Part shown: one piece after another, positions 1 to 64,000 of the stretch
Layout of the letters: every line of letters begins with the position of its first letter
How positions within the stretch are numbered: position 1 is the stretch's first letter
Virus record (IMG/VR): IMGVR_UViG_3300027733_000032
DNA: 64,000 nt
Direction: 5' to 3' (one strand)
Source of the DNA: a virus
Program-made: the position numbers and the translations under genes
The notes under the pieces: generated by a model
Databases searched by the model: none
The model's input: the letters and a program-made list of their open reading frames with translations, nothing else
What the model was told of the DNA's origin: nothing

Positions 1-2
1 AA

Positions 3-101
3 CTGCGTTCATCCCTCTCTGTTGAGGAGAGTGCGGAGATTGTGTTCGGTGACCGTGCTGGCGCAATCATGGATGCGATGCGAGTGGACTCACTGTCGTG
101 A
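3..101 (+). CDS. C-terminal fragment of an upstream gene (window edge); possibly the AAA+/MoxR-type partner of the vWA protein
   Basis: Open frame LRSSLSVEESAEIVFGDRAGAIMDAMRVDSLS*; its TGA (99-101) overlaps the GTG start at 98. The function is inferred only from context. Confidence 0.45.
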   Translation: MRSSLSVEESAEIVFGDRAGAIMDAMRVDSLS

Positions 102-1588
102 GCGTGAAGGTCAAGCATGATGTATCACGCCGACCTCTCCCTGAAGTATTGGGTCGTGGTGATGTAGACAAGGGCGGTGCGTGGACTGTAGAAGCCTGCC
201 CACCTACCCGTGGACTACCCGTGACCTCTGTTGAGGGTCGCTTTATGAATGTACCTATGTCGGGCGACGCTCTGTCTACGGTCATTCGTATTCATGAGAT
301 GGTTCATGCGAAGGTGTCCCCTAAGGACTTGAGTCCGTTCATTGCTAGGGGTTTCGCAACTGAGGAGTCACTGCGCTCTGTTGAGGAGATGCGAGTGAAC
401 TACCTCGCTACTCACTTGGGTTATGACATGAGTGTTCTTAGTGATGGTGGCGAGAAAGAGTTAGGCGAACGCCTCGTTGCTATGGGTGACTGGAACAATG
501 CTGTTCAGTTCGCTATCGCCACTGTTGGTACGGGCGGTCATAAGAAGTTCATCGCTGGAGTGCGCCGACATAACAAGGTATGGGGCAGTGTGCTTGCCGA
601 CATTAGTAAGCGAGCGATGAGAGAGATAAAGAAAGTGCCACGGAACAAACTCACTAGCACCTCTCTCACTGCTGATGGTCTGATAGAAGGCTTTGGTTAT
701 ACCGAAAGTATTGCTTCTTGGATTGACCGCCTATGCGATAAGCAACCTGATGACAAGAGTGATAAGAGTGACAGTACTGATAGTTCTGATAAGGACGACT
801 CTGATGCTGATACCTCTGATACTGATGAGTCAAAGAGAGATGAGAAGGGCGAGATAGATAAGGCTCTTGCTGAGTCTCGTAAAGAGACTCTCGTTGATAG
901 GACTCCTATCCCCTCTTGGTTCCCTCTTAAGGTGGAACGGTTGCCTATGCCTGAAGTATTGAGTGGGTCACTAGGTAAGAAGCGTGTCGCATCCAATAGT
1001 GGCAAACATCCTCGTCGCCTTCATCGTTACTTGACTGACCCTCAGAAGCGTGTCTTTGATAAGACGGTTCGTGGTCAAGGTGGCATCGTTGTCATTGACA
1101 CTAGTGGCTCTATGCGTCTTGACCGTGATGATGTAATGGGTATCGTTATGGCATCGCCTGGATGTACTGTGCTGTCTTATAGTGTCCCCTCATTCGGCAT
1201 TGACGATAATGGCGAGGCTATTGAGACCAATGCTTATGTCCTTGCTAGTCGTGGTCGTATGGTGGACGAGATGCCTGAGTTCGGCTCTGCTAATGCTGTA
1301 GACCTACCTGTGCTGAAGTGGGCAGTGAGTGAACGACGAAGTAGTCGCACTCCTGTCGTGTGGGTATGTGATGGGTATGTGACTGGTCATGGTGATGTGG
1401 CTCACGAGACACTGACGCTTCAGGCGGTTGAGTATTGCTTGGCTCACGGTATCTCTATCGTGCCTGATGCTGAGTCGGCTGTGAAGTACCTGACCGAGTT
1501 GAGCAATGGTATGCGACCTGCTAAGTCATTCCCTCATATCATGAAACGGGCATACGAGTTGGCGACTGGAGATAGGTTGGTCGCATAG
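98..1588 (+). CDS. Metallopeptidase-like (HExxH) plus vWA domain protein (CobT/DUF2201-like architecture)
   Basis: N-terminal IHEMVH motif, Asp/Ser-rich acidic linker, MIDAS motif VVIDTSGS and downstream VCDG. Confidence 0.8.
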   Translation: MSVKVKHDVSRRPLPEVLGRGDVDKGGAWTVEACPPTRGLPVTSVEGRFMNVPMSGDALSTVIRIHEMVHAKVSPKDLSPFIARGFATEESLRSVEEMRVNYLATHLGYDMSVLSDGGEKELGERLVAMGDWNNAVQFAIATVGTGGHKKFIAGVRRHNKVWGSVLADISKRAMREIKKVPRNKLTSTSLTADGLIEGFGYTESIASWIDRLCDKQPDDKSDKSDSTDSSDKDDSDADTSDTDESKRDEKGEIDKALAESRKETLVDRTPIPSWFPLKVERLPMPEVLSGSLGKKRVASNSGKHPRRLHRYLTDPQKRVFDKTVRGQGGIVVIDTSGSMRLDRDDVMGIVMASPGCTVLSYSVPSFGIDDNGEAIETNAYVLASRGRMVDEMPEFGSANAVDLPVLKWAVSERRSSRTPVVWVCDGYVTGHGDVAHETLTLQAVEYCLAHGISIVPDAESAVKYLTELSNGMRPAKSFPHIMKRAYELATGDRLVA

Positions 1589-1614
1589 TTCTTGCCTTCC
1601 CTATAAGGTAAGTG

Positions 1615-1668
1615 GAGAGTAGTCCTCTAGTCATTGGTGGTCAGTGACTTGAGTGGCTACTCTCTTTT
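1615..1668 (+). terminator. Intrinsic terminator: long imperfect hairpin followed by T4
   Basis: GAGAGTAGTC-CTC-T-AGTCATTG (1615-1636), loop GTGGT, CAGTGACT-T-GAG-T-GGCTACTCTC (1642-1664), then TTTT; 27 nt after the vWA stop. Confidence 0.7.
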
Positions 1669-1736
1669 GTATATATCAAGTGAGTAAGTAGTGGCGTGTA
1701 TGTAATGAGTGAGTGATATGTGATGATGATGATATA

Positions 1737-1780
1737 GGTAGGTAGGTAGGTAGGTAGGTAGGTAGGTAGGTAGGTAGGTA
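1737..1780 (+). repeat. (GGTA)11 microsatellite within a C-poor low-complexity tract
   Basis: 11 perfect GGTA units at 1737-1780, followed by GTA/GTAT repeats to about 1837. Confidence 0.95.
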
Positions 1781-1943
1781 GTAGTGATGTATGTATGTAT
1801 GTGTTAGATGAGTAGTGGTAGTAGTAGTAGTGGTAGTACCCATAGCAATACCCGTAGGCACTTTTTTTACTAATGATGAAACGATGATGAGAACGAAGTG
1901 ATGATGGGGTAATGATGATGTACCTATATGTATACGAGTATGA

Positions 1944-1976
1944 GGGTATAGGGGTATAGGGGTAGGGGTATAGGGG
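1944..1976 (+). other. Putative G-quadruplex-forming sequence
   Basis: GGG-TATA-GGGG-TATA-GGGG-TA-GGGG-TATA-GGGG: five G-tracts with 2-4 nt loops. Confidence 0.7.
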
Positions 1977-1984
1977 TACTACTT

Positions 1985-2209
1985 ATATACCCGTGATATA
2001 CCCGTGAGCATTGCGACGACTCAATGACTTAGCGATGACGACTTAGTGATGACGACTCAATGACTTGACTGTCAATGATGGTAATGATGACGAGTCAATG
2101 ATGATGACGATATGACGATGACTCAATGCTATTGACGATGACTCAATGACGATGACGATGATGTGATGCTTTGTAATACTTTGTGATACTCAGTAATACT
2201 TTGTGATAC
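1985..2209 (+). repeat. Nested short direct repeats (iteron-like)
   Basis: ATATACCCGTG x2 in tandem (1985-2006); GACTCAATG at 2018, 2054, 2120 and 2140 with a variant at 2092; GTAATACTTTGTGATAC at 2173 and 2193. Confidence 0.85.
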
Positions 2210-2281
2210 CTGATAATGAATGTGATGATGAATGGGGCAACGCTGTCAATGTGTACGACATATGTAATGCCGTGTCTTGCT

Positions 2282-2561
2282 TGTGGATAAGGTGTGGATA
2301 AGGGTGTGGATAAACTTTTTTGTCATCCTCTACGACTGTCTATCTTAGGATAAGCAAGGGTTATACACAGGTTTATCAACAGGTATGTGGATAAGTAAGG
2401 GTTATCAACAGGTTGATTAAGGTGGTTATCAACAGGGTTATCAACAGGGTTGGGGATAAAGTAGGGTAAAAAGGGGTTATCAACAAGGGTGTGTATAAAG
2501 TCGGGGCTTCGTCCACATCCGTAGGCACTTATCCACAGGGTTATCAACAGACTTATCCACA
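2282..2561. promoter_or_regulatory. Cluster of about 15 DnaA-box-like 9-mers
   Basis: Perfect TTATCCACA/TGTGGATAA at 2282, 2293, 2305, 2386, 2529 and 2553; TTATACACA at 2361 and 2490 (rc); TTATCAACA at 2373, 2402, 2426, 2438, 2477 and 2541; TGGGGATAA at 2451. Confidence 0.75.
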
Positions 2562-2637
2562 GAACATATGTTCGGGGAACAGGTGTTCGTACTTTGGAAG
2601 GTCAAAAGCGAACAGGTGTTCGTGCGAACAAGTGTTC
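2562..2637. promoter_or_regulatory. Four tandem LexA/SOS-box-like palindromes (GAAC-N4-GTTC)
   Basis: GAACATATGTTC at 2562, GAACAGGTGTTC at 2577 and 2610, GAACAAGTGTTC at 2626; the last two read CGAAC-N4-GTTCG, matching the Gram-positive/actinobacterial SOS box core. Confidence 0.65.
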
Positions 2638-2845
2638 GTATCCATGACCCCAGAAGCCCCGAACTTTTTGAGAATATAGATATTGGCTGGGCGGGCATAC
2701 AAACTATTTTTAATGTCGGCTTACTCTGGATAGATTTATCCAAACGGGGTGGGGGCAGCATCTTCTATGTTCTTCAACCTTTGACGGTGGTGGAAAGCAA
2801 TTCGCTCGAAGCGTCTCGACACGTGCTTGCTCCGTAATGGGAGTA

Positions 2846-3091
2846 TTACTGCTTTGTAGTACTAAGCGCTTTGTGCCAGGTTTTGGTGAACACCCAGATA
2901 AGCGAGAGTAATCCTGCCTGTCTCCAGGTGATGTCATTCTCAATTGCGTTGGCGTGGTCAAGAATTCGCGATGTTGACCAGATAGCCGTCTGGGTCACTA
3001 AGACTGTTAGCCCCCATAGGAAGATTAAAGCCATGGTAGTCCCTGTACTGGAGTTTGATTCATTGAGGTTGTTTAGTTGCCGGTTTGACAA
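2846..3091 (-). CDS. Small membrane protein
   Basis: 81 aa with two hydrophobic segments; overlaps the end of the upstream HA/HTH gene. Confidence 0.55.
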   Translation of the reverse strand: MSNRQLNNLNESNSSTGTTMALIFLWGLTVLVTQTAIWSTSRILDHANAIENDITWRQAGLLSLIWVFTKTWHKALSTTKQ

Positions 3092-3440
3092 TTTGGTGAA
3101 TCCTTTGTCTGGAGAGGTTATAACGGTCGGCGATTTGTGTGAGCGATTGGCCGTCTTCGCTGAGATTCTTGATTTCCGCGTTTCTGGAGGTATTAGGTTT
3201 GGGACCTGGCCGCAGAGGGCCCCAGGACCATCCCGGAATACTGTTTAAAATATTAATGCGGTCTTCGCCCAATTTGTTGTTTTTGTAACGTTGTCGAATA
3301 TATCCGACCCACGTGCCGAGTTGCACCGACTTGCCGTCGACATGTTCTTCGTGATGTGCAGGAACCGTGGCGGAACCTTCGCGACTGATGTATTGTTGGA
3401 GGGCGGCCTGGTAGATATTGAACCGGGTGGTGTTGTTCAT
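3060..3440 (-). CDS. Helicase-associated (HA) domain plus C-terminal HTH protein
   Basis: VP...LGTWVGYIRQRY...L...RI..L..IPGWSW is the HA signature; SLTQIADRYNLSRQRIHQIV is a sigma-r4-like HTH. Confidence 0.8.
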   Translation of the reverse strand: MNNTTRFNIYQAALQQYISREGSATVPAHHEEHVDGKSVQLGTWVGYIRQRYKNNKLGEDRINILNSIPGWSWGPLRPGPKPNTSRNAEIKNLSEDGQSLTQIADRYNLSRQRIHQIVKPATKQPQ

Positions 3441-3520
3441 AAGGGAAACACTAGTAGTTAAAGGGTTCTCGTAGTGGATATCACGTGCAACAATCGACGG
3501 TGGTGGAAAGGGACTAAATC

Positions 3521-3967
3521 ATGTTCGATGATGATGATAATGACGCGTTTGAGGACATAGCCAGGTTTGCTGAGTTCACCGCGAAGATGAGCGGCGATGA
3601 ACGTAAGACCTTGTCCGAGTTGTTGAGTTCCCTGGCTGGAGAACTAGTCGAGCAGATGTCGCCGCCGAAGGATTTGCTGTTCGTAGGGTCTGATGGCATC
3701 CGCCTAGTGAAGTGTCTCCACTACCCTCGTGAGGTACTGGGTGAAGATGGCCCCGTTATTTTGCCCTCGGCTTCAGAATTTGTGATTCTTGGTGCGCTTT
3801 CAGATGAATTTATCCAAAGAGATGCTGATGAGATTGCGGGGCTTTTTGATGACCTTGAAGAACGCGACGATGCTTGGCACCACCTGATGACCGAGTACGC
3901 TTTGACCATCTCGGAGAAATTCGACGACAATCCACCGGAAGACTATTCGAACTTTTTTAAGGAGTAA
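3521..3967 (+). CDS. Acidic hypothetical protein
   Basis: 148 aa, very Asp/Glu-rich; AAAGGGA SD-like sequence upstream of the ATG. Confidence 0.7.
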   Translation: MFDDDDNDAFEDIARFAEFTAKMSGDERKTLSELLSSLAGELVEQMSPPKDLLFVGSDGIRLVKCLHYPREVLGEDGPVILPSASEFVILGALSDEFIQRDADEIAGLFDDLEERDDAWHHLMTEYALTISEKFDDNPPEDYSNFFKE

Positions 3968-3970
3968 CAC

Positions 3971-4543
3971 GTGCACACATCCTGGAATGCAGCCGCTGAG
4001 GTGGCCGTTAAAGAAATCTTCGCAGCGGAGGTGCAGCCCTGCAGTGTCGAAGCGCTTAGGAGCCATCTGGATGGCCTTATCGAGAAGTATTTACCGACCG
4101 GCGGGGACGTGGCCGCGGGCGGCAGCCAGAGAATGCGTCAATCCTGGGTGAAACTGGGTCAACTGGCCCGGTCCTTAGGAGCCACGAGTGATTATTTGAA
4201 CTTTTCCCCGGTATTCGGCGAAGACCACGGTCGTGTTCTCGACATCGTTGTGCGCAAACAGCGCGATTACGGCCACGAGAATATTGCACGCTTTGGCCGC
4301 ATGGGACTTTTGGTCCGGGTGCACGACAAGATTGCACGTCTGGAGAATCTTCTGGGTGCCGGTCATCTACCGAATCATGAATCCATTGAGGATAACGTTC
4401 TCGATGTGATTGGTTATTCAATCGTCGCCGCGATGTGGGAGGAAGGTTCCTTCCTTCTCGCGTTGCAACCTTCGACGGTGGCGGAAAGCGAACCAGATTC
4501 GGGTCTAAATGCCGGAATGTTAGGTTTTTTGCGACTTGCTTAA
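3971..4543 (+). CDS. DUF1599 / nucleotide-modification-associated domain 1 (Nmad1)-like protein
   Basis: RKQRDYG...GLLVRVHDKIARLENL...ESIEDNVLDVIGYSI pattern. Confidence 0.7.
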   Translation: MHTSWNAAAEVAVKEIFAAEVQPCSVEALRSHLDGLIEKYLPTGGDVAAGGSQRMRQSWVKLGQLARSLGATSDYLNFSPVFGEDHGRVLDIVVRKQRDYGHENIARFGRMGLLVRVHDKIARLENLLGAGHLPNHESIEDNVLDVIGYSIVAAMWEEGSFLLALQPSTVAESEPDSGLNAGMLGFLRLA

Positions 4544-4939
4544 CATCTTCGCGATGCTTTAGTGCCGGATTGGCCTGGTAAAATACTAAAGGTAGGGAGC
4601 CTGGAGTCGACACCACCTGCTGATAGTCAACCCCAGGCATCAACCCGGGCGCCGAGAGAAGGAAAGGGGAAACCTCTCTCGACTAAACGAAACTTAGTAC
4701 CCCTAATGTGCCCTCTGTTGTTAAATATTTATTTTAATTTTATGTGCGCTGAGCAGGGCCTTTTTTGAAAATTTTTCTTTTACTTGCTTTCGCGACTTGA
4801 CGTGGTGCTCTACAGTCAGTACCTTTCCGAGTCACAACTTGAAGGGCGCCCGCGCTTTGAGGAAACTTTAGGCCAACCGCCGAAAGTTCTCTTTGTGGTG
4901 CGCAAAAACATAGCGATTCAAAAAAAAGGTTCCCCCGGA

Positions 4940-4958
4940 CCCCCTCCAAAGGAGGGGG
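4940..4958. other. GC-rich hairpin in the intergenic region upstream of the replication genes
   Basis: CCCCCTCC-AAA-GGAGGGGG: 8-bp perfect stem, preceded by an A-tract and GGTTCCCCCGGAC. Confidence 0.5.
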
Positions 4959-5092
4959 GCATCATTACTCTTTTCTTCAATGCAATAATTTCATTGAGAA
5001 ATGAATATACCTTTCTAGGGAATCTCTATTGAAGAGAACTTTGAACCTTTGCAAAAGTTGTACATTTTTTTATCTATCGAAAGGGGTTTCGA

Positions 5093-5506
5093 ATGGTCTA
5101 TATACTGACTCTTGATATGGAAGAGATACCACACGAACCAAAGAAGCGCGGCGGACAGTCTGGTCCCAAGAAACAGAAGCAGGGTCAGATTCGCAAGGGA
5201 TTGACGGTGGCGGAAAGCGACGTTGACCAGGTCTATCAGTACTGGTGTTCGGTCATGCGGCCTGGGCGCAAGCGAGTTCCTTCTCTGGACCACAAGCGAG
5301 AATTGGTTGTACGGGCGGCGATTGCTGATTACGGCCTCGAAGACTGCATGAGAGCCATCGACGGCTGTGCGGCATCTGACTGGCACATGGGCCGCAATCC
5401 AGGGAACAAACGCTACGACGACTTAGAGTTAATCTTCCGCAACCAGAAGCAAGTCGATATGTTTTTGGCGCGAGTCGAAAATAAAAGGAAAACTGGTGAT
5501 TTCTGA
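5093..5506 (+). CDS. Phage replication initiator/replisome organiser-like protein (conserved C-terminal domain)
   Basis: V.QYW...R...L...AIDGC..SDWHMG.N....YDDLELIFR pattern; directly precedes a G39P-like gene. Confidence 0.62.
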   Translation: MVYILTLDMEEIPHEPKKRGGQSGPKKQKQGQIRKGLTVAESDVDQVYQYWCSVMRPGRKRVPSLDHKRELVVRAAIADYGLEDCMRAIDGCAASDWHMGRNPGNKRYDDLELIFRNQKQVDMFLARVENKRKTGDF

Positions 5507-5964
5507 TGACAAAAGTTGAATTGGAAGATTTCGTCCGGGAAGTGTTTGCTTCCTTTAACCAGACGCTGTATGAATCTGACCGTGAAGTTATCTTGCGGGC
5601 ATGGTGGGGTCTACTTAAAGATTTAGAAATTGCTTTGGTTCGAGATAGATTTATCCAAATGGCTGTGGTGTTGAAGACGATGCCAACTCCTGGTGCGGTA
5701 CGCAGAGCGGTGGTGGAAGAGTCTTTGGAAACAACACCCCCTTCACCTCAGCAGGCATGGGCGGCATTGCGTAAGATGTCTGATGACGTGAATCGTGGGA
5801 CTCATCAAGTGATGGACATCCACGAAGTCTTCCAGAATGCGATTAAGGTTCTGGGGGACATAGCGTTCACCCTGTCTACAAACGGGGACCGAGAATATTT
5901 TATGAACGTTTATACAGAGCAGTTAAATTTATACATGGTAGATGTATATAAGGTGAGGGTATGA
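5506..5964 (+). CDS. Helicase loader/inhibitor, SPP1 G39P-like
   Basis: MTKVELEDFVREVFASF...RAWWGLLKDL...MPTPG resembles the G39P N-terminal domain; TGATG coupling with the upstream gene. Confidence 0.65.
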   Translation: MTKVELEDFVREVFASFNQTLYESDREVILRAWWGLLKDLEIALVRDRFIQMAVVLKTMPTPGAVRRAVVEESLETTPPSPQQAWAALRKMSDDVNRGTHQVMDIHEVFQNAIKVLGDIAFTLSTNGDREYFMNVYTEQLNLYMVDVYKVRV

Positions 5965-6128
5965 AGAAGAACACGGGTCGACCGCCAAAGATGCCAACAG
6001 GTGAACGCACGACAATCACAATGAAAATCAATGCTGATGTCAAGCGGAAAATTATTACCCAAGCGCAGGCTTTTGACATGACCATTACAGAGTATGTCTG
6101 CATGCTTGTTGAGAGAGATAGTTCCTAG
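5961..6128 (+). CDS. Ribbon-helix-helix DNA-binding protein (55 aa, not in the ORF track)
   Basis: MKKNTGRPPKMPTGERTTITMKINADVKRKIITQAQAFDMTITEYVCMLVERDSS*; GRPP hook plus RHH pattern; overlaps both neighbours. Confidence 0.75.
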   Translation: MKKNTGRPPKMPTGERTTITMKINADVKRKIITQAQAFDMTITEYVCMLVERDSS

Positions 6129-6940
6129 TGGGTGTACAGGTATTGGAGTTTCGATGTAGTGGTGACTCTGCCTCGGTAAAAGAACTTGTCAAAAATACCA
6201 AGACTCCCAACTCTTTGGAATCTATTCCCAGTGATTCCGTCAACCTAAAATTCATTGACGAATCACTATTACGTTTTGCTAGTGCATGGGGTCGCCCGTA
6301 TGGCTTTATTCAGGAGCAGTCTGGGGCAATTATTCAGAACCTCTTTCCTATCAAGCGTAATGAAGCAGAGCAAATTTCTTCATCTTCATTAGCAACATTA
6401 GAGATGCATACGGAGACTGCTTTTCACCCATGGCGACCTCAACACATTGTGCTCTTATGTATACGAGGCGATGATAATGCTGGGACAACGTATGCAACAC
6501 TTGAGGACATTTTGCTTAATCTCGACAGGGAAACAATAGAAGTTCTTCATGAGCCATTGTTTACGACGACGCTTGATAAAAGTTTTCAGAATCCCGACCA
6601 GTCGGATGCCGTGGTAGCAACTCCGATTTTATTCAATAATGCATCATCAATGACTTACGACAGGGTATTAATGAAACCTAAGACGGATTATGCAGGAACT
6701 GCTCTAAAAGAATTGTCAAAAGCAATTGAAGAATCGAAGCAGGTTTTTAAACTTTCTGCTGGACAGGTTGCGATTATTGAGAATTGGAAAGTAGTTCATG
6801 GTCGCACGCCATTTGTTCCGCGCTACGACGGAACTGACAGATGGCTTAAGCGCGTTATGGTTCGGAACTCCATGCCACCAGCACGAGATGTTCAAAATGT
6901 TGGGGATGATGGAACTTATATGGTTACAATGAGTTTCTAA
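6128..6940 (+). CDS. TauD/TfdA-family Fe(II)/2OG dioxygenase (clavaminate synthase/AsnO-like)
   Basis: MHTETAFH (H-x-E), LLCIRGD, ENWKVVHGRT, RWLKRV. Confidence 0.85.
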   Translation: MGVQVLEFRCSGDSASVKELVKNTKTPNSLESIPSDSVNLKFIDESLLRFASAWGRPYGFIQEQSGAIIQNLFPIKRNEAEQISSSSLATLEMHTETAFHPWRPQHIVLLCIRGDDNAGTTYATLEDILLNLDRETIEVLHEPLFTTTLDKSFQNPDQSDAVVATPILFNNASSMTYDRVLMKPKTDYAGTALKELSKAIEESKQVFKLSAGQVAIIENWKVVHGRTPFVPRYDGTDRWLKRVMVRNSMPPARDVQNVGDDGTYMVTMSF

Positions 6941-7284
6941 TGGTAAGAAAAGCGGAAAAAGCAGAGCATCCTAACCGTCTTTATAACGTTGTTCTTAGGG
7001 TAAGAGGCTCTATGAAAAACGACATGTTGAGAGCCGCCAAGAAACATGACATGTCTCTTTCTGAATATGTTCTTTATTGCGTCTGGGAACATATTCGCTC
7101 AGAGCGCGGAATCCCGACCCCTGGGTCTGCTCAGTTTTCTATGCACACGCCGATACAGGAGATTCAGGCGTACTTGCGTGGGGAGCAATTATTAACTCCC
7201 TGCGGACAGAAGGAATGCAATATGAAGTTGATAGAGTTTCAGAATATGACGTTTTGCAACACTTGCAATGTGAGGATTGAATGA
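6940..7284 (+). CDS. RHH-like protein with C-terminal Cys cluster
   Basis: NVVLRV...AAKKHDMSLSEYV, then PCGQKEC...FCNTC. Confidence 0.6.
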   Translation: MVRKAEKAEHPNRLYNVVLRVRGSMKNDMLRAAKKHDMSLSEYVLYCVWEHIRSERGIPTPGSAQFSMHTPIQEIQAYLRGEQLLTPCGQKECNMKLIEFQNMTFCNTCNVRIE

Positions 7285-7712
7285 TTGAGTTAATTGAAAA
7301 TGGAGACATCTTTGACGGCAAGGCAGATGCTTTTTGTCATGGCGTGAACACCAAGGGTGTCATGGGTGGGCTTGCTGGCGAAATCGCAAAACGATTTCCA
7401 GACTTGGCACACCTGTACGAGGCAATGTGCGAACTTCGTCAGTTGGATGGGGGAGATATTCTTCCTGTGTTTTTTGACAAGTGGTGGATTTATAATCTCG
7501 TCACACAAATTGAACCTGGCGCTGATGCTCGATTGGATTTAATTGAGGAAACAGTAGTGAAGATGATTGAACACGCACAAGTGAACGGCGTTAAATCAAT
7601 CAATGTCCCTAAAATAGGTTCAGGTATAGGTGGCCTCAAGTGGGATGACGTTCTATCCGTAATAACTAAAGTGGGAGAAGATTCTCCGGTTGTTCTTCGG
7701 GTGTGTATTTAG
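7281..7712 (+). CDS. Macrodomain (ADP-ribose binding/hydrolase)
   Basis: NGDIF, HGVNTKGVMGG, AKRFP, IYNLVTQ, PKIGSGIGGLKW. Confidence 0.9.
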   Translation: MIELIENGDIFDGKADAFCHGVNTKGVMGGLAGEIAKRFPDLAHLYEAMCELRQLDGGDILPVFFDKWWIYNLVTQIEPGADARLDLIEETVVKMIEHAQVNGVKSINVPKIGSGIGGLKWDDVLSVITKVGEDSPVVLRVCI

Positions 7713-7744
7713 TCAGAAGAATCTAATTTCATGGTCACTGGTTT

Positions 7745-10700
7745 TTAAATGGATTTTTTGTTTTTCCCAATTTGTTCTCTAGTTTGACTCATGTTTTCAT
7801 TTTGTGAACGTTCTCGGCCCAATTGGCTAGGGCTATTCCATTTTCTGTAATCGTTGCGTGTTAGACCTGCTTCAACCCTAATCTCCCGAACTGTAGTCTT
7901 GCCAATGCCAAGTTCTCGTGCTATTTCTGTGTCAACTTTACCCAATTTATGAAGTGCAATAATTTTTTTGTTTCGTGCCACCACCGACGCTGGTATTCCT
8001 GCCTTTCCCCATTTCCCCGTTGCGGCCTGCCCTGCTTTTAAATTTGATGGAATATTATTATTTATTCGATGATTACGGATTGCGCCCCTAGTAACGCCGA
8101 GTTTTTCTGCTATTTGAATATCACTCATCCCGTAAGCAAGCATTTCAAATATCTGTTGTATCTGTTCGTCAGTTAGGCGATTATTGCCTGTTGGGGGAAT
8201 GTTGTTTTTTATTCGAAATTGACGAACCGCACCCATTGTTACGCCAAGTTTTTTCATTATTTCACTATTTCCTGCCCCATCAGCAAGCATTTCAAGCATC
8301 TGTTGTTTTTGTTCGTCAGTTAGGCGAGTACGTGAACTCATTCCACTAATAATTTTGTTTTTATCTGGTCGTGAACTCAAATTTTCTAAAGTGGATTTGA
8401 GGACAAATTCATAACGGTCCTTAGATGCTTCTTTCTCTGCTCGTAGTAATAGTTCTGGTGAAACCTCGGTCAACTTAATTGAACGAGTTGACGTGCTGCG
8501 AACGCCTTCCCTACTTGTGTTTTCAGCGTCTAGAAGTGCGATGAGTTCTCTGGTGGAGCCATCAAATGCGTGGTTAAATTCGCCGAACCTAATCTTTCCT
8601 AGGAGGTCTACAACGCCTTGAAGTTCTTCACTGGTTTCCCTTTCGGGGTACGTTTGCTTAAATATTTGAGGAATTCCATACTCTCCTAGCCAATAGAGTG
8701 CCATAGCATCGCGCTCTTCTTCTGTAAGGTCGAGTAAGTCGCTATCTAAGATAAAAGATGTGATGGCCATGGCGTTCGCCCACTCGCCATGTCTATCAAA
8801 ACCACGACCAGTACCAAAGTGGCCCAGAATGTCGTGCTCTATATCCGGGATTGCACTGCCCCTTGCTGGATTTAGCAGAAGACCCACATATTGCTGGACC
8901 CAAGAGCCGTCAAGGTTTTTGTATTCTTGATATTTCTCAGATAAATCATGACCTTGTAATTTTCTTATAATATCCCTAAATTGTTTTTCGAATTTTTCCC
9001 TGGCTTCCTCAGTCGCGCGGTGGTCTCGCCCTACACGGAATTGATTTGTATAGGAAGTGTCTTTTGGGCTTTTAATTTTATACTTTAATTGAGGAAGGAT
9101 GCTTGCCAAATACTCTACGCTTGGTGCTTCAATTTCTGACCAATCCCTATTTGGGAGAATTGAACTTATGGTTGGATGTGGTTGAGCAAAAATGACGGGT
9201 ATACCGTTGGACGAAACTTTAATTGAAATTGACTTAATCGCTTCTTTGGTTTTTTCGTCTATTGGCGTAGTCGGGTTGTCAGACAAAAGATTTTTAATTT
9301 TATCTATTGTTTTTTGCCTTGTAGCAAATGTTGAATTATTCTCGTCCTCATAAATTTGAAGAAGTGCTTGTCTTGCTGCGTCTTTTTCTGTTTCATTAAG
9401 TTCTAGTTCGTCAAGAATCTCCTCAAAGTCTCGCCCGTCTAAAATGGGATAAGTATCGGTACGTGAACTCATTCCACGACGACCACGTGCTTCTTCTGTT
9501 TCGCGAAGTATGCGGTCAATAGGGTCTTCATTTGTAACACGAGGACGACTCTGTTCTCTTGCCGTGCGGTCTGGCTGACCACCTCTGCCTCTGGCTTGTC
9601 GTTGAGGGCTAGAAACAGGTCCGTATAATTCGTCCCACTCACGCATTTGGGCGTCGACTGCATTTTGGTTATCAGGACTTGGGTCCGTGTAGAGTTTTAT
9701 GCCAGAAATACCGCGAACTCGCACTAATTGAGGTCCAATGAGTTCCGTTCTGATTATTCGGTCATCTTCATCTGCGTAAACAAGAGTTGTCCCTGGCTGA
9801 AGTTTTATCTTCTCATCTGGCGCAAGTTCAATTGGACGGAACCGTTCTTTCTCAGAATCTGTCATATCGCGTCGTCGCGAACTCATGCCACCAACACTAG
9901 TTAAATTAGTATAAATATCATTATCTAGTGATTCTCTTAGAATTTTTTGTCTTGCGTCCTTACTTTGTTTTTTAATTTCACCATCTTCATCAAATCGGAA
10001 GAAGTGTCCTTGTATTTCCCAAACTAATTTTGGTCGACCAAAGCCTTCGTATAGTTCTACGACTGTTTCAATTTGGCTAGGCGTAAGTTTTTCTATTTTT
10101 GCATCAAGGTTTAGGTGTGCTCCTTCTCCTTGTATTGTGACGCGCGCTGTATCCAGGCGGAGAATGCCGTCTTTGAAAGAGTTAATATAATTATGTTCGT
10201 CGCCATGCCAAAATACTGGATATATTTCTCCATCCGGATAAATCCAGGCACCACGATATGGAACTTTCACGAATTCTCGGGCCGAGATGAAATCTCTATT
10301 CATCGGTCTTTTATTTGCGCCTTTTATACGCCCTGTGTTTTCAAAAAGTTTTCTTAGTCTGAGCATTTCTCTTGCCTGATTTAAAACAAATTCTTTTTTT
10401 TCATCATCTAAGGCAAATTTGTCAATGGCATCAATTATTCGTTCAAGTTCTGGGGAATCATAATTTAGTGGGTTTTCCCTTATCTTGTCTCGTTTATACA
10501 TAAAAACTTTATTCAAATCATTAAGTCCTGCTTGACTCAATAAATTGTTGCCTTTTTTATCTTTTAATCTAATTTCAGAATCAGACAATTCAAGATTCAT
10601 GTCAAGAATGTCGAATAATGGACCCCACTTTTCTTTAAATTGTCTATTGGTTATTTTGTCTAATAATTTTTCTTGACGAGTAGTTTCTTCTTTAATAAAA

Positions 10701-12718
10701 TTAATTCGACTAGTGCTACTCAAGCCAAGTGGTGTTGGTATAAGTTTTCCAGGACGTGCTGGCTTAAAGCCCGCTTGACCAGAGCCACGACTTAAAGGTT
10801 CTCCGAATTTACCAATTTCCTTAGGTATGGATACGCCTTTTGAAAGTTTGAGCATTTCGTCATAGATTTCTTGGCGTTTTTTAACGTTCTTCTCATCACG
10901 ATACTTTTCATAAAGAGGTGTAAGTTTATTTTTTAATCGATAAGAAGATGGCGTATGGAATTGGATTTCATAAAAGAATCCGTCAGGATGGTCCACCATT
11001 ACGTTAATACCCTTGTAGGGGTCTCCTGACGTCCAGTAATTTGTCACCGATGCATTGTGCCCCTTCTTGGCCAAGGCAGAGATGACACCAAGAACGTCGT
11101 TTGTATATTTATTCACATCATCTGATTCAAATGTATAACGCAATGGGTCGTTCATTGACGTAATTGAGTCAGTGAGGTCTCCATCGAACAGGTTTTGCAA
11201 GCGTTGAGCCTTCAGGGCAAGTGATTCGACTGGTTTTTGTCTGTTTTTAAGACCACGCAAGTAAAGACTTGAGCCCTTTTTGTCGGCGAGACCCTTCATC
11301 ATTTGTGTTAGTTCAGGTTCATGTTGCGAAACAAACTTCATGAATTCTTGCGCTTCCTTTACGGCACGCTGAGAAGCAATATTTGATTTACCTACAGAAC
11401 GCAAGCCAGCGATAATTGGTGAACTTGGCAATGATGGACGCATCCATGGCGTTGCGTCTTGAACTAGACCATCATTATCAGCATCAATTGCGTCTGGGTC
11501 ATAAATTTGTACGGAGTTAATGGCACGTAGGGCAGGACCAAGTGCTTTTTCTGTCATGTACTTGTCGGCAATTCGCTTAATTGTATTTTTAATTGACTGT
11601 CTACGTGATTCAAAACCATCACCAGCCAACTCCGCAATTTTCTCAATCGGGTGCATGGATATTATTGGCTTCTTTTTATCGCGATAAGAAATTTCTTCTT
11701 CAATATCCTTGAGCCACTCCAGGTATTGCTCTGCATCTTCTCGCGATTTAAACTTGCCAAGATGTTCCCCATTTTTTGAAAAATAGGAAGAAGCGTTAGA
11801 TTGCTCTATTGTCTGCCCAAATTTTGTTATTAGCGGAACAATAATAAACATTCCTGCCTCGTCGCCAGAACCGTCAATTATGATTGGCTCAATAAGTGCC
11901 AAACTTCCATTTTGTTTTTCAATTGGCTCCCTATTGTCGATATCTAGATTCCCGGGAATAAAAGGTTTTACGGGTGGGTCGCCACCATATGACGGCGCAT
12001 TGGTAATTTCATTTAGTTTTTCTTTATTTGGAGAAAATGCTTGTTCTAATGGTTCCGTACTGACCATGCGGTCTTTTTCTGATGATGTATCAGAAAAAAC
12101 TTTTGGTGCATCAGGATTATTTGCAACTTCTTGAACGCTCGGCCCAAGTGTCTTTGAACGTGTTTTCTTGGAGGCATTAGCCGCCCTTTGTGTGTTTGCT
12201 ACGAATTGCTTACCTGTCTTGTCTCCCGCTAGTTTTTTGGCAATTGTCGCTCGTCTCTGAGAGGGGGTGAGTCGTTTCCATGCTGCCGCTGGGAGATAGC
12301 GGGTCATCCCACCTTTTCTTCGTGCAGGCTTGCCGTCCGAGGTCGTCCATCGTTCGCTTGTCCATTTTTTCAAAGAACGCTGGGTCCTACCAGGCTTGCC
12401 TCTATAGCCTCCACCAGCACGACGGTATGCTTGCGCTACGAGTTGTGCTTTTCGAGCAGACCACTGGCCCGGTCGACCGCCATCCGAACCAGCCATGATT
12501 CGCCGTTTGATTGTTTCGCGTAATTGTGGACGAGTGTATGGGATTTGTTTAATACCAAAACTGGGCTCGGTATCCCCTGCGTCATCTAGGAAATCTTTAG
12601 TTGCCTTTTCAACCCATCCAGGGGTGCTTCCATAGGCGCTGCGAGAAGAAGGGACCCTAAAGTTGCTTTGGCTTAATCGAGGCCGACCATTTCTATCCGT
12701 ATGTTCAACTTCTTGCAT
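7745..12718 (-). CDS. Large modular (polyvalent) protein: DUF5872-like basic domain, RelA/SpoT-type nucleotidyltransferase domain, zincin-like segment and C-terminal HTH repeats
   Basis: ATG at 12718 has a GGAG SD. Motifs: GQWSARKAQL; RQK..SL..K, DPLRYT, YKGIN, EIQFHT; EHDILGHFGTGRGFDRHGE; RLTDEQ..HTH x2. Confidence 0.85.
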   Translation of the reverse strand: MQEVEHTDRNGRPRLSQSNFRVPSSRSAYGSTPGWVEKATKDFLDDAGDTEPSFGIKQIPYTRPQLRETIKRRIMAGSDGGRPGQWSARKAQLVAQAYRRAGGGYRGKPGRTQRSLKKWTSERWTTSDGKPARRKGGMTRYLPAAAWKRLTPSQRRATIAKKLAGDKTGKQFVANTQRAANASKKTRSKTLGPSVQEVANNPDAPKVFSDTSSEKDRMVSTEPLEQAFSPNKEKLNEITNAPSYGGDPPVKPFIPGNLDIDNREPIEKQNGSLALIEPIIIDGSGDEAGMFIIVPLITKFGQTIEQSNASSYFSKNGEHLGKFKSREDAEQYLEWLKDIEEEISYRDKKKPIISMHPIEKIAELAGDGFESRRQSIKNTIKRIADKYMTEKALGPALRAINSVQIYDPDAIDADNDGLVQDATPWMRPSLPSSPIIAGLRSVGKSNIASQRAVKEAQEFMKFVSQHEPELTQMMKGLADKKGSSLYLRGLKNRQKPVESLALKAQRLQNLFDGDLTDSITSMNDPLRYTFESDDVNKYTNDVLGVISALAKKGHNASVTNYWTSGDPYKGINVMVDHPDGFFYEIQFHTPSSYRLKNKLTPLYEKYRDEKNVKKRQEIYDEMLKLSKGVSIPKEIGKFGEPLSRGSGQAGFKPARPGKLIPTPLGLSSTSRINFIKEETTRQEKLLDKITNRQFKEKWGPLFDILDMNLELSDSEIRLKDKKGNNLLSQAGLNDLNKVFMYKRDKIRENPLNYDSPELERIIDAIDKFALDDEKKEFVLNQAREMLRLRKLFENTGRIKGANKRPMNRDFISAREFVKVPYRGAWIYPDGEIYPVFWHGDEHNYINSFKDGILRLDTARVTIQGEGAHLNLDAKIEKLTPSQIETVVELYEGFGRPKLVWEIQGHFFRFDEDGEIKKQSKDARQKILRESLDNDIYTNLTSVGGMSSRRRDMTDSEKERFRPIELAPDEKIKLQPGTTLVYADEDDRIIRTELIGPQLVRVRGISGIKLYTDPSPDNQNAVDAQMREWDELYGPVSSPQRQARGRGGQPDRTAREQSRPRVTNEDPIDRILRETEEARGRRGMSSRTDTYPILDGRDFEEILDELELNETEKDAARQALLQIYEDENNSTFATRQKTIDKIKNLLSDNPTTPIDEKTKEAIKSISIKVSSNGIPVIFAQPHPTISSILPNRDWSEIEAPSVEYLASILPQLKYKIKSPKDTSYTNQFRVGRDHRATEEAREKFEKQFRDIIRKLQGHDLSEKYQEYKNLDGSWVQQYVGLLLNPARGSAIPDIEHDILGHFGTGRGFDRHGEWANAMAITSFILDSDLLDLTEEERDAMALYWLGEYGIPQIFKQTYPERETSEELQGVVDLLGKIRFGEFNHAFDGSTRELIALLDAENTSREGVRSTSTRSIKLTEVSPELLLRAEKEASKDRYEFVLKSTLENLSSRPDKNKIISGMSSRTRLTDEQKQQMLEMLADGAGNSEIMKKLGVTMGAVRQFRIKNNIPPTGNNRLTDEQIQQIFEMLAYGMSDIQIAEKLGVTRGAIRNHRINNNIPSNLKAGQAATGKWGKAGIPASVVARNKKIIALHKLGKVDTEIARELGIGKTTVREIRVEAGLTRNDYRKWNSPSQLGRERSQNENMSQTREQIGKNKKSI
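8328..9477 (-). repeat. Exact 19-nt direct repeat encoding the GMSSRT linker
   Basis: GTACGTGAACTCATTCCAC at 8328-8346 and 9459-9477. Confidence 0.9.
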
Positions 12719-12740
12719 AAATTCTCCCAAGTGAGCGGGA

Positions 12741-13118
12741 TTAATTCATCTTCACGACGCCGTCGGGAATGACAGCGAATCGGCATTTTCCTTCTGGTTC
12801 AACGGGCATCGCTATAATCTTGCAGGAACCTCCACCCTCCCATAGGGTGCAATTCGAGCACTTTACTCCAATGTCTTTTTTGTTATTCTCAGCCGCCGAC
12901 TTATATCCAGCCCAGACTCCGGTGGCATCCTCGTTGAATTTTCCGTATTTCTGAGTTATAGCAATGAGAAAATCGGCCAATTCGTGTTCCTGTGGGTCAA
13001 GTTTGGCAGCAGTCAGGGCTACGGGGAGAGGGGAGGACGCTGTTAGGGGCGTTGATTCGACGACGAGGCTGACTTTACCGTTGAGTATTTCTTGAATAGT
13101 AGAAGGCTTCTGTTCCAT
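12741..13118 (-). CDS. Protein with a C-terminal HiPIP-like 4-Cys domain
   Basis: GY...GVKCSNCTLW....SCKII..PVEPEGKC matches the Y..C-x2-C..C..P.G.C spacing of short HiPIPs. Confidence 0.65.
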   Translation of the reverse strand: MEQKPSTIQEILNGKVSLVVESTPLTASSPLPVALTAAKLDPQEHELADFLIAITQKYGKFNEDATGVWAGYKSAAENNKKDIGVKCSNCTLWEGGGSCKIIAMPVEPEGKCRFAVIPDGVVKMN

Positions 13119-13144
13119 AACATTTATTATGCCATAGTTAACTA

Positions 13145-13306
13145 CTAGCGGGAGCGACCCTGTCCACGATATGCCTTTTTGTAGTTTTTGGATGACTTTA
13201 GGGCTGATGTTCCTCTTTTTGAATGGACGCCCTTATTTTTGGTCGTCTCTTCAATAACACGAGCAATTGTCGTTGTTGTTCTTGTTTTTGGTGAAGGTTT
13301 TGCCAT
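13145..13306 (-). CDS. Small very basic protein (53 aa, not in the ORF track)
   Basis: MAKPSPKTRTTTTIARVIEETTKNKGVHSKRGTSALKSSKNYKKAYRGQGRSR*; ends in the KNYKKxYRGQG motif seen in small phage proteins. Confidence 0.7.
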   Translation of the reverse strand: MAKPSPKTRTTTTIARVIEETTKNKGVHSKRGTSALKSSKNYKKAYRGQGRSR

Positions 13307-13364
13307 ACCTAATAATACACTAATACTAAGTAAAATATATAAAAGATTATTTATACTATAAAGT

Positions 13365-13562
13365 TCAACGCATTAGTTTCTGTATTTCTTGCATCTGAAA
13401 ATAAAGTAACTGAATCGTACGATTTGCCAAATCAGTAATATCTGGATTGGATGAATTCTTCGCAAAGTCGTTACACATTTGAATCCCTATTTTATGATTG
13501 CTCTCTATCATGCCAAGAAATCTCTCTTCTTCGGCTGAATATTCATTGTTGGTGGGATTCAT
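13365..13562 (-). CDS. DUF305/ferritin-like helical protein (single half)
   Basis: FLGMIESNHKIGIQM...NPDITDLANRTI..Q.QEI..M; ATG overlaps the whiB stop (TAATG). Confidence 0.55.
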   Translation of the reverse strand: MNPTNNEYSAEEERFLGMIESNHKIGIQMCNDFAKNSSNPDITDLANRTIQLLYFQMQEIQKLMR

Positions 13563-13864
13563 TAGCCACCCCACATTTGGGCCAATGTCGGCCTAGTAGG
13601 AGATATCCCCCTGCGCCGCTGCTCTGCTGCTAATTGCCTACTTGTTAGACCGGCCCAAACACCATGCATGTCTGCTGGCGGAAACTCAAGAGCATATTCA
13701 AGGCATCTAGCCTTTACTGGACACTCAGAACATAGTGCCCTGGCCTCAACAATATAGGTAATGTCTTTGTGTTCTTTTGGGAACATCAAATTACCCTTAC
13801 CCTTACATGAAGCATCTTTCATCCATTGGTGGTCACTGATTCCAAATGGTGGGAAATCATTCAT
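13562..13864 (-). CDS. whiB: WhiB-family Fe-S transcription factor
   Basis: W...ASC...FP...A.ALCSECPVKARCLEYAL...GVWAGLTSRQ: four Cys plus the GVWAG turn. Confidence 0.95.
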   Translation of the reverse strand: MNDFPPFGISDHQWMKDASCKGKGNLMFPKEHKDITYIVEARALCSECPVKARCLEYALEFPPADMHGVWAGLTSRQLAAEQRRRGISPTRPTLAQMWGG

Positions 13865-14496
13865 GTACTTTTTTTCCTAGACTGTATTGTGTTTTCGTCC
13901 TGATGGTAAATGGCATACGGCGGACCTGTGTGAGGGTCGTATTTCGCCGTAATGGACATCGCTTTCAGAACGTGTTTTTTTGCTACAGCAAGTGAGAATG
14001 GGCGAGGCGGCATTAGTGCAGAAAGGGAACCGAGCGCATACTGTAATCCGCTTCCTATTGAGTACATGCCGCTTGAGTCAATTGACCACGCGTAATCATT
14101 TTCTATTTGATAAATTGTTCTATTGACAACAACCAGCATTTCGGAACCATGTTCCGCCAAGTGTTGGGACGCTTCCCTCGGAGGCGGCGAATATCCATTT
14201 GCATCAAAACACTCGCGCAATGCAGGAGTGAATTTATTTGTAACAAACTCATCAAGTTTCTTTCCCTTAAGTCCTGGAGCGGGCTGAGGAGGTTGAAACG
14301 AGTAATTTATGAGATTTATAGCGCGAAGGTCGCCTGCGACACCAACTAAGATATTGCCAATTTGAGCAATCTTCGAGATTCCCGCAGCGAGCGTTTGAAT
14401 TCGAGAAACATATCCCTCATCATCAATGCTTGAGATGCGACTATCGGAACACAGAACAGCAAAACCATCCCCCTGAATTCCGATAATTGTTGTCAT
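13861..14496 (-). CDS. Proteasome beta/HslV-like Ntn protease
   Basis: N-terminal MTTIIG, SDSRIS, catalytic-type Lys (SKI), SIGSG. Confidence 0.85.
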   Translation of the reverse strand: MTTIIGIQGDGFAVLCSDSRISSIDDEGYVSRIQTLAAGISKIAQIGNILVGVAGDLRAINLINYSFQPPQPAPGLKGKKLDEFVTNKFTPALRECFDANGYSPPPREASQHLAEHGSEMLVVVNRTIYQIENDYAWSIDSSGMYSIGSGLQYALGSLSALMPPRPFSLAVAKKHVLKAMSITAKYDPHTGPPYAIYHQDENTIQSRKKST

Positions 14497-14497
14497 T

Positions 14498-15706
14498 TTA
14501 GGACTTGCTCTTTTTTACAGGAGTCTTTGTGCTTGCGAGGGTCTTTGTGCGGTCTGAAATAAATTCTTTCCCGCGGAACATTCCCCAGCCTGAATAAATT
14601 GGCATACATTCATATGAGAACTTATGGTCGCCGCCATCCTCGTACATTACGACTCCAAGACCTTGCTGCCAGTTTTCGTGGCGCACGAGAGGGCGACCGT
14701 CTAGGTCGACTCCACCTCGCGTGCTAGGAATGGCTCCATCGATGCGAGCAAGACATCCAGGTGAAGCGGCCATGATTGTTCGTGCGCCATCCCAGTCTTC
14801 ACGAGTCTTGAATGCACACTCAATGCGGTGAATGTGGCCGTAAATAACGCTACTTTTTTCAGCATTCAGGTACACGTGGGCGGTTGAGCCACCACTTTTC
14901 ACGCGGTCACCGTGAATGATGCGCAATTTCTGATTAACCCAAATGTCAGAAGCCGGATATCCAGGCCTGTACTCCACACCAAAATCATCCATTCGACATA
15001 GATATGGAACCGACATAACTGGCCAGGATTCCGGCGTATTGCCCTTGCGCAATCCATAAGCGGCACCAGCATTTTGAACAAGATACTTAGGCATCCGCTC
15101 TTCATGGTTGCCAGCAAGCCAGACAATTTGTGCATGTGGGGCAGCGTGGCGCATTTCGGCACAGAATGTAGTCGCTCTGTCGATTGTTGCCTGTGTTGTC
15201 AGCGCATAACTTGGATAAATCACATACTTGCCCATTTCTGGCAAGTCAAGGTTGTCTCCGACACAAACAATAAGTTCTGGCTTCAAGTGCTTGATGACGT
15301 TGAGCGCAACACTAATGGCGTCCTCGTCATGTGTTGGCTCCAAATCCCCATCACGATTTCTGAAATAACCAAATTGGATATCAGGTATGACGACACATGT
15401 CTTGAAAGTTTCAGCAGCCCTTGGAACTGAGGTGTTTTTGGGCAATCTGACTTCTGGGCCGCGTTGAATAATTGGCCATTCTGGGCCAGTTTCCCACTTG
15501 GGAGAAATTTGAATTGCAGCAAGGTCCACAATCTGTGGCTCGCCGTTCTCGTCCTTGAGCATTGATTGATAAATGGAGATTCTAGTAATATCGCCAACTT
15601 CATTAATATCAATGTTCTTGGAAGCAAGAAGGTCAGCGATTGCCCCAATCGTCTTAGCATTGGTCTCTTTTTGTTTTTCTTCGCCGATTTTATCTGAGAT
15701 ACTCAT
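14498..15706 (-). CDS. Calcineurin-like metallophosphoesterase
   Basis: PDIQ, GDNLD, GNHE, HGD, GHIH; ATG at 15706 overlaps the upstream TGA. Confidence 0.9.
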   Translation of the reverse strand: MSISDKIGEEKQKETNAKTIGAIADLLASKNIDINEVGDITRISIYQSMLKDENGEPQIVDLAAIQISPKWETGPEWPIIQRGPEVRLPKNTSVPRAAETFKTCVVIPDIQFGYFRNRDGDLEPTHDEDAISVALNVIKHLKPELIVCVGDNLDLPEMGKYVIYPSYALTTQATIDRATTFCAEMRHAAPHAQIVWLAGNHEERMPKYLVQNAGAAYGLRKGNTPESWPVMSVPYLCRMDDFGVEYRPGYPASDIWVNQKLRIIHGDRVKSGGSTAHVYLNAEKSSVIYGHIHRIECAFKTREDWDGARTIMAASPGCLARIDGAIPSTRGGVDLDGRPLVRHENWQQGLGVVMYEDGGDHKFSYECMPIYSGWGMFRGKEFISDRTKTLASTKTPVKKSKS

Positions 15707-15969
15707 TTGCTTGTCTCCCGCATAAATCCGCATTTACAAAGATGGTTGTTTTCAAAGCAAAGACGTGCCTTAATGAGCGTGTCTTTGCATAATTGAATGC
15801 CTTCGCTATAAAGAATTTTTTCTAATGCCCGTGCGGATATTGAATTTGATGTCACTGCATCCATGAGGGCTTTCTGGTCGTCTGCAGACAAGCCCTCCAC
15901 GGTCTTGGCAAAATGGCACGTCTTGGTGCTCGCGCTTTGCTGGAACAATGTGATTTTTTCTGAAAGCAT
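15703..15969 (-). CDS. Hypothetical protein (helical, Cys-containing)
   Basis: 88 aa, translationally coupled to the phosphoesterase. Confidence 0.7.
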   Translation of the reverse strand: MLSEKITLFQQSASTKTCHFAKTVEGLSADDQKALMDAVTSNSISARALEKILYSEGIQLCKDTLIKARLCFENNHLCKCGFMRETSK

Positions 15970-16037
15970 TGCTTACCTCCCTTTATTCTGTGTAATCTTG
16001 CTTTTATCGAACATTAGTTCTATGAGAGAAGTACTTA

Positions 16038-16370
16038 ATGGATTCAAACAAAATGTTAAATTTGTGGGGCAGTAATATTGAATCGTTAAAAAGTGGCGGC
16101 ATTCTTTCAACCAATGGGAGAGTGCTCTTGGCAATTATTTATGATAATCGAATTACGCAAATTGCAATTTCGGTGACGTTGAATCTTTCTGAGTCCGCAA
16201 TTGAAAAATCTGTTGCGTTCTGGAAGAACGCAGGTATTATCGAAGTGCGGAAGATTGGAAGACGAAATGTCTACGCCATTAATTTCGACACCCTGCACAC
16301 TCACCCTGATTTTGTAATAATGAAAGCACTTATAGAAAATGAAAATCAAATACAACTCAAAGTCACATGA
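16038..16370 (+). CDS. Winged-helix DNA-binding protein
   Basis: ITQIAISVTLNLSESAIEKSV..W...GIIEVRKIGRRNVY. Confidence 0.7.
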   Translation: MDSNKMLNLWGSNIESLKSGGILSTNGRVLLAIIYDNRITQIAISVTLNLSESAIEKSVAFWKNAGIIEVRKIGRRNVYAINFDTLHTHPDFVIMKALIENENQIQLKVT

Positions 16371-16599
16371 CTTACTCAAGATTGCAAAAGTTTTTAATCG
16401 TCCGTTTACGGTCAAGGACGTTCGCCACATACTGGCAGTATTTGATAGGGACTCTCGTGTAAAAGAAAGTGCCGAGATTCTCATTACACACGGGCTACTT
16501 GTGAGGGTCGACGAGAATTCATATGCAATTACGCCAAAGGGAAGAGATGGGCTTTTTGAATTAGTGAGGCAGTATTCGTTAAAAACAATGCTTTCTTAA
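16339..16599 (+). CDS. Winged-helix-like protein
   Basis: FTVKDV...L..HGLL...YAITPKGR wing motif. Confidence 0.6.
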   Translation: MKIKYNSKSHDLLKIAKVFNRPFTVKDVRHILAVFDRDSRVKESAEILITHGLLVRVDENSYAITPKGRDGLFELVRQYSLKTMLS

Positions 16600-16606
16600 T
16601 TGCTGT

Positions 16607-16942
16607 TTAATTTGACTTCGATATGAGCCAAGCCTGAAATACTTCATCATCAAGTGGGACGAACCAAAGTTGACTAGCCTCTGGGTCGTAGGAGTCACCA
16701 ACAAGTGACCAGCAAATTTGCAAAGTATCTTTTGCTGCGCATGAACCGACGTTGCAATCGAGCCCAAACCTGCTAATAAAATGGACAACTATGCATCCGA
16801 ATCTGTCGGTATGACATTCTCCGGAATCTCCAAATGGGCAAAATATATCAACTATTTCTACGTCAGATTTATTGATATGTAGTGTAATCAGGTGGCCGTC
16901 ATTATGCCACAGCATCTCGCTATCATTTACTACGGTGCTCAT
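16607..16942 (-). CDS. Hypothetical protein (Cys-rich)
   Basis: 111 aa ORF filling the gap in the minus-strand operon. Confidence 0.65.
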   Translation of the reverse strand: MSTVVNDSEMLWHNDGHLITLHINKSDVEIVDIFCPFGDSGECHTDRFGCIVVHFISRFGLDCNVGSCAAKDTLQICWSLVGDSYDPEASQLWFVPLDDEVFQAWLISKSN

Positions 16943-17005
16943 TGTTGCCTTTGTTTAGATTTACATTTTTAGCCTACGTTTTGAGGCGAAGTTAACATGA
17001 GCCTA

Positions 17006-17239
17006 CTATTTGCTATCGGCTCTGTCAACTTTATTGAATACGGAGTTTATTTCTCCTACAGATAGTTTACCGTCATCTAGGTACGCCCGGGACAACCCTT
17101 CGACAACTTGCGCCACTCCGGCGACGCCAGCCATGAAGACTGCCTTCCATAAAGGAATGTTGGCGATAGCGCCAGCGCCGATAACACCAAGCCCTGAGGC
17201 TGCAAATGTTGCCAAAATACGAAATGCAAGAGTTTTCAT
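17006..17239 (-). CDS. Holin-like two-TM protein
   Basis: Two hydrophobic helices and a charged C-terminus; lies downstream of the endolysin. Confidence 0.55.
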   Translation of the reverse strand: MKTLAFRILATFAASGLGVIGAGAIANIPLWKAVFMAGVAGVAQVVEGLSRAYLDDGKLSVGEINSVFNKVDRADSK

Positions 17240-17263
17240 AATTTTATCCCCTAATAATTGTTT

Positions 17264-17443
17264 TTATTCTTCAAATTCACCTTTTGCGTGGTCGTTGATA
17301 TGACCATCAATTTTAATCTCAATGCGATTTAATGACTGCACCACAAGGCTGTGGTCGTCCTTGTTCTCTTTGCGACCCTTCTGAATAATCACCGTCAAAA
17401 CGGCAAACACCCCACCGATGACTGCAACAAGTACCGCCTCCAT
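17264..17443 (-). CDS. Small single-TM protein with coiled-coil tail (59 aa, not in the ORF track)
   Basis: MEAVLVAVIGGVFAVLTVIIQKGRKENKDDHSLVVQSLNRIEIKIDGHINDHAKGEFEE*; coupled to the upstream stop. Confidence 0.7.
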   Translation of the reverse strand: MEAVLVAVIGGVFAVLTVIIQKGRKENKDDHSLVVQSLNRIEIKIDGHINDHAKGEFEE

Positions 17444-17712
17444 CAGATTTCCGAATCCGGGTTGTCGTTGCCTTTTCGAGAGTTAGAAATCATCAATCCA
17501 GCAAGGGTTCCGGTAATAAACGTGGCAACACTTGAAAGAACGCTAAAAAACATTTTGTCGTTCTCTGCTTGAGCACCGATGGGCTGGGTCACAAACACGA
17601 GCGCATACAAAATTGCCCCTGTCGTAAGGAGAAGAACTCCACCAAGGACGCAACCAATGACAAACTTGAGGCGAGCGTCCAATTCGTCTGCCGTGTAGCG
17701 TTTCTTCCTCAT
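17443..17712 (-). CDS. Two-TM membrane protein
   Basis: Probable start MRKKRYT at 17712 (ATGA overlap); two hydrophobic segments. Confidence 0.75.
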   Translation of the reverse strand: MRKKRYTADELDARLKFVIGCVLGGVLLLTTGAILYALVFVTQPIGAQAENDKMFFSVLSSVATFITGTLAGLMISNSRKGNDNPDSEI

Positions 17713-17900
17713 GGTTGACTTCCTTTTCCGATAAGCGTGAACCAGCACGAGCCATTTACTTCGCAAATAGGTGGATTGCATTCTTCGTTCTCCCAGTTTG
17801 CGGGGTCTTGACATGGGTACCTAAAATGCCCATCACTACATGAAGTGAGCATTGGGGTAAGTAGCAAAGACAGACCAATTATTAATTGAGTAATTTTCAT
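17709..17900 (-). CDS. Cys-rich lipoprotein
   Basis: MKITQLIIGLSLLLTPMLTS-C lipobox, followed by four more Cys (RYPCQDP..W...CNPPIC...GSC). Confidence 0.7.
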   Translation of the reverse strand: MKITQLIIGLSLLLTPMLTSCSDGHFRYPCQDPANWENEECNPPICEVNGSCWFTLIGKGSQP

Positions 17901-17919
17901 GGCTCCCTTTCTGGGAATA

Positions 17920-18726
17920 TCAGCCAAACATTTTCTTCCATGTCACAGGACCAACGGAACCGTCGGTAGCCAAGCCATTAGCCTTTTGCCAAGCCTTCAA
18001 CGCCTCGACGGACTTGGGACCGAAATCGCCGTCAGCCTTGGCACCAATGATTGCTTGAACCAATGATGCGCTTGCGCCCTTGGAGCCCAAACCTACAGGT
18101 GTTCCTGGATAATCAAAGTGCATCCCACCGCCACCGGCAGGTGCAGCAGCAGCAGCGGCAGGAGCAGGTGCGGCGGAACCGTCGGGGGAAGCATCACCGA
18201 GAGCGTACTGCCAGTGCCATAGTTCAAATTCCTTAGAAGCCGGGTTGTCACCCTGTAGGTAAAAGCCGTACTTGGGAGCATTGGCACACATCCATGCGCC
18301 ACAAGCGCCACCCATTGAGGTGAGTTTGCCATTGACGTCATAACCAAGGTCGATTGCGAGTCCCCAGCCATGGTTGGAACCCTTGAGTCCAGTGGGGTCC
18401 GGTGCTGCCGAAGGGGCCTTGCCCTTCTTGAGGTACCAAGTCTTACCTTCATACTGACGGGTAACGCCAGTGCCAGTGTCTTCGGTGACGTAGCGGTCCA
18501 TGAACATGGTGAGTTGACCTTCAAAGGAACGGTAGTCGCCAACGTTCTTAAGTTTAAAACCTGCAGCGAGAGCAGCGTCGTATAACTTGTTAAATTGTTC
18601 TGCTACTGGGGCATACATCTGTCCACCAGTTTTTACTTTTGCTAAAACATTTGCTGGTAATTGGCCATTCTTGAACTGCTTGAGTGGCGTCGGTACAACA
18701 AGTTTAATGAAAGGGTACTGACTCAT
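17920..18726 (-). CDS. Endolysin: M15/VanY-like peptidase plus PG_binding_1
   Basis: YRS, SNHGWGLAID, ELWHWQY; C-terminal DGDFGP..KAWQKANGLATDGSVGPVTW. Confidence 0.9.
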   Translation of the reverse strand: MSQYPFIKLVVPTPLKQFKNGQLPANVLAKVKTGGQMYAPVAEQFNKLYDAALAAGFKLKNVGDYRSFEGQLTMFMDRYVTEDTGTGVTRQYEGKTWYLKKGKAPSAAPDPTGLKGSNHGWGLAIDLGYDVNGKLTSMGGACGAWMCANAPKYGFYLQGDNPASKEFELWHWQYALGDASPDGSAAPAPAAAAAAPAGGGGMHFDYPGTPVGLGSKGASASLVQAIIGAKADGDFGPKSVEALKAWQKANGLATDGSVGPVTWKKMFG

Positions 18727-18780
18727 AAAAATCTCCCAAAGATACTAAAGTTATAGAAGTATATTGTACAGGGTTTACTC

Positions 18781-18960
18781 CTACTCGTCAGATGGTTTGA
18801 TGATTGCAATGAGCAGATGTAGCAATAAAGCAAATATAAATATCTGAATTCCTTGAGATTTTGTTGGTCCACTGAGAGTGATAAGAACCAAGATTGTCCC
18901 TGCCACTGTCCAGTTCAAGCCGTCAAGAATATTTAGTAATTTTTTAAAGTATTTTTTCAT
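18781..18960 (-). CDS. Small two-TM protein (59 aa, not in the ORF track)
   Basis: MKKYFKKLLNILDGLNWTVAGTILVLITLSGPTKSQGIQIFIFALLLHLLIAIIKPSDE*; TAATG coupling to the large surface protein. Confidence 0.7.
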   Translation of the reverse strand: MKKYFKKLLNILDGLNWTVAGTILVLITLSGPTKSQGIQIFIFALLLHLLIAIIKPSDE

Positions 18961-21900
18961 TATTTCCTCTTTCCAGTATTTTTGTTTTTGTTATCAGTTG
19001 CGGCGACAGGGCCACTACTTGAAGGGGTAGGTGCTGGCTGTGGCAGCATTGTCATCGTTAAGCCAGCAGCGGCGATAATGACACGACGAGTACTGACGGG
19101 GACGTTTGACCCAACAGGGACATAGGTGTCTACGTTGCCTGCAGAAAAAATGTCAATTTCACTCTCAAAAGCAGCCTTGACTTCGGTTGGAGCATTTTGA
19201 ACTGCCTCAACAAGAGCCGCCGCTTCTTCGTCGGTAATCTCCGAAATAGGAACTTCAGCAAAAATTTCTGAAGCCTGGTCACCCGTGATAGATTGCAGAA
19301 CTTCGCCACTCGTAGCAATACTCACAGCCTGTGATTCAGTGATTCCATTGTCAATAATGGAGGTAACGGCTGATTGGACTTGCTCATCAGTAACACTGTC
19401 GCCACCCAAAACATCAACCAACTCATCAAATGCAGCATCTGAAATTGGTTCATCTAAAATGGCATCGATAACCGAGTTAAATGCTTCATCGCTTAATGGT
19501 TCCTCAAAAATAGTATTAAGAACCTCAGCAAATGCTTCATCACTAATATCTGCTGTGAAAACCTGGTCTACTACAGCGGCTATTTCTTGGTCGGATAAAT
19601 CTTGACTAAAAACTTGGTCAACAAGTTCCGTTAATGCATCGTCTGATAAATATTGACTAAATACTTCAGCAACGACAGAAGCGAATTCTTCAGAACTTAA
19701 GTCCGATGCTAATAACGCACTAGCGACGCTTACTAATTCTTCCTCAGAGTCAGTATTGCTTAAAGCATCACTAACTGCATTGCCTAGTTCTTCAGGAGAT
19801 AGGTCACCTGAAAGAATGTCTCCAACAACCTCTTCTGCAGTTGGTGTTTCTTCTACCGGTATGTCCGGGGTTGTAGTTGTCGTTTCTTCTTCTGGGGCTG
19901 ATTCAGGTACGGTTGCTTCGGGTGACGTTGTGTCTTCGGAATCTCCGGTTCCTCCATCAGTGCCTCCATCGGTAGTATCTGGGGTTGTATCTATTGTATC
20001 TTCTGGTTCTGTATCGGGAGGTAAAGTAACTGGAAGTTCAGTTGTTGTTGGTTCCTCTGTTGTTGTAGGTGCTTCAGTTGTCGTCGGAGCCTCTGTAGTT
20101 GTGGTGGTTGGTGCTTCTGTTGTTGTGGTGGGAACTTCTGACGTAGTTGTTGTCGGAACTTCAGTTGTCGTTGTCGTAGGTGCTTCTGTTGTAGTAGTTG
20201 GGTTTGGGTCGTCTCCGTATTTGAGAACTATTGCGTATGTTTTTGCGGTGCCGCTACATGGGTCGCCAAAAGTAGAATTGTCAAACGTTAAACTTCCATT
20301 ACTTTTTCCAATGAATTCTTCAACAATGATTTGGTTTGATGTTTCTGCATGGCATGAACCTTTTTGGTATTGGCCATCAGTGCCCGTCGGGTTTCCGTAA
20401 CTAGCAAACAAAACTTCTGTAAATATTTTGCCTTCTGGAACAAATACTAGAATCGAATCACCCTCGGAGCCTGTTCGCCAAATTACATTTTCCGGCAATT
20501 CATATGGAGGGCTAGTTGTTGTTGTCGGAGTTTCTGTTGTAGTTGTCGGTACTTCTGTGGTCGTAGTCGTACTTGTCGTAGTTGTAGTGGTAGTAGTTGT
20601 TGTGGTTGTAGTTGTTGTAGTGGGCGTTTCTGTGCCAAGTAATTTAATGTAATAGCCACACCATTCACTACCCCACGTATAGGTTGAGACACCATTTGCA
20701 ATGCTGCCATCGTAGGATGAGTAGTTGTCTATTAGATATGGCTCAATGACCGCGGTCTCGCCGACTTCAATTAATCCTGCATGAACAGCAGCGGCAGCGA
20801 ATGTTGAATCATCCGTGTATGGTCCAGAACCCCATACGGCTCCTCCGGTAGACCCAGTTACAGTGAAGGCTCTGTATGGACCACACCCATTGCTTCCACC
20901 AATCAACGGCAAGGTAGTGGTGGTAGTTGTAGTGGGCGGAGTTGGGTCAAGAACAATTGCGTCTGCGTTTGTGCTTGGACCATATAAACAAGAGCCTTCG
21001 CCAACTCCAGCACAGGGTCCGTTCATTGCGTAGACCTTAAAACGAACAGGACCGTATCCGGTTGTGACTGGGTTGCTGCCATCGAACATCCAGTGACCAA
21101 GCGAGTAAGTAGTGTTTGCGACCTCTGTCGAAACACCCCAGCCGCCACGCTCAACGCCATCATCAAAGTCAACAAAGTTAATTGAGTAGCCGTAGATTTC
21201 GGTATTACTTGCAACTGGTGCATCCCACGCAAGATTGACGCTTCCGTCTTCATTTGCTGTTGCCGTCAAGTTTTGAACTGCATTGAAATAAGGAGCAACG
21301 ATTACTATTTCTTCATCGGCACCTAAATCACATATTGAAGAAGACTGCAATAAGGTACAGGTGTCATCTCCGCCCTCGCCGTAAAATAACGACTCTTCGC
21401 TGAGTGTTGAAACGGTGTCGTCACCATATCCACCATAAAACACCGAATACCACATTTGAGTGACAGTGTCGTTTCCTGCGCCACCCCAAAAATAGTCTTT
21501 CGTCCCACTATTAGAGTCAAGGTTGGGTGATTGATTGTTTTGACTGTTTCCACAATAGACATCTGGGCGATTCCCGTAGTCTTCTCCGAAGTTGCCGGAA
21601 CCAGAAGCAATATACACACCCCATGTACCAGCGTTGTATGCAGTAATGAACGTTGCTTCGGTATTGAGTCCAGTGGCGGAAAGAATTGACTGCTTGGTTA
21701 CTAAAGCATCATCAATATTATTGACGCATAAATCCAAAATACTAAGTTCATAGTTTGTGTGATATGGCGCATTTTCTCTATCTACACACAATGTGGATGT
21801 GTAGAGACCCTGGCAAGTATCCCATGCTGTATTTGTGTAGAGAGTCCAGTCATCTGGGGCGTTGTCCGTTACGTCATTGAAGTCGTAGTTGGTTAATTGC

Positions 21901-22415
21901 TCGTAAGTTGTTCCGTCACTTTTTGTTCCAATGAGGCTCACGTAGTCCACTATTGGCCCGTAGTTCCCGCCCCACCCTTCGCTATCTTGCCCATATACAG
22001 AGACCGCAATATGTTTAATATCCGACCACGCAATACCGGACGGAAGACCTGCATTTGTGGGGTTGATTGTGTATGTGGATACTTGATAATCGGCCAATAA
22101 AGTGATGTTGCCCGATTCAGGGTATCTAACCGTACTTAATGTTGACCATGCGTCATCATAGAGAGTAATTTCGGAGTATAAATTATCTGGTCCGTAAGCC
22201 CCATATCTCGCCTTAATAGAAAACGTCAATGACGAGTAATTAGAAATGTTTTCGGTATCGATTTGTTGACGAATATGGTTGGATGTATAGGAAAATCTGA
22301 CAACACCATTTGAATAATCATCAGCATAAACACGGGCCTGACTAGGCGCAAACCACGCCACAAGAGCGATAATCCAAAATATCCATTGCCCCTTACGGGT
22401 GCCCCTTTTTCGCAT
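18960..22415 (-). CDS. Large secreted/membrane-anchored mucin-like protein with FN3, LCCL and SUEL/Gal-lectin domains
   Basis: Signal peptide ending VYA; VWGSGPYTDDS..AAAVHAG (LCCL); FASYGNPTG..GSCH..FGDPC (SUEL); poly-Thr/PTTT linkers; acidic helical repeats; C-terminal hydrophobic segment and basic tail. Confidence 0.85.
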   Translation of the reverse strand: MRKRGTRKGQWIFWIIALVAWFAPSQARVYADDYSNGVVRFSYTSNHIRQQIDTENISNYSSLTFSIKARYGAYGPDNLYSEITLYDDAWSTLSTVRYPESGNITLLADYQVSTYTINPTNAGLPSGIAWSDIKHIAVSVYGQDSEGWGGNYGPIVDYVSLIGTKSDGTTYEQLTNYDFNDVTDNAPDDWTLYTNTAWDTCQGLYTSTLCVDRENAPYHTNYELSILDLCVNNIDDALVTKQSILSATGLNTEATFITAYNAGTWGVYIASGSGNFGEDYGNRPDVYCGNSQNNQSPNLDSNSGTKDYFWGGAGNDTVTQMWYSVFYGGYGDDTVSTLSEESLFYGEGGDDTCTLLQSSSICDLGADEEIVIVAPYFNAVQNLTATANEDGSVNLAWDAPVASNTEIYGYSINFVDFDDGVERGGWGVSTEVANTTYSLGHWMFDGSNPVTTGYGPVRFKVYAMNGPCAGVGEGSCLYGPSTNADAIVLDPTPPTTTTTTTLPLIGGSNGCGPYRAFTVTGSTGGAVWGSGPYTDDSTFAAAAVHAGLIEVGETAVIEPYLIDNYSSYDGSIANGVSTYTWGSEWCGYYIKLLGTETPTTTTTTTTTTTTTTTTSTTTTTEVPTTTTETPTTTTSPPYELPENVIWRTGSEGDSILVFVPEGKIFTEVLFASYGNPTGTDGQYQKGSCHAETSNQIIVEEFIGKSNGSLTFDNSTFGDPCSGTAKTYAIVLKYGDDPNPTTTTEAPTTTTTEVPTTTTSEVPTTTTEAPTTTTTEAPTTTEAPTTTEEPTTTELPVTLPPDTEPEDTIDTTPDTTDGGTDGGTGDSEDTTSPEATVPESAPEEETTTTTPDIPVEETPTAEEVVGDILSGDLSPEELGNAVSDALSNTDSEEELVSVASALLASDLSSEEFASVVAEVFSQYLSDDALTELVDQVFSQDLSDQEIAAVVDQVFTADISDEAFAEVLNTIFEEPLSDEAFNSVIDAILDEPISDAAFDELVDVLGGDSVTDEQVQSAVTSIIDNGITESQAVSIATSGEVLQSITGDQASEIFAEVPISEITDEEAAALVEAVQNAPTEVKAAFESEIDIFSAGNVDTYVPVGSNVPVSTRRVIIAAAGLTMTMLPQPAPTPSSSGPVAATDNKNKNTGKRK

Positions 22416-22507
22416 TTCTCACCACTTTGCAGGATAGTGTAATACTTTCTATTGTACTACTGACTATCTTTGAGTAGTAGTAACGACACTAGTGAGTGTG
22501 TCAGATA

Positions 22508-24352
22508 TTACGAAAATGAGCCACCAGTAGTTTCAACACCAGTGAGTTCTATTACTTTTCCTGCAAAATAGTCACCTACAAGACTGAGAACACATCCAGA
22601 ATTCCACGGTTTACCTAAAGTGGTAGACGTTGCAAAAAAGACCTTATTATGAAGTGCCGTTCCGCCTACGCTTACATACCGGTACAGGAATGAGTCCGTC
22701 ACACCAAGACTTCCGGCTCCACCATATATGTCTGGCCTAGCGGCATCTTGGGTTCCTTCACTTCCAATGGTAGAAAAACTAAATCTAAGATTCGTTGTAT
22801 TGCAGAGTGCGGCTCGGTCAAAGTTTGCCAGGTCAGATGGTCTCTTAAGTGTATTGCCACACCTAAAATAGGCACCTATTAAATCTACTCTTTGATAACC
22901 AACGTCATTTGGGGTTGCGCCAATTCCACTTGAACCAAAAGTTATAGCCAGTCTTGCTGGCTCGCATACATTTGTTGGGATGACGTATGTGTAATCGGAG
23001 TAGTATGTCTGACCAAAGTCGCTTCCTCGCCAAACTTTTGCAACGTCCTTTTTGGGCGTCACCCAAGTTTTTGTATTTCCTAAACCACTGTCAGCAGTAG
23101 TAACTCCGTCTGCGAACAAGCGAGTCCTTACGTATGCCCTATATGTGTACGTCGCGTTATATGACTGGCTCCCAATGCTGACGCTAAAGGTTGAACCTGC
23201 GAGCGTCGCTGCGTAAGTTCCAGTTCCAGTTGCGCCACCAGTACTACTAGAAACGACGACAAAACCCGATGAGGCGTATGTCGGTTTAGAGAAGGTCAAG
23301 GCAACCGTACTAGTGCTGCTGGTTGTCATTCCACTAAAGGCAAGGTCTGTCGGTGCTGCTGGCGTCCCTGGGTTTGTGGTTGCTGTTGCCGAAGTTGATA
23401 TTGTCTCCGCTCCGCTTGTGGCAGCAACCGCCTTTACCTGAACCCTGTGACCGGTATCTACGGCGAGACCAGTAACTGCCGCTGTCGTATTGGGCATAGC
23501 AATCCATGCGCCACTCGGGGTTGTTCCTTCGTAGACGCGAAACTGGTAGTTGCTGATTGGGTATGTCCCTGCCGTCGAAGTTCCTCGACTTACGGTTGCT
23601 GTAGTGGTTCCCGTTATGGACAGCGTTGCTCCTGGTGCGCCGGGAGCAGTTTCCGCCGTAGTAGATATGGTAGTAGAAACCGTACTTGTTCCAACACCAG
23701 GCGACGATGCCGTATATCTAAAAGATACGGTGTAATTAGTTTTGGGCACTAACGCTGCTCCACTAGCATTGGTTGTTGTGCGCCTATCGTAGACTGTTTC
23801 CGTAAATGGAACATATGAAGCAGTACTGCCGGTAAGGTGTAGTGAGTATTCGCGTGTACCGATTGCGTATGTCCCAGCAGTTCCGTCTGAATAGGCGAAA
23901 GATACCCCAAGCGCAGTAGAACTAGGTGATGGCGTGGGTGCTGTTGGACCGACTTCTGCTGCTGTAGTAAATCGAATTCTGCTTGTTGGTTCGCTGACTA
24001 GACCAGCAACGTCTACGGTTCGCATGTAAAGACCGTATCTTGTGCTTGTTAGAAGATTGGAAAGCAAAAAAGAAGTGGCACCGGCAGAAGCGGCAGTTTG
24101 GTATGTCCCCGCAACGACGATATTGTCACTACTGTCCAGTTGGTCTACTTTGAATTCAAAACTGGCAATGGCAAAAGAAGTTACAGTTGATGTGAAACTG
24201 ACCGTCGTATTGATTCTATTTGTAGTATTTCCCGAACCGGTCAGTGTCGCGTTGTCTGATGGAGCCGAAATTGTTGGGGGCAATGGAGGACTGCCGTTAC
24301 GCAGCCCTAGGGCCCTTGATGAAGCGGAACTAAAAGTACCAAACAGGGGCAT
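22508..24352 (-). CDS. FN3/Ig-like repeat virion or tail-associated protein
   Basis: Thr/Ser/Ala-rich beta-sandwich repeats (L...TRYGLY.R.VD, TNYTVSFRY, TYTYRAY). Confidence 0.72.
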   Translation of the reverse strand: MPLFGTFSSASSRALGLRNGSPPLPPTISAPSDNATLTGSGNTTNRINTTVSFTSTVTSFAIASFEFKVDQLDSSDNIVVAGTYQTAASAGATSFLLSNLLTSTRYGLYMRTVDVAGLVSEPTSRIRFTTAAEVGPTAPTPSPSSTALGVSFAYSDGTAGTYAIGTREYSLHLTGSTASYVPFTETVYDRRTTTNASGAALVPKTNYTVSFRYTASSPGVGTSTVSTTISTTAETAPGAPGATLSITGTTTATVSRGTSTAGTYPISNYQFRVYEGTTPSGAWIAMPNTTAAVTGLAVDTGHRVQVKAVAATSGAETISTSATATTNPGTPAAPTDLAFSGMTTSSTSTVALTFSKPTYASSGFVVVSSSTGGATGTGTYAATLAGSTFSVSIGSQSYNATYTYRAYVRTRLFADGVTTADSGLGNTKTWVTPKKDVAKVWRGSDFGQTYYSDYTYVIPTNVCEPARLAITFGSSGIGATPNDVGYQRVDLIGAYFRCGNTLKRPSDLANFDRAALCNTTNLRFSFSTIGSEGTQDAARPDIYGGAGSLGVTDSFLYRYVSVGGTALHNKVFFATSTTLGKPWNSGCVLSLVGDYFAGKVIELTGVETTGGSFS

Positions 24353-24360
24353 GATTAAAC

Positions 24361-24924
24361 CTAGTTATCAAATTCGGTTTTAGATGCAAAAACTGTATAT
24401 GTGTTTGCTGCAGTCTTGATTATTGTGTATGTATAAACATCAAATGCAGTCAAACTTCCGGCAGAAGGAGCAATACCACCCTGCCAATAAACGGTAGTCG
24501 CTGCCCCATCTATTGTTAGTGCGGTTGCGTATGCTGCGACGTTCGATATGTAGACGGCTAATGAAATCGTAATACTCTCGCCAGTTGCTAAATAGTTATT
24601 TAAGGAATCGGCATTAGCATTACTGCTTGCATGTCCAATATTTACAGTCCATGTTCCTGATGTATTGCCCGTATATAACCAAGCAGATTTGGTTTCTGTT
24701 TTTGGATTGAGATTAATGCTGGTAGTTATTAGGGTGAGACTAATTCCAGCGTTGGTATTTACTGCCCAGGATTCCCTTGGAGTTGCCAAAAGAGAATTAT
24801 TGACTGTGGGGGTATTGAGAATGGGAGCAGTCAGGGTCTTGTCGGTGATTGTTTCAGCACCGCTGATTTCGACGATACGGTCGATGCCACCAATACTGTC
24901 ATACTTATTGATGAGTCTTCCCAT
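24361..24924 (-). CDS. Tail fibre-associated structural protein
   Basis: ETITDKTLTAP.LNTP fibre motif; C-terminal WQGG.AP...FDVYTYTIIKT. Confidence 0.68.
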   Translation of the reverse strand: MGRLINKYDSIGGIDRIVEISGAETITDKTLTAPILNTPTVNNSLLATPRESWAVNTNAGISLTLITTSINLNPKTETKSAWLYTGNTSGTWTVNIGHASSNANADSLNNYLATGESITISLAVYISNVAAYATALTIDGAATTVYWQGGIAPSAGSLTAFDVYTYTIIKTAANTYTVFASKTEFDN

Positions 24925-24925
24925 G

Positions 24926-25276
24926 TTATGCGGTCTCGACTATTCCACTGATTGTTATTGTAATTTTGCTTGCAATGCTCGCCTTCCCGTAAATTTTTTC
25001 GCTAGCGACCATAACTAGGGAAAGATTAATTAGTCTAGTTTCACCCGGGTCAAGAGCAACTGCACTGAAAATTAGGTCGTTTGGCTCTGTCGCCGTAGTA
25101 TCACTAGAGCCCAGTAGGCATAAACTAAAAGTTATCGTTGCTGATGGGTCGGTATTACAAACCATTATTTGCTTGACAATAGTAGTTATGGCCGATGCGC
25201 CAGCGTTATAAATTTCTCCGTACGTGCTTGCGAGGAGGTCCGGGCCTAATCCTAGGCGTGTCTGTGTGTAAGCCAT
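24926..25276 (-). CDS. Small beta-rich structural protein (paralog of 37774-38142)
   Basis: Shared pattern IVKQIMVCNT / VIKEIVLCNT, then L...ET...SLV. Confidence 0.7.
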   Translation of the reverse strand: MAYTQTRLGLGPDLLASTYGEIYNAGASAITTIVKQIMVCNTDPSATITFSLCLLGSSDTTATEPNDLIFSAVALDPGETRLINLSLVMVASEKIYGKASIASKITITISGIVETA

Positions 25277-25502
25277 TGTGCCTCCATAAATGCATGAACA
25301 TCTATATCTTAGCGCATATTAGGGCCAGGATTGATGAATTCAGAGCCCATCAAAGAGGTCATCAAGAAAAGTAAGGTGTTTATCAGCAATAATTACAACA
25401 TTTTATTGAATCAAATCATTATGTTGCCATTGAGTAGTCTGGGGGGTATGTGCTGCTTGTGTATCATTTTCTTTATATGCAAGCATTTAATGCCGTAATT
25501 TA

Positions 25503-26348
25503 TTAATTCTCCAATGAGGATAATTTTTCTTTCACAATTTTTATCTGTAAACAAATTTCGTATATGTCAGCAAATTGTTTATTGTGCAAATTTAAAATTC
25601 CTATTCTTGCCAACCATAGTTTGAATTCTACTGGTTCTGGTGGCGCAATCTCCGGTAGCGAGCACGTACCAGTTTTAAAGTATTGTGCAACTTGCATGTC
25701 GGGCAGTTGCATGAGCGACCTTACTGGTTGAACTGAATCTTGTTGGTCAACATGAAGCCCGAGACTGGTCAATATTTCGTGAGCAACTTCTGCCATTGGC
25801 TCACGACTTTCTGCGTAAACGTATGCCCATTGCCATTCAAGCAATAGTTTAAATAGTTCGTGTAGTGATGGCGCCCCAGGATATGGATGAATCATCTGAT
25901 ACTGCTTGATTAGGTGTTCAGAGCCTGGAGTTAGTTCGTTGTAGATAATTGAGGCTCCACCTGGGATGTTGTAAATTACGACATGGCTTACGACTTTATT
26001 CAAGAAATCGGAGTCCATGAGGATATCTTTGAATTCAGTACGACCGTAGAGTTCGTCCATTGGGACGTTCATATGAGTGTCGGTTGATGAGCATGTTGGC
26101 GCCATCCAGTGGTCTGGTTGTTCGGAAATTGGGACACTTTTCCATACTCTGAATCCGTATCTGAATCGTATTGCTGGCGTAATAAATGGACTAAACATTG
26201 AACCAATTTGATTGATGACGTCGTCTTCGGATTCAAATAAATCCAAATCAAAACCAGTGCTAGCAAGTGACTTGTAGAGAGACACTTCAAGTTCATCAAT
26301 TGTTTCTCTAAGTGCTTCAATTTTTATTTGATTTGACAGATTTGCCAT
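25503..26348 (-). CDS. Hypothetical protein with an N-terminal small helical module
   Basis: 281 aa; the N-terminus aligns with 30368, 33558 and 34567 (K..A...L...G.D.D). Confidence 0.7.
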   Translation of the reverse strand: MANLSNQIKIEALRETIDELEVSLYKSLASTGFDLDLFESEDDVINQIGSMFSPFITPAIRFRYGFRVWKSVPISEQPDHWMAPTCSSTDTHMNVPMDELYGRTEFKDILMDSDFLNKVVSHVVIYNIPGGASIIYNELTPGSEHLIKQYQMIHPYPGAPSLHELFKLLLEWQWAYVYAESREPMAEVAHEILTSLGLHVDQQDSVQPVRSLMQLPDMQVAQYFKTGTCSLPEIAPPEPVEFKLWLARIGILNLHNKQFADIYEICLQIKIVKEKLSSLEN

Positions 26349-26572
26349 AGAATACCTCCGAATACATTACATATTATCTTATTATTTGGGTGTGATGGGA
26401 AGATTGCGGTCTCTATTAACTTGGTATTTCGTCATCCAAGACCTTAACGAACCTCTCGTGCGACCAATATTGTTTACTTCGGCCCGTGCGCCACCCGTGA
26501 TGAGGTGGTACGGTAAGGGAATTGGCGGCTTGCGCCCTCAACCGTGAAACACTTTTGGAGTTTTTGAACAAC

Positions 26573-27187
26573 ATGATTTTACACACACAATATTCATATA
26601 ACGAAGAGTTTTCCCAAAAACTTGCTTTTGAATTTACCGCCGTGGGTTCAGACAAATCGTCGTATCATGGGTACGAGGACATATACTCGCACCTTTTATC
26701 CGATATGTCGCCAACGTCATTCCTGGAAATTGGTCTCTTTCTTGGGGAGACTCGTAGTACTGACCTTTTTGCTTGGGAACAGATGTTTCCTGAAGCAAAA
26801 ATTTATGGGGCAGACATAAAGTCTCATCTCCTTTTCAAAAGTGGCAATATTCAAACATTTTTTGTTGACCAGTCACGCCCAGAAACCTTTTTGGATTTGA
26901 AGAACTCAATTGGCGACAAGGTCGACATCATCCTGGATGACGCTTCGCATGTTCTTGATTTGACAATCTCCACTTTTGAGAACATGTTTGATTTTCTTGA
27001 AGATGATGGCATTTACCTCATAGAGGACATTCTTTACGAGGATTACAATATGGACAGTTGGGAACAGCGTTCATCTGAATTAAAAGAATATTTTGACAAA
27101 ACTGGTCTTTCTTACGAGATGTATGCAACATCAAAGGTTCATTCCTGTGTGGATAGTGTTGTTTTAGCGGTATTCAAGGGCAAATGA
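26573..27187 (+). CDS. Class I SAM-dependent (sugar O-)methyltransferase, MycE-like
   Basis: DKSSYHGY..IY, FLEIG, W..FPEAKIYGADI, DQS, IILDDASH, YLIED. ATG at 26573 follows GGAG; the track start at 26522 is TTG. Confidence 0.85.
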   Translation: MILHTQYSYNEEFSQKLAFEFTAVGSDKSSYHGYEDIYSHLLSDMSPTSFLEIGLFLGETRSTDLFAWEQMFPEAKIYGADIKSHLLFKSGNIQTFFVDQSRPETFLDLKNSIGDKVDIILDDASHVLDLTISTFENMFDFLEDDGIYLIEDILYEDYNMDSWEQRSSELKEYFDKTGLSYEMYATSKVHSCVDSVVLAVFKGK

Positions 27188-27639
27188 CTCCTGATAGGAT
27201 ATCTTTCATGACAAAAACTACCGACAGGTTCTGGAGCAAAGTAGATATCGGTTCTCGTGAGGAGTGCTGGCCATGGCGTGCATTTACCCATAAAGGATAT
27301 GGCATATATCGGGATGATGGGAAAAAAGTTAGGGCGCATCGATATTCTTTCTTTATTCACAACGGCTTTTATCCGCCAGTCGTGATGCACGCCTGCGATA
27401 ATCCGCCTTGCGTCAATCCAGCGCACCTACTGGCGGGAACACCGGCTTTGAACACCAGAGACATGATGGCCAAAGGTAGACATGTTGAACCCAACTCCAG
27501 CAAAACACACTGCCCGACGGGTCACGAATACACAGAAACAAACACTTACGTGTATCCATCGGGCGCGCGTAAATGTCGCACCTGTCGCAACGAACAAAGT
27601 CGTATACATCGTGCAAAGAAAGTTAAGGAAAATACTTGA
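27184..27639 (+). CDS. Free-standing HNH homing endonuclease
   Basis: RFWSKV...ECWPW...GYG...AHR...VMHACDNPPCVNPAHL..N; C-terminal HCPTGH..CRTC; overlaps both neighbours. Confidence 0.9.
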   Translation: MTPDRISFMTKTTDRFWSKVDIGSREECWPWRAFTHKGYGIYRDDGKKVRAHRYSFFIHNGFYPPVVMHACDNPPCVNPAHLLAGTPALNTRDMMAKGRHVEPNSSKTHCPTGHEYTETNTYVYPSGARKCRTCRNEQSRIHRAKKVKENT

Positions 27640-28718
27640 GATTCCACATCGTTTCCCTACCACACACGAACACCACCGAAGACTTCACCGCCTGTGCTTA
27701 CACAGAGAAGGTGCGCAAGTTCTGTATCATGATGAAAAATCTCGGACACACCGTATTTCTCTATGGCGGCGAGTTCAATGAAGCACCCTGCGATGAACAC
27801 ATCGTCTGCATTACCGAGGAGCAACGACTAAAGGCCGTTGGTAACAACCACTACTCTGCGGCGTCATTTGACTGGAACCTGCCTCATTGGGTTGAGTTCA
27901 ACGGCAACGTCATCAAGGGCATTCAAGAACGCCTAGAACATAAAGATTTCATCTGCCTCATAACTGGATATGCCTCTAAGCCAATTGCTGATGCTTTTCC
28001 CAACGAACTGAGCGTGGAGTTTGGGATTGGATATGGCGGGTGGTTTGCTAACTACAAGGTGTTTGAGTCCTATGCATGGATGCATGCCTGTTACGGGTCT
28101 AAAGTTACTGACCCTCACACTCTTGACGGCAAATTCTTTGACACCGTTATCCCAAGTTATATCGACGTTGACGACTTCGCCCTACAAGAAGAACCCGACG
28201 ACTACTACCTATACATAGGTCGACTGACGGAGCGTAAGGGTTATCAGGTTGCTGTAGACGTATGCAAGGCACTTGGTAAGCGTTTAGTGATTGCTGGTCA
28301 AGGAACTCCACCTTCTTACGGTGAATATGTGGGCGTAGTTGGGACTGAAGAGCGTTCAAAACTCATGGGTGGGGCAATCGCTACCTTCACTCCAACCATC
28401 TATGTCGAACCTTTTGGCACCGTTGCTATAGAAGCAATGGCATGTGGTTCTCCTGTGATTTCTACCGATTGGGGAGCATTTACGGAGACTGTCATTGATG
28501 GCGTCACTGGATTCAGGTGTCATACTTTGCAAGAATTTATGGATGCTGCGGAGGCGGCAAAACACCTTGACCGCAAGGCAATAAGCCAGTACTCCAAGGA
28601 CCGCTACGGCCTCGATACGGTGGGGCTTATGTATGAGAAGTATTTTACGCGGCTACAAACCCTCTGGGGTAAGGGTTGGTATGAACTCAATAGTAGCCCT
28701 CCAGTTGAAGAAGACTAA
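27636..28718 (+). CDS. GT-B (GT4-like) glycosyltransferase
   Basis: YIGRLTERKG, LVIAG, EPFGTVAIEAMACGSPVISTDWGAFTE. Confidence 0.9.
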   Translation: MRFHIVSLPHTNTTEDFTACAYTEKVRKFCIMMKNLGHTVFLYGGEFNEAPCDEHIVCITEEQRLKAVGNNHYSAASFDWNLPHWVEFNGNVIKGIQERLEHKDFICLITGYASKPIADAFPNELSVEFGIGYGGWFANYKVFESYAWMHACYGSKVTDPHTLDGKFFDTVIPSYIDVDDFALQEEPDDYYLYIGRLTERKGYQVAVDVCKALGKRLVIAGQGTPPSYGEYVGVVGTEERSKLMGGAIATFTPTIYVEPFGTVAIEAMACGSPVISTDWGAFTETVIDGVTGFRCHTLQEFMDAAEAAKHLDRKAISQYSKDRYGLDTVGLMYEKYFTRLQTLWGKGWYELNSSPPVEED

Positions 28719-28768
28719 AAGGAATGACCACCGACGCAAAGTTTTAGGCTTCGGCGCAATGAAGGAAA

Positions 28769-29065
28769 TTATACAAAATGTTTTACAATCGAAGCGATTG
28801 CTAAGACAGTCCAGGCAACGTTGAATAGAATGATGGTCGGCAAAGTTTTCTTAGTAGATGACCAAATCAGCGCCGTACTTGAAATGATAGCAAAAATGTA
28901 AAGCCACCACCACTGCTTGCCCAAAAGTAGGCCAGGAAAAATAATGAGAATCTTTGTTGCAAAACCCCACGCCTCGACGGCATTGGGACGATTCCAATAT
29001 TCCTTCTTGGACATCGTTTTAACAGCATCAACTATCTTTTGACTGAACTGGACAAATTTATTCAT
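28769..29065 (-). CDS. Small multi-TM membrane protein
   Basis: 98 aa with three hydrophobic segments. Confidence 0.65.
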   Translation of the reverse strand: MNKFVQFSQKIVDAVKTMSKKEYWNRPNAVEAWGFATKILIIFPGLLLGKQWWWLYIFAIISSTALIWSSTKKTLPTIILFNVAWTVLAIASIVKHFV

Positions 29066-29685
29066 GTGCCTTTGATTCCATTCTTTTTCTGATACTCATG
29101 TCTAGCACGAGCAACTTCATGTAAGTGGGACGGACCCTTGGTAAAATACCAATGTTCTGGTTCGGCAAAATGAAAGAAAATCATTTGCACTTCATTGTTC
29201 GCTGGGTCAGGGAAACTTTCGCGCCAATGGTATTGGTCCTCACCGTAATAACAAACCGCTTGGTTTGGTTCTGGTAACATCTCTTGTTCTTCAACATAAA
29301 TAGGCCACTGAGTCTTATACGAGAGACATAAGTCCATTGTGTAGGTACAGGCATTGTCGTCGACATGGCTTGGGAGTTGCGCCCTAAAGCCACGATAGGA
29401 AACCCACAAACAGTATGTCGGCTTTAATGTTGGGCTAAATGTAGACCTGGCTTTGTCTAATAAAATTTTGTGGTATTCCCTAAGTGGCGATTCAGTTTTA
29501 TCTGTGCTATTTATACCAAATCTACCTAAAGATGGTTCATAGGAAATAACTTTGGTTTCTTGCAGCAAAGATAAATCTTCATTCAATTTAGTAAACACAG
29601 ATGGCTCAAAAACTTCATCAACAATAAATGCCGGAGGTCTTCTATATAAAGTCCGATTTGTTAGTGGGTCATAGTAGGTGTTCAT
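29062..29685 (-). CDS. 2OG-Fe(II) oxygenase
   Basis: LPSHVD (HxD), YGEDQYHWRE, IFFHF. Confidence 0.75.
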   Translation of the reverse strand: MNTYYDPLTNRTLYRRPPAFIVDEVFEPSVFTKLNEDLSLLQETKVISYEPSLGRFGINSTDKTESPLREYHKILLDKARSTFSPTLKPTYCLWVSYRGFRAQLPSHVDDNACTYTMDLCLSYKTQWPIYVEEQEMLPEPNQAVCYYGEDQYHWRESFPDPANNEVQMIFFHFAEPEHWYFTKGPSHLHEVARARHEYQKKNGIKGT

Positions 29686-30352
29686 TACCTAAAGACCCTC
29701 CATTGTCAATCATGTCAAGAGACTGATTTTCACTATTTTCCAATATGAACGTACTGACAATCCATTTATCATTAGAAATTGGCACGCACCCTTGATGTGG
29801 ATGTGTCCAATATGCTGGAAATAATGCTATAGACCCAGCCTTGGCAGGCACATAGACGTCTTGCTGACGAAAATATGTTTCTCCCCCAGTATCTACGGTA
29901 TTGAGATAAACAACAGCACCAAGAATACGATTCAGGACAACGGTGGGGACCGGTCCACCATCAATATGCTCGCGATAAAACCCCTTACCCTTAATATATC
30001 TTTGCATCCTGAATCCCGTATCACACATTCCTGGCCATTCCCATAACCACTTGAATTGTTCCTGATAATACCCAACAGCAGAAAATATTGCGTTAGAAAC
30101 TTCTAGTTCATAGGAATAGAGTGGTTCTATTGGGACGTTCTTTTCGGCAAGATTTGAGGTAGACCAACTCATATCCATGGTATTTTTAATATTTGGCATA
30201 ACGCCGCTAAGGACTGGTCCTGGAGAGAATAATTTCTCGTAATACTTTGATGATTCTTCAATAATAGAAGAACAAATTTCTTCATTAAGAATATTTTCGG
30301 CAACCATAATTGCAGATGATTTACCTGCTGGCCAGCAAAATTCGATGGTCAT
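29669..30352 (-). CDS. 2OG-Fe(II) oxygenase (prolyl-4-hydroxylase-like)
   Basis: QRY..G.FY.EHID, YLN..GGET.F, FPAYWTHPHQG, KWIVST. Confidence 0.9.
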   Translation of the reverse strand: MTIEFCWPAGKSSAIMVAENILNEEICSSIIEESSKYYEKLFSPGPVLSGVMPNIKNTMDMSWSTSNLAEKNVPIEPLYSYELEVSNAIFSAVGYYQEQFKWLWEWPGMCDTGFRMQRYIKGKGFYREHIDGGPVPTVVLNRILGAVVYLNTVDTGGETYFRQQDVYVPAKAGSIALFPAYWTHPHQGCVPISNDKWIVSTFILENSENQSLDMIDNGGSLGNEHLL

Positions 30353-30367
30353 GACCGACCTTTCGGT

Positions 30368-30607
30368 TTAGTTTTGAGATAAAAACTTTTCGTAGACATT
30401 AAGAATGTCTCGCAGATGCATTTGCGCTGTATCGCTATAGGCTGAATTAGAAAAATCTGGTTGCCAAGAAAAAGAGCCATTAACTAACTCTAGGTCATCT
30501 GGGTCTACTCCTGCAAGTAAGACTGCAGTGAATAACTCTGTTTCTAGACGGCGGCGCGCTGTTTCTCTAGCAACAGTCTTTTGATTTTCTGTAATATTAA
30601 ATTCCAT
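30368..30607 (-). CDS. Small helical protein (paralog family)
   Basis: NITENQK..ARET...LETELF..LLAGVDPD. Confidence 0.7.
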   Translation of the reverse strand: MEFNITENQKTVARETARRRLETELFTAVLLAGVDPDDLELVNGSFSWQPDFSNSAYSDTAQMHLRDILNVYEKFLSQN

Positions 30608-30616
30608 GTTAGAACC

Positions 30617-31432
30617 TCAGTCGTTTCGTCTCATTATTTTATCAACAAATGTTTTCTTTTGTGTGGCTAACTCTGAATCTGCGTCACGTTGCATTTTTTT
30701 ATATTTGCTTTTTTGTTTTTTGGGCATGAAGCCGCCTCCAAATCCTCTGTGTCTGAGGAGATTGTAGGCACTTGAGTTCCCCCATAGGAGTTCTGATTCT
30801 TTAGTTCTCTTAAATGGTATGACGTGCCACATTGGGCGTCCGATTTCAAGTTCAAAAGGCTCGTTAGTTAATACGTTAATAACCATATGTGCATTATGAT
30901 AATAATCTGTATTAACTACTGCTGGGAGCATTGTGTAGTTCGGATTTGGGTTCCAGAGTGGGGGTAGGAATAATGATGACCAACCTGGAGGAGTTTTTAC
31001 TAACCAAGGGTTGATGACTTTAATGTAATTTGATTCTTGAAGTTTCCGTGCTTTTGAAACAGGACATTCACCTGTTTGTGAATACATGAAACTTTCAATA
31101 CCAAAGTCGCCACAATCAGTAGTTAAATCAAATCTGGCATCCCAGTTTTTGCCATTCAAAGATGGGCGAATCATTAATTTTGCCCATAGGGGAATTGTAA
31201 AACCTGTTGCAAGATAGTCGGAGGTACCCGAGCATCTCTTCAAACTTCCATCTGAGCCACTTAATTCTTTCCACCATTCAGGCCAATTCCCATTATTGGC
31301 ATATGGACGACATGAATCATCCATCAAATTAGGGTCAACGCAAGAAAGAAACACTTGATTTTTCTTCAATTTTGGTAAATCATGAAAAATGTCCGGTTTA
31401 ACTATTTGCAGTTTTTCTGAGCGCTTCCGCAT
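30617..31432 (-). CDS. Hypothetical enzyme-like beta protein (DUF6065-like) in the tailoring cluster
   Basis: C.G..DYL..GF.IPLW; K.INPW...TPPGWSSLFLPP; P.VVNTD.Y. Start reassigned to MRKRSEK at 31432. Confidence 0.55.
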   Translation of the reverse strand: MRKRSEKLQIVKPDIFHDLPKLKKNQVFLSCVDPNLMDDSCRPYANNGNWPEWWKELSGSDGSLKRCSGTSDYLATGFTIPLWAKLMIRPSLNGKNWDARFDLTTDCGDFGIESFMYSQTGECPVSKARKLQESNYIKVINPWLVKTPPGWSSLFLPPLWNPNPNYTMLPAVVNTDYYHNAHMVINVLTNEPFELEIGRPMWHVIPFKRTKESELLWGNSSAYNLLRHRGFGGGFMPKKQKSKYKKMQRDADSELATQKKTFVDKIMRRND

Positions 31433-32873
31433 GGTCCACCAATTTCTGGTTAATGAGTTCCGATGATATTTGTGAAATATTCTTTCTAGAAGATTCACGA
31501 GAATTGTATGCTTCCAATTGTATTGACGCAACTTCTTTATTAAGTACTCCCTGCCCTTGCGCTACATGCCACAAATGTGCTGGACCGAATAGTTCAAAAC
31601 CCGTTGATGGGATGTCGTGATGTTCTGGACATCTGGTATTCCATAATTCAAGGAGGTGTTGCAGAAGGGCAGGTTTTTCTGCTTTTTGCTGTTCCGCCCA
31701 CATAGGAGTATCACTCCTATCTGAAACATAATGAAGTGAAATCATACAAAGGATATTTTCCATGATTGAATCCATAACACGATGGTATTCCTTGATTCCG
31801 TATGTTCTTTCACGAGAAAAAGTTGGAAGATATGAGCAGATGAGGCGAGCCTGTTGGATTGTTGTAGAAATTGATGTTGCTTCAAGGGGTTCCACGAATG
31901 AGGCCGCCAACCCGACTGCAACACAATTATTTTTCCATGTAGTACTAAAATATCCTGATTTGAAATTGAGCGTTTTTGCTGGTTCTACTTCAAATCCATG
32001 AATTTCTGATGCTTCCTTAACTGCTTCATCTGCCGAGCAGAAATCTGATGAGAAAACATATCCATTTCCACGACGTTTTTGAGTTGGTATTTCCCACATC
32101 CAACCATTTTTTAACGCTCTTGCGCGTGTGTACGGTTTAATCTGTCCGGATTCTTCCGACTGTGTTGGGAAAGCGATAGCACTGTCGCAAGGAAGATATT
32201 TTCGATATGAAATAAAATCATCTTTAGAAATCTTGCTCAGAATTTCACGATTAAATCCTGTTGCATCAATAAAAAAATCGCCATCAATAAAGTCGTTAGA
32301 TGAATCTATTTTTACATGTTGAATAAAACCTGATTCATCTACACCTATATCTGTTACTTCACCATCAATAAAGTGAATTTTTCTTTCTTTGGCAATACTT
32401 GTTAAATATGTATTTAATTTGAAAGTATCAAAATGATATTGATTCGTTCCTAAATGCGTTTTTTCTCCAGCATCAATGATTTTATTCTCTACTAAACCAC
32501 GCCAAGAAAAAGTACTTGTCAATGGCCAGTCATTCTCTAGAGCGTGGGCATATCCACCCCAGAATGTTCCTGCACTTAAACCAGTTCCACCAACACTATG
32601 GAAATAGTCTGGCGTATGATTTGTCCAATTCTCATATCTGATTCCATATTTGTGTGTAATATCAGCATTTTTAATCATGTCATGAACATCTATGCCAATA
32701 GAATCTTGAAAATGACGCCAATGTTCCGTTGAACCTTCGCCAACTCCAACAATTCCTTTTGCGCTAGAAAAAACCACTGTTACTTCATAACTTTTAAAAT
32801 AATTTTTAATAATTAATGCCGTAACCAAGCCTGCTGTTCCAGCACCAATAATAACTATTTTTTTACGGTTCAT
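31398..32873 (-). CDS. Flavin-dependent tryptophan-halogenase-family protein
   Basis: GAGTAG, GVGEGST, HKYGIRYENW (catalytic Lys), FIDATG, GWMWEIP, FVEPLEATS. Confidence 0.92.
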   Translation of the reverse strand: MNRKKIVIIGAGTAGLVTALIIKNYFKSYEVTVVFSSAKGIVGVGEGSTEHWRHFQDSIGIDVHDMIKNADITHKYGIRYENWTNHTPDYFHSVGGTGLSAGTFWGGYAHALENDWPLTSTFSWRGLVENKIIDAGEKTHLGTNQYHFDTFKLNTYLTSIAKERKIHFIDGEVTDIGVDESGFIQHVKIDSSNDFIDGDFFIDATGFNREILSKISKDDFISYRKYLPCDSAIAFPTQSEESGQIKPYTRARALKNGWMWEIPTQKRRGNGYVFSSDFCSADEAVKEASEIHGFEVEPAKTLNFKSGYFSTTWKNNCVAVGLAASFVEPLEATSISTTIQQARLICSYLPTFSRERTYGIKEYHRVMDSIMENILCMISLHYVSDRSDTPMWAEQQKAEKPALLQHLLELWNTRCPEHHDIPSTGFELFGPAHLWHVAQGQGVLNKEVASIQLEAYNSRESSRKNISQISSELINQKLVDHAEALRKTANS

Positions 32874-33565
32874 TTTTTAACCACAAATGTAAAACCTGTT
32901 GCTACGGGAATATGAAATAGATATTTATCTTCATCTTCTGCCAAACGTGACAAGTATTGAAAGTATGGGTGCTTGTTTTTCATTGAGTAGAGGGAGCCAA
33001 AATCGTTCACAATGTTGAGAATCATTAAAGAATTTGAAGGCAGTTTGTCCCAAACGTTGTCAATGATTGAAAAATCATGACTAACCATTTCAACATCAAT
33101 AAGTGCTATATCATAATCTTCATCAATATTTCCATTGACAAAATCTTCCATAAGCACTATTTTATCTTCACTAATTTTAATATTTTTATATTTTTCCATG
33201 TAATCAACACTCATTGTATTGACATAGTGTACATTTGGAACAATTTCATTAAGAGTAGACCCAAGAATGTAGTTCATTCCATAAAAAATAACTTTTGATG
33301 GATTTTTAATTCTTACAGCAATTTCTACAATAGAACGTGTCAATATTTCGATATCCATAGCAGAACTGGAAGCATCGCTTATTTGGTCTAGCCAATTCAG
33401 TTGAACTGAATAGCCAATTGTAGAACGACCCCTGTCGACACCAGTTGCTATTTCCGATTGCAAGAACTGTGCATTGTTTGTAACAATGGTCGATTTATCA
33501 ATATCGGAAGACATCGTATGTGAAAGTAAATTTGCCATCTGAAAAACACTGTAATTGTCATTCAT
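32870..33565 (-). CDS. Divergent Rossmann/methyltransferase-like protein
   Basis: VIFYG..YDIALID..W..L....LMIL pattern; canonical glycine loop degenerate. Confidence 0.45.
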   Translation of the reverse strand: MNDNYSVFQMANLLSHTMSSDIDKSTIVTNNAQFLQSEIATGVDRGRSTIGYSVQLNWLDQISDASSSAMDIEILTRSIVEIAVRIKNPSKVIFYGMNYILGSTLNEIVPNVHYVNTMSVDYMEKYKNIKISEDKIVLMEDFVNGNIDEDYDIALIDVEMVSHDFSIIDNVWDKLPSNSLMILNIVNDFGSLYSMKNKHPYFQYLSRLAEDEDKYLFHIPVATGFTFVVKK

Positions 33566-33827
33566 TGTCTAGTCTCCATTTTAGAACATAAAAAAGATAC
33601 CAAAATCGTCTTAAGGACATTTGATATCTACGCAATTCTGCATGCTTTTCTGCTGCAGTAGTAGAATTGGGGTCATAGTTTGCTGCGCCAAAAACATTAC
33701 TACACGATTCCATCAAGTCATCTAAAGTCAGACTTTGAATATCTGCCAAGTCAACACCAATTGTTACAGCGATTGCGACTAGTTGTTCTTGAACATAATT
33801 AAAATCATTTTGTAAGTTATAGCCCAT
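33558..33827 (-). CDS. Small helical protein (distant member of the paralog family)
   Basis: EQL..AVTIGVDLAD; probable start MGYNL at 33827. Confidence 0.65.
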   Translation of the reverse strand: MGYNLQNDFNYVQEQLVAIAVTIGVDLADIQSLTLDDLMESCSNVFGAANYDPNSTTAAEKHAELRRYQMSLRRFWYLFYVLKWRLDNE

Positions 33828-33978
33828 TGTTTTTATCCTCAATTACAAAAACTATAGGTTGGTCAAGCATTGCGCAAGAAACAATGCTTTCGTCGTTTGC
33901 CTTATATCTGCCTGTAGTTAAATCAAAATTTGCATCAGTAATTTGTTCAACGTTTGATTCTTGAGGTTCTGGAGTCAT
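33817..33978 (-). CDS. Small acidic peptide (53 aa, not in the ORF track)
   Basis: MTPEPQESNVEQITDANFDLTTGRYKANDESIVSCAMLDQPIVFVIEDKNNGL*; ATGA overlap with the oxygenase stop. Confidence 0.55.
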   Translation of the reverse strand: MTPEPQESNVEQITDANFDLTTGRYKANDESIVSCAMLDQPIVFVIEDKNNGL

Positions 33979-34565
33979 TGAAACCACGTCACTAATGAAT
34001 ATTTGACAGTATTGTCTTTTTCACCTACGGGTTCAGCAATATGCAAATATGGGTAATTTGATGGAAACATGATAACGCTTCCGGCTTTTGGTTGAATATT
34101 CACATTGAAACGAGGGAATACTAAATTCCCACCAGTAAAATTATCGTTTAGGAAAGCAACCAGACTTAGGCTTCGTGCATTGTTCCTGAAATGGTCATGA
34201 TGGGCATGATATTCAGCACCACCACCATACTTCAGCACGCGGTAACCTTCATCCATTTCTAAATCCAACTCAAAAACATGCCTGTAGTCCCAAACGATTG
34301 GGTCAATTTTTTCCCAAATTTTTTGCCATTCAGAAGCAAGCGGCTTAACTCTTTCAATAGCAATTTCATCAGAACCAAGGGGCATTAATTCGCATCCCAT
34401 TGATGTTCTTGTGTTGGAAATTTGACCTTCACCAGTCGCAGATTTTTCCCATCGCACATATCCCCAATCTTGAGAACATTCCTCTTCTAGGAGTTCGATG
34501 AAGTTCCCTGCATCAAAAATATTGTCGTATTGGCAAATACCAACTGCATGTTCTTTGAATTTCAT
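33975..34565 (-). CDS. 2OG-Fe(II) oxygenase (prolyl-4-hydroxylase-like)
   Basis: VLKY.GG.EYHAHHD, FLND.F.GG.L.F, FPSNYPYLHIA, KYSLVTW. Confidence 0.9.
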   Translation of the reverse strand: MKFKEHAVGICQYDNIFDAGNFIELLEEECSQDWGYVRWEKSATGEGQISNTRTSMGCELMPLGSDEIAIERVKPLASEWQKIWEKIDPIVWDYRHVFELDLEMDEGYRVLKYGGGAEYHAHHDHFRNNARSLSLVAFLNDNFTGGNLVFPRFNVNIQPKAGSVIMFPSNYPYLHIAEPVGEKDNTVKYSLVTWFQ

Positions 34566-34566
34566 G

Positions 34567-34815
34567 TTATTCGGCGATTCTTCCGCGGATTTCTTCAATT
34601 TTTTCTAATGCTTCAAGAGTACGAATAATTTGTTCGCGCCAACCAGAGTATTCTTCAGCAATATCTGTCTCTGGATTAAATGTTGTCATATCAACTAAAT
34701 CTGGGTCTAGGCCAGCGGCAACCATACTTCCGAATAATTGTTCCTTGAAACCAACTTCTCGTGTTTCGATTGCTTGTAATTTGCGTTCTGTTGTTAAAGA
34801 GTCAAAAAAACTCAT
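34567..34815 (-). CDS. Small helical protein (paralog family)
   Basis: SLTTERK.QAIET...KEQLF..VAAGLDPD. Confidence 0.7.
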   Translation of the reverse strand: MSFFDSLTTERKLQAIETREVGFKEQLFGSMVAAGLDPDLVDMTTFNPETDIAEEYSGWREQIIRTLEALEKIEEIRGRIAE

Positions 34816-34817
34816 TG

Positions 34818-35264
34818 TCATCTCCTTTGTCCGTTGTGTACCATAACTTCATTCTTGCATATTTCTGTGCCATTGCGCTTCGCTATGACAATATATTTTC
34901 CTGATTTAGGAAATCTATGTTTAATGACAACGCGATGTTCTTCAATAATCTCTGGTGTTATGACACCAATGACACGAACAATATAGTCATCATTATCTAT
35001 TTCTACAAGCGTAAACTCAACTTCTTTACATGAATCAAAATCATCAACAAAGACAAAAATAAAAAGTTCATTAGTTCCTATTTTGGAATTGTAGTCTACA
35101 TATTTTTCAATTGGAATGGAAAGCAATGTTACTTGTGAGTCATCAAAATTCATAGTTTCTGTTCTTGGAGAATGCCCATTTTGTATTGGTAATATCCAGG
35201 AACGAGCAAGTTTTTCCGCATCTCCAAACATTGATTCATCTGGGCAAAAAATAACGCGCTCCAT
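34818..35264 (-). CDS. Hypothetical protein (C-terminal Ig-like strands)
   Basis: 148 aa, coupled to both neighbours. Confidence 0.62.
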   Translation of the reverse strand: MERVIFCPDESMFGDAEKLARSWILPIQNGHSPRTETMNFDDSQVTLLSIPIEKYVDYNSKIGTNELFIFVFVDDFDSCKEVEFTLVEIDNDDYIVRVIGVITPEIIEEHRVVIKHRFPKSGKYIVIAKRNGTEICKNEVMVHNGQRR

Positions 35265-36991
35265 TAGATATCGATTGCTTTTGTGTATGGATAATTACTA
35301 TGGCTCATCTGTGTGTTGGCTGTTCCGACGTTGCGTGCAATGATAATAACACCGCCATCACTTCCAGTCACTCCAGTTCCACCAGCGTTTGCTGTTCCCG
35401 CTGTTCCTGCAGTGCCACCAGCACCACCAGGCCAGTTCGGGTGTGGTGTGGCGGTTGGATTAGATAAAGCATTCGAACCAGTTGCTCCTGCTGCATGGTT
35501 TGCCGCTGGGAATGTGAAGTACCCGGCATTATGGAATGAAGGATGTGGGGTGGCGGTGGAGTTGGAGTTGTAGTGTGGTGCGAATGGCCCAGACGACCAC
35601 GGTGTAGCACTAGCAGGAGTAGTTCCCGCTGGTTGAGTATGATAGCCGGCGTTATGTTGTGTGTTTCCTGCATGATGTCCATGTCCTGCAGTATGGTTTC
35701 CGGCGTGATGTGATGCAGCAGCATGATTGCCGGCGTGATGTCCATGTCCAGAGTTATGATTTCCAGCATGATGAGCAGCCGCGGCGTGATGTGAACCGTG
35801 TCCTGCATTATGGTTTTTGTTTGGGTTTGCAGTGCCATTATGATTACTAAATCCGCGAGGTCCGTTTGCTGGGTGAGGGCCTGAAAGTCCGTGTGCTGCA
35901 GCATGGTGAGCGTTGGGTGTTGCGTTGTGATTTGACCAATAAACGTGTGTATTTGGGTTATGTGCGCTGTGATGGGCGTAGTTTGCTGCGGCGGTGTGTG
36001 ATGCGTTCGGTGTGGCATTGTGGTTTGTGTATGACGTGTGGACATTGGGGTTATGTGCGCCCGTGGCAGCGTTGCTGAATGGGGTGGAACTATATGTCGG
36101 ACCAACGAAAATAGAATCTACGCCATGATTGAAGGTTCCTTGATTATGAGATGCAGCAACCGAAGTTCCTGTGGTATGTCCATATATTGGTGCGCTGCCA
36201 GCAGGATGTGGATGATTTCCTGAAGGATGCCCTCCAGCATTATGGCTCGCAGGGCGCATCGGAGCCGTCGTGCCTGAACTACCAGCAGAACCAGCAGTAG
36301 CAGGGTTCCCTAAAGAGCCTGTAAATCCTCTACTTAAAATTGAGCCAGACCCAGCGACGGTTTTAGCGACAATAACAACTAGTCCACCACCAAGTCCGCC
36401 CGCGCCACCAGTACCTGCAGTGGCCGCATTGCCTGAACCTCCCGAGTTCCCAATACCGCCAGCCTGACCTGCAGTTGCGCCAGGGAAAATGCCCAGAGGA
36501 CCAGCACTGCCAGCGCCACCAGCGCCCGCATTGGTGGCAATCGTTCCAGCACTACCCGCCACTCCAAGTGAACCAGAACCAATTTTCGTTACTGTTCCAG
36601 CCCCAGTAATAAAGAATCCTGTCATTGCATCATCTAAATCATGCAAATCAGTAGAGGTAATTGCACTCGTACTAACTCCCCATGCACTTGTTGGGTTTAA
36701 GGCACTTGGTCGACCAGCAATCGTTCCACTCCCATCAGAAACGTTTGCTGCGGTACCGGTGGGAAATCCTATTGTCCCATTGTTGGTTAAAGTTCCCTGC
36801 ACAAAAACACGGAAACCGTTAGTAAACAGTGTTGCCCCAGAGTTCACCGTCAATGACGAGTAGTACATATCTCTAGTCAGATGCGTGACCGTAGGGCTAG
36901 TGATGGTGACAGCACCATCGACTCCTGTACCAAAAATAGAGTCTCCGCCAGTTTTTTGAACCAATGATTTATTTAGCCGTCTGATTCCCAT
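35264..36991 (-). CDS. Gly-rich tail fibre-like protein with a His/Asn-rich insertion
   Basis: N-terminal FGTGVDG.VT..LTRDMYY..LT..GFRVFV is shared with 36993; about 280 aa insert carrying about 45 His. Confidence 0.8.
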   Translation of the reverse strand: MGIRRLNKSLVQKTGGDSIFGTGVDGAVTITSPTVTHLTRDMYYSSLTVNSGATLFTNGFRVFVQGTLTNNGTIGFPTGTAANVSDGSGTIAGRPSALNPTSAWGVSTSAITSTDLHDLDDAMTGFFITGAGTVTKIGSGSLGVAGSAGTIATNAGAGGAGSAGPLGIFPGATAGQAGGIGNSGGSGNAATAGTGGAGGLGGGLVVIVAKTVAGSGSILSRGFTGSLGNPATAGSAGSSGTTAPMRPASHNAGGHPSGNHPHPAGSAPIYGHTTGTSVAASHNQGTFNHGVDSIFVGPTYSSTPFSNAATGAHNPNVHTSYTNHNATPNASHTAAANYAHHSAHNPNTHVYWSNHNATPNAHHAAAHGLSGPHPANGPRGFSNHNGTANPNKNHNAGHGSHHAAAAHHAGNHNSGHGHHAGNHAAASHHAGNHTAGHGHHAGNTQHNAGYHTQPAGTTPASATPWSSGPFAPHYNSNSTATPHPSFHNAGYFTFPAANHAAGATGSNALSNPTATPHPNWPGGAGGTAGTAGTANAGGTGVTGSDGGVIIIARNVGTANTQMSHSNYPYTKAIDI

Positions 36992-36992
36992 T

Positions 36993-37772
36993 TTACGCTA
37001 CCTGTGAATAAATAGATGTTCCCGCCGTACCACCAGTACCAGCAGTGACATCGGTTGATACACCAGACAGTAAAGTTGCAGCAGATGAAATAATAATAAC
37101 CACCCCACCACCTCCGCCTCCAGCACCAGTAGTTCCAGGCGCTTTGATGGTTGCGGTACCACTAGAAAGGCTGATATATCTTGCAGCGAGAATAACTACT
37201 CCACCGCCTGCCCCAGAAGCACCACCAGCACCACCACGTAGGAATGTTGGCGACGTAGAACTACCAGTAATTGAATATCCGCGAACTGCTTGAAATGGTT
37301 GATAGTAATAATTTGTTCCACCCGTTAGTGCCGTTGGGACTGCAGCGGTCCCAGCACCCACGCCACCCCCACCACCTCCGAGGCTATGTGTAACGCTAGT
37401 GAGTGCGGCTGCGCCTTGCTGAATGGACCCAGCAGTAGTAAAACCTGTTGTGTGACCTATCACAGAATTGTTGCCTAACATCAGAATATTCTGAACGAAA
37501 ATACGATATCCAGCAGGGTTGAGGCGAACGCTGTCCGAAAGTGTGAGATTATAAAAGAATAAATCTCTTGTCGCTGTATAGACGGAAGACGATGGGGCCA
37601 TGCTCAGAATCGTTGTTGTTCCATCTAGGGTTACGGAACCATCTGCACCTGAACCATAAATTTGGTCTGGGGCATCAAGAAAGCCGGTCAAGTTGGCGTT
37701 CGCTTTTGACGTTGTTGATGGTCCAGAGGCGACACTCAGACCACCTCCATTCGTAAAAATGAACTTTCCCAT
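36993..37772 (-). CDS. Gly-rich tail fibre-like protein (paralog of 35264 without the insert)
   Basis: YGSGADGSVT..TRDLFF.NLT..GYRIFV; GGGGGVVII motifs. Confidence 0.75.
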   Translation of the reverse strand: MGKFIFTNGGGLSVASGPSTTSKANANLTGFLDAPDQIYGSGADGSVTLDGTTTILSMAPSSSVYTATRDLFFYNLTLSDSVRLNPAGYRIFVQNILMLGNNSVIGHTTGFTTAGSIQQGAAALTSVTHSLGGGGGGVGAGTAAVPTALTGGTNYYYQPFQAVRGYSITGSSTSPTFLRGGAGGASGAGGGVVILAARYISLSSGTATIKAPGTTGAGGGGGGVVIIISSAATLLSGVSTDVTAGTGGTAGTSIYSQVA

Positions 37773-37773
37773 T

Positions 37774-38142
37774 TTAGTATCCTTCGTATCCGTTTAAGAT
37801 GTAATTGACTGTTACCGCACTGGCTAGTCCACGTATTTTATCCGAATATGTATCTCCGGCGGTATTATTACTATTTGTTAATACCATTGACGTTGCGATT
37901 GTTACTGTTTCGTTTGCTGCAAGCGATAATGAGTTAATGAAAATGTGCGAACTTGCTACGGCAACGTTTTTAGGTTTCAAATAGAGAGTCACCGTTTGCG
38001 CAGAACCAGATGTGTTGCATAACACAATTTCTTTAATGACCGTAGTTGTTGTTTGTCCGCTCGTATATGGAACGGTGTACATATCTCCCGCAGTTATGGC
38101 AAACGCTGCTGGACCCGTAAGTCTTGTTGGTGTTAGTGCCAT
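37774..38142 (-). CDS. Small beta-rich structural protein (paralog of 24926-25276)
   Basis: VIKEIVLCNTSG...LAANETV. Confidence 0.7.
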   Translation of the reverse strand: MALTPTRLTGPAAFAITAGDMYTVPYTSGQTTTTVIKEIVLCNTSGSAQTVTLYLKPKNVAVASSHIFINSLSLAANETVTIATSMVLTNSNNTAGDTYSDKIRGLASAVTVNYILNGYEGY

Positions 38143-38345
38143 TAGATAACCTCCATGCCATATGTTGATTCAGGTCCGCCAAGTGGTGTTGATGATTGCT
38201 TATACTTGGCGTTTGATGCTGAAATTGCTGATGCAGCCTGATTGGCAGCGTCGGTAGTGTCTTGTGCTGTTTCTTCTGCACCAGAAAAATTTGCTGTTGT
38301 TTCGGTTCCAGCAGAACCATCGTATGTGTATTTAACTCGTGGCAT
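38142..38345 (-). CDS. Small hypothetical protein
   Basis: 67 aa, coupled to the downstream gene. Confidence 0.6.
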   Translation of the reverse strand: MPRVKYTYDGSAGTETTANFSGAEETAQDTTDAANQAASAISASNAKYKQSSTPLGGPESTYGMEVI

Positions 38346-38357
38346 TATTGTCTCCTA

Positions 38358-39569
38358 TTAGTTTGTGTATCCGTAAAGTTTCCAAGAACCTGAAATTGTT
38401 GTTGCACTTGCTCCGAGACGAAAGTTAGAGAATTGAATCCCGTTGTAAGAAGTTGAGCCACCATGTATTAAGGTGCCGGTATAGTTGCCAAACGTTGAAG
38501 CGTTATGCGAACTGATGGTGGTATTGTCTGCGATAAATGGTCGACATATCTCCAGAACAACATGACTATCGGCGTTGGCAATTGCACCAACGACTCCGAG
38601 CGTGGTATTCGCACCTACATAGTTATCGGCGGAACCACCATAAGTCAAACCAGTCAGTGCATAGTAATAAGAAGCGCTGGCGGGAGTGCTTCCAGACAGT
38701 AAGTCAACAAGGAATAAGTAAAGACTTGAACTCGCTCCTTGAAGATTAGAAATTACAAGCCTGTAGTTGTCGTAGGTCGCACTAAATACTGATGTCAGGT
38801 TTGCTGTTGTTGCACCAGAGAACGTTCCACTATTCAAAAAGACAAGACCAACGTCGGCAGTTGTTGCGACAGTCCCTGCTTTGTTCGGTAGCGTCAATGT
38901 TCTATCTGCTGTAAGTGTTGTTGGCGTTAAAGTTACTTCATAAGTACTGGTTCCACCTGCACGACCAGCAAGCGCAACACCATCCTGGGTTGCCGCAGTA
39001 CGCACTGTGGCAGTACCGATAACATCTAAAGTTGTTGCTGGGTTAATGGTCCCAATGCCTACACGATTATTACTGGTATCAGTTTTGAAAGTACTTGTAC
39101 CACTAGCAATGGAACCAATAACGGTTAGTGTGCTTAGGTTTCCCACACTAGTAATTGCTGTTTGAGCAGCACCGGTAACAGTTGCTGCCGTGCCTGACGC
39201 ATTTCCTGTTACATTTCCCGTTAATGGACCAGCAAAAGCCGTAGCAGTAACAGTGCCAGAAACATCAAGAGCAGTTGTTGGTGTCGCGGTTCCAACGCCA
39301 ACACGATTGTTAGTTGAATCAACTTTCAAAGTAGTTGTGTCAACGGTTAAGTCACCAGTAACTGCAAGACTTGTCAAAGTGCCAACAGAAGTAATCGTTG
39401 TTGCTGCTGCTGGCAGTCGAGCGTTATCCAAGGTGCCCGAAGTCAATAAACTTGCATTAGTTGCAGAACCTACAGTAGAAGTCCATTTGCCGTCTACGTA
39501 AACCCACGTTTTGTCGCCAACCGTATGGGTATCGTTTGTTGCTGGTGCATTAGGAAAGTCAATAGCCAT
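38358..39569 (-). CDS. Tail fibre protein
   Basis: MAIDFP N-terminal module; NNRVGVGTATP..LDV repeats; LTADRTLTLP; C-terminal YNGIQF..GSWKLYGY. Confidence 0.8.
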   Translation of the reverse strand: MAIDFPNAPATNDTHTVGDKTWVYVDGKWTSTVGSATNASLLTSGTLDNARLPAAATTITSVGTLTSLAVTGDLTVDTTTLKVDSTNNRVGVGTATPTTALDVSGTVTATAFAGPLTGNVTGNASGTAATVTGAAQTAITSVGNLSTLTVIGSIASGTSTFKTDTSNNRVGIGTINPATTLDVIGTATVRTAATQDGVALAGRAGGTSTYEVTLTPTTLTADRTLTLPNKAGTVATTADVGLVFLNSGTFSGATTANLTSVFSATYDNYRLVISNLQGASSSLYLFLVDLLSGSTPASASYYYALTGLTYGGSADNYVGANTTLGVVGAIANADSHVVLEICRPFIADNTTISSHNASTFGNYTGTLIHGGSTSYNGIQFSNFRLGASATTISGSWKLYGYTN

Positions 39570-39572
39570 TAT

Positions 39573-39845
39573 TTATTCTCCTTGCTCCATCCATCTACAG
39601 GTATCTTCATCTAAAATCCACTCACCCTCGGCTGGTTTAATTGGAATAAAAGCATCACGGCTTTCATCGTAGGTGTATCCAATACCAGCATAGTTCTTGC
39701 GGAAGTTGCCGTTGTAACTTGTTTGCACCCAGCGACCACCAAGGGTTTCTACAAACCAATCGTAGCCCTCGTTTGGCATATTGTTGTCTCCAACAAGCAC
39801 ACGGACAACAATATTATTTTCATCTAATTCAGCGAAATGACTCAT
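39573..39845 (-). CDS. Small tail fibre-associated protein
   Basis: MSHFAELDENNIV..V..WVQTSYNGNFRKNYAGIGYTYD..DAF: common companion of Gly-rich fibre genes. Confidence 0.72.
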   Translation of the reverse strand: MSHFAELDENNIVVRVLVGDNNMPNEGYDWFVETLGGRWVQTSYNGNFRKNYAGIGYTYDESRDAFIPIKPAEGEWILDEDTCRWMEQGE

Positions 39846-40665
39846 AGTAGGTACCTCACAATGACTACTCCTGAACCGCCAGCGCCTTGGTATTGTGCGC
39901 CCATACTATTCTGTCCGCCACCTCCACCACCAGTATTTGCTGTTCCAGAAGTAGCGTTAGGATTAGTGGAGTTATTAAAATAACCGCCAGTTCCTCCACC
40001 AGTAGTACCACCCGCGCCAGCAGTACTTGTTATCGGAACAGTACTGTTTCCTGCACCTGCGCCACCCCCACCACCACCAAATGACTTAAACGAGTTCCAA
40101 GTAGACCCGGCACCACCATTAGCCCCATTTTCCGCTGTAGTTGGTGCTGCGCCAACTGCTGATGTTCCACCACCGCCTGAACCACCATATTTATTTAATA
40201 CAGTTGCGCCACCTGCAAAGGTGCTTGAACCACCAGCACCACCACTATTAGGATAGTCGCCCTTATCTCCACCGCCCCCACCTAGGGCTGTTGTGGAACT
40301 AAATGAAGAAGTAATACCTGTATTGCCATTACCGCCATGGTTGGTTGCTGCTCCGCCCCCACCAACAGTTACAACATAAGTTGCTGCAGTAATGTTTGTG
40401 GTAGAAGTTGTAAATCTACCAGCACCTCCTCCACCACCACCTCTTAGATTATCTCCATCATATGGGTCCGAGTCTCCTCCACCGCCTGAACCGCCACCAC
40501 CTACAACAAGAATATCCATACTCTTACTACCAGTAACAACAAAGTTGCCCGAAGCGTTAAAAGTATGATACCGATATCCACCACTATCCGTAGTAGTACC
40601 ACCAGTAGCAGAGAAGGCAGCCTCTCCCTTCATACTTCCAACCAAGCCAGCAAGTACGCCCGTCA

Positions 40666-40666
<1 letters not shown>
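39842..40666 (-). CDS. Glycine-rich domain protein (tail-associated)
   Basis: GYRYHTF.ASG.F, VVGGGGSGG, NTGGGGGG..GGSGVVIVRY. Confidence 0.75.
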
Positions 40667-41841
<1,175 letters not shown>

Positions 41842-41844
41842 TAC

Positions 41845-42095
41845 TCAGTCTCCATTTCTTAATGAGCCGATATGCCACGCTTGCGCTTCAGCGACAAGTT
41901 GCTCAGGGGTAAGTCCGAGAGCGTTAGCACCATTATCTAAAGTCAATACACCTGTGACTACGAGCAAAGTTCCAAGTACACCAACTTGGTCCAATGGTTC
42001 CTGAGGTGGTTCAGGGACTTCGATGTCCTCAATAATATTGTTGTTTATTTTTGTAGGGTCGTATCCGCCTAAACCAAAAGTTACGATACGAGCCA

Positions 42096-42096
<1 letters not shown>
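41845..42096 (-). CDS. Small hypothetical protein (fibre-associated)
   Basis: MARIVTFG...; ATG at 42096 overlaps the upstream TAA. Confidence 0.65.
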
Positions 42097-45089
<2,993 letters not shown>

Positions 45090-45119
45090 TTATGTCCAGC
45101 CCCTCAGGGCATTTATTAC

Positions 45120-46793
45120 TTAGCCTGTCACTACGATTGTGTAGTCACCGAGGGCAATTGTTCCTAGGAGTGTAACACTAACAACGTCTGCGCTGGTACG
45201 GACAATGTCGCCAATAACTGTTGCGCCACTAGATACTTCGTAAATCTGAACAATGACATCTGTTGTGCCAAAAAGATGGCTAACTGTTGTCGTTGAGGTG
45301 CCAGAGATGCTGGCGGCGCAACCTTGCTTAGCAATGCGAGCAAGAGCGGGGGTAGAAGTCGTTGCTGTGCCAGCAGAAGTTGCGGTACCGAGGTTAGTAC
45401 GGGCAGTTGCAGCAGTTGAGGCACCAGTACCACCATCGGCGACAGCAATGTCTGTGCCATTCCAAACACCAGTGGCGATTGTTCCAACGGTTACGATGTC
45501 GTTATCGCCGGTGTATGTTCCACCAGCAACGGCTGCCAAAGTTGAGTTATACGCCTGGACATCTGTTCCAATGACCAAGCCAAGAGTTGAGCGTTGTGCT
45601 GCGGCATCAGCGTCATCAACTAGAGCGCGACCCGCTGCTGTGAAGTCGGCGAGCGCTGCAGCGCCAGAACCAGTGAAGTAGGGGACTTTGTTAGCAGCAG
45701 AAGTCAAACCTGCGATTGCAGCAAGGTCGGCGTCATAAGCCTGAACATCTGTACCAATTGCTAAACCAAGGTTGGTGCGGGCATCTCCAGCAGTTGAAGC
45801 CCCAGTACCACCATCTGCGATTGCAACGTCCGTGCCGTTCCAGACACCTGTCGTAATTGTTCCGAGTGTGGTAATGGTATTTTGACCAACGTAGGTTGAT
45901 GCAATATCAATAGCGTCTGAAGATACGGTGATGCGACCCGCTGTTCCAACGGCGTTAATCGTAGCCCCAGTCTTAGTAAGACCATCGCCAGCAGTGATTG
46001 ACCCAGCGCCAGAGAACTGAGCCCACTCGATTGCGTCCGTACCTACGGTAATGGCTCCGTTGCTTGTTACAACAAAACCGGCGTCAGCGTTGACAGTACC
46101 TTCTTCAACGAATGTGAAGGCACCACCAGATACTTCACCCGTGCCATCAAAGTCTGTTGCGCGAACAGCAGCGCCCGTAGACTGAACTACGTAAATACCG
46201 TTTTCGGAAGCGGTGCTTTGGTTCTTTACAAGGACACGGTTGCCAGTAGCAAGCGTTACTCCGTCAATTGTATCGCCATTTTCTAGGCCAGAAGCGAGAA
46301 GAACGGCAACGGTAGTTGCTGCACGGACCGACTGCTTAACATCCAGGCCTGAACGAGCAGCATCAACGTAGCCCTTGGTAGCAGCATGGGCATCATCCGT
46401 AGGGGTGGCAACCTTTAAATTGCCGTTTGCATCACGTTTTGCCAACTTGGAAGCAGTGGCCGAATCGGTGGCGTCGGTAATAGTATTCCACATTGCGGCA
46501 GGTAGCAAACCAGCACTATCGGTATCGGCGACATTGAGGGTAAGAGTGACGGTGCCGTTGGACTCAGAAACTGTGAGGGCCTCGGCAATTCCTGCGCCGC
46601 CACCAGAAGTAATGCTATGTACTGTCTTTCGCCATGCGCTGTTGGCATACACCATAAGGCTGTATGTCGCAGTATTGAAGTACATCCGGCCTTCAAAGTT
46701 GCCGCTACTTGGGTTGGTGGCCAATGCCTCGAATTTTGCGTTAATCAGTTGATTCTGATTGAGGTCAATATTTGTTAGAAACTTCTGAGCCAT
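45120..46793 (-). CDS. Tail fibre/structural protein
   Basis: MAQKF N-terminus; AATKGYVD..GLDVKQSVRAAT..RVLVKNQ..ENGIY module; duplicated GVWNGTD.A.ADGGTGAST...RTNLG. Confidence 0.8.
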   Translation of the reverse strand: MAQKFLTNIDLNQNQLINAKFEALATNPSSGNFEGRMYFNTATYSLMVYANSAWRKTVHSITSGGGAGIAEALTVSESNGTVTLTLNVADTDSAGLLPAAMWNTITDATDSATASKLAKRDANGNLKVATPTDDAHAATKGYVDAARSGLDVKQSVRAATTVAVLLASGLENGDTIDGVTLATGNRVLVKNQSTASENGIYVVQSTGAAVRATDFDGTGEVSGGAFTFVEEGTVNADAGFVVTSNGAITVGTDAIEWAQFSGAGSITAGDGLTKTGATINAVGTAGRITVSSDAIDIASTYVGQNTITTLGTITTGVWNGTDVAIADGGTGASTAGDARTNLGLAIGTDVQAYDADLAAIAGLTSAANKVPYFTGSGAAALADFTAAGRALVDDADAAAQRSTLGLVIGTDVQAYNSTLAAVAGGTYTGDNDIVTVGTIATGVWNGTDIAVADGGTGASTAATARTNLGTATSAGTATTSTPALARIAKQGCAASISGTSTTTVSHLFGTTDVIVQIYEVSSGATVIGDIVRTSADVVSVTLLGTIALGDYTIVVTG

Positions 46794-46802
46794 GGTGTTT
46801 CC

Positions 46803-47156
46803 TTAGGTTAGGTAAGCAAATCCAGAAAATGCAGCACTGAATAAGATTCGCACTTGAGTACTAGATAGATATTGTATCTCACCGTAGACGACTGTATTGC
46901 TAGAATCAACAACCATTACACTAGGATTACCCCCCAAGGCATGAGTAATGGTCCACGTAGAGGACACCGATGCCTGTGTATGTACGTGTCGCGTAGTTGG
47001 CCCTGGGACAACAGACCCCGTGGCAATAGACCCTGTGGTCACGGTGACGTTATTAACTATTGTCTGTACAGTAACTAAATTTTGGTCTTCTTGATTTACG
47101 GTGACAGTATTCGGAGTATCTTGCTGAATATTAACCGTATTAGGGATACCAGTCAT
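46803..47156 (-). CDS. Small structural protein
   Basis: HVHTQ..SSTWTITHALG..PSV.VVDSS..VYG..Y..FSAAFSG.AYL. Confidence 0.7.
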   Translation of the reverse strand: MTGIPNTVNIQQDTPNTVTVNQEDQNLVTVQTIVNNVTVTTGSIATGSVVPGPTTRHVHTQASVSSTWTITHALGGNPSVMVVDSSNTVVYGEIQYLSSTQVRILFSAAFSGFAYLT

Positions 47157-47677
47157 CGGGTAACCTCAGGGAGAAGCGTGAAGGCACCTTTCAAGAGTTT
47201 TGAGACTTGGCTTGATGAATTTATTATTTCCAGGTCATATACGCCGCTTGTTTCAAGTGCTGCGGTCTGTCCTGCCGTCATATTGATGGTTAGTTGTCCA
47301 CTTGGGGAGTAGGCTGTTCCCGTTCCACTCCCCACTCCAGTGGCTACAAATGATACTCCTACCGTATTACTAGCAGCGCCAATCGCCGTAAATGAAGTAT
47401 TACCTGCAGTCAAAATGACATATCTTGTACCTACAACGAAAGAACCAGCGTTGACCGTTGCTGAAGCGGTATATACGATGCCACTATTCGCTGTCGTGAG
47501 TTCAATCATGACAGTGGCCGACTCAATCGTCCGCCGTATCTGCATTCTGCCGGTAAAACCAGTAAAGTTATACGGAAGCATTGTACTTGCGTCATTGGGG
47601 TCGGGGTATTCCACCGTAATGATACGGCTGAACGTCGAGCCCTGCTCACAAGTTATGTTGTATGTTCCTGCAAGCAT
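47153..47677 (-). CDS. Baseplate/fibre adaptor beta-sandwich protein (BppU-N/LtfC-like)
   Basis: YNITCEQGSTF..GRMQIR..YDLEI..LLKG.F..PEVT. Confidence 0.65.
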   Translation of the reverse strand: MLAGTYNITCEQGSTFSRIITVEYPDPNDASTMLPYNFTGFTGRMQIRRTIESATVMIELTTANSGIVYTASATVNAGSFVVGTRYVILTAGNTSFTAIGAASNTVGVSFVATGVGSGTGTAYSPSGQLTINMTAGQTAALETSGVYDLEIINSSSQVSKLLKGAFTLLPEVTR

Positions 47678-47739
47678 GGGTTATTCTCCTCTGATGCCTA
47701 CAACATTGTAGTTGAGAGAAGTATGTGCTGGTAGGACTA

Positions 47740-47955
47740 TCAGAGGATAGAGCCAGATTCCTTGTTTGAACCGACTTTTTTGAGTCCGAGTGATGCGGCA
47801 ACGATGAGTCCGGCAGCAACAACGCCAGTCTTTAGGCTGTCTGTGTTGGTCAGACCGTCAAAGTTTGCGCCAGCATTGACCCAGGCACCCAGGTACGAGG
47901 CGAGAAAAGCGGTAACTGCACGTTCTACAGTATCTTTAATAAATTTAATTGACAT
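47740..47955 (-). CDS. Holin (r1t-like)
   Basis: FIKDTVERAV.AF..Y...two TM segments and a basic C-terminus. Confidence 0.7.
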   Translation of the reverse strand: MSIKFIKDTVERAVTAFLASYLGAWVNAGANFDGLTNTDSLKTGVVAAGLIVAASLGLKKVGSNKESGSIL

Positions 47956-47976
47956 ATTTTTCTCCTATTTGTTTGT

Positions 47977-48282
47977 TTATAGACCTTCGTTCATCCAAAG
48001 ACTAATGAGTGGTCTTTGGGCTGTGTTTAATTGAGTGGCGACATACGCTTCTGTTGCGATAGTTTTCCAGCCAGTAATATTGGCATCCTCATTAACTTGC
48101 AGATATGCGGTGGCACCGCCCGTAATCGCAGCCACCATACCTTTTCGTACAGTTCCTGACGATAGGCTTGAATTTCGCGAATTAGTGTCACTAAAAGACA
48201 TGACCGTTTGCTTCATGATGTAGTCCATGAAGTCTGCAGCGGTGAGAACATCACCGGAACTAAAAACCTTATATCCAGCCAT
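47977..48282 (-). CDS. Small tail-associated protein
   Basis: YKVFSSGDVLTAADF..Y.MKQTVM.F...RN motif. Confidence 0.68.
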   Translation of the reverse strand: MAGYKVFSSGDVLTAADFMDYIMKQTVMSFSDTNSRNSSLSSGTVRKGMVAAITGGATAYLQVNEDANITGWKTIATEAYVATQLNTAQRPLISLWMNEGL

Positions 48283-48284
48283 TA

Positions 48285-51200
48285 TTACCCCAATCGAGAT
48301 GTATCAATAATACCAGCAGTGCCGCTATCAAATGTGAATTTACTAAAGTCCAGAACTACTTGACTAGTATAGTTTATTCCCATTGGACGAGTTTGCTCAA
48401 CTGCAGCCAATACTAGGGGCGAAGAAGAGGCGTAAGCGTAGCCAGTTGTGGTTGAACCAGTCAATGCACTGGCGATAACAAAATGCGTTGCCGTAGCGGC
48501 GACTATTGTCGCGTCATTGACGTTAAAAGTACCGACGGTACCTACAAAACTTACTTTATCTCCAGCAGAAAATGTATTTACAGCAGTATATCTAACATAT
48601 CCAGGAATTGCCGAACCGTTAATATCTGCTCCGTCATCAACAGCGGTCACTTTAATAAGCGGTTTTGCCGTACCTGTAATCCCAGACGTGCTGGTGGTTG
48701 CTGCAGTACTTACTTCAAATGACGGAATCAATGTTTTTGCAATTCCTCCCGATGAATAAGCCCCACCCGTAGAACCATTAAACAGTGAAAAAAAGAATTG
48801 TGTTGAACTATTTACATTTACGGTTGCCGTTCTATTAAACGAATTTGGCGTTATCCCAGTTACCGCAACCGTATCGCCGTCATTGAAATAATGAGGTGAT
48901 GACGTGTTGTAGGCAGTTGTACCATAGAATGAAGAATAAGAAGCACTGGATATGGCGATATTAGTTCCCTTGGTTGCGCTAACCGTCGCACCAGAAATAC
49001 TCCAGTCGCTACTTGATGTTCCTACACTATCAACACAGCCTACGTAGACAATGTCTCCAGGAATATAAGAATGAATCGCTTCTGTTGCGTATTGGCGACT
49101 TCCGTCAAAGTACACACCAGCAGTTGATGATTGCTCCAATAAAGCAGCATCCACATATATCTTTGGCACGTATGTAGAAGTTGAGGCGTGTGCCGTCCCC
49201 GTCCAAGCAGCCTCTGTCGCAGAAGTGGAGCCATCAAAGTAAGTGTTCAGCGTTGATGATTCTTCAACGAGAACAGCATCTAGATAGTTAATCGTGGAAG
49301 TCGTGCCGCCGCCCTCGATTGAGTCTTGATAAATACGAAATTCAAAAGTTGCGGCAGTAGCAGGACATACTCTTGTTTGGCTGAATCTTTGCCAAGATGT
49401 ATTTGGGTTGTTGGATTGGTGAATGTCATCCAGGACGAGCGTTCCAGCAGAGTTGTACCACATAAAGTTACAAACAACCGAGCCAGTGTCCACGGACTGT
49501 TTCAAGTAAAAACTTCCTGTATATGAAGACCCAACGTTACAGACAATTCTTGTCGCTTGTGTTGCAAGTACTGCGGTAGAACTTGTGTAACTCATAGAGA
49601 GAGACGCTATGCCCTTAAAAGAATGAGCGGTAGTTCTAGAGTAAGTACCTGTAATTGCCCAGCCTGTTGTGTCTACCCCAAATGACGGATTGGGTACCAA
49701 GTTCACACGAGGTGGCAATGTGGACGTTGAGTTGTTTGCCGTACCTGTCCATGTTGCACCGGGTCTTGTTCCGTCAAAGTAACTCTGCACTGTTGCCGAC
49801 TGCTCTAGTAATACGCTGTCTATCTGATGAGCGTCACTGATAGCACCTGTGCCTGTTGATGTCAAAATAAGCAGAACATTGGTAGTGCTGGCAGGGACTG
49901 TGCCTGTTGCTGATAGGCGAGTAGATGTTGCACAAGTAGAAGAAGTACCCGACACAACAGATATGAGAGTACCGCCGTTGTAGAATTGTATATCCCATCT
50001 GTACGAGCGTGAGCCAACTGTACGCAAACAATAAGCAGAGACAGTCAGGGTTGAACCCTCTGTCGGTGTCGCATAAGTAAAGTACGGACCGTATGACGCT
50101 GTGCTTGATGCTACCGAAGTAGCAGAATACGAACCAGTGCCACCTGTAATTGTTCCTGCTGTTGCTGTAAAACTTGAAACAAACGGAGACCAACTTGTCG
50201 TATTGTTAGACTCGAACGAAGGGTTTAAGCATAAGTTCGTGCGGATGAGAAGAGCCTCCATTGAGCCCGACAGACGAGCAACAAGGAGTATGGTGCCCGT
50301 GGCAGTCACGTTCTTGGTAGTAGAGAGACGCACCCACGAACCAGCAACGAGAGTGGCATTACTCTGCGAAACTGCCGAAACTGTTGCAGTACCACCTTCT
50401 TGGTCTACGCTGACAGTTCTACCTGCAAGAATTGAGTCTGCTGGAATATAAACATACATCGAGAAAGTATGAAGACCTGTTGTCAAAACTGTTGGCGATA
50501 CATAGGCAATATTACTGTCAGTTGTTGAACCGAAAGTAATTTTATAAGAGGCCGTGCCCCTTAAATCAAAGTCCGTAGACCGAACAGCAGGTGACTGTGC
50601 GGAATTCCACCCTGTTGTATCAGTTTCAAACGATGGGTTCGTTATTAGATTATAACGAACGCTGGTGATGTTGACGGCATCGCCAGAAATACCAAGCGTT
50701 TCTGTAAAAAGTGTTTGTATTTTTACGTTAAATGAACCTTGATTGGAAAAGGCAACAAATTTATTGCCAGTTAAGTAGCGCGATACGGTTTCTCTAACTG
50801 CTTCAAGGGAACCCGCCTTGGTACCAAAGTATCTATTCTCTAGTTGCCACTGATGGAAGTCGTATTGAGAGTCTTCCCATGTTGTGATTGCCCCATCGGA
50901 AAAATCGCGAGCATAGATGTTGTCAATCAACGTGCGTCCAGTAAATTGTCCAAGCCAACGCCTATTTACTGCAGTAACTGATTGCCTATCAACAAGTTCG
51001 CTGTATATAAATTTTTCCGTACCATCTGCGTAGGCTGGTATTTCTGAAAGGTCGTATTTAAAAAGTTGTGTGTATAATTCAGAAATATTATTTACGTTTG
51101 TCATTAATGCACTTATTAATTTTGCCAATGGATAACTCGGAGTCGACGTTGAATCTATATCTTTATATACCTGAGGAATGACGGTATTTGATGCACGCAC

Positions 51201-52019
51201 TGACCACTCGCGCTGAAAAGCAAGTTCATCAATAAGTACTGGAAATGCAAAGTAAATTTCGCTGCCGATTGAGTGCCCACTAATTGTGTATGTAATATCG
51301 CACGAGACATCTTCTCCACTATATTTTAAAAATGGACTAGAACCCGTATCTGTTTCTGGAATTATATAGGCATATCCGTCACTGAGTGTTGATGAGTAGT
51401 TTCCAGTTGCCGTGCTTGCAACAGTAAACGTATTGGACGTTGCGCTGGTTACAGTAACCCCGTTAAGTTCGTAAGTATTTGGACTAATGCCATGTGTTCG
51501 TATGACATCCCCAATGGAAAATGTATTGAATCCTGTAAATGTCACCGTAGAGCCAGTTCCAACCGCATTTGTTATTTGGGCGGTCTTGCCACGCTTCAAT
51601 AAAATTGAGCCAGTTCGTACTGCGTTAAATCTATCGACAACCGTGGACGTGCTTGCCGATGAAAATTTCATACTACCACTAACTGGTGATGTTATTTTTA
51701 ATTCTCCGGATACTTCGAGTTCAACGTTCGAACTTACAAGGCCATGCGAGAGGTATGAAATTTCACTTAGCGGCCTATCATTTGTACCAGGTATGGATTG
51801 GTTAAGTAATCGCAATAAAATAACATTAGTGTTTGTTGGCGTTATTTTTATTGTATAAAAACTTGGCAATATATATGGGGTAGATACAATGCTTATTGAC
51901 GCATTAGTTGAGGTCCAGTCGACTAAGGGACCATATGTCTCCAGTTCCCTATCCGCTCCATTGGCATCAGCAATTGATAATGCGTTGTTATATGAAAGTA
52001 AATTTACTGTTTCCGACAT
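48285..52019 (-). CDS. Baseplate wedge/tail protein with three CBM4/9-like modules and FCCH-like beta repeats
   Basis: NL..NPSF x3; RRWLGQF.G..FG.KAGS..AV wedge-like segment; C-terminal RPMGI. Confidence 0.75.
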   Translation of the reverse strand: MSETVNLLSYNNALSIADANGADRELETYGPLVDWTSTNASISIVSTPYILPSFYTIKITPTNTNVILLRLLNQSIPGTNDRPLSEISYLSHGLVSSNVELEVSGELKITSPVSGSMKFSSASTSTVVDRFNAVRTGSILLKRGKTAQITNAVGTGSTVTFTGFNTFSIGDVIRTHGISPNTYELNGVTVTSATSNTFTVASTATGNYSSTLSDGYAYIIPETDTGSSPFLKYSGEDVSCDITYTISGHSIGSEIYFAFPVLIDELAFQREWSVRASNTVIPQVYKDIDSTSTPSYPLAKLISALMTNVNNISELYTQLFKYDLSEIPAYADGTEKFIYSELVDRQSVTAVNRRWLGQFTGRTLIDNIYARDFSDGAITTWEDSQYDFHQWQLENRYFGTKAGSLEAVRETVSRYLTGNKFVAFSNQGSFNVKIQTLFTETLGISGDAVNITSVRYNLITNPSFETDTTGWNSAQSPAVRSTDFDLRGTASYKITFGSTTDSNIAYVSPTVLTTGLHTFSMYVYIPADSILAGRTVSVDQEGGTATVSAVSQSNATLVAGSWVRLSTTKNVTATGTILLVARLSGSMEALLIRTNLCLNPSFESNNTTSWSPFVSSFTATAGTITGGTGSYSATSVASSTASYGPYFTYATPTEGSTLTVSAYCLRTVGSRSYRWDIQFYNGGTLISVVSGTSSTCATSTRLSATGTVPASTTNVLLILTSTGTGAISDAHQIDSVLLEQSATVQSYFDGTRPGATWTGTANNSTSTLPPRVNLVPNPSFGVDTTGWAITGTYSRTTAHSFKGIASLSMSYTSSTAVLATQATRIVCNVGSSYTGSFYLKQSVDTGSVVCNFMWYNSAGTLVLDDIHQSNNPNTSWQRFSQTRVCPATAATFEFRIYQDSIEGGGTTSTINYLDAVLVEESSTLNTYFDGSTSATEAAWTGTAHASTSTYVPKIYVDAALLEQSSTAGVYFDGSRQYATEAIHSYIPGDIVYVGCVDSVGTSSSDWSISGATVSATKGTNIAISSASYSSFYGTTAYNTSSPHYFNDGDTVAVTGITPNSFNRTATVNVNSSTQFFFSLFNGSTGGAYSSGGIAKTLIPSFEVSTAATTSTSGITGTAKPLIKVTAVDDGADINGSAIPGYVRYTAVNTFSAGDKVSFVGTVGTFNVNDATIVAATATHFVIASALTGSTTTGYAYASSSPLVLAAVEQTRPMGINYTSQVVLDFSKFTFDSGTAGIIDTSRLG

Positions 52020-52020
52020 T

Positions 52021-53709
52021 CTAAATTGCCTCTAACGAGTACGTAACACTAACCCCGGAAGAAGGTATATTAGGCAAGAAGCCTCTGTTCTTAAAAACAA
52101 GAGAAGTTGTGCTTGTGGAGTTCATCCCATCAAAGTGGAGATATGCGCTACCAGTCTTTGAAGTAGTCGTAGCAATGCAAGGATTTGCTATAACGAAATG
52201 AGTTGCGTTTGCTGCAATGATAGTTGAATTTGTAAAATCATAATATGCGGTTCCGGTTGTGGTTGAGCCAGTTGCTGTTGATGAAATTGTGAAATACGAA
52301 CTGCTCGCGTTTGTGACTACGGCGCGGGTGAAGTCAAATCCCGTTCCACCACAATCAATTGTGACAATATCGCCAACGGTTAGTGAGTTGGTGGTGGTGG
52401 CAAAACGCAATGTCCCTGCGGTAGTAGTCCCACCTAGGTTCGTATTCGGTGCCACGGCAGTAATGGTGATTGTATTAATGTTCGTCGTTATATCAACTTC
52501 TTGGCCAGCAACAAAACTATTAGACGCTGTAAATCGAACGTATCCTGTTACGGCAGTATCAGTCAAAGATTTGCCAGTTTGAATTTCTGTAACAGACACG
52601 GCTGCGGGTGGGGTTAGGGTTACAGAATTAACGTAGAGAACTTCTGGCATCTCGGAAATAATAGAGGCAATACCATTTGTCCGTATCTGTGGACTACTGA
52701 CACTCAATTCACTCTGCGGCCATGAACCAACGCTGTAGTAAGCAGCAATTAGTATTTTTATTTCATCAACAACGTCACTTGCGGTATATTTTGCATTCAA
52801 AACTGCATTTACGGCAACCGTTGGTGATGACAGTATGAAATTAGAAACGGTTATTGTTATGCCAGCAATACACCTATCCGCTGCCCATGTTTGGATTTCT
52901 GATAGTTCTGAGTTTGTTAGCGCCGCTCCATTGCCATATACGTAAATAGCAATATATCCAGGTACGGCCACCGCCGCCGTTGATGTTGATGATAAGGAGT
53001 TTGTGACATCGTAAACTTTGCAACGCTGAACATTGATAAAACTTGTCAAAATGGCGGACTGCAATTGTTTTGCTGTTGAAAAAGTTTGGGTGAGGCTTTC
53101 TAGGTAAGTCAAGGCAGCATCAAGAAATTCTCCATCACCCATTGGGTTGACGCCGTTAACAAACGAGGTAACAGTGACGGAATTTATGTCAGTGTCAATG
53201 CTCAATGGAAGTAATATATCCCCGGCGGCAAGTACTGGGATTTGTCCAGCAAAAGTGCATTTAACGGAGATATTAGCAGATGGGCTAGTAGGCGATGTTG
53301 TTGATGCTATTGCAGTATCTTCAATCGCCTCAAATACATAATCTTCATATGTGGAGGTTCCAGGCAAGATATATCTATAGCGAAACTGAGTCCCTGCAGG
53401 TATTGTCATTCCATCATATCCATAAAGCGTTACCGCAAGAATTGCCGTGGACTTAGAACCCGCATTTCTCTCATATCCCGCCATAGATACGAGGCCCTCC
53501 ATGAGTCGACTTGGGAGCCTGTTGACGGAGTTGGCGATAATTGTAGAGGTATACGAAAAAGCCTGAAACAATACATCCTCTACAGTCCCTTGGCGCAGCA
53601 CGAATTCCGGAAGTAATAGACGGGCCGAATTGACCGATGCTCGGTAAAGGGCAGTAGGCTCAGAATCGTAAACTGTTAAATCTATATAGCGTGAAAAATC
53701 GGCGGACAT
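52021..53709 (-). CDS. Baseplate J-like protein
   Basis: VSMAGYERNAG.K..A..T..G.TIPAGTQF..F..C..AG..NG...PGYIAIYV. Confidence 0.8.
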   Translation of the reverse strand: MSADFSRYIDLTVYDSEPTALYRASVNSARLLLPEFVLRQGTVEDVLFQAFSYTSTIIANSVNRLPSRLMEGLVSMAGYERNAGSKSTAILAVTLYGYDGMTIPAGTQFRYRYILPGTSTYEDYVFEAIEDTAIASTTSPTSPSANISVKCTFAGQIPVLAAGDILLPLSIDTDINSVTVTSFVNGVNPMGDGEFLDAALTYLESLTQTFSTAKQLQSAILTSFINVQRCKVYDVTNSLSSTSTAAVAVPGYIAIYVYGNGAALTNSELSEIQTWAADRCIAGITITVSNFILSSPTVAVNAVLNAKYTASDVVDEIKILIAAYYSVGSWPQSELSVSSPQIRTNGIASIISEMPEVLYVNSVTLTPPAAVSVTEIQTGKSLTDTAVTGYVRFTASNSFVAGQEVDITTNINTITITAVAPNTNLGGTTTAGTLRFATTTNSLTVGDIVTIDCGGTGFDFTRAVVTNASSSYFTISSTATGSTTTGTAYYDFTNSTIIAANATHFVIANPCIATTTSKTGSAYLHFDGMNSTSTTSLVFKNRGFLPNIPSSGVSVTYSLEAI

Positions 53710-54005
53710 TAATATCTCCTGGAATACGTAAAAGCGACATCTCTCTCGCCCTGATTGGATTCATTTGTCTCTATGGACAGGAGGCGTATTTCCGGAACGT
53801 ACCGAGAGGCCTGAATCATGAACTGACCCTTGTCAATACTGTTAAAGGTGGGGTCAAAAACGCCAAATTGTGGGGTAATGGGCAGTACTCTGGGCTCAGT
53901 TCGTGCCGTGATACTCAATAACTGCTTATAGTATTCATCTGAGTCATCGGCAAGTTTCCTGAAACCAGTATTATCGTACTCAATAGGAAGTTTAATTGTG
54001 TCCAT
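53709..54005 (-). CDS. gp25/GpW-like baseplate wedge protein
   Basis: IKLP..L..T.P..P.FGV.DP.F...YVPEIRL; immediately upstream of baseplate J. Confidence 0.68.
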   Translation of the reverse strand: MDTIKLPIEYDNTGFRKLADDSDEYYKQLLSITARTEPRVLPITPQFGVFDPTFNSIDKGQFMIQASRYVPEIRLLSIETNESNQGERDVAFTYSRRY

Positions 54006-54055
54006 GCGCGCTCCTAGTCCACATTAATCTTACACTGCAAGCACCATCGTGGGGC

Positions 54056-54205
54056 TTATTCGGCGTTTAGCGTTGTGCTTTTCTCTGATATTTCACGCAT
54101 TGTGCCGATTGTTGCCTCAAGGACAGCAATTCGCTGCGCTTGTGCTGCAATCTGGTTTGTCAAAGATTCAATAATCTTATTGACATCAATCTGTACGTCA
54201 CTCAT
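54056..54205 (-). CDS. Small coiled-coil protein (49 aa, not in the ORF track)
   Basis: MSDVQIDVNKIIESLTNQIAAQAQRIAVLEATIGTMREISEKSTTLNAE*. Confidence 0.65.
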   Translation of the reverse strand: MSDVQIDVNKIIESLTNQIAAQAQRIAVLEATIGTMREISEKSTTLNAE

Positions 54206-54430
54206 TTATTCTCCAATTTCTGTGCTTATTAAATTGACTAGTTCGTCAATCGATATGGATGTTAGCAAAGTTTCATCAGGGATGTCTATGCCAAACCTTA
54301 ATTCAAGTTTTAAGACAATCTCCGCTACGTCCAGTTCTGAGCATTGAAGTGGCTCCGAATATTCCCCAACTTCGGGGATAACCGTCAGTGCGCACTCTGC
54401 TACTGCCGTGGTCAATTCTCCTAGCGTCAT
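54206..54430 (-). CDS. Acyl-carrier-protein-like protein with the acceptor Ser replaced
   Basis: CSELDVAEIVLKLELRFGIDIPDE..ISIDELVNLI aligns to ACP DSLDTVELVMALEEEFD.EIPDE..TV..A.D.I; acidic, 74 aa; ATGA-coupled to the fibre gene. Confidence 0.7.
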   Translation of the reverse strand: MTLGELTTAVAECALTVIPEVGEYSEPLQCSELDVAEIVLKLELRFGIDIPDETLLTSISIDELVNLISTEIGE

Positions 54431-56204
54431 CTGTTCTCCAATGCTGCAACTCTTACTTCAAGTTCTTTGATTGCCGCAATCGCGATAGCGGACATTGACA
54501 ACCCATCAAGACCACTGAAGTTTCCTTCAGCATCTATGCGCCCTGCTTGCGGCACTACTTCTGCCACTTCTTCGGCAATAAATCCAATCTGACCCTTATC
54601 CCAGTCTAAGTAACGAGGACACGGACTCTCTATTGAGCCCTGGCAATCTCTGCCACATTTATGAATGAGGTCTTCACCAAACCAGGGGTCAATACCTGCA
54701 TTCTGCCTTGCGCTATTCAAACGTTCCAACGCCTTTACGCGTGTCTCCGTTATTGGCAACTGAGCCATATAATCGTCGTGAATCCACTTATAGGTGACTG
54801 GTCGTAGTTGTTTAACAATATCAAGACTGTTAATAAGTTCTAAACCATTTACTGCCGAACCCGCAGATTGTGGTTTTACAGGCCAATTACTAATGTCTTG
54901 TTTTAATGAACGTGATGACGTGTTTACAATAATTGCATAAAAATTTGAATATGCACTGTCATTATAGTTTCGCAAATATACGTTGTCAACGGAAGCACCT
55001 ACACGGAATTGTGGGGCAATACCAGAAGCATGCAGAGCAATCGATACAGCAGAGCCCCCACTGCCCGCTCTAATGTTGGTGGTTGTGTAGTCAGTAGTGA
55101 CTTCCCTAGTAGAATATATAGTTCCACTGGACGTTATTGATGTGGCAGAAACTGTTCCCCCACTCTGATTCGTAGCAGTAGTGGCAGAAGTGGCAGAAGT
55201 TGCAGTAGCAGCGTTGCCAGTAGTGTTATCGGAAGTTCTCGCACTGTCAACACGAACACCATAAGTATAGGTACCATTCCAGCCCATAAGAGTTGGATAT
55301 GTGCTCGTCCAAGCAATCGCAGCATTAGTATTATTTACTGCACCACCCGAAGGAGAAGTTGACTGAGAGGCATCAAATATTGTATGACTATTTCCATAGT
55401 TTTTCCACGCAAGTTGACCAACAGTGGCAGAGATTGTTCCGTTGGTACTCCAGTTGGCTCTATCAGTAGAAAGATTAGTTGCCGTAGAAGCGTTGCCCGT
55501 CAGCGCAGCAGTAATAGTACCTGCCGTGAAGTTTCCCGAACCATCACGAGCAACAATCGCACTGAATGTATTAGCACTTGTAGCAGTTGTTTTTGAGTTT
55601 GCGATAGAGCCAGCAAGCATCGTATTTGTTACCGTGCCAGTATCGCCAGTAGTAATAACCGTTCCCGTAGTTGCAGGGAAAGTCACAGTCACGGAGCCAG
55701 TTATTGCGGTTGGTTGAATAACTAAAGTTCCGCTAGTGGAGCCGGGCATTGAGATACTAGTAATGCCAGTTAAGCCAAGATTTGCAGATGAACGATTTAG
55801 CGTAATTGCGGTTGTTCCAACGTATGTCGTATCGCCAAGAAGGGCTACCGTGCCCGTGTTATTGGGTAAAGTAATTGTTCTATCGGCTGTGGGGTCAGTA
55901 ACAGTTAATGTTGTTTCGTGAAGATTGTCGGTACCTTCAAAAATAACACTTCCGGTTGTGTAGATATTTCCACGAACATCCAGCGTCTCGGTCGGTGAGG
56001 CAGTACCAATTCCAACACGGTCGGTGGATGAGTCGACCTTGAGTGTTGTTGTGTCAACAGTGATATCGCCAGTAACGTTAAGACTCGCCAGAGTCATAGT
56101 GCTCGTAAAAGCGATAGTCCATTTACCGTCTGCGTAAATCCATGTCTTGTCACCAAACGTATAGGTGTCGTTATCTACTGGGGAGTTAGGAAAATCAATA
56201 GCCA

Positions 56205-56205
<1 letters not shown>
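54427..56205 (-). CDS. Tail fibre with C-terminal intramolecular chaperone (Peptidase S74)
   Basis: MAIDFP module; SSRSLKQDI, LRPVTYKW, GFIAEEV..VVP, AIKEL..RV..LE. Confidence 0.9.
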
Positions 56206-59021
<2,816 letters not shown>

Positions 59022-59022
59022 T

Positions 59023-60309
59023 TTAAAGCAATACGTTCGTGTTTGCGGCTTCGCCTACTGGAATTTGAGTAATGTACTTTGCTTCTCTTTCTGGCTTTCT
59101 GAATGTTATTTGCACGGGGTCCGTGGACATGTGTGGATACGAGACTTCTGTAATCAAATAATAATCGTTAAAAGTCGGTATGCCATCAACGTATATCGTC
59201 ATACCAGGGCGGAGAAAAATCCCATTTGTTCTATCCAGAGTTAAAGAACCTTCTACTTCGTAAATGTCATTGTCGGACCTTCTGAAAGTTGGCATTGACA
59301 AAGGTATTAGTGCTTCGGGATACTTTACAGCGGAAAAAATATCACCCGTATCGGCATCGAACAACCACCTCGGAGAACCAGGAAGCGACCCAGGTATAGT
59401 TGCATTGTACGATTCGTAAAAATCTATTTTCTTCTGCGTTGGATACCAATCTTGCGGTATGGCGGGCCAGTGCACATACCAATAATTCATTGCCTTCATA
59501 TCAAAAACATTTGTCTTTGGGTTAAAAATATCAGCACTGGGATTATATTCCGGCCCCCATAGCCCATATATGTATTGATTGGAAGTAAAAAACAATGTCC
59601 CATTGGCCTCAAATAGGGAAAACTTTGCAGATGAGGCAAGGCTACTGAGTACGTCCCATAGCGAATCGGCCTGCTTGTCTGTTCCACCCTTGCTTATTTG
59701 TTTACTTTTTGATGTTTTTTGAACGAAAGATTTTAAATTATATTCTGCTGCGGCTTGAGACACATAAACATGCCCCTCCCCTTTTATGCTACTGGGCTTT
59801 TTGTCTCGTTTCATTTGCTGAATTGCCTTGGTTCTTGCCTCTACGGTTATTGCTGGTGATGCACCAGAGCCAGGGGCAATACTCACCGAAGCAACTTCAT
59901 ATACTTGAGTAACCCAACCAATGTATTTGGTCTTTTCTTCAGCAACTTTATCAAGAGCAAAAGTAGGGCCAGATGGATGGTCGGATATTTGCCCTGTAGG
60001 ACCAACCGGCACATCTTGACCAAAATTTTCATATATTTCTGGCGTAGAACTTTTGAATAAAATATTTTGACCGATATTAAAATAGTTACTTTTGAGCATT
60101 CGGAACTCGGGGTCAAATAACTGGATTGAAATTTGCGGACACAAATCCATTGAATAACTCACGTTTATTGATATGAGCGATTCCGCTATGGGGAATGCGA
60201 GTTCATCACTTATATTCAACCATGAAATAACAAAATCTTGGTCCTGTGAACCAGTGAGTTCATATTCTTTCCCAGTTTGCCTTTCGACTATTTTGAATTC
60301 TGCTGTCAT
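59023..60309 (-). CDS. Baseplate hub/tail protein (gp27/XkdQ-like)
   Basis: SDWDVL-like [22 protein letters not shown]; LRPGMTI.V.G..Y.ITEV; position between tube-initiator and spike. Confidence 0.62.
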
Positions 60310-60311
60310 TT

Positions 60312-61715
60312 TTATGTCGCCGAAGCGTCCGTATATACTGCAGTCGTTCTATTGGGGCCACCAGTAGCAACAAGTGAAAGTCTGGCATATTCTACGGGTC
60401 CTCCACCCGCCGTAGTGGTCTTGGGGACAGGAAGCGGTGGGGCCCCAATCGGCGCAAGATAAACGACAGAAACGCGTTCAACTGGGACCTCGGTAAATGT
60501 CATCTCAATTTGTGCCACAGATATCCCCGATGGGGTGCTTGCAGTCCCAGTCGTAAAATCCGTAGCACGTCGTGTGGCCGTCACACTCATATCATTTATC
60601 ACAAACTCTAGCCCACGTCCAAGGTCTTTGCCACGCCGTAATTGTATTGTCAAAAGTTCATCCATGTTAATGAATGTAATCGGAACTTTACGTTGAGCCA
60701 TTTGTCTCAATTTCTGAATCTGTGGTTCTACTGCAATACTCATACCGTCTGGGACAATCGCACCACCAGTCTCAACTCGGTCCGAAGCAATAATGAAACT
60801 CATGCTAACTTTCATTAATGGCCATCTAGCCCAATCTATAAACGGCAGATTTTCGGCACGAGGTATTTCTACCCATTCACTAGCAAGACCATCATATTTG
60901 ATATTTTGTGGAATATAACGGAATAAAAATTCATCCGTGTATGTATTTCCATTAGGATTTAACCATGTTTGTACAAAACCTGGCTTGGTCGATTTTGAAG
61001 TTGCGACACCAGCATAACCAATTGGCATCCTGACAACCAATCGTACTGCCGAATCCATCTCGTATGCCGTAGATGTGTCTGTGTCGTTTGTTCCGTTTCC
61101 AGTCCCACCTCCACCTCCGCCCCCACCATTCCCTGTTCCTGTTTGGTTATTTATGGACGCGTAGTAGGCGTCTCCAGGATTAACGTAGTTGCCACTCACG
61201 TCCCGAGCCAATGTATCCGCATTGAAGTTGCGTCCATTCGTAGGGCCGCTCGCCGCACTACTAGTGCCACCCTGCTGAAAACTTGCATCGCGTCGAGTTT
61301 TTAGTTCTCTATATCTTGTAAGGCTAATAACAGGATAGTTGTTATCCTTAACCGCATTGTATTTACGGAAAAGTTGATTACTCTTCGCCGAGCCAGAATC
61401 TGGATATGTGGAAATACGTAGATAAAAATTATAATCTCCTGCGCCTATTGCGCCGTTATTGGTTGGGTCAAGCAATTTCCATAACGAACACGCATACAGA
61501 TTGGACATATGATTGCCCGGTCCCTTAACTAGACCAACGCTTCCAGTTTTTACCCATTTTGTTTTAGTTGCCTCGTTCGTATCCCCCTGCCTATCCGTAG
61601 TTTTGTAGCCATCAATTGCTGCACGTGGACTCCACGGGTCTAGTTTTTCAATAAAATACATAGGCCACTCCGTTGAAGTGGTTACCCGACCGCCAGAAAG
61701 TCCATCCTCAAGCAT
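60312..61715 (-). CDS. Tail tube-initiator-like protein
   Basis: F.Y.P..IKY.G....W.EI.R...P domain; position directly after the tape measure gene. Confidence 0.55.
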   Translation of the reverse strand: MLEDGLSGGRVTTSTEWPMYFIEKLDPWSPRAAIDGYKTTDRQGDTNEATKTKWVKTGSVGLVKGPGNHMSNLYACSLWKLLDPTNNGAIGAGDYNFYLRISTYPDSGSAKSNQLFRKYNAVKDNNYPVISLTRYRELKTRRDASFQQGGTSSAASGPTNGRNFNADTLARDVSGNYVNPGDAYYASINNQTGTGNGGGGGGGGTGNGTNDTDTSTAYEMDSAVRLVVRMPIGYAGVATSKSTKPGFVQTWLNPNGNTYTDEFLFRYIPQNIKYDGLASEWVEIPRAENLPFIDWARWPLMKVSMSFIIASDRVETGGAIVPDGMSIAVEPQIQKLRQMAQRKVPITFINMDELLTIQLRRGKDLGRGLEFVINDMSVTATRRATDFTTGTASTPSGISVAQIEMTFTEVPVERVSVVYLAPIGAPPLPVPKTTTAGGGPVEYARLSLVATGGPNRTTAVYTDASAT

Positions 61716-64000
61716 TAGCGTCTCTCCGCGTTACTTTTACCCGTTGCGGCAATTTTTCTCATGACTACATTTGCAATATCTTCGGCATTCGTGCCACTGA
61801 TATTAAACGAATAATTATTGGTCGTGTTCCCGAGGCCGGATGAATCTCCTTGTGAACCAGCAGCACCAACGGCTGTGTACGAATCGCCAATAGCATTTCC
61901 ACCCTGTGGTGGGACAACGTGCAAATGTCGCGTATCTCCGGCACCGTGGAATTCAGCAAAACCACCAGAACTATTTGTCGAGTCTCTATAAGAGACGAGG
62001 TTTTGTCCGGTAATATCCAGCGCCCTACCCGTTACGTGGTCGGACTTCAATGAACCAAGAGCGTAGTTTCTGTAAGACGAGGTAATACTCCTCTTGCCTG
62101 CGAGGCGTGAATTGACGGAATTATGTGAACTCAATGTATTGCCGAGGTTACTCATTGTTGAGTCACCAATACGCCCGCGAGGTGTTCGTGTATCGCCGCC
62201 CTTGCCGATTGCTTCAATTAATAAATCAACAGACGCCTTGAAGGCTTCAGAGGCACCGGCCAAAGTCGTTGCTGCGTCCGCCATCGGGTCAGCGATTGCT
62301 TCTATCTTCAATCGGAACGCATCCCCATTTGCAGTTGCTATTGACGCTATTACGCTCTTCAGTGCATCTACATTTTTGGGGTCCGTCATATCTCGCGCAG
62401 AAGCGTTTTCTATCGCCATTCGCTGAGTGTCCGTAGTACCTGCTAAGAAACCTGACAGCCCTGCTGTGTCGCCGCCCACCAACCCCTGCCCAGACTTTCC
62501 TAGATTTGATGTAACCATCTGAGTAAGGTCGGACAAGGCTCCACGACTGTTTTCTCCGATAAAGCCTTGCAGTTGATTGCCGTCCTTTGTTGTGGCCAGC
62601 ATGTTGAGTACCGGTTCGAGGCCCTCAAGAGCGCCACCAACTTGAGAAAATGCCGTGCCGCCTTTACCAAACATTTTTTCAAATTCTGCAGTGGCTTTAA
62701 TTTGGTCGCCACCATAGAACGTAGTGAGCGCAGTGGATTGGTCTTGCAGGAACTGCAATACGTCTTGTTGACCTAGTCCGCCAGCATTGAATTTATCTCG
62801 TAATCCGAAGGCATTGACGTCTAATTGTTTTTCTGCTTCTATGGAGTCGATTTTACTAGTAAAATATTTTTGTGATGTTTCTCCAAGGCGATTTGACGCA
62901 GAGGCCATCATCTCACGACGCGTATCAATCATTGCTTCGGATAGTTTTTTGATTTGGTCAATCGACTTGGCAGTTGCGTCATATAGGTCAACACCCACCG
63001 CATCTGCCATTTCATTAATTTTGTCTGTCGACACACCAAAAATCTTTGAGAATCTATCAACTTTCTTGATTGATGTATCTTGAATAAATGTAAATGCATC
63101 TGAGTTACGTTGAGTAGTCTCTTCTAATGTTTTGAAAAACTCTTTAATATTCCCCTTTGCCTTTTTGTATTCTTCTTCTGTCATGTCTTTGGCAAATCCA
63201 CTCTTTGCCTTGTACATCACATCAAGCAAGTCCTTTTGTGCGTTGGTTCCAGCCCTGGCTGCGTTCATTATCTGAAAACTAGCGCCGCCCCCTTCTCCAT
63301 CGCCAATCATGCTCTTCTTGCCTGATTTGTCTTCCGCTACTCCCAATTTACTCATTGCTGCAGCCCTGGCACGACTGCCAGCCTGCGCATCAAAAACACT
63401 CTGTTTCATTTTATCTGCCGTCACACTCATGGCCTGACGACGCTTCGCTTCAGTGAATTCGCCACCACGCTTTAGTCTGCCCAGGGCGTCGACCATGCCA
63501 CCAATGGTGTCTTTCATGACGTCTTCAGCAACTGCTTTAGCGCTTGCAATTGCTTCTTTTTTACGTTTCTTGGCAGCGCCAATAAATCCAGTAATGGCAC
63601 CACCAATTAAACCAACCGCCAGACCTGCAACAGGGTTGACCATTGATATAGCACTACCAAGGGCGATGGCGCCTTGTGCTGCTTCGGGGGCCACGCTAGA
63701 TAACAAACCAAGTGCCGCAGATGCACCCATCGCCGTACTTGCTTTGTTATTTATGCCTTTGAAGTTCTTGTAGCCAGCCTCGCCAACCTTGCCGTGTTCG
63801 CCACCAAAAATTCGCTTATAGGTGACCGTTTCGCGTGCTTGACGGAACATATTGGTCTTTTGACTGAGTCTATCCTTGAGTGTTCCAGTTCCATAGCCAC
63901 CAGGAGCGCCAACATTTTGAGGCGTAGCAATGGTGGCTCTATTGAGCCAATTGTTCTTGACACGTTGTGGTATTGGACTACCAGGAACTGCGCGCTCAAG
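61715..64000 (-). CDS. Tape measure protein, C-terminal part (runs off the window), with an M15-like peptidase motif
   Basis: The frame stays open from 63850 to the edge; Ala/Gly-rich helical sequence with a hydrophobic segment; SSYR..SDHVTGRALDI..HLHV near the C-terminus. Confidence 0.8.
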   Translation of the reverse strand, partial: LERAVPGSPIPQRVKNNWLNRATIATPQNVGAPGGYGTGTLKDRLSQKTNMFRQARETVTYKRIFGGEHGKVGEAGYKNFKGINNKASTAMGASAALGLLSSVAPEAAQGAIALGSAISMVNPVAGLAVGLIGGAITGFIGAAKKRKKEAIASAKAVAEDVMKDTIGGMVDALGRLKRGGEFTEAKRRQAMSVTADKMKQSVFDAQAGSRARAAAMSKLGVAEDKSGKKSMIGDGEGGGASFQIMNAARAGTNAQKDLLDVMYKAKSGFAKDMTEEEYKKAKGNIKEFFKTLEETTQRNSDAFTFIQDTSIKKVDRFSKIFGVSTDKINEMADAVGVDLYDATAKSIDQIKKLSEAMIDTRREMMASASNRLGETSQKYFTSKIDSIEAEKQLDVNAFGLRDKFNAGGLGQQDVLQFLQDQSTALTTFYGGDQIKATAEFEKMFGKGGTAFSQVGGALEGLEPVLNMLATTKDGNQLQGFIGENSRGALSDLTQMVTSNLGKSGQGLVGGDTAGLSGFLAGTTDTQRMAIENASARDMTDPKNVDALKSVIASIATANGDAFRLKIEAIADPMADAATTLAGASEAFKASVDLLIEAIGKGGDTRTPRGRIGDSTMSNLGNTLSSHNSVNSRLAGKRSITSSYRNYALGSLKSDHVTGRALDITGQNLVSYRDSTNSSGGFAEFHGAGDTRHLHVVPPQGGNAIGDSYTAVGAAGSQGDSSGLGNTTNNYSFNISGTNAEDIANVVMRKIAATGKSNAERR

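What the first reader, a model, noticed from the sequence alone, without database searches (positions are those of the whole stretch)
1..2800. Palindrome-purged DNA ending sharply at a DnaA/LexA-box array: candidate two-step DNA-entry (T5-like) system
Seen (manual scan): no GGCC, CCGG, TCGA, CGCG, AATT, TGCA or ACGT in 1-2798. All seven appear between 2799 and about 3490 and recur afterwards; naive expectation is about 1 per 256 nt each. The 1.5-kb gene also lacks A4/T4 runs. The site-poor stretch ends with a terminator, a repeat block and about 15 DnaA plus 4 LexA boxes. Known: coliphage T5 first injects a pre-early segment that ends in a non-coding, repeat-rich injection-stop region, and leading phage DNA is under strong selection against restriction sites. 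Inference: this is the end of a first-injected segment, and host DNA-binding proteins may pause or ratchet entry at the array.
Basis: partly seen in the sequence, partly recalled or inferred. Interest (0 to 1): 0.85.

Follow-up and report, generated by a model that had tools for sequence, protein, structure and literature searches.

The report
Restriction-site-free early arm of a phage
An uncultured freshwater phage of actinobacteria keeps a 35-kb block of early genes almost free of about a dozen restriction-enzyme target words, and the purge stops within a few bases beside a dense cluster of host DnaA and LexA binding sites; this is the sequence footprint expected if that block enters the cell first, as in coliphage T5, but DNA entry itself has not been measured.

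Summary
GGCC, CCGG, TCGA, CGCG, AATT, TGCA and ACGT are absent from window 1-2798 (about 62 expected, Poisson P 1.5e-27) and begin at 2799. Stitching identical metagenome contigs shows these 2.8 kb are the tip of a 34.8-kb purged arm (window -31,999 to 2,798; 41 sites against about 768 expected). The 12 most depleted of all 136 four-mer classes there are palindromes. The arm also holds all 29 early-promoter motifs and all 33 perfect DnaA boxes found in 102 kb. The cliff recurs in relatives, is bridged by independent assemblies, and is under ongoing selection (46 sites in a 10%-diverged relative; 437 expected from random substitutions). Site density falls steadily toward the array. The layout copies T5's first-step-transfer region, scaled about 3.4-fold, yet T5 itself shows no such purge and no T5 protein homologue was found. 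I read the arm as first-entering DNA of a fixed-end genome (some staged entry about 0.6; T5-like pause at the array about 0.4). Physical ends, a terminal repeat, the direction of entry and any braking role for DnaA or LexA remain unshown. The scan noted the same boundary from the neighbouring window (e1-5857633).

The parts
1..2798 (.). Right-hand 2.8 kb of a 34.8-kb arm (window -31,999 to 2,798) purged of restriction-type palindromes
   Evidence: 0 of 7 motifs here. The whole arm has 41 sites against about 768 expected, and 8 palindromes have O/E at or below 0.06.
98..1588 (+). Last gene of the rightward early operon: a 496-aa protein with an HExxH motif and a VWA-like DxSGS motif, paired with an upstream AAA_5 (MoxR/CobS-like) ATPase gene
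   Evidence: ORF. No Pfam, NCBIfam or PDB hit. phrog_33218 at E 1.5e-41. The Atlas places it in a phage-wide family of about 490-510-aa proteins with only a weak VWA link. The AAA_5 neighbour is shown.
1614..1668 (+). Intrinsic-terminator-like hairpin plus U-run that ends the rightward early operon
   Evidence: RNA fold -40.3 kcal/mol, z = -5.97, 0 of 200 shuffles as stable.
1670..2280 (.). C-poor (11% C) block of simple repeats: (TAGG)12 at 1735-1781, (AGT)n, GGGGTATA units, GACTCAATGAC units and CTTTGTRATA units. Its length varies among relatives.
   Evidence: Repeat-number differences appear table 4. Short-read assemblies break here.
2282..2561 (.). DnaA-box array: three tandem reverse boxes, then about 12 boxes at 12-nt spacing, mostly forward (TTATCCACA, TTATCAACA, TTATACACA)
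   Evidence: Order and orientation are conserved box for box in relative L011.
2562..2637 (.). Four LexA-type SOS boxes (GAAC-N4-GTTC) directly abutting the last DnaA box
   Evidence: 9 such boxes in 102 kb, 8 inside the arm, 1.5 expected by chance. Conserved in L011 and L006. No sigma-70-like promoter nearby.
2784..2797 (+). 14-mer ACGGTGGTGGAAAG ending exactly at the cliff. Only two other copies exist in 102 kb, at -31,477 and 3,497.
   Evidence: It also sits at the cliff in L011. Function unknown.
2799..3490 (.). Onset of normal or high site density (44 sites/kb at 3.2-4.2 kb): the start of the unpurged genome
3060..3440 (-). First recognisable gene beyond the cliff: a 126-aa protein with a helicase-associated (HA) domain and an HTH resembling sigma-70 region 4
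   Evidence: Pfam PF03457 at E 2.4e-12, plus HTH_7 and Sigma70_r4; NCBIfam.

Best explanation
The 34.8-kb arm is the part of a fixed-end linear phage genome that is in the host cytoplasm, unprotected, before phage anti-restriction functions take effect. In other words, DNA delivery is staged.

My preferred form is T5-like. The far end of the arm (near window -32 kb) enters first and the early promoters fire. Transfer then pauses in or just beyond the non-coding repeat and DnaA/LexA-box array, with the limit of exposure at about 2,745-2,798. The rest of the genome follows only after early gene products, and perhaps co-injected head proteins, have neutralised most host nucleases. Nucleases recognising AGCT and GATC are evidently not neutralised, because those words are absent genome-wide.

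Shown: the sequence signature, its limits, its conservation, ongoing selection, its coincidence with the early promoter class, and the T5-like layout. Inferred: that exposure is limited by staged entry, which end leads, where transfer pauses, and any part played by DnaA or LexA. I put some form of staged or polar entry at about 0.6 and this T5-like form at about 0.4.
For: 1. The signature is specific to restriction-type words. The 12 most depleted of 136 four-mer classes in the arm are all palindromes: AGCT, GATC, ACGT, GGCC, CGCG, TCGA, TGCA and CCGG at O/E 0-0.06, AATT 0.2, CATG 0.34, TTAA 0.40, GCGC 0.49. ATAT, TATA, CTAG and GTAC are much less affected (O/E 0.58-0.77). GCNGC, GGNCC, CCNGG, TTTAAA and GGTACC are also purged.

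2. The limits are sharp and coherent. There are 0 sites in the last 5.5 kb before 2798, then 44/kb. The purge includes the non-coding array (0 against 19.3 expected).

3. The arm coincides with the early class. All 29 CAACTA-N12-16-CCGATA promoter motifs, all 33 perfect DnaA boxes and 8 of 9 LexA boxes in 102 kb lie inside it.

4. Selection is ongoing. Relative G001 differs at 10.0% of 30,276 aligned columns yet has 46 sites, where random placement of the same substitutions gives 437 +/- 20.

5. The cliff is conserved and is not chimeric. L011 has 0 sites in 1,555 nt and then 108 in 2,860 nt. Contigs from runs of 2022 and 2025 and two JGI contigs bridge it.

6. The layout matches T5 (AY543070): end, leftward operon, divergent promoters, rightward operon, terminator, about 1 kb of non-coding repeats with DnaA boxes, then opposite-strand genes (compared).

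7. There is experimental precedent. T5-like phages are restricted only through sites in the first-step-transfer DNA (PMC10644984), and T7-like phages only through sites in the first-injected region (PMC12455610). That paper notes such regional avoidance presupposes fixed ends. Davison (bioRxiv 10.1101/866236) documents conserved DnaA boxes in the T5 iss.
Against: No physical end has been demonstrated. The shared contig end at -31,999 is a graph fork between two structural variants, and only assembled contigs were available, not reads.

Site density inside the arm falls monotonically toward the array (Spearman rho 0.73, P 7e-7). A simple stop-at-the-array model does not predict this; it needs an added argument, such as more gene turnover or a sacrificial buffer at the far end.

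T5 itself shows no global palindrome purge in its first-step-transfer DNA, so the analogy rests on layout and on experiments, not on a shared sequence signature.

No A1, A2, Dmp or known anti-restriction family was found among 47 early proteins.

At 34.8 kb (roughly a fifth of a record of at least 173 kb), the arm is 3.4 times the size of T5's segment.
Confidence: 0.4

Rival explanations
1. Staged or slow polar entry, but with the array side leading. The physical end lies at about 2,798, so the DnaA/LexA array is within the first 500 bp to enter, where host proteins could ratchet the DNA in or shield the tip. The rest of the arm follows progressively, helped by the relay of leftward early promoters as in T7. 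Exposure time, and therefore the purge, declines with distance from the tip.
For: The monotonic gradient reaches zero at the array, while control palindromes show none, and relative G001 shows the same gradient. A cliff is trivial if it is a DNA end. 24 of 29 early promoters point away from the array, which is co-directional with inward movement in this model. The array contains no promoter. In Staphylococcus myovirus 812 the first-ejected end is the right end of the long terminal repeat and carries clustered G-tracts (PMC12886913); GGGGTGGGGG and GGTGGTGG lie within 50 bp of the cliff here. This last point is a weak resemblance only.
Against: Every assembly reads through 2,798 with no sign of an end, although assemblies cannot exclude one. 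T5 has the same promoter orientation, yet its far end leads, so orientation does not discriminate. The model needs a second special point at -32 kb to explain the step there.
Confidence: 0.2
2. There is no staged entry and the whole genome enters at once. Only the early arm must stay physically intact in the first minutes, because it has to be transcribed to make anti-restriction and repair functions. Cuts elsewhere are tolerated or resealed, so selection against sites is concentrated on the arm.
For: The purge coincides exactly with the early promoter class. The remainder shows only mild depletion (O/E 0.6-0.9) apart from AGCT and GATC.
Against: The purge runs through 1.2 kb of non-coding array beyond the operon's terminator, ending 1.1 kb past the last early gene. 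The change from 0 to 44 sites/kb occurs within a few bases, which is hard to obtain from a graded need. A double-strand cut anywhere in a single infecting genome is normally lethal. The experimental precedents tie regional sensitivity to staged injection (PMC10644984, PMC12455610).
Confidence: 0.12
3. Virion DNA outside the arm is protected by a covalent modification, while the arm is left unmodified so that host RNA polymerase, DnaA and LexA can read it. The arm therefore has to rely on site avoidance.
For: Genes suggestive of nucleotide or DNA modification lie just right of the cliff and elsewhere: a weak, sub-threshold DUF1599 hit at 3971-4543 (E 0.0016, 19.2 bits against a cutoff of 25), a 2OG/Fe dioxygenase at 6128-6940 and a glycosyltransferase. 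The arm is dense in host-protein binding sites.
Against: I know of no modification system that spares a contiguous 35-kb stretch with a base-precise edge. Non-canonical bases are incorporated genome-wide during replication. AGCT and GATC are purged genome-wide, so the remainder is not generally immune. No modification data exist for this phage.
Confidence: 0.08
4. The purge is a relic or a by-product. Either the arm was acquired from a lineage with different composition, or its codon and base composition happens to disfavour these words, and the cliff is just a recombination joint.
For: GC is about 0.50 in the arm and about 0.43-0.47 beyond it. The far edge coincides with a synteny breakpoint and a structural-variant fork.
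Against: Markov and dinucleotide nulls still expect 90-180 copies of each word in the arm. Only palindromes are affected. Since divergence from G001, about 90% of the expected new sites have been removed (46 against 437). The pattern is shared by relatives down to 65% protein identity (L009).
Confidence: 0.03

Closest known systems
First-step-transfer (FST) region and injection stop signal (iss) of coliphage T5 and other Tequintavirus/Epseptimavirus phages
   Same: Small early genes sit in two inversely oriented operons. The rightward operon ends in a terminator, followed by about 1-1.7 kb of non-coding DNA packed with direct and inverted repeats and DnaA boxes, and then by opposite-strand genes (bioRxiv 10.1101/866236; PMC10644984). 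In T5-like phages only restriction sites inside this segment sensitise the phage.
   Different: This arm is 34.8 kb against about 9.6 kb. The host is an actinobacterium and, by the scan's notes, the phage has a contractile tail. No A1, A2 or Dmp relative and no DNA or protein similarity were found. The DnaA boxes form a phased 12-nt array of about 16 plus four LexA boxes, instead of four pairs inside inverted repeats. T5's FST shows no global palindrome purge (14.2 against 14.4 six-mer palindromes per kb), whereas here a dozen words are nearly eliminated and a gradient is present. A terminal repeat and a transfer pause are not shown here.
Transcription-dependent genome entry of T7-like phages (Autographiviridae), with restriction sensitivity set by the early-injected region
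   Same: Only recognition motifs in the first-injected region determine sensitivity to a host R-M system (PMC12455610). The early genes are read by host RNA polymerase. Protection of later DNA is attributed to early proteins such as Ocr.
   Different: No Ocr-like or other annotated anti-restriction family was detected among the 47 early proteins scanned; a phage RNA polymerase was not searched for. The early promoters here are a distinct class (CAACTA-N14-CCGATA), many with DnaA boxes. The arm is about four to five times longer than T7's early region. The direction of entry is unknown.
Long terminal repeats carrying early or host-takeover genes in large Firmicute myoviruses (Herelleviridae, e.g. 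Staphylococcus phage 812/K; SPO1 by my own recollection)
   Same: A large myovirus with a block of many small early genes at a genome end. In phage 812 the right end of the 8.5-kb repeat lies in the tail channel and carries G-tracts (PMC12886913). Genome-wide absence of GATC is known for Staphylococcus phage K (my own knowledge, not checked here).
   Different: A terminal repeat is not demonstrated here. K-mer depth is 1.3-3 times higher on the arm side in three runs, but that is not decisive. No sequence relationship was found. A regional, graded purge has not been described for these phages as far as my two literature searches show.
oriC-type DnaA-box clusters and datA-like DnaA sinks
   Same: High-affinity perfect boxes flank same-orientation near-consensus boxes at about one helical turn (12 nt), as in bacterial origins.
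   Different: No adjacent initiator or replication gene. No clear unwinding element was tested. LexA boxes abut the array. DnaA boxes also sit at most early promoters across the arm. An origin or sink role would be compatible with, and would not explain, the restriction-site cliff.

Membership tests
T5-type two-step DNA transfer (FST + iss) | A discrete leading segment at a fixed genome end, duplicated as a long terminal repeat | tested here: inconclusive
   Four assemblies end at -31,999, but this is a k-1 graph fork between two structural variants. K-mer depth on the arm side is 1.34x, 1.5x and about 3x, which is not decisive. No raw reads were available.
T5-type two-step DNA transfer (FST + iss) | Two inversely oriented pre-early operons, then a terminator, a long non-coding repeat region with DnaA boxes at the inner border, and opposite-strand genes beyond | tested here: met
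   T5 annotation compared with the locus. DnaA boxes in the T5 iss at 9,437-9,510 (bioRxiv 10.1101/866236).
T5-type two-step DNA transfer (FST + iss) | Restriction sites matter only in the leading segment (site-poor segment, site-rich remainder) | tested here: met
   Sequence side only: 41 against about 768 expected sites in the arm, and 22/kb beyond it. In vivo insensitivity of the remainder is not testable.
T5-type two-step DNA transfer (FST + iss) | Pre-early proteins A1 and A2 (and Dmp) encoded in the segment | tested here: not met
   No PHROG family annotated A1, A2 or Dmp among 47 early proteins of 90 aa or more. No megablast or tblastn match to any cultured phage. Proteins under 90 aa were not scanned.
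T5-type two-step DNA transfer (FST + iss) | Physical arrest of transfer, relieved by early protein synthesis (shear experiment) | not testable with these tools
   Needs an isolate.
T7-type transcription-driven entry | Early promoters at the leading end, co-directional with entry, and a phage RNA polymerase for the rest | tested here: inconclusive
   24 of 29 early promoters point away from the array, which is co-directional only if the array side leads. A phage RNA polymerase was not searched for.
DnaA-dependent replication origin (oriC-like) | A cluster of phased DnaA boxes next to an AT-rich unwinding element | tested here: inconclusive
   The box cluster is met. AT-rich patches at about 2,660-2,720 are seen by eye only. 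The cumulative GC skew jump at the array is dominated by the C-poor repeat block.
LexA-regulated (SOS) promoter | Operator overlapping a promoter of a downstream gene | tested here: not met
   No sigma-70-like promoter in 1500-3700 (0 found, 4.2 expected). No early-class promoter motif lies in the array.

The most novel reading that the evidence does not exclude
A dedicated array of host DnaA and LexA binding sites acts as the gate of genome delivery, either as a brake that holds the rest of the chromosome outside or as a ratchet and shield at the entering tip. Delivery would then be timed by host replication and SOS proteins. This would be a solution reached independently of T5, whose DnaA-box stop signal has been unexplained for over 50 years. 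The graded purge would then be a sequence-only readout of the order and timing of DNA entry, usable on uncultured phages.
Probability: 0.2. Interest if true: 0.85.

Novelty: new variant of a known kind. Interest (0 to 1): 0.68.

Why it matters
Experiments on T5-like and T7-like phages show that only first-injected DNA has to avoid restriction sites, but the effect has been seen there one site at a time. Here it has shaped 35 kb of an uncultured phage so strongly that the limits, and possibly the order, of early exposure can be read from sequence alone, with no isolate.

If that reading is right, three things follow:

- It gives a computational way to find staged DNA entry and fixed genome ends in metagenomic phages.
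- It lists which host nucleases the phage can neutralise (about ten motifs) and which it cannot (AGCT, GATC).
- It offers an evolutionarily independent case of DnaA boxes sitting at the border of the early-exposed DNA, which bears on the unsolved T5 injection-stop mechanism.

Tried and rejected
- Whole-genome tools: no genome is held for this window.
- Cultured relatives: megablast of 1-6000 and tblastn of the 496-aa protein against 50,697 phage records found nothing.
- IMG/VR relatives: the baseplate protein found none, and the 496-aa protein found only the 39-kb fragment G001.
- Read-level mapping of termini: all 24 runs are kept as assembled contigs, so read starts and true depth could not be measured. 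The per-contig k-mer depths are reported as a weak hint only.
- Contig ends as evidence for a physical terminus at -31,999: rejected after finding the exact k-1 overlap and the two alternative neighbours.
- Contig breaks at about 1,763 as an end: rejected, because they fall in the 47-nt (TAGG)12 repeat, which is longer than the assembler's word.
- T5 as a calibration for the direction of a purge gradient: not possible, since T5's FST has no global purge.
- Function of the 496-aa protein: Pfam, NCBIfam and PDB sequence searches were all empty. The Atlas gives only a phage family with a weak VWA link.
- Locating the helicase/SSB flank in the source record through the scan's sequence index: nothing found.
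- Anti-restriction genes in the arm: none recognised.
Full report
**1. What the window is**

The window lies in an uncultured tailed phage. Its minus strand from 7.7 kb onward carries tail-fibre, collagen-like and head-morphogenesis genes. Contigs that continue it upstream carry WhiB genes, which points to an actinobacterial host. All holders are freshwater or lake metagenomes. No host genome is held, and no cultured phage resembles it at DNA or protein level. A neighbouring-window note (e1-5857633) shows that the window is record positions 32,001-96,000. Other notes place features out to at least 173 kb.

**2. Checking the observation**

- The rate to the right is 22.1 sites per kb, so 61.8 are expected and P(0) = 1.5e-27.
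- No other 500-nt window in the 64 kb is empty.
- Dinucleotide-preserving shuffles expect 32.1 sites in the gene and 19.3 in the non-coding 1589-2798. None of 500 shuffles reaches zero, so the C-poor composition of the repeat block is not the cause.
- Two things were missed. AGCT and GATC are absent from the entire window and from every related locus. And the stretch is only the tip of something far larger.

**3. True extent of the purge**

Exact-protein look-ups recovered contigs that overlap the window and each other with zero mismatches (checks). This gave 102 kb of continuous sequence, from window -38,349 to 64,000.

Density of the seven words along that sequence:

| Region (window coordinates) | Sites per kb |
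|---|---|
| left of -32.0 kb | 7-24 |
| -32 to -18 kb | about 2.5 |
| -17.8 to +2.8 kb | 0.34 |
| just past 2798 | 44 |

The purged arm therefore spans -31,999 to 2,798 (34.8 kb), with 41 sites against about 768 expected.

Among all 136 reverse-complement classes of four-mers, the 12 with the lowest observed/expected ratio in the arm are all palindromes. Eight are at 0.06 or below. The best non-palindrome is at 0.53. GCNGC, GGNCC, CCNGG, TTTAAA and GGTACC are purged too. This is the pattern expected from selection by many Type II restriction enzymes, and from nothing else I can think of.

**4. Is it real biology?**

- Relative L011 crosses the array and shows the same cliff: 0 sites in 1,555 nt, then 108 in 2,860 nt.
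- The 91%-identical IMG/VR fragment G001 shows the same purge and gradient over more than 30 kb.
- Contigs from independent runs of 2022 and 2025 bridge position 2798, as do two JGI contigs. The junction is therefore not a chimera.
- Selection is current. G001 differs from the window's lineage at 10.0% of 30,276 aligned columns. Re-dealing the same substitutions at random, preserving base and codon phase, creates 437 +/- 20 sites, whereas G001 has 46. That disposes of a relic or horizontal-transfer explanation.

**5. What the arm is**

It carries about 90 small genes, arranged as:

- a leftward series from about -7.5 kb to the far edge;
- a rightward operon from about -7.2 kb to 1,588, ending with an AAA_5 ATPase gene and the 496-aa HExxH/VWA-like gene;
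- a terminator;
- the 1.2-kb non-coding region.

All 29 copies of the early-promoter motif CAACTA-N12-16-CCGATA lie inside the arm, as do all 33 perfect TTATCCACA boxes and 8 of 9 GAAC-N4-GTTC boxes in the 102 kb. This partly verifies notes e1-5857631 and e1-5857632. The purge, the early transcription class and the host-protein binding sites therefore share the same borders.

**6. The array**

Its order is: hairpin; a C-poor block of simple repeats that varies in length among relatives; three reverse DnaA boxes; about 12 boxes at 12-nt phasing; then four LexA boxes starting one base after the last DnaA box. The boxes are conserved one for one in L011. No sigma-70-like promoter occurs in 1500-3700 (0 found, 4.2 expected by chance), and no early-class motif lies there. 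The boxes therefore have no evident transcriptional target.

The limit of selection lies between the last DnaA-like box (2736) and a 14-mer, ACGGTGGTGGAAAG, that ends at 2797. In L011 two sites already appear about 40 nt before that motif. The 14-mer has only two other copies in 102 kb, at -31,477 and 3,497. I cannot explain it.

**7. The far edge**

The source record, two JGI contigs and a Logan contig all end at exactly -31,999. Homology with G001 also begins within 3 nt of that base. I first took this for a physical terminus, but the evidence does not support that:

- In one Logan assembly the contig on the far side overlaps by exactly 30 nt, which is k-1 and marks a graph fork.
- Different assemblies place two different neighbours beyond that base. 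One is a run of small genes plus WhiB. The other is an intact 665-aa HARP-SNF2 helicase gene whose first 47 or so codons lie inside the arm.

The shared end is therefore an assembly fork between co-occurring variants. It remains notable that the purge step, the synteny breakpoint and the variant breakpoint fall on the same base, in one variant inside a continuous gene. That is what one would expect of a DNA-level boundary such as a repeat edge or terminus, but it is not proof.

Per-contig k-mer depth is higher on the arm side in three runs (1.34x, 1.5x, about 3x). This is compatible with a terminal repeat, but equally with several strains sharing the arm.

**8. The gradient**

Inside the arm, site density rises with distance from the array (Spearman rho 0.73, P 7e-7). 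Control palindromes show no trend (rho -0.02). G001 behaves the same way. Three readings are possible:

- The array side enters first and exposure time falls with distance.
- The far end enters first, but cuts there are less harmful, for example because that DNA acts as a buffer or a second repeat copy can restore it.
- The far part has more gene turnover. Identity to G001 is lower and more broken between -32 and -23 kb, so new sites there have had less time to be purged.

I cannot choose among these.

**9. Comparison with known systems**

The T5 record shows the same order of parts: left end, leftward pre-early operon, divergent promoters, rightward operon, terminator, about 1 kb of non-coding iss with DnaA boxes, end of the repeat, then minus-strand genes. 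Davison's comparison of 25 T5-like phages documents conserved DnaA boxes in the iss and proposes, without a test, that membrane-bound DnaA stops injection (bioRxiv 10.1101/866236).

T5-like phages are restricted only through sites in the first-step-transfer DNA (PMC10644984). T7-like phages are restricted only through sites in the first-injected region, and those authors note this cannot apply to headful packagers (PMC12455610). The regional purge here is therefore itself an argument for fixed ends and staged entry.

Membership in the T5 family is not supported. No A1, A2, Dmp or other similarity was found. T5's own segment shows no global palindrome purge: 14.2 against 14.4 six-mer palindromes per kb, with four-mers not depleted. 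What is seen here works like T5 but is far more extreme, and it sits in an unrelated actinophage.

Staphylococcus phage 812 offers the opposite geometry: the right end of the terminal repeat is ejected first and is rich in G-tracts (PMC12886913). The G-runs just before the cliff are a weak lead toward that geometry.

**10. Verdict**

The best explanation is that the arm is the DNA exposed first in a staged delivery of a fixed-end genome. I put that at about 0.6 overall. Within it, a T5-like pause at the array is about 0.4 and an array-side leading end about 0.2. The other rivals are lower:

- Whole-genome entry with only the arm needing to stay intact: 0.12. It is weakened because the purge runs through non-coding DNA 1.1 kb past the last early gene.
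- A modification-free arm: 0.08.
- Relic or composition effect: 0.03.

The role of DnaA and LexA in gating entry is an attractive, untested inference. The array may instead, or also, be an origin or a protein sink (notes e1-5857644, e1-5857650). [quoted passage not shown] The scan's note of an ArdC-like domain in a head cargo protein (e1-5857694) is a candidate that I did not test.

Noticed in passing
window 1-64000 and all related loci (G001, L006-L011, stitched 102 kb): AGCT and GATC are completely absent genome-wide (about 150 expected each in the window alone). The other purged words are missing only from the early arm. This implies two tiers of nuclease pressure, or that the phage itself makes nucleases for these two words.
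   Followed up: partly
window 2784-2797 and 3497-3510; also -31,477 upstream; L011:1591 and 2289: The 14-mer ACGGTGGTGGAAAG occurs only three times in 102 kb, all on the plus strand. One copy ends exactly at the purge cliff, and the motif is conserved there in a relative. Each copy could begin a mini-ORF reading M-T-V-V-E-S-N. Function unknown.
   Followed up: partly
upstream of window, at -31,999 (L026:13,935; L033:938; G001:4117): Two co-occurring structural variants meet at one base. In one, an intact 665-aa HARP-SNF2 helicase gene starts about 143 nt inside the purged arm. In the other, that gene is cut to 49 codons and is followed by small genes plus WhiB.
   Followed up: partly
upstream early arm, L021:14200-14523 (about window -23 kb): A protein of about 107 aa resembling a potassium channel (Pfam Ion_trans_2; phrog_14690 at E 2.6e-28) lies among the early micro-genes. 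It recalls the miniature K+ channels of chloroviruses.
   Followed up: no
window 1949-1976 and 1735-1781: GGGGTATAGGGGTAGGGGTATAGGGG is a G-quadruplex-type motif, and (TAGG)12 lies nearby, both within an 11%-C repeat block. Unit numbers differ among relatives and between runs.
   Followed up: no
window 2529-2563: In several metagenomes, short high-depth contigs from other DNA (25-117x) match this 35-nt DnaA-box stretch with 2-4 differences and then run on unlike it. They may come from the host's own origin region or from other phages.
   Followed up: no
window 6128-6940 (+), 3971-4543 (+), 27636-28718 (+), 31398-32873 (-): Just beyond the cliff lie a clavaminate-synthase-like Fe(II)/2OG dioxygenase, a weak sub-threshold DUF1599 (nucleotide-modification-associated) hit, a glycosyltransferase and a tryptophan-halogenase-like flavoenzyme. 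These may be DNA- or metabolite-modifying functions.
   Followed up: no
window 7745-12730 (-): A 1,661-aa protein combines a MuF-like head-morphogenesis domain with C-terminal HTH/D5-like DNA-binding regions. This is the make-up of a packaged polyvalent protein.
   Followed up: no

Follow-up and report, generated by a model that had tools for sequence, protein, structure and literature searches.

A cassette-built phage polyprotein with a recurring, lineage-specific peptide at its joints

Polyvalent proteins are very large phage proteins that carry many unrelated anti-host domains in mosaic architectures, and they have been predicted to be delivered with the DNA and then processed into units (Iyer et al. 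2017, PMC5512222). They are known as mosaics, but their disassembly, and their continued function despite such free shuffling, have so far been matters of guesswork, with an MPTase domain among the proposals. The polyprotein analysed here, encoded in a 64,000-nucleotide stretch of viral DNA (the window), resembles them in these features and in its RelA/SpoT domain, to which its relatives add Zeta, NUDIX, ArdC-N and MPTase domains; the cassettes of the relatives place the family in the polyvalent-protein class (PMC5512222). It differs in that PMC5512222 contains no mention of a 'linker' or of a peptide repeated at the junctions, whereas a lineage-specific joint is found here at every border, and in that the present family has as its defining parts a conserved leader and a hallmark module whose fold is unsolved. 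The window polyprotein also lacks MPTase, ArdC-N and MuF domains: no Pfam match to Phage_Mu_F, MPTase or ArdC-N was obtained, and no polyvalent hallmark domain, including DarB-type modules, was found in it. Delivery of the window polyprotein with the DNA is putative, by analogy with relatives that are located in head operons or fused to an S78 protease.

Other described systems resemble parts of this arrangement. The RelA/SpoT domain (module D) matches the C-termini of MuF toxins (the group of Apk2, PMC12226406) and SaEAS (PDB 8VX3), one of the exported alarmone synthetases (PMC12691689); however, the comparison with MuF toxins drawn in the earlier note does not extend to the whole protein, which has no MuF domain and carries the toxin domain internally, as one of nine cassettes. 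In phage HK97, the S78 protease cuts the capsid protein at K103/S104 within the sequence NK/SLGS, the slash marking the cut (PMC10275583). Relatives of the polyprotein are fused or frameshift-coupled to an S78 protease, and K/TLGP and K/ALGP in the window polyprotein resemble this site, whereas the frequent G-hydrophobic-x-S joints do not match it and do not occur in the capsid proteins. In phages T4, phiKZ and SPN3US (PMC5694885, PMC10052503), internal and ejection proteins are head cargo that the prohead protease cuts at a short phage-specific motif, a role predicted for the present proteins; they are encoded by many separate genes with one or few sites each, in contrast to the dozens of modules strung in single chains here.

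The polyprotein gene and its setting

The ORF list and its translation place the gene at 7745-12718 on the minus strand, with an ATG at 12718, a stop codon at 7745-7747 and a product of 1657 aa (180 kDa at full length). Judged from the nucleotide sequence, the start is this ATG rather than the first TTG (12730), and a Shine-Dalgarno sequence GGGAGA is read 5 nt before it (12723-12728, minus strand). The ATG-started product is a recorded protein (P0002, 1657 aa), of which an identical copy is encoded by 11 freshwater-lake metagenome contigs, the largest of them measuring 138-177 kb. Residue numbers used below are those of the TTG-based ORF (P0001, window 7745-12730); the ATG-based number is obtained by subtracting 4.

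The window is phage DNA. Upstream of the polyprotein ORF and on its strand, it encodes tail fibres (at 38-64 kb), a VanY-type endolysin, WhiB, a metallophosphoesterase and an HslV-like protein. The polyprotein gene closes this minus-strand block, being preceded by the tail-fibre, lysis, phosphoesterase, HslV-like and WhiB genes; no head operon is located there, and no S78 protease gene is present in the 64-kb window. Downstream, a convergent block encodes TauD, a protein without assigned function and a macro-domain protein. The neighbours of the polyprotein gene encode a 4-Cys protein and the convergent macro-domain protein, and no immunity gene was recognised next to it; a promoter and terminator scan around the gene gave sites not in excess of shuffles. 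Isolated phages provided no match either to the first 25 kb of the window in a DNA search or to module G in a protein search of 50,697 records. As WhiB genes are present in 34 related loci, the hosts are probably actinobacteria; the source is an uncultured freshwater phage, probably with an actinobacterial host.

Modules and joints

Six joints of the form G-[MLV]-[SR]-S, which the earlier note had picked out from the sequence alone, are present on the minus strand: GLRS at aa 442 (joint 1, 11396-11407), where the leader module of relatives ends; GLSS at aa 669 (joint 2, 10715-10726), where DNA homology with the syntenic relative L001 stops; GMSS(RR) at aa 948 (joint 3, 9878-9889), at the first base of which that homology restarts; GMSS(RT) at aa 1086 (joint 4, 9464-9475); GVRS at aa 1409 (joint 5, 8495-8506); and GMSS(RT) at aa 1463 (joint 6, 8333-8344). 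Residue shuffles of the polyprotein give an expectation of 0.28 for G[MLVI][SR]S vs the six observed (Poisson tail ~5e-7), and by the same shuffle test the joint motifs of two related proteins number 10 vs 0.5 expected (P0003) and 8 vs 0.4 (P0004). The exact 19-nt string said to be common to both GMSSRT joints was likewise recovered: the 19-mer GTGGAATGAGTTCACGTAC has exactly two copies in the window, a unique pair at 8328-8346 and 9459-9477 on the minus strand that encloses joints 6 and 4, respectively, and it occurs in 0 of 100 shuffles.

The joints also fall at module borders, as had been supposed. Known domains fit between them, AlphaFold confidence falls at residues 948 (pLDDT 25-35), 1086 (<50) and 1409 (a block at 56), and per-segment structure prediction, proposed earlier as a check, gave low-confidence joints between confident or known domains. 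The joint residues are disordered in the models and rich in Ser, Arg and Thr. An upstream Shine-Dalgarno sequence is not consistently found at the joint ATG codons considered as internal translation starts, and a search of shorter proteins for stand-alone modules beginning with MSSR gave fragments only.

The chain opens with a basic, DUF5872-like module (module A, 12155-12718; all modules are on the minus strand) that matches phrog_17747 and phrog_14910 and, weakly, DUF5872. It ends here at about aa 191, before KTLGP, and forms the C-terminal end of most relatives (C-terminal in 13 relatives). Module B (11549-12154) starts with KTLGP, has no Pfam match or assigned function and is found in the family otherwise only in three proteins (P0003, P0064, P0068). 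The conserved leader follows as module C (11408-11548), reading KALGP ... DPDAIDADNDGLVQD ... RP in agreement with the family consensus. It is identified in 43 of 120 family sequences, mostly in the N-terminal region (usually at residues ~25-90 of the giants); in the window polyprotein it is internal rather than N-terminal. As first described, KTLGP occupies 12140-12154 (aa 193) and KALGP starts at 11548 (aa 395). KxLGP marks where the conserved leader module begins. Since DxDxDG follows 45 of the 76 KxLG occurrences, KxLG is no general linker; at the leader it is a candidate, putative prohead-protease site by analogy with HK97. The acidic DxDxDG stretch DPDAIDADNDGLVQD is confirmed on the N-terminal side of the first joint, starting at 11500 (aa 411).

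Module D (10727-11395, aa 446-668) is of the RelA/SpoT exported alarmone synthetase type (Apk2 / SaEAS / XopAD C-terminal type) by profile and PDB matches, its domain match spanning aa 450-641 between the joints at 442 and 669. The phrog_7625 match is confined to profile positions 320-499, the toxin end; identity to the C-termini of pneumococcal prophage MuF proteins is 35-37%; PDB 8VX3 is matched with E 2.3e-8, with EIQFHT aligned to EVQFHT (a shared E-[IV]-QFHT motif, in agreement with the conserved catalytic strand E-[IV]-Q-x-[HR]-T of these synthetases); and the NCBIfam XopAD/skwp C-terminus is matched as well. From these alignments, module D is a predicted adenosine 3'-pyrophosphokinase-type toxin domain inserted as an internal cassette.

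Module E (9890-10714), to which no function could be assigned, is replaced by other cassettes in L001 and has a low-confidence AlphaFold model. Module F (9476-9877), found in 11 family sequences, is a small beta domain (pLDDT 75-88 at about aa 958-1038) with a disordered, Arg/Gln-rich tail. The model spanning both E and F is of low quality as a whole (mean pLDDT 55, with joints 3 and 4 at 25-45), and structure searches with these two modules returned generic helical matches only. After the hallmark module G come the 50-aa mini-module H (8345-8494), which lies between two joints, accompanies module G in nine sequences and is matched by analogous tails in other lineages, and module I (7748-8332), consisting of three helix-turn-helix repeats (HTH_23, GerE, HTH_7 and DUF6115 matches at aa 1464-1650) that begin at aa 1464-1471, directly after the joint at 1463.

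Module G (8507-9463, aa 1090-1408) is the family hallmark, with invariant residues H, D, H, D, R, H and E in the pattern H-D-x3-H ... F-D-R-H-G-E. Among 1.84 billion representatives it has 47 cluster matches, nearly all in proteins of 1300-3700 aa, and 94 copies are present in the family protein set. Its AlphaFold model, built from a 33-sequence alignment, reaches a pTM of 0.80; the first 13 residues, which belong to joint 4, have pLDDT <50, and confidence dips to 56 at joint 5. Foldseek against the PDB gave a best E of 0.35, VIA-align against 48,161 chains a best Z of 4.5, a profile search of PDB sequences no match below E 0.9, and the Atlas no usable match; the top match in BFVD was a 1390-aa 'head morphogenesis domain' protein (E 0.018). 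Module G has a confident predicted fold with a metal-site-like arrangement and without a solved relative; that it may be a peptidase is one of several guesses.

The family and exchanges at the joints

The family comprises rare giants of 1.3-4.4 thousand aa in WhiB-bearing phages. A scan of IMG/VR added 53 further loci with ORFs of up to 4433 aa, the relatives being located on IMG/VR viral contigs. The usual order starts close to the N-terminus with a leader (consensus K-A-L-G followed by F-D-P-x-A-x-D-G-D-G-D-G-x-V-Q-D-G-T-P-x-E-R-P) and continues with cassettes that vary, module G in one to three copies and a C-terminal DUF5872-like module. Among the cassettes found in relatives are NUDIX, Zeta toxin, pentapeptide repeats, RNase T, GNAT and DUF3626, and one protein (P0035) combines ArdC-N with MPTase-PolyVal. 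In the window polyprotein and P0003, the DUF5872-like module and module B precede the leader. Tandem giants are present at four loci (L011, L064, L065, L066), and A plus B before the leader looks like the tail of one giant joined to the head of the next.

The joint peptide differs between lineages, and in each it is the most frequent four-residue word. GMSS or GMRS is used in the window lineage and close relatives, and elsewhere the joint is GFAS (9-12 copies per protein), GLAS (~10 copies per protein), GSKS (L013, L019, L020), STRS (L011, L065), RLSSG (L036 to L054), SSRS (L055, L058) or SMRS (P0058). Where module G begins, a position that is homologous between lineages, the peptide is GFAS, GLAS, GLSS, GMSS, GSKS, GSRS or STRS depending on lineage, and the following R-[ST]-D is constant. 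The joint peptide is absent from neighbouring genes within 10 kb, capsid genes included. The DNA encoding it is rarely repeated: distinct joint-coding 12-mers number 12 of 12 for GFAS in L017, 10 of 10 for LSSG in L036, 9 of 9 for STRS in L011 and 7 of 7 in a further lineage, and both Ser codon families are used across these other lineages. As the joint 12-mers of these lineages are nearly all different, it is the peptide and not the DNA that is under selection, and because it changes in concert at numerous non-homologous positions, a shared, co-evolving reader is required. A protease is the simplest such reader and the most likely one.

Domain swaps at the linkers, which the earlier note proposed to look for by aligning homologs, were found, and the homologs are not colinear. 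The clearest comparison is L001, a syntenic relative whose flanking genes are the same and which has a 2494-aa version of the polyprotein. At the DNA level, 83% identity extends from the upstream flank through the last base of GLSS, is lost over a different cassette set, is regained from the first base of GMSS 948 onwards, stops again a few codons past GMSSRT 1086 (just after GMSSRTDT) and is back after the stop codon. Similarity to L001 therefore breaks at three joints, nucleotide-exact. P0004 carries an extra cassette of ~260 aa between two GMSSR joints. Homologs are partial, with aligned pieces starting or stopping at residues 672, 948, 1092-1093 and 1463. Of the 559 BLASTP segment ends collected over the whole family, which are not all independent, 36% are located within 10 aa of a joint vs 6% of random points. 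The chain is thus built from cassettes, as suggested for an effector polyprotein, with exchanges that break exactly at the joints.

Recombination at the linker DNA, also part of the original proposal, is supported in the window lineage. In the window and L001, ATG AGT TCA is common at the joints, and the first Ser of [ML]SS is encoded by AGT in 13 of 13 joints (~9 of them independent), against a background of ~0.2 of Ser codons. Besides the constraint on the peptide, the joint DNA has been homogenised in this lineage, which fits continuing recombination or gene conversion.

Possible reading of the joints and candidate proteases

The explanation that we hold to be somewhat better than an even bet is that of a polyvalent-type cargo polyprotein of nine cassettes whose joints serve as the recognition site for a phage protease. 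According to this scheme, a DUF5872-like module, a module of unassigned function, the leader, an alarmone synthetase, two further unassigned modules, hallmark module G, a mini-module and three HTH repeats would be strung together through G-[MLV]-[SR]-S-[RT], a disordered peptide of a few residues. This joint would be a recognition site, most likely of a phage protease, that frees the modules after procapsid loading or after delivery into the host. With an identical peptide at every module edge, any in-frame exchange at joints would yield a working chain, and in the window lineage the DNA shared by the joints (GGN ATG AGT TCN CG, up to 19 nt) would let recombination add, delete or swap cassettes. 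From these patterns we infer cleavage, the kind of protease and packaging of the window polyprotein. The broader proposal, that joints form a lineage-specific proteolytic code with one peptide per phage lineage read by a co-evolving phage protease, is put at even chances.

The joints might instead be uncleaved flexible linkers in a beads-on-a-string chain, the peptide being recognised by something other than a protease, for instance a kinase or a different modifying enzyme, a chaperone or a docking site in the capsid. The disorder of the joints and their richness in Ser, Arg and Thr agree with this, as does the virion RNA polymerase of phage N4, a polyvalent-type protein packaged unprocessed (PMC5512222), and no protease is linked to the polyprotein gene across the family. 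However, simple linkers would not require an invariant peptide of four residues that is maintained despite synonymous drift, the peptide changes in concert at 8-12 non-homologous positions per protein, and the prohead-protease fusion in relatives better fits cutting, so that uncleaved linkers are considered rather improbable. It is still harder to see the joints as mere recombination scars or short-homology DNA sites with a functionless peptide. The nucleotide-exact breakpoints, the exact 19-nt repeat and the use of AGT for all 13 first Ser codons in the window lineage would suit such scars, but the GFAS, GLAS, RLSSG, GSKS, STRS and SSRS lineages keep the peptide while the DNA differs in almost every copy and offers no homology for recombination, which makes this explanation very unlikely.

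It is also conceivable that the chain is cut at the joints without being capsid cargo, as a host-takeover polyprotein processed in the infected cell, for example by the HslV-like peptidase; peptidases of the HslV type prefer hydrophobic residues before the cut. The gene does not belong to a head operon; it shares a block with WhiB, metallophosphoesterase and the HslV-like gene starting with MTT, a synteny kept in L001, and many relatives adjoin replication genes. On the other hand, the HslV-like gene is confined to the window lineage among 66 loci whereas the joints are family-wide, and the polyprotein retains the leader module, which in fused relatives comes directly after the S78 protease. 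We regard this alternative as unlikely.

If a protease-read joint at every border is correct, this fixed element would explain both the disassembly and the free shuffling of such proteins, and dsDNA phages would possess plug-and-play polyproteins comparable to those of RNA viruses, with effectors that are freely exchangeable because processing depends on the joint alone. The joint provides a rule for excising thousands of uncharacterised effector modules from metagenomic giants, and together with its reader it may constitute a natural system for loading and releasing capsid cargo.

Candidate readers are the S78 prohead protease, HE[W]GH zincin modules and the hallmark H-D-x3-H/D-R-H-G-E module, and across the family no protease gene is consistently linked to the giants. 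HE[W]GH is present in 70 of 120 family sequences; the window polyprotein contains no HExxH, and a zincin would thus need to act on it in trans. The HslV-like gene starts with M-T-T, as in active HslV, and its synteny with the polyprotein gene is kept in L001. It was rejected as the family protease, being present only in the window and L001 among the 66 loci.

With regard to S78, the capsid proteins of relatives lack the joint peptide, and nothing links the joints specifically to the prohead protease. The HK97 site N-K-S-L-G-S is resembled by the leader's K-[ASTQG]-L-G and also by K-S-[IL]-G near residue 96 of these capsid proteins, although an alignment with HK97 gp5 does not superpose the latter on it. 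In 38 relatives the giant adjoins a replicative AAA_25 helicase gene, a position that makes early, non-packaged expression possible. Elsewhere the giants are located among head genes, in some cases with the prohead protease gene on one side and the capsid gene on the other: those of L065, L066 and L011 are directly upstream of the capsid gene, and the order in L064 is terminase, portal, S78 prohead protease, giant, a 537-aa protein and a second giant. At three loci (L055, L057, L058) the S78 domain is in frame with the giant and is followed by E-V-E-V-K-A-L-G-G and the leader. At two others (L064, L030) an A_AAA_AAA sequence is found just before the protease stop codon, with the -1 frame open into the giant through K-Q-L-G-P and the leader; with this open frame across the slippery sequence, a frameshift fusion is likely, and doubt falls on the start annotated for P0058. 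Some prohead proteases are coupled to ~3000 aa of cargo, by fusion or likely by frameshift.

In-frame and probable frameshift fusions to the S78 prohead protease

In L058, a single ORF of 4433 aa (L058:3746-17044) carries an S78 prohead protease domain at its N-terminus, in frame with the cargo chain of a giant, one of the very large relatives of the polyprotein, and contains eight copies of SSRS, the short peptide recurring at module borders in this locus. Fusions of the protease and a giant in one frame were likewise identified in L055 and L057. For L064 and L030, the stop codon of the S78 prohead protease gene is immediately preceded by A_AAA_AAA (L064:9880-9900 and L030:5032-5042), and no stop codon interrupts the -1 frame across this site and on into the giant downstream, with the K-Q-L-G-P leader, the conserved module of these proteins, encoded in that frame. 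As judged from these sequence features, it is likely that the protease and the giant are fused by programmed frameshifting in both loci, and for the same reason P0058 has probably been annotated with an incorrect start.

Genes adjoining the polyprotein

The product of the gene immediately upstream of the polyprotein, separated from it by 22 nt (12741-13118, minus strand), is 125 aa long and has cysteines clustered as C-x2-C ... C ... C; its homologs directly precede giants in L041 and L056. An HslV-like peptidase (13861-14496, minus strand) begins with M-T-T-I-I-G as in active HslV, and among the loci examined its gene is restricted to the phage lineage of the window; actinobacterial hosts are generally not known to encode HslU. 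A macro-domain gene (7281-7712, plus strand) is convergent with the polyprotein 3' end, a pairing conserved in the syntenic relative L001 and in the contig of the close relative P0004. Its product might conceivably counteract the alarmone-synthetase module.

Modules of the polyprotein family and other genes of the window

Zincin-type HE[W]GH motifs were found in 70 of 120 family sequences, with one to three copies each, mostly within the first 650 residues (for instance at aa 256 and aa 559 of P0010), and Pfam recognised MPTase-PolyVal for only one of them. For the alarmone-synthetase module (10727-11395, minus strand), NCBIfam gave a further hit (NF041399, E 9e-24) to type III effector models of the XopAD/skwp kind, at their C-terminal end. 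In module G (8507-9463), the hallmark of the giants, the H-D-x3-H and F-D-R-H-G-E residues are invariant and look like a candidate metal site; its AlphaFold model is confident (pTM 0.80), and the fold had no match among solved structures.

Elsewhere in the window, the endolysin has as its neighbour a protein of 1151 aa (18960-22415, minus strand) for which LCCL, SUEL-lectin and RTX-like matches were obtained. A tryptophan-halogenase-like gene (31398-32873, minus strand; phrog_2928, E 9e-100) is grouped with other auxiliary genes encoding a 2OG-Fe(II) oxygenase (29669-30352) and a glycosyltransferase (27636-28718).

Follow-up and report, generated by a model that had tools for sequence, protein, structure and literature searches.

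Toxic alarmone synthetases are a recently recognized class of weapon, which includes the T6SS effector Apk1, the MuF-fused Apk2 of phages, the toxSAS enzymes and the exported EAS enzymes. What is such a synthetase doing in the middle of a very large phage protein, which nucleotide would it modify, and how would the phage deploy it with no evident antidote at hand? This question is raised by a stretch of viral DNA of 64,000 nucleotides (IMG/VR record IMGVR_UViG_3300027733_000032), hereafter called the window. The initial annotation, made from the letters of the DNA, had proposed for it an injected or late effector that makes (p)ppApp or (p)ppGpp or else modifies tRNA ends. Our joint reading, which we consider reasonably probable, is that the module is an intact synthetase of the Apk/EAS type, likeliest a maker of (p)ppApp, and that it is an exchangeable cargo of a polyprotein, probably released by proteolysis and co-delivered with the DNA.

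A polyprotein of shuffled modules

The synthetase domain is embedded in a long reading frame with the following features:

7745..12730, minus strand: host polyprotein open reading frame, modular, 1,661 amino acids from a TTG start
12155..12703, minus strand: basic DUF5872-like module (residues 10-192), fused at the front here
11408..12022, minus strand: module of residues 237-441, found ahead of the synthetase module throughout a phage clade (P0019, P0021-P0028)
11396..11407, minus strand: GLRS linker (residues 442-445), N-terminal border of the synthetase module, pLDDT below 50
10727..11395, minus strand: alarmone-synthetase module (RSH SYNTH, Apk/EAS-type; residues 446-668)
10715..10726, minus strand: GLSS linker (residues 669-672), C-terminal border of the synthetase module, pLDDT below 50
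7748..10714, minus strand: remaining modules, separated by GMSS (948), GMSS (1086), GVRS (1409) and GMSS (1463)
Residues 673-947 and 952-1085: two modules without assigned function
Residues 1090-1408: HDxxGH...GRGFDRHGEW module
Residues 1413-1462: short segment
Residues 1467-1661: three HTH DNA-binding repeats

The form that begins at ATG (7745-12718, 1,657 amino acids) is the database protein P0002. The phage is large (~140-177 kb) and uncultured, is probably lytic and probably has its host among the Actinomycetota. Positions 1-25000 of the window gave no megablast match among GenBank phages, and no tRNA genes were found in the 64 kb.

At least seven modules are present, and relatives carry different subsets of them in different orders, which is the shuffling that defines polyvalent proteins. 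The synthetase module has the same neighbors only in P0003 and P0019, while the other relatives shuffle their modules; in the related locus L010 the polyprotein is split into consecutive genes, the synthetase-bearing part being a protein of 735 amino acids. In L004 and L006 the DUF5872-like part has its own gene upstream, and in other polyproteins it forms a C-terminal module; P0004 lacks a synthetase but has the module of residues 673-947. For the HDxxGH...GRGFDRHGEW module no recognizable fold was found. The synthetase is a swappable module of a shuffled, polyvalent-type phage protein.

RelA/SpoT domains have been listed as a phage-only cargo of polyvalent proteins, with a predicted role in host shut-down (Iyer, Burroughs, Anand, de Souza and Aravind, 2017; PMC5512222). 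The protein resembles those described there in its large size, in the stringing together of unrelated effector and DNA-binding domains and in the extensive shuffling. Unlike them, the 1,661-residue protein has none of the hallmark domains in Pfam (MPTase, DdrB-ParB, ART, methylase, SNF2) and no HExxH motif; at the level of motifs, the distant relatives P0009-P0017 carry HEW[GA]H, up to three times. The published cases are prophages of Spirochaetes and epsilon-Proteobacteria, whereas the present phage belongs to a different lineage, and the peptide G-[MLV]-[SR]-S that recurs between the modules here is not described in that study. In BFVD, large proteins of uncultured phages with a synthetase domain are found, some of them annotated as polyvalent, including ART-PolyVal-like and DdrB-like ones.

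The synthetase module

The stretch first called as a synthetase, 10800-11395, lies on the minus strand and covers residues 446-644 of the 1,661-residue reading frame, with the motifs and both linkers in place; the confidently folded core spans residues 451-642 (10805-11380 of the window). Its motifs are as follows:

11210..11242, minus strand: Syn1-type basic motif RQKPVESLALK (residues 497-507), in which R497, K499, S503 and K507 are contacts to the phosphates of the donor ATP
11132..11149, minus strand: Syn2 motif DPLRYT (residues 528-533), in which D528 corresponds to D121 and R531 to R124 of SaEAS
11033..11047, minus strand: beta-strand VTNYW, reading S560-V-T562-N-Y-W against the family consensus R-V-K-N-Y-W
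11003..11017, minus strand: Syn3 motif YKGIN (residues 572-576), with Y572, G574 and N576 invariant and N576 corresponding to N169 of SaEAS
10952..10969, minus strand: Syn4 motif EIQFHT (residues 588-593), in which E588 and Q590 correspond to E182 and Q184 of SaEAS

The Syn1 motif had been rightly recognized but its spacing was wrong, since it reads R.K...SL..K, with three residues from K to SL, and not R.K..SL..K. The module contains the catalytic and substrate motifs Syn1 to Syn4 of RSH synthetases: a basic cluster in Syn1, the Mg2+ Asp and an Arg in Syn2, an aromatic-Gly loop in Syn3 and Glu-x-Gln in Syn4. Invariant across the family (alignment A1) are K499, K507, D528, R531, T533, N564, Y572, G574, N576, E588, Q590 and H592; the conservation of R497 and S503 is at least 90%. 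The residue equivalent to D528, D121 of SaEAS, is the one that was mutated to inactivate that enzyme (PMC12691689).

The exception is the beta-strand. Ser560 aligns with the ATP-binding lysine (K154 of SaEAS, K353 of Apk1) and Thr562 stands at a second family lysine; at least 90% of the family have R or K at the first position and K at the second (alignment A1), and both are replaced here. Among the ATP-site residues named for SaEAS and Apk1 (R124/R330, K154/K353, N169/N370, E182/E382 and Q184) four of the five are thus present and the lysine is not. Basic residues at 560 and 562 are absent throughout the phage-polyprotein subclade, so the activity or specificity of this subclade may differ. 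L001 has a copy that is 90% identical, and comparison with it gives a dN/dS of 0.052 over the whole module and 0.027 over the core, with dS about 1.2. The synthetase module is intact and under strong purifying selection.

Family assignment

The proposal of a RelA/SpoT-type synthetase inside a polyprotein was upheld by several kinds of comparison. The matches exceed chance by a wide margin. The module matches the C-terminal part of phrog_7625, a family of MuF head morphogenesis (E 1.5e-21), and also phrog_2859 (E 3.6e-21) and the NCBIfam family of the XopAD/skwp effector C-terminus (E 8.6e-24). PDB entry 8VX3, which is SaEAS, is matched at E 2.4e-8 from the single sequence and at 6.6e-39 from a profile of 37 sequences, and this profile of homologues retrieves from all PDB sequences at E<=10 only SaEAS and Tas1 (1.1e-5). 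The gathering threshold of the Pfam family RelA_SpoT (PF04607) is not reached, and the isolated domain has no Pfam family even at E<=10, so that the identification rests on the PHROG, NCBIfam, PDB-profile and fold evidence; P0040, a relative with four copies of the domain, reaches PF04607 with 30 bits against a cutoff of 27 bits. The AF2 model (pLDDT 86.7, pTM 0.82) has the small-alarmone-synthetase fold, in line with the expected Pol-beta-like nucleotidyltransferase. Its top Foldseek match is again 8VX3 (E 1.9e-10, TM 0.70/0.80), followed by Tas1, RelQ, RelP and Rel.

Relatives are numerous. An exhaustive search matched 2,723 representative clusters at E<=1e-3, and relatives are encoded on at least 295 viral stretches of IMG/VR; of the best 80, 18 have the domain in an internal position and 62 in a C-terminal one. 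The C-terminal domains of MuF proteins from S. pneumoniae prophages are 36% identical to the synthetase module (E 2e-22), and proteins of Pasteurella and Mannheimia phages also match. The three elements of the Apk-type signature are all present, namely RYT in syn2, GxN in syn3 and FH in syn4; this adenosine-type signature (RYT / GxN / [YF]H) is distinguished from AVR / SxH / IR of the guanosine-type RSH enzymes (PMC12226406). On its sequence and predicted fold, the module is assigned to the Apk/EAS clade of RSH synthetases, together with the MuF-fused Apk2, the T6SS effector Apk1/Tas1 and the exported SaEAS.

Each of these differs from the present case in its setting. In Apk2 proteins, toxins of temperate phages, a (p)ppApp synthetase is fused to MuF; they are known from S. 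pneumoniae SPNA45, M. haemolytica, P. multocida and Bacteroides caccae (PMC10083569; PMC12226406). They are the closest characterized phage relatives, share the Syn motifs and the adenosine-type signature, and are likewise phage-encoded and fused to a larger carrier. Unlike Apk2, the 1,661-residue protein has no MuF domain (no Phage_Mu_F in Pfam), and its match to phrog_7625 covers only profile positions 320-499, the toxin part; the Apk2 domain is C-terminal while the present one is internal and is followed by about 1,000 residues, and the strand lysines are replaced. SaEAS of Streptomyces albidoflavus (Ahmad et al., 2025; PMC12691689) is about 20-23% identical and has K154 where Ser560 stands here; unlike the EAS family, the phage polyprotein that carries the module has neither a Sec signal peptide nor a known secretion-system domain. 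Both Apk2 and SaEAS are closer to the module than Apk1/Tas1 of P. aeruginosa (PDB 6OX6), whose PAAR/T6SS carrier and cognate immunity gene Tis1 are both absent here.

The search for an antidote

The initial annotation had recognized no adjacent hydrolase or immunity gene, and this holds within the 64-kb window. Since the synthetase domain is internal, no gene can directly follow it, and the toxSAS layout of a stand-alone gene with an adjacent or fused antitoxin is not found. Apk2 toxins are accompanied by the immunity proteins IapK/Tis1-like and Aph1 (PMC10083569; PMC12226406; Bartoli et al., 2023, J Mol Biol, cited there). In Streptococcus phage IPP32 an iapK-like gene and an HD hydrolase gene follow at once, whereas neither occurs in the window: a phmmer search with the IPP32 protein at the IapK position (69 amino acids) and the HD hydrolase found no homologue among six-frame window reading frames of at least 50 amino acids (best E 0.76). 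Sequence-level searches of the 64 kb recognized no MuF domain and no IapK/Tis1-like or Aph1 gene, and Pfam scans of 51 window reading frames (10 and 41) contained no HD, HD_4, SAH or Nudix family.

Several candidates were considered and set aside. A convergent Macro-domain gene (7281-7712) comes after the polyprotein frame, but its synteny is also kept beside polyproteins that have no synthetase (L008 and the P0004 contig), so it is not specifically linked. One further gene was considered together with it:

14498-15733: metallophosphoesterase gene

For neither of the two was a (p)ppApp activity found in the literature examined. An antisense frame of 80 amino acids (10115-10357, plus strand) has a GTG start and is rich in Cys, Phe and Ile, as is typical of an antisense reading; it also lies inside the module of residues 673-947, which is not specific to the synthetase, and it was rejected as unsupported. 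As for the modules that flank the synthetase, that of residues 673-947 is not specific to it, while that of residues 237-441 does co-occur.

What the enzyme would make

Alarmone chemistry had been predicted, and it is supported by the nearest characterized relatives, Apk2, SaEAS and Apk1, which are nucleotide pyrophosphokinases. We infer that the beta,gamma-pyrophosphate of ATP would be moved onto the 3'-OH of a second purine nucleotide. ATP, ADP and AMP would be the likeliest acceptors, giving (p)ppApp, with GTP and GDP possible too, as in SaEAS; the predicted outcome is that the ATP pool is drained, purine synthesis is blocked and host growth is arrested. The identity of the product is not readable from sequence. 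SaEAS, which has the same signature, makes both alarmones (PMC12691689), the Apk2 family makes (p)ppApp only (PMC12226406; PMC10083569), and swaps of motifs failed to convert Apk2 (PMC12226406).

The family is indeed mixed, since (p)ppGpp is the sole alarmone made by VpEAS and AaEAS, both of which nevertheless act as toxins in the cytoplasm (PMC12691689). A synthetase restricted to (p)ppGpp, which would trigger the stringent response of the host to reprogram transcription and translation or intoxicate the host by overproduction, would agree with this, with the place of SaEAS, a maker of both alarmones, as the best solved match, and with the alarmone-triggered shut-down that Iyer et al. (2017; PMC5512222) proposed for polyvalent RelA/SpoT domains. 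Against it stand the closest characterized phage relatives by sequence, the 36%-identical Apk2 proteins, which make (p)ppApp exclusively, and the signature RYT / GxN / FH, which is of the adenosine type and not AVR / SxH / IR; we regard it as rather improbable. The initial annotation had also allowed for tRNA ends as the target, and of its two branches the one with free alarmones is favored: CapRel and FaRel2 match the module less well. A pyrophosphokinase of the tRNA 3'-CCA end, of the FaRel2 / PhRel2 / CapRel toxSAS type, would halt translation and not make free alarmones. The family profile retrieved no FaRel, CapRel or PhRel entry from the PDB at E<=10, SaEAS lies 6-12 Z units above these enzymes, and neither a fused pseudo-zinc-finger antitoxin domain nor an adjacent antitoxin gene was found, which makes this reading very improbable. 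There is also little likelihood, in our judgment, that through the loss of the strand lysines the domain has been weakened catalytically or repurposed, whether to bind nucleotides, to serve as a scaffold or to act on another acceptor. Such a change would explain why immunity is needless; it would fit Ser560 and Thr562 in place of R/K and K, the window in which no immunity or hydrolase gene was found, and the lower toxicity of full-length Apk2 compared with the isolated Apk2 domain (PMC10083569). Yet every other catalytic and substrate-contact residue is invariant (alignment A1), the core dN/dS of 0.03 indicates a constrained function, and the substitutions have been retained in all of the subclade, at 35% identity, which suggests a functional variant and not decay.

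Linkers and deployment

Both linkers that had been said to delimit the module, GLRS and GLSS, were found, and they belong to a wider series. The protein contains six copies of G-[LMVI]-[SR]-S, where shuffled sequences would give 0.28, and close relatives contain 4-10; the equivalent of GLRS, P-x-I-[AS]-x-[LM]-R-S, is kept in relatives of 35% identity. In the AF2 model the segments that hold the linkers have a pLDDT below 50. The linker codons vary synonymously (ATG/TTG/TTA/CTG/GTT, GGN, AGY/TCN), which implies a constraint on the peptide. The idea that a linker is the relic of an internal start codon was rejected, since its hydrophobic position is also written with TTA and GTT, neither of them a start codon, and since the Gly and Ser codons change synonymously. 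The modules are probably freed by proteolysis at the G-[MLV]-[SR]-S linkers; no protease for them was identified.

In the proposed mechanism, the synthetase would be one exchangeable cargo of a multi-effector protein whose modules lie between disordered linkers, from which proteolysis would probably free them. That the protein enters the host at infection together with the DNA is suggested by the fused basic DUF5872-like and HTH modules, by a leader-like segment directly ahead of the synthetase and by the analogy with MuF and polyvalent proteins. The leader-like segment closes the module of residues 237-441 and is found at residues 388-441 (about 55 residues, including DADNDGLVQD). Other polyproteins of the family have its homologue at their extreme N-terminus, which makes it a candidate leader or targeting segment. 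As a weapon aimed at the host in a lytic cycle, the synthetase would need no linked immunity gene. Packaging, cleavage and timing, and with them the earlier phrase "injected or late effector", are inferred.

The same enzyme might instead stay out of the virion: the infected cell would make the polyprotein, processed or not, for host takeover or against competitors, and the synthetase would act in the virocell. This is a serious possibility, though we would not expect it. The homologous polyprotein of L009 is surrounded by genes of replication and nucleotide metabolism (RNR, Thy1, SSB, helicase and whiB); in the window the neighbors are whiB, an HslV-like peptidase, a phosphoesterase and an endolysin, and not head genes; the three HTH repeats fit a regulator, and no MuF, portal or head-protein domain is fused. 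On the other hand, the characterized or predicted phage carriers of the domain (MuF, portal and polyvalent proteins) are virion-associated, the relatives share an N-terminal leader followed by the linker motif, which resembles a targeting propeptide, and the gene closes a long minus-strand block with tail-fibre, minor-tail, head-decoration and endolysin/lysis genes. A more specific version of delivery, which we think unlikely but worth stating, is that large lake phages, probably of Actinomycetota, build cassette polyproteins from a shared leader, swappable effectors and site-specific G-[MLV]-[SR]-S cleavage sites, and that the synthetase is latent until it is freed at maturation or injection. 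It would then be harmless while embedded, and for that reason an immunity gene would be unneeded. If true, this would be the first protease-activated, zymogen-like alarmone-synthetase toxin, on a chassis distinct from MuF and from the MPTase-type polyvalent proteins.

Significance

The module is a known kind of phage weapon, unusual only in its embedding between cleavage-like linkers and in having no recognizable antidote nearby. The existing picture is unchanged, as viral metagenomes commonly contain RelA/SpoT cargo in multi-effector phage proteins, and a prediction of such cargo dates from 2017. What the locus adds is an internal synthetase module with conserved linker peptides and no linked antidote, in a large and probably lytic phage. 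The natural replacement of the ATP-site lysine in its subclade is a ready-made probe of the contribution of that residue. If the linkers are cleavage sites, the protein would offer a tractable test of whether phages inject synthetases to bring about host shut-down as infection begins, and of how self-intoxication is avoided without an immunity protein.

Identity and Fold of the Synthetase Domain

The stretch flagged in the initial annotation (10800-11395, minus strand) corresponds to residues 446-644 of the polyprotein ORF at 7745-12730, which encodes 1,661 aa from a TTG start; the protein form on record begins at an ATG four codons downstream and has 1,657 aa. The motifs and bounding linkers from which a RelA/SpoT-type alarmone synthetase had been recognized are all present in the translation, with the correction that the basic motif, described as R.K..SL..K, has three residues rather than two between its K and SL.

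Motifs of the synthetase domain in the product of the minus-strand ORF 7745-12730
Residues 442-445: GLRS, linker motif, one bound of the domain
Residues 497-507: RQKPVESLALK, basic motif
Residues 528-533: DPLRYT
Residues 572-576: YKGIN
Residues 588-593: EIQFHT
Residues 669-672: GLSS, linker motif, other bound of the domain

The isolated domain matched no Pfam family even at E<=10. Its identity as an alarmone synthetase is supported by matches to PHROG 7625 over its C-terminal part (MuF-type "head morphogenesis," E 1.5e-21), to PHROG 2859, to the C-terminus of the NCBIfam model of the XopAD/skwp type III effector (E 8.6e-24) and to PDB 8VX3 (E 2.4e-8), which is SaEAS, the exported alarmone synthetase from Streptomyces albidoflavus (PMC12691689). 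An exhaustive HMMER search with the domain recovered 2,723 representative clusters at E<=1e-3, and a profile of 37 short homologues matched SaEAS (E 6.6e-39) and the T6SS effector Tas1/Apk1 (E 1.1e-5) and nothing further among the PDB sequences at E<=10. The AlphaFold model built on this 37-homologue alignment is confident (pLDDT 86.7, pTM 0.82), and Foldseek placed SaEAS at the top (E 1.9e-10, TM 0.70/0.80), all hits ranked after it being RSH synthetases. The predicted fold is thus that of a Pol-beta nucleotidyltransferase, and therefore the proposal of a synthetase stands.

Active Site and Likely Product

Residues K499, K507, D528, R531, T533, N564, Y572, G574, N576, E588, Q590, and H592 are invariant in the family alignment. 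D528 is aligned to D121 of SaEAS, whose mutation was used to render SaEAS inactive (PMC12691689), and R531, N576, E588, and Q590 are aligned to its ATP-site residues R124, N169, E182, and Q184. At the basic position of SaEAS K154 and Apk1 K353 the domain carries Ser560, and Thr562 stands in place of the lysine that comes next in the family, so that "SVTNYW" is read here against "RVKNYW" in the family; these strand lysines are missing throughout the phage-polyprotein subclade. Despite the lysine replacements the domain is under strong purifying selection, as seen in comparison with a 90%-identical copy on a metagenomic contig (L001), where the module as a whole has a dN/dS of 0.052 and its core one of 0.027, with dS about 1.2.

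Adenosine 3'-pyrophosphokinases are distinguished by the signature RYT (syn2), GxN (syn3), and YH (syn4), the guanosine 3'-pyrophosphokinase counterpart being AVR, SxH, and IR (Paulet et al., PMC12226406). The corresponding motifs of the domain are RYT, GIN, and FH, and SaEAS shares this RYT/GxN/[FY]H-type signature. The closest GenBank phage matches are the C-terminal domains of Streptococcus pneumoniae prophage MuF proteins (36% identity, E 2e-22), and Pasteurella, Mannheimia, Haemophilus, and Aggregatibacter phages are among the matches as well; the matched domains are Apk2 toxins. The Apk2 enzymes of S. pneumoniae and M. haemolytica make (p)ppApp only, from ATP, and have toxic effects in Escherichia coli (PMC12226406; PMC10083569), SaEAS produces (p)ppApp as well as (p)ppGpp, and two other EAS enzymes make (p)ppGpp only (PMC12691689). 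Judged from these relatives, (p)ppApp would be the most likely product of the predicted synthetase, the mixed products of the EAS enzymes keep (p)ppGpp as a possible one, and pyrophosphorylation of tRNA, which had also been suggested, is unlikely.

Search for a Linked Antidote

The MuF-synthetase gene of Streptococcus phage IPP32 has a 69-aa gene (iapK position) directly on its 3' side and, after that, a gene for an HD phosphohydrolase (aph1 position), whereas here the domain is internal and thus no gene can directly follow the synthetase. Aph1 acts specifically on (p)ppApp. The polyprotein ORF is preceded by a 125-aa Cys-rich ORF and followed by a convergent Macro-domain gene.

Genes beyond the 3' end of the polyprotein ORF
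7281-7712, plus strand: Macro-domain gene, convergent with the polyprotein
6128-6940: TauD-family dioxygenase gene, adjoining the Macro-domain gene

Six-frame ORFs of the window contain no homologue of the IPP32 69-aa protein or HD phosphohydrolase, and Pfam scans of 51 of its ORFs detected no HD, SAH or Nudix family; the earlier impression that an evident antitoxin is lacking is thereby borne out for the 64-kb window. The Macro-domain gene was considered as a linked antidote and rejected, because it also adjoins polyproteins that have no synthetase, and an antisense ORF behind the synthetase domain was likewise examined and rejected. The Macro/TauD arrangement is syntenic in two related loci (L001 and L008) and on the contig of the relative P0004, which is without synthetase.

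Mosaic Architecture and Linker Peptides

The polyprotein is a mosaic. Segment 5-672 is common only to P0003 and P0019 among the related proteins, and the remaining relatives share different modules in differing order. Module 1090-1408 (window 8507-9463, minus strand) occurs in one to three copies per protein and has an invariant HDxxGHxxxGRGFDRHGEW motif; it has no match in Pfam, PDB sequences, Foldseek, VIA or ESM-Atlas, its AF2 model reaches moderate confidence only (pLDDT 68.6), and it may be an uncharacterized enzyme domain. The DUF5872-like N-terminal module, which is basic, forms the C-terminal module of P0007-P0015 and a separate upstream gene in loci L004 and L006, where it lies just upstream of a synthetase-bearing protein of about 1,000 aa. 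In L010 (6106-14829 of contig logan:ERR14822389_48859) the single ORF gives way to consecutive genes on one strand, with products of 735, 928, 744, and at least 426 aa, the first product ending shortly past the synthetase, which indicates that the modules are able to function individually.

The linker motif G-[LMVI]-[SR]-S occurs six times in the polyprotein, where 0.28 occurrences would be expected, and each close relative has it 4-10 times, in every case at module borders. The codons used for it differ synonymously, and some of them are not start codons, so that conservation lies at the peptide level and a relic of internal start codons is ruled out. The two motifs flanking the synthetase fall in stretches left disordered by the model. 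Homology links residues 388-446 to the very start of many related proteins, in which a linker motif comes next at about residue 83-95, and this part resembles a leader peptide that has a putative processing site.

The linker pattern fits proteolytic release. No protease for the linkers was identified, and the polyprotein has no HExxH motif, nor do its linker-rich relatives (P0001, P0003-P0005, P0008). The distant relatives P0009-P0017 carry up to three zincin-like HEW[GA]H motifs, and G-[ML]-[SR]-S linkers are nearly absent from them, which suggests two alternative processing strategies within one protein family. Like the product of the synthetase, injection and processing of the polyprotein are steps that we infer.

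Genome Context and Host

The window is phage DNA, and the strand block of the polyprotein also encodes collagen-like tail fibers, a minor tail protein, a head-decoration protein, and a VanY/PG-binding endolysin, together with the following genes.

Further genes in the strand block of the polyprotein
13562-13864: whiB
13861-14496, minus strand: HslV/proteasome-like Ntn peptidase
14498-15733, minus strand: metallophosphoesterase

The whiB gene here, and the genes for an Rpf-type transglycosylase and DUF732 in one relative, suggest an actinobacterial host. All three listed genes keep their synteny with the polyprotein in L001, L004, L010, and L096, and the Ntn peptidase is a candidate linker-processing protease. 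The region at about 26500-42000, which adjoins the collagen-like tail fibers, contains medium-sized ORFs with Pfam families assigned to the region as a whole: tryptophan halogenase (E 5.6e-103), two 2OG-Fe(II) oxygenases, group-1 glycosyltransferases, a methyltransferase, and an HNH endonuclease. An identical polyprotein was found on contigs of up to 138-177 kb.

Distribution and Significance

RelA/SpoT has been described among the cargo domains of "polyvalent proteins" as one specific to phages, for which host shut-down by alarmone synthesis was predicted (Iyer et al., 2017, PMC5512222), and about 1,400 Apk1-like or EAS sequences have been catalogued on MuF, XopAD, LXG, PAAR, and other carriers (Ahmad et al., 2025, PMC12691689). 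In IMG/VR at least 295 viral stretches encode relatives, as counted with one degenerate pattern, and among the best 80 of these the domain is C-terminal in 62 and internal in 18. BFVD holds large uncultured-phage proteins with the synthetase fold, some annotated as polyvalent, and a related complete 170-kb IMG/VR phage has the domain within an open frame of 2,709 aa that lacks the linker motif. Many homologues carry two to five tandem synthetase copies in one polypeptide (P0020, P0029, P0030, P0031, P0032, P0036, P0040, P0041, P0043); in P0030 the copies number three and the N-terminus is WXG100-like, and P0020, on a 145-kb contig, has two copies and an intein with a LAGLIDADG domain.

The locus represents a phage multi-effector protein with an Apk/EAS-type alarmone synthetase, a type already known, and its interest is moderate, residing in the embedding of the domain between conserved linker peptides, in the absence of local immunity, and in the natural substitution of the ATP-site lysine.

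Follow-up and report, generated by a model that had tools for sequence, protein, structure and literature searches.

A flavin halogenase and P4H-like oxygenases behind a His-rich fibre-tip gene: a candidate fibre-tip tailoring module in an uncultured freshwater phage

Gene content of the locus

The window, a 64,000-nt stretch of DNA from an uncultured freshwater phage, carries beside its fibre genes an intact flavin halogenase, two firm P4H-type 2OG-Fe(II) oxygenases and a probable third, a dUTPase-fold protein, a weakly methyltransferase-like gene, a GT4 glycosyltransferase and a TylF-like sugar O-methyltransferase (MT). The genes are as follows.

25503–26348 (−): 281-aa protein, outside the conserved module
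26522–27187 (+): TylF/MycE-like (sugar) O-methyltransferase (PDB 8ia9, 1e-8; 3ssm, 3e-7; phrog_21658)
27184–27639 (+): HNH homing-type endonuclease, between MT and GT4 (HNH_3 and zf-His_Me_endon, both weak)
27636–28718 (+): GT4 glycosyltransferase (PF00534, E 2e-18; phrog_3408, E 7e-86)
28769–29065 (−): 98-aa membrane protein, better conserved than its neighbours, last gene of the operon
29062–29685 (−): probable third oxygenase, 207 aa (phrog_2954)
29669–30352 (−): second P4H-like 2OG-Fe(II) oxygenase, 227 aa (PF13640, E 4e-9)
30368–30607 (−): small helical protein, 79 aa, paralog of the 84-aa protein
30617–31432 (−): dUTPase-fold protein with an invariant Cys, 271 aa from M34
31398–32873 (−): flavin-dependent tryptophan-halogenase-family enzyme (PF04820, E 6e-103)
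32870–33565 (−): 231-aa protein, possibly a degenerate methyltransferase fold (Atlas leads)
33558–33827 (−): small protein, 89 aa from ATG, kept in the closest subclade
33817–33978 (−): conserved 53-aa ORF, its start overlapping the oxygenase stop
33975–34565 (−): P4H-like 2OG-Fe(II) oxygenase, 196 aa from the ATG at 34565 (PF13640, E 4e-15)
34567–34821 (−): small helical protein, 84 aa, paralog of 30368–30607
34818–35264 (−): 148-aa protein (p148), 1-nt overlap with the fibre gene
35264–36991 (−): long fibre-tip paralog with a loop insert, 575 aa, the proposed substrate
36993–37772 (−): short fibre-tip paralog, 259 aa, Gly-rich, without the insert
40666–45074 (−): two collagen-like G-X-Thr fibre genes, possible alternative substrates (PHROG tail-fibre and collagen-like matches)

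The original prediction of a tailoring-enzyme cluster among fibre genes holds in part: the genes are present, and several identities have been corrected. The HNH endonuclease, the 53-aa gene, the small helical ORFs, p148 and the 98-aa membrane protein were absent from it. ORF coordinates bear out the co-oriented chain that it described from the His-rich fibre gene down to 28769, with junctions between the extremes of a 35-nt overlap and a 15-nt gap. The sole gap in the chain (132 nt) is filled by the 53-aa ORF, which is conserved as a protein in relatives (identity 94% down to 34%, tblastn); the chain is therefore even tighter than proposed. MT, HNH and GT4 run opposite to it.

Fibre-tip paralogs and enzyme families

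The long tip protein is His-rich, as predicted, with 48 His and zero Glu. Through its N-terminal domain it is a homolog of the short paralog (hhalign 99.6%, E 1.6e-23). The insert is an uncharged Gly/His/Asn/Ala/Pro loop of roughly 280 residues (about residues 245–521, nt 35430–36260), with just 4 Trp and 12 Tyr; across 65 unique homologs its mean composition is 18.5% G, 15.8% H and 8.0% P. Searched against BFVD, an AF2 model of the short paralog (pLDDT 84) hits viral collagen-like proteins in their C-terminal domains (E 1e-13 to 1e-6), and this resemblance to the heads of such proteins suggests that the pair forms fibre tips. The two collagen-like fibre genes lie upstream in the same orientation. 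Their triplets carry Thr at Y in 159/179 and 60/62 cases, and Pro at X only. Y-position Pro is the canonical site of collagen P4Hs, and its absence from the window's G-X-T collagens counts against these as substrates.

Aligned with solved Trp halogenases, the halogenase has GxGxxG, WxWxIP and both catalytic residues (Lys and Glu) in place, and is on this basis judged catalytically complete, as originally called. Its best PDB matches are Trp 5/6-halogenases (about 1e-60), whereas VirX1 (PDB 6qgm), which shares the family and catalytic motifs, is more distant (E 8.5e-36), and none of the phage halogenases in the collection of phage records reaches 37% identity to the window's enzyme. We know of no natural substrate for VirX1. 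Among solved structures the enzyme is thus nearest free-tryptophan halogenases, as would be expected if the cluster served, during infection, to make or alter a halogenated, hydroxylated metabolite or a free amino acid, and lay beside the fibre genes only because accessory genes are readily accepted there. PHROGs also classes these families as auxiliary metabolic genes. We regard this small-molecule role as possible but doubtful, as the cluster yielded no gene for a peptide synthetase, carrier protein, transporter or precursor supply and the oxygenases are nearest to protein prolyl hydroxylases.

Three 2OG-Fe(II) oxygenases had been proposed; two have PF13640 matches above cut-off, and the third is only probable. 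Profiles of both firm enzymes match P4Hs of B. anthracis, PBCV-1, Chlamydomonas and human, the best matches being those of B. anthracis (3itq, 5hv0; 5e-13 for 33975–34565 and 2e-14 for the second oxygenase) and PBCV-1 (5c5t). Their HxD...H for Fe and a basic residue for 2OG binding are retained: H122, D124 and H175 are conserved in the former, and H129, H186 and K196 are invariant in the latter. By these profile matches, the two are closest to protein prolyl hydroxylases, collagen-type among them. The 29062–29685 product lacks a Pfam match and is unlike the second oxygenase at profile level, but its invariant H107-x-D109...H172 and its nearest named Atlas cluster, which carries PF13640 (score 0.91), indicate that it is probably a 2OG oxygenase.

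Bacterial PPHD acts on EF-Tu, and the oxygenases have the Pseudomonas enzyme (4iw3) among their PDB matches. The P4H-like enzymes might accordingly hydroxylate host translation or ribosomal proteins or other parts of the virion, where the upstream G-P-T collagen stalks offer alternative proline-rich substrates, and the His-rich protein might be a metal-binding adhesin needing no tailoring. We consider this unlikely, since collagen-type P4Hs, not PPHD, are the top PDB matches, and the position at the end of a structural operon with strict linkage to the tip pair (see below) is unexpected for host-takeover genes.

The constant partner of the halogenase is the 30617–31432 product, which had been called DUF6065-like. 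It has no Pfam match at E≤10, to dUTPase or otherwise, although a distant homolog touches DUF6065 (E 0.005). Foldseek matches its AF2 model (pLDDT 83.8) to dUTPases, with a VIA Z of 9–9.7. C67 and T175-D176 are invariant in the family, and a conserved T-D-(Y/F)-Y-H motif aligns with dUTPase motif III. Such a fold could bind a (deoxy)nucleotide, with the halogenase and oxygenases acting on bases. Homologs without a halogenase adjoin ribonucleotide reductase in haloarchaeal viruses and cyanophage S-RIM4, which favours nucleotide or DNA modification and counts against tailoring of the fibre, and one oxygenase has a weak Tet_JBP match (E 0.004, below cut-off). This is nonetheless very unlikely: there is no Pfam match to dUTPase, the motif V-like RGFG is not kept in distant members, the oxygenases group with P4Hs rather than Tet/JBP or AlkB, and the genes stand in the fibre operon, away from those for replication.

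Four small conserved ORFs (53, 79, 84 and 89 aa) are interleaved with the enzymes. The 84- and 79-aa helical proteins are paralogs (hhalign 92%), the former kept in the closest subclade; paralogy of the 89-aa protein to other small proteins is weak (12%). Aromatic residues are conserved in some of them, for example F46/W48 of the 79-aa protein, invariant together with P50. They could conceivably be RiPP-like precursors, tailored by the enzymes and released as bioactive peptides, a scenario that we rate as highly improbable. The search of the cluster turned up no leader protease, recognition element, cyclase or exporter, nor did the locus show any RiPP hallmark; the small ORFs are limited to the closest subclade while halogenase and oxygenase are universal, and they look like folded helical proteins conserved over their whole length.

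The proposed second methyltransferase-like gene, 32870–33565, gave Atlas leads alone (Methyltransf_24, score 0.88–0.89, below 0.9), with no Pfam or informative PDB match, and GxGxG is not conserved in it; its product is possibly a degenerate methyltransferase fold. The 148-aa protein, without a match in Pfam or PHROG, is found in part of the lineage, close to the oxygenase. The 98-aa membrane protein has no family match and is more conserved than its neighbours (65–94% identity where the halogenase has 45–91%). No family match or homolog in 78 related loci was found for the 281-aa protein, whose N-terminus is weakly like the small helical proteins (21%).

Both the GT4 and the O-methyltransferase were correctly predicted, the latter with a Pfam match (Methyltransf_31) below cut-off. 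GT4 occurs in a minority of relatives, there on the halogenase strand, and MT and GT4 abut in four loci that lack the HNH gene (L010, L011, L108 and L109). The two enzymes form a sporadic cassette, inverted in the window and outside the conserved core.

Linkage to the tip pair in related loci

Related loci were fetched in two ways, through the halogenase and independently through the tip protein. Where the contig reaches, halogenase-fetched loci have, in this order, the tip, His-rich tip, oxygenase, halogenase and dUTPase-fold protein, and gene order in the tip-fetched loci agrees. The core (halogenase, dUTPase-fold protein and P4H-like oxygenase) adjoins the His-rich tip in every far-reaching related locus, despite block permutation (L019, L127–131, L136) and inversion (L111–114), and the short tip gene directly precedes its His-rich paralog in 49/49 halogenase-bearing loci. 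Tailoring enzymes are missing from single-tip-gene loci and from four outgroup loci in which Gly-rich paralogs stand in tandem. A linkage that outlasts rearrangements, with enzymes missing from single-tip loci, argues against a small-molecule function; the plasticity of the region, with its sporadic MT/GT4, HNH insertion and variable small genes, would suit one.

The original prediction suggested comparing enzyme content with the insert across genomes. Among 79 non-redundant tip-pair loci, each with at least 6 kb downstream, 49 encode a halogenase, and the long tip exceeds 3% His in 48 of these; all 30 loci without it have 3% His or less. The clades do differ in halogenase and His, but the contrast needs one change on the tree and is thus, as a single evolutionary event, suggestive rather than statistical. 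Because each enzyme/composition test offers 1 to 5 phylogenetically independent pairs, none can reach significance. Against tailoring, some halogenase loci are low in His (L019, L141, L132 and L133, with 11–20 His), and the halogenase-free clade includes tips with 10–13 His. The halogenase of cyanophage S-H38, surrounded by small genes and with a fibre gene about 6.5 kb away, points the same way.

The halogenase-free sister clade has Tyr/Pro/Asn loops. It retains P4H-like oxygenases and 2–3 dUTPase-fold genes, and has instead PF11397 glycosyltransferases, FkbM methyltransferases and an epimerase. We take PF11397 to be the family that includes Gnt1 (the Skp1 hydroxyproline-GlcNAc-transferase family). 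These polypeptide-type enzymes also speak against a small-molecule product. Gnt1 glycosylates hydroxyproline on Skp1 (PMC6939170), and the sister clade, like the Skp1 PhyA/Gnt1 system, pairs a hydroxylase with a PF11397 glycosyltransferase; the window itself differs in having a GT4 and not a PF11397 enzyme.

Proposed tailoring of the fibre tip and related systems

The module is real, and we infer its substrate from gene context. With a probability of roughly one half, the coupled enzymes modify the His-rich loop, and possibly the collagen-like stalks, at virion assembly. Since the enzymes lie directly behind the His-rich fibre-tip gene, the loop becomes a concrete, though unproven, candidate substrate for viral halogenases. 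Decoration of the fibre is favoured by the unbroken gene chain, the core–tip linkage, the protein-P4H-like oxygenases and the enzyme swap in the sister clade, while MT/GT4 outside the core and the lack of Y-position Pro weigh against it.

A late structural operon would encode two paralogous fibre-tip proteins, the second with the loop, and, translationally coupled behind them, 2–3 Fe/2OG hydroxylases, the halogenase, its constant dUTPase-fold partner and small accessory proteins. The hydroxylases may act on loop prolines, perhaps also on Asn or His, and the halogenase, with reduced flavin supplied by the host, on electron-rich side chains (Trp, Tyr, possibly His). Where present, GT4 and the sugar O-methyltransferase might add a methylated sugar. 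The substrates of known flavin halogenases are Trp, Tyr, pyrrole or phenol, which counts against tailoring of a loop with just 4 Trp and 12 Tyr.

The enzyme set is already known. In the Syn9-type cyanophage neighbourhood, a dUTPase-fold protein bearing a conserved cysteine accompanies tandem 2OG dioxygenases and tryptophan halogenases. As the product of this cluster, Iyer, Abhiman, de Souza and Aravind proposed in 2010 halogenated secondary metabolites (PMC2938197), a proposal that favours small-molecule tailoring here too. The window shares its enzyme families, including a homolog of gp43 (the dUTPase-fold partner; hhalign 97.9%), and the arrangement of several non-identical dioxygenases in one co-oriented array, which in Syn9 begins directly after tail-fibre and Gly-rich genes, a placement in favour of fibre tailoring. 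The window has fewer enzymes (1 halogenase and 2–3 oxygenases, where Syn9 has 2 and about 10), with no JmjC/MINA-type member detected, and its cassette is strictly coupled to a tip pair with a His-rich loop, a coupling absent from the 2010 paper's description. The Gly-rich gp36 and gp38 of Syn9 have no detectable homology to the tip pair. In the literature searched, we found neither linkage of such a cassette to a fibre-tip paralog pair with an interrupting loop nor a report of virion-protein halogenation.

Modified virion proteins include glycosylated capsid and tail proteins of mycobacteriophages and the hydroxylated, glycosylated collagen of mimivirus; in these, glycosylation or lysyl hydroxylation was shown by experiment. 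There, virus enzymes encoded next to structural genes decorate surface proteins of the virus itself, and the window's module is a candidate for the same arrangement. Compared with the substrates of protein P4Hs, the window collagens have Thr, not Pro, at Y.

The gene chain and the fibre-tip proteins

The coordinates and most of the gene labels of the original prediction hold in family searches. The window comes from an uncultured phage, and megablast against phage records gave no close DNA match. No tRNA genes are found in the window, and promoter and terminator scans gave fewer sites there than in shuffled sequence.

Features of the fibre-tip and enzyme region
26522-27187, plus strand: O-methyltransferase, weak methyltransferase match
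27184-27639, plus strand: HNH endonuclease, exactly between the methyltransferase and GT4 genes
27636-28718, plus strand: GT4 glycosyltransferase (Glycos_transf_1, 66.8 bits, cut-off 26.4)
28769-29065, minus strand: 98-aa protein, apparent three-helix membrane protein, last gene of the operon
29062-29685, minus strand: third oxygenase candidate, H107-x-D109...H172 invariant among 12 homologs
29669-30352, minus strand: second P4H-type 2OG-Fe(II) oxygenase (PF13640)
30368-30607 and 34567-34821, minus strand: two small helical proteins, paralogs (hhalign 92%)
30617-31432, minus strand: dUTPase-fold protein, predicted model with pLDDT 83.8
31398-32873, minus strand: flavin-dependent tryptophan halogenase (PF04820)
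32870-33565, minus strand: gene previously labelled MTase-like, Atlas leads only (scores <0.9)
33817-33978, minus strand: uncalled 53-aa ORF, its start overlapping the oxygenase stop
33975-34565 (33975-34598 as searched), minus strand: first P4H-type 2OG-Fe(II) oxygenase (PF13640)
35264-36991, minus strand: long tip, 575 aa, with a His-rich loop encoded at 35430-36260
36993-37772, minus strand: short tip, 259 aa
40666-41841, 42096-45074 and 56205-59021: collagen-like tail-fibre genes, from family searches

By ORF coordinates, a co-oriented minus-strand chain runs from the fibre genes through the short and long tip genes down to 28769. Its sole apparent gap (132 nt) is filled by the 53-aa ORF, so the chain has no gap >15 nt, as had been predicted. 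This ORF is conserved at the protein level in eight relatives, with identities from 94% down to 34%. The 98-aa protein shows 65-94% identity across loci where the halogenase shows only 45-91%, and it also adjoins a distant halogenase in the related locus L058; a transporter or lysis-related role is possible. The two small helical genes each lie just upstream of one P4H-like oxygenase gene, and their products may serve these enzymes as adaptors or chaperones. Weak paralogy to them is seen in an 89-aa ORF and in the N-terminus of a 281-aa protein.

The N-terminal part of the long tip is homologous to the short tip by profile comparison (hhalign 99.6%), a paralogy missed by plain composition-corrected BLASTP (E 0.15). 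The short tip model has a confident fold (pLDDT 84) resembling the C-terminal non-collagen domains of collagen-like proteins from giant viruses and uncultured tailed phages; it has no match in the PDB by Foldseek, nor does the tip protein in cultured phages by tblastn. A library-wide search with the tip profile returned 966 representatives, many of them with a collagen-like stalk followed by a tip domain. Because of this architecture, and because the predicted fold matches collagen-like heads, the two genes are best read as encoding fibre-tip modules, one of which is interrupted by a low-complexity loop. The long tip contains 48 His, 51 Asn and 98 Gly residues and no Glu. Sequences diverge among 65 unique long tips, but their loops have retained their composition (G 18.5, H 15.8, A 11.9, P 8.0, D+E+K+R 4.7%).

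The G-X-T collagen of the fibres had also been put forward as a substrate. In the three collagen-like fibres of the window, Thr occupies the Y position of G-X-Y in 159/179, 60/62 and 38/48 triplets and Pro occurs almost only at X; Thr thus holds the position at which a collagen-P4H substrate carries Pro.

Enzymes and the dUTPase-fold protein

The halogenase matches PF04820 with an E-value of 5.6e-103 and 345.7 bits (cut-off 21) over profile positions 1-450 of 458. GAGTAG near the N-terminus corresponds to the FAD-binding GxGxxG motif, GWMWEIP to WxWxIP, and FVEPLEATS contains the catalytic Glu, while the Lys of HKYGI aligns with the Lys of YKLAV in 5hy5. Judged by family match and catalytic motifs, the predicted enzyme is complete, as was originally described.

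Three 2OG-Fe(II) oxygenases had been proposed, and two of them are above the PF13640 cut-off of 27. The first scores 56.9 bits, with H122, D124 and H175 conserved; the second scores 37.6 bits, with H129 and H186 invariant and the Asp of EHIDG present in the sequence. The third has the invariant HxD...H pattern but no Pfam match at E≤10, and does not resemble the second oxygenase in profile comparison; the sole pointer to PF13640 clusters is an Atlas lead (score 0.91). Profiles of this candidate and of 32870-33565 gave no informative PDB match. The latter gene also has no conserved GxGxG and no Pfam match, and its methyltransferase label is a weak one.

The methyltransferase and GT4 genes occur in a minority of related loci, where they are on the halogenase strand with no HNH gene between them. 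The cassette in the window (26522-28718, plus strand) has the opposite orientation to that seen in, for example, L010 and L108, and the HNH gene looks like a homing-endonuclease insertion. The GT4 assignment was borne out by its family score. The O-methyltransferase assignment is tentative: only residues 48-170 resemble the sugar O-methyltransferases TylF/MycE (8ia9 at 9.8e-9, 3ssm at 3.4e-7), and the Pfam Methyltransf_31 score of 21.8 bits is under the cut-off of 27.

From homolog lengths, the dUTPase-fold gene most likely starts at M34 (31432). Its model is similar to dUTPases (Foldseek E 1e-4; VIA Z 9-9.7 across 120-130 residues), and the family has an invariant Cys and a conserved T-D-(Y/F)-Y-H stretch, while an RGFG stretch varies. 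The protein has no Pfam match, and the T-D-(Y/F)-Y-H stretch, which is motif III-like, is the only one conserved of the five dUTPase motifs. We therefore rejected membership in the trimeric dUTPases, given the missing motifs and family-model match; the protein shares the fold only. The gene had been called DUF6065-like; the DUF6065 model (PF19541) has no match to the window's protein at E≤10 and scores 16.8 bits (E 0.005, cut-off 26.6) against a distant homolog, L163:15288-15995.

Conservation across relatives and a halogenase-free clade

Related loci were gathered in two ways, 78 through the halogenase and 80 more, independently, through the short tip. Wherever the contig reaches, both sets contain p122, the short tip, the His-rich long tip, an oxygenase, the halogenase and the dUTPase-fold protein; the 98-aa membrane protein is usually there too. 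Several sublineages have a permuted gene order, and in L111-114 the block is turned around, yet it always remains beside the tip pair. The module is real and conserved across relatives. Two loci, L040 and L042 (IMGVR_UViG_3300042291_001557 and 3300042545_001591), have two oxygenase-halogenase modules ~10 kb apart with a tip pair between them, which suggests that the whole fibre-plus-enzyme unit was duplicated.

Further loci were reached with more distant split-tip proteins as queries. All 305 metagenomic loci were then scanned with profiles of the halogenase, the dUTPase-fold protein, the two oxygenase types, the third oxygenase candidate and the tip. The contrast set was restricted to loci that have a tip pair and extend at least 6 kb downstream of it, 79 after removal of redundancy. 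The halogenase is present in 49 of these, and the long tip exceeds 3% His in 48 of the 49; it is absent from 30, in all of which the long tip has ≤3% His. In some loci with the halogenase, His is confined to a short patch. In the halogen-free clade the order is reversed, so that the long tip precedes the short one; these loci encode one or two P4H-like oxygenases besides two or three dUTPase-fold proteins, and their loop is rich in Tyr/Pro/Asn and has no His. None of these enzymes is found in single-tip loci or in four outgroup loci that have Gly-rich paralogs in tandem.

A test of whether enzyme content covaries with the insert had been suggested originally, and across genomes the counts go in that direction (48/49 against 0/30 loci above 3% His). 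A quick maximum-likelihood tree built from the short tip accounts for the halogenase label with one change; the tailoring model predicts such a pattern, but statistically it is a single event. Tests on independent pairs had 1 to 5 pairs per enzyme/composition question, at which significance is unreachable, and no pair went in the wrong direction. Three within-clade correlations reach nominal significance when phylogeny is not corrected for: the first oxygenase is lost where Pro is low, the second goes with high Asn, and the third with high His; we did not count these correlations as evidence because only 2-5 independent pairs lie behind them.

Three sublineages of the halogen-free clade encode PF11397 glycosyltransferases; FkbM methyltransferases and a sugar epimerase are encoded close by. 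PF11397 is the family of Gnt1. On Skp1, Gnt1 places GlcNAc on hydroxyproline after the action of PhyA (PMC6939170). In L163, L167 and L195, the PF11397 genes adjoin P4H-like genes behind a Tyr/Pro/Asn-rich tip loop, making these loci a candidate phage hydroxyproline-glycosylation system.

Possible substrates of the module

By sequence family, the enzymes of the module are of protein-modifying types, and we infer their substrate. We estimate a probability of about 0.5 that they tailor the fibre tip. A bolder and less probable form of this reading is that the phage uses such chemistry to harden or tune the tip with which it binds its receptor, the halogenase and hydroxylases putting halogens and hydroxyls on the uncharged Gly/His-rich tip loop. 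The loop composition recalls polychaete jaws, which contain halogenated, metal-binding Gly/His-rich proteins. Phage tryptophan-halogenase genes have been known for some twenty years, and VirX1 is a characterised phage halogenase biocatalyst; no natural substrate is known for these enzymes. If the bolder form holds, the tip would be the first virus-particle protein found to be halogenated, and viral flavin halogenases would have the natural substrate class long sought for them. The module points to a specific, expressible candidate substrate encoded beside it, and a natural comparison set is offered by the sister clade, whose loops are His-free and which has enzymes of hydroxyproline-glycosylation type instead of the halogenase. 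A modified loop would extend phage-encoded chemistry on receptor-binding proteins beyond glycosylation, which would matter for host range, for the stability of the particle and for biocatalysts that halogenate proteins.

The halogenase is most similar to free-tryptophan halogenases, which favors small-molecule chemistry, and the loop is poor in Trp and Tyr, which counts against tip tailoring. Halogenated secondary metabolites were proposed as the product of the corresponding neighbourhood in phage Syn9 (Iyer et al. 2010, PMC2938197), and this reading, which we regard as rather unlikely here, would gain weight if the loop is not modified. For other bacterial operons, that paper put forward collagen-like and tail-collar proteins as what the dioxygenases act on. 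That the module acts on proteins other than the tip seems improbable. Tip tailoring is further opposed by dUTPase-fold homologs without a halogenase, which lie beside ribonucleotide reductase in S-RIM4 and haloarchaeal tailed viruses. In the haloarchaeal viruses they adjoin adhesin and tail-fibre genes as well; in Halorubrum sodomense tailed virus 4 (L160), such a homolog (6953-7834) is located between adhesin/tail-fibre genes and ribonucleotide reductase. Nucleotide chemistry as the role of the module is a slender prospect. A RiPP-like pathway is least probable: small conserved ORFs are present, but only in one subclade, and no precursor-recognition or leader-processing family was found among the cluster ORFs.

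We found no paper tying phage halogenases to fibre proteins. In the Syn9 neighbourhood, as in the window, one co-oriented array encodes a halogenase, several different 2OG dioxygenases and a Cys protein of dUTPase fold; gp43 of Syn9 is a homolog of this last protein in the window (hhalign 97.9%). In Syn9, tail-fibre genes and the Gly-rich gp36, gp38 and gp39 immediately precede the array. The resemblance of gp36 and gp38 to the tip family is compositional only, with no detectable homology. Annotated as a tail fibre assembly protein, gp38 (L162 10344-11144) contains 22% Gly, and a His-rich patch immediately precedes its last hydrophobic strand, a placement that echoes that of the window loop. 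The names "DNA endonuclease V", "minor coat protein" and "ferrochelatase" given to several of the Syn9 dioxygenases seem to be mistaken, since the window oxygenases match the same PHROGs.
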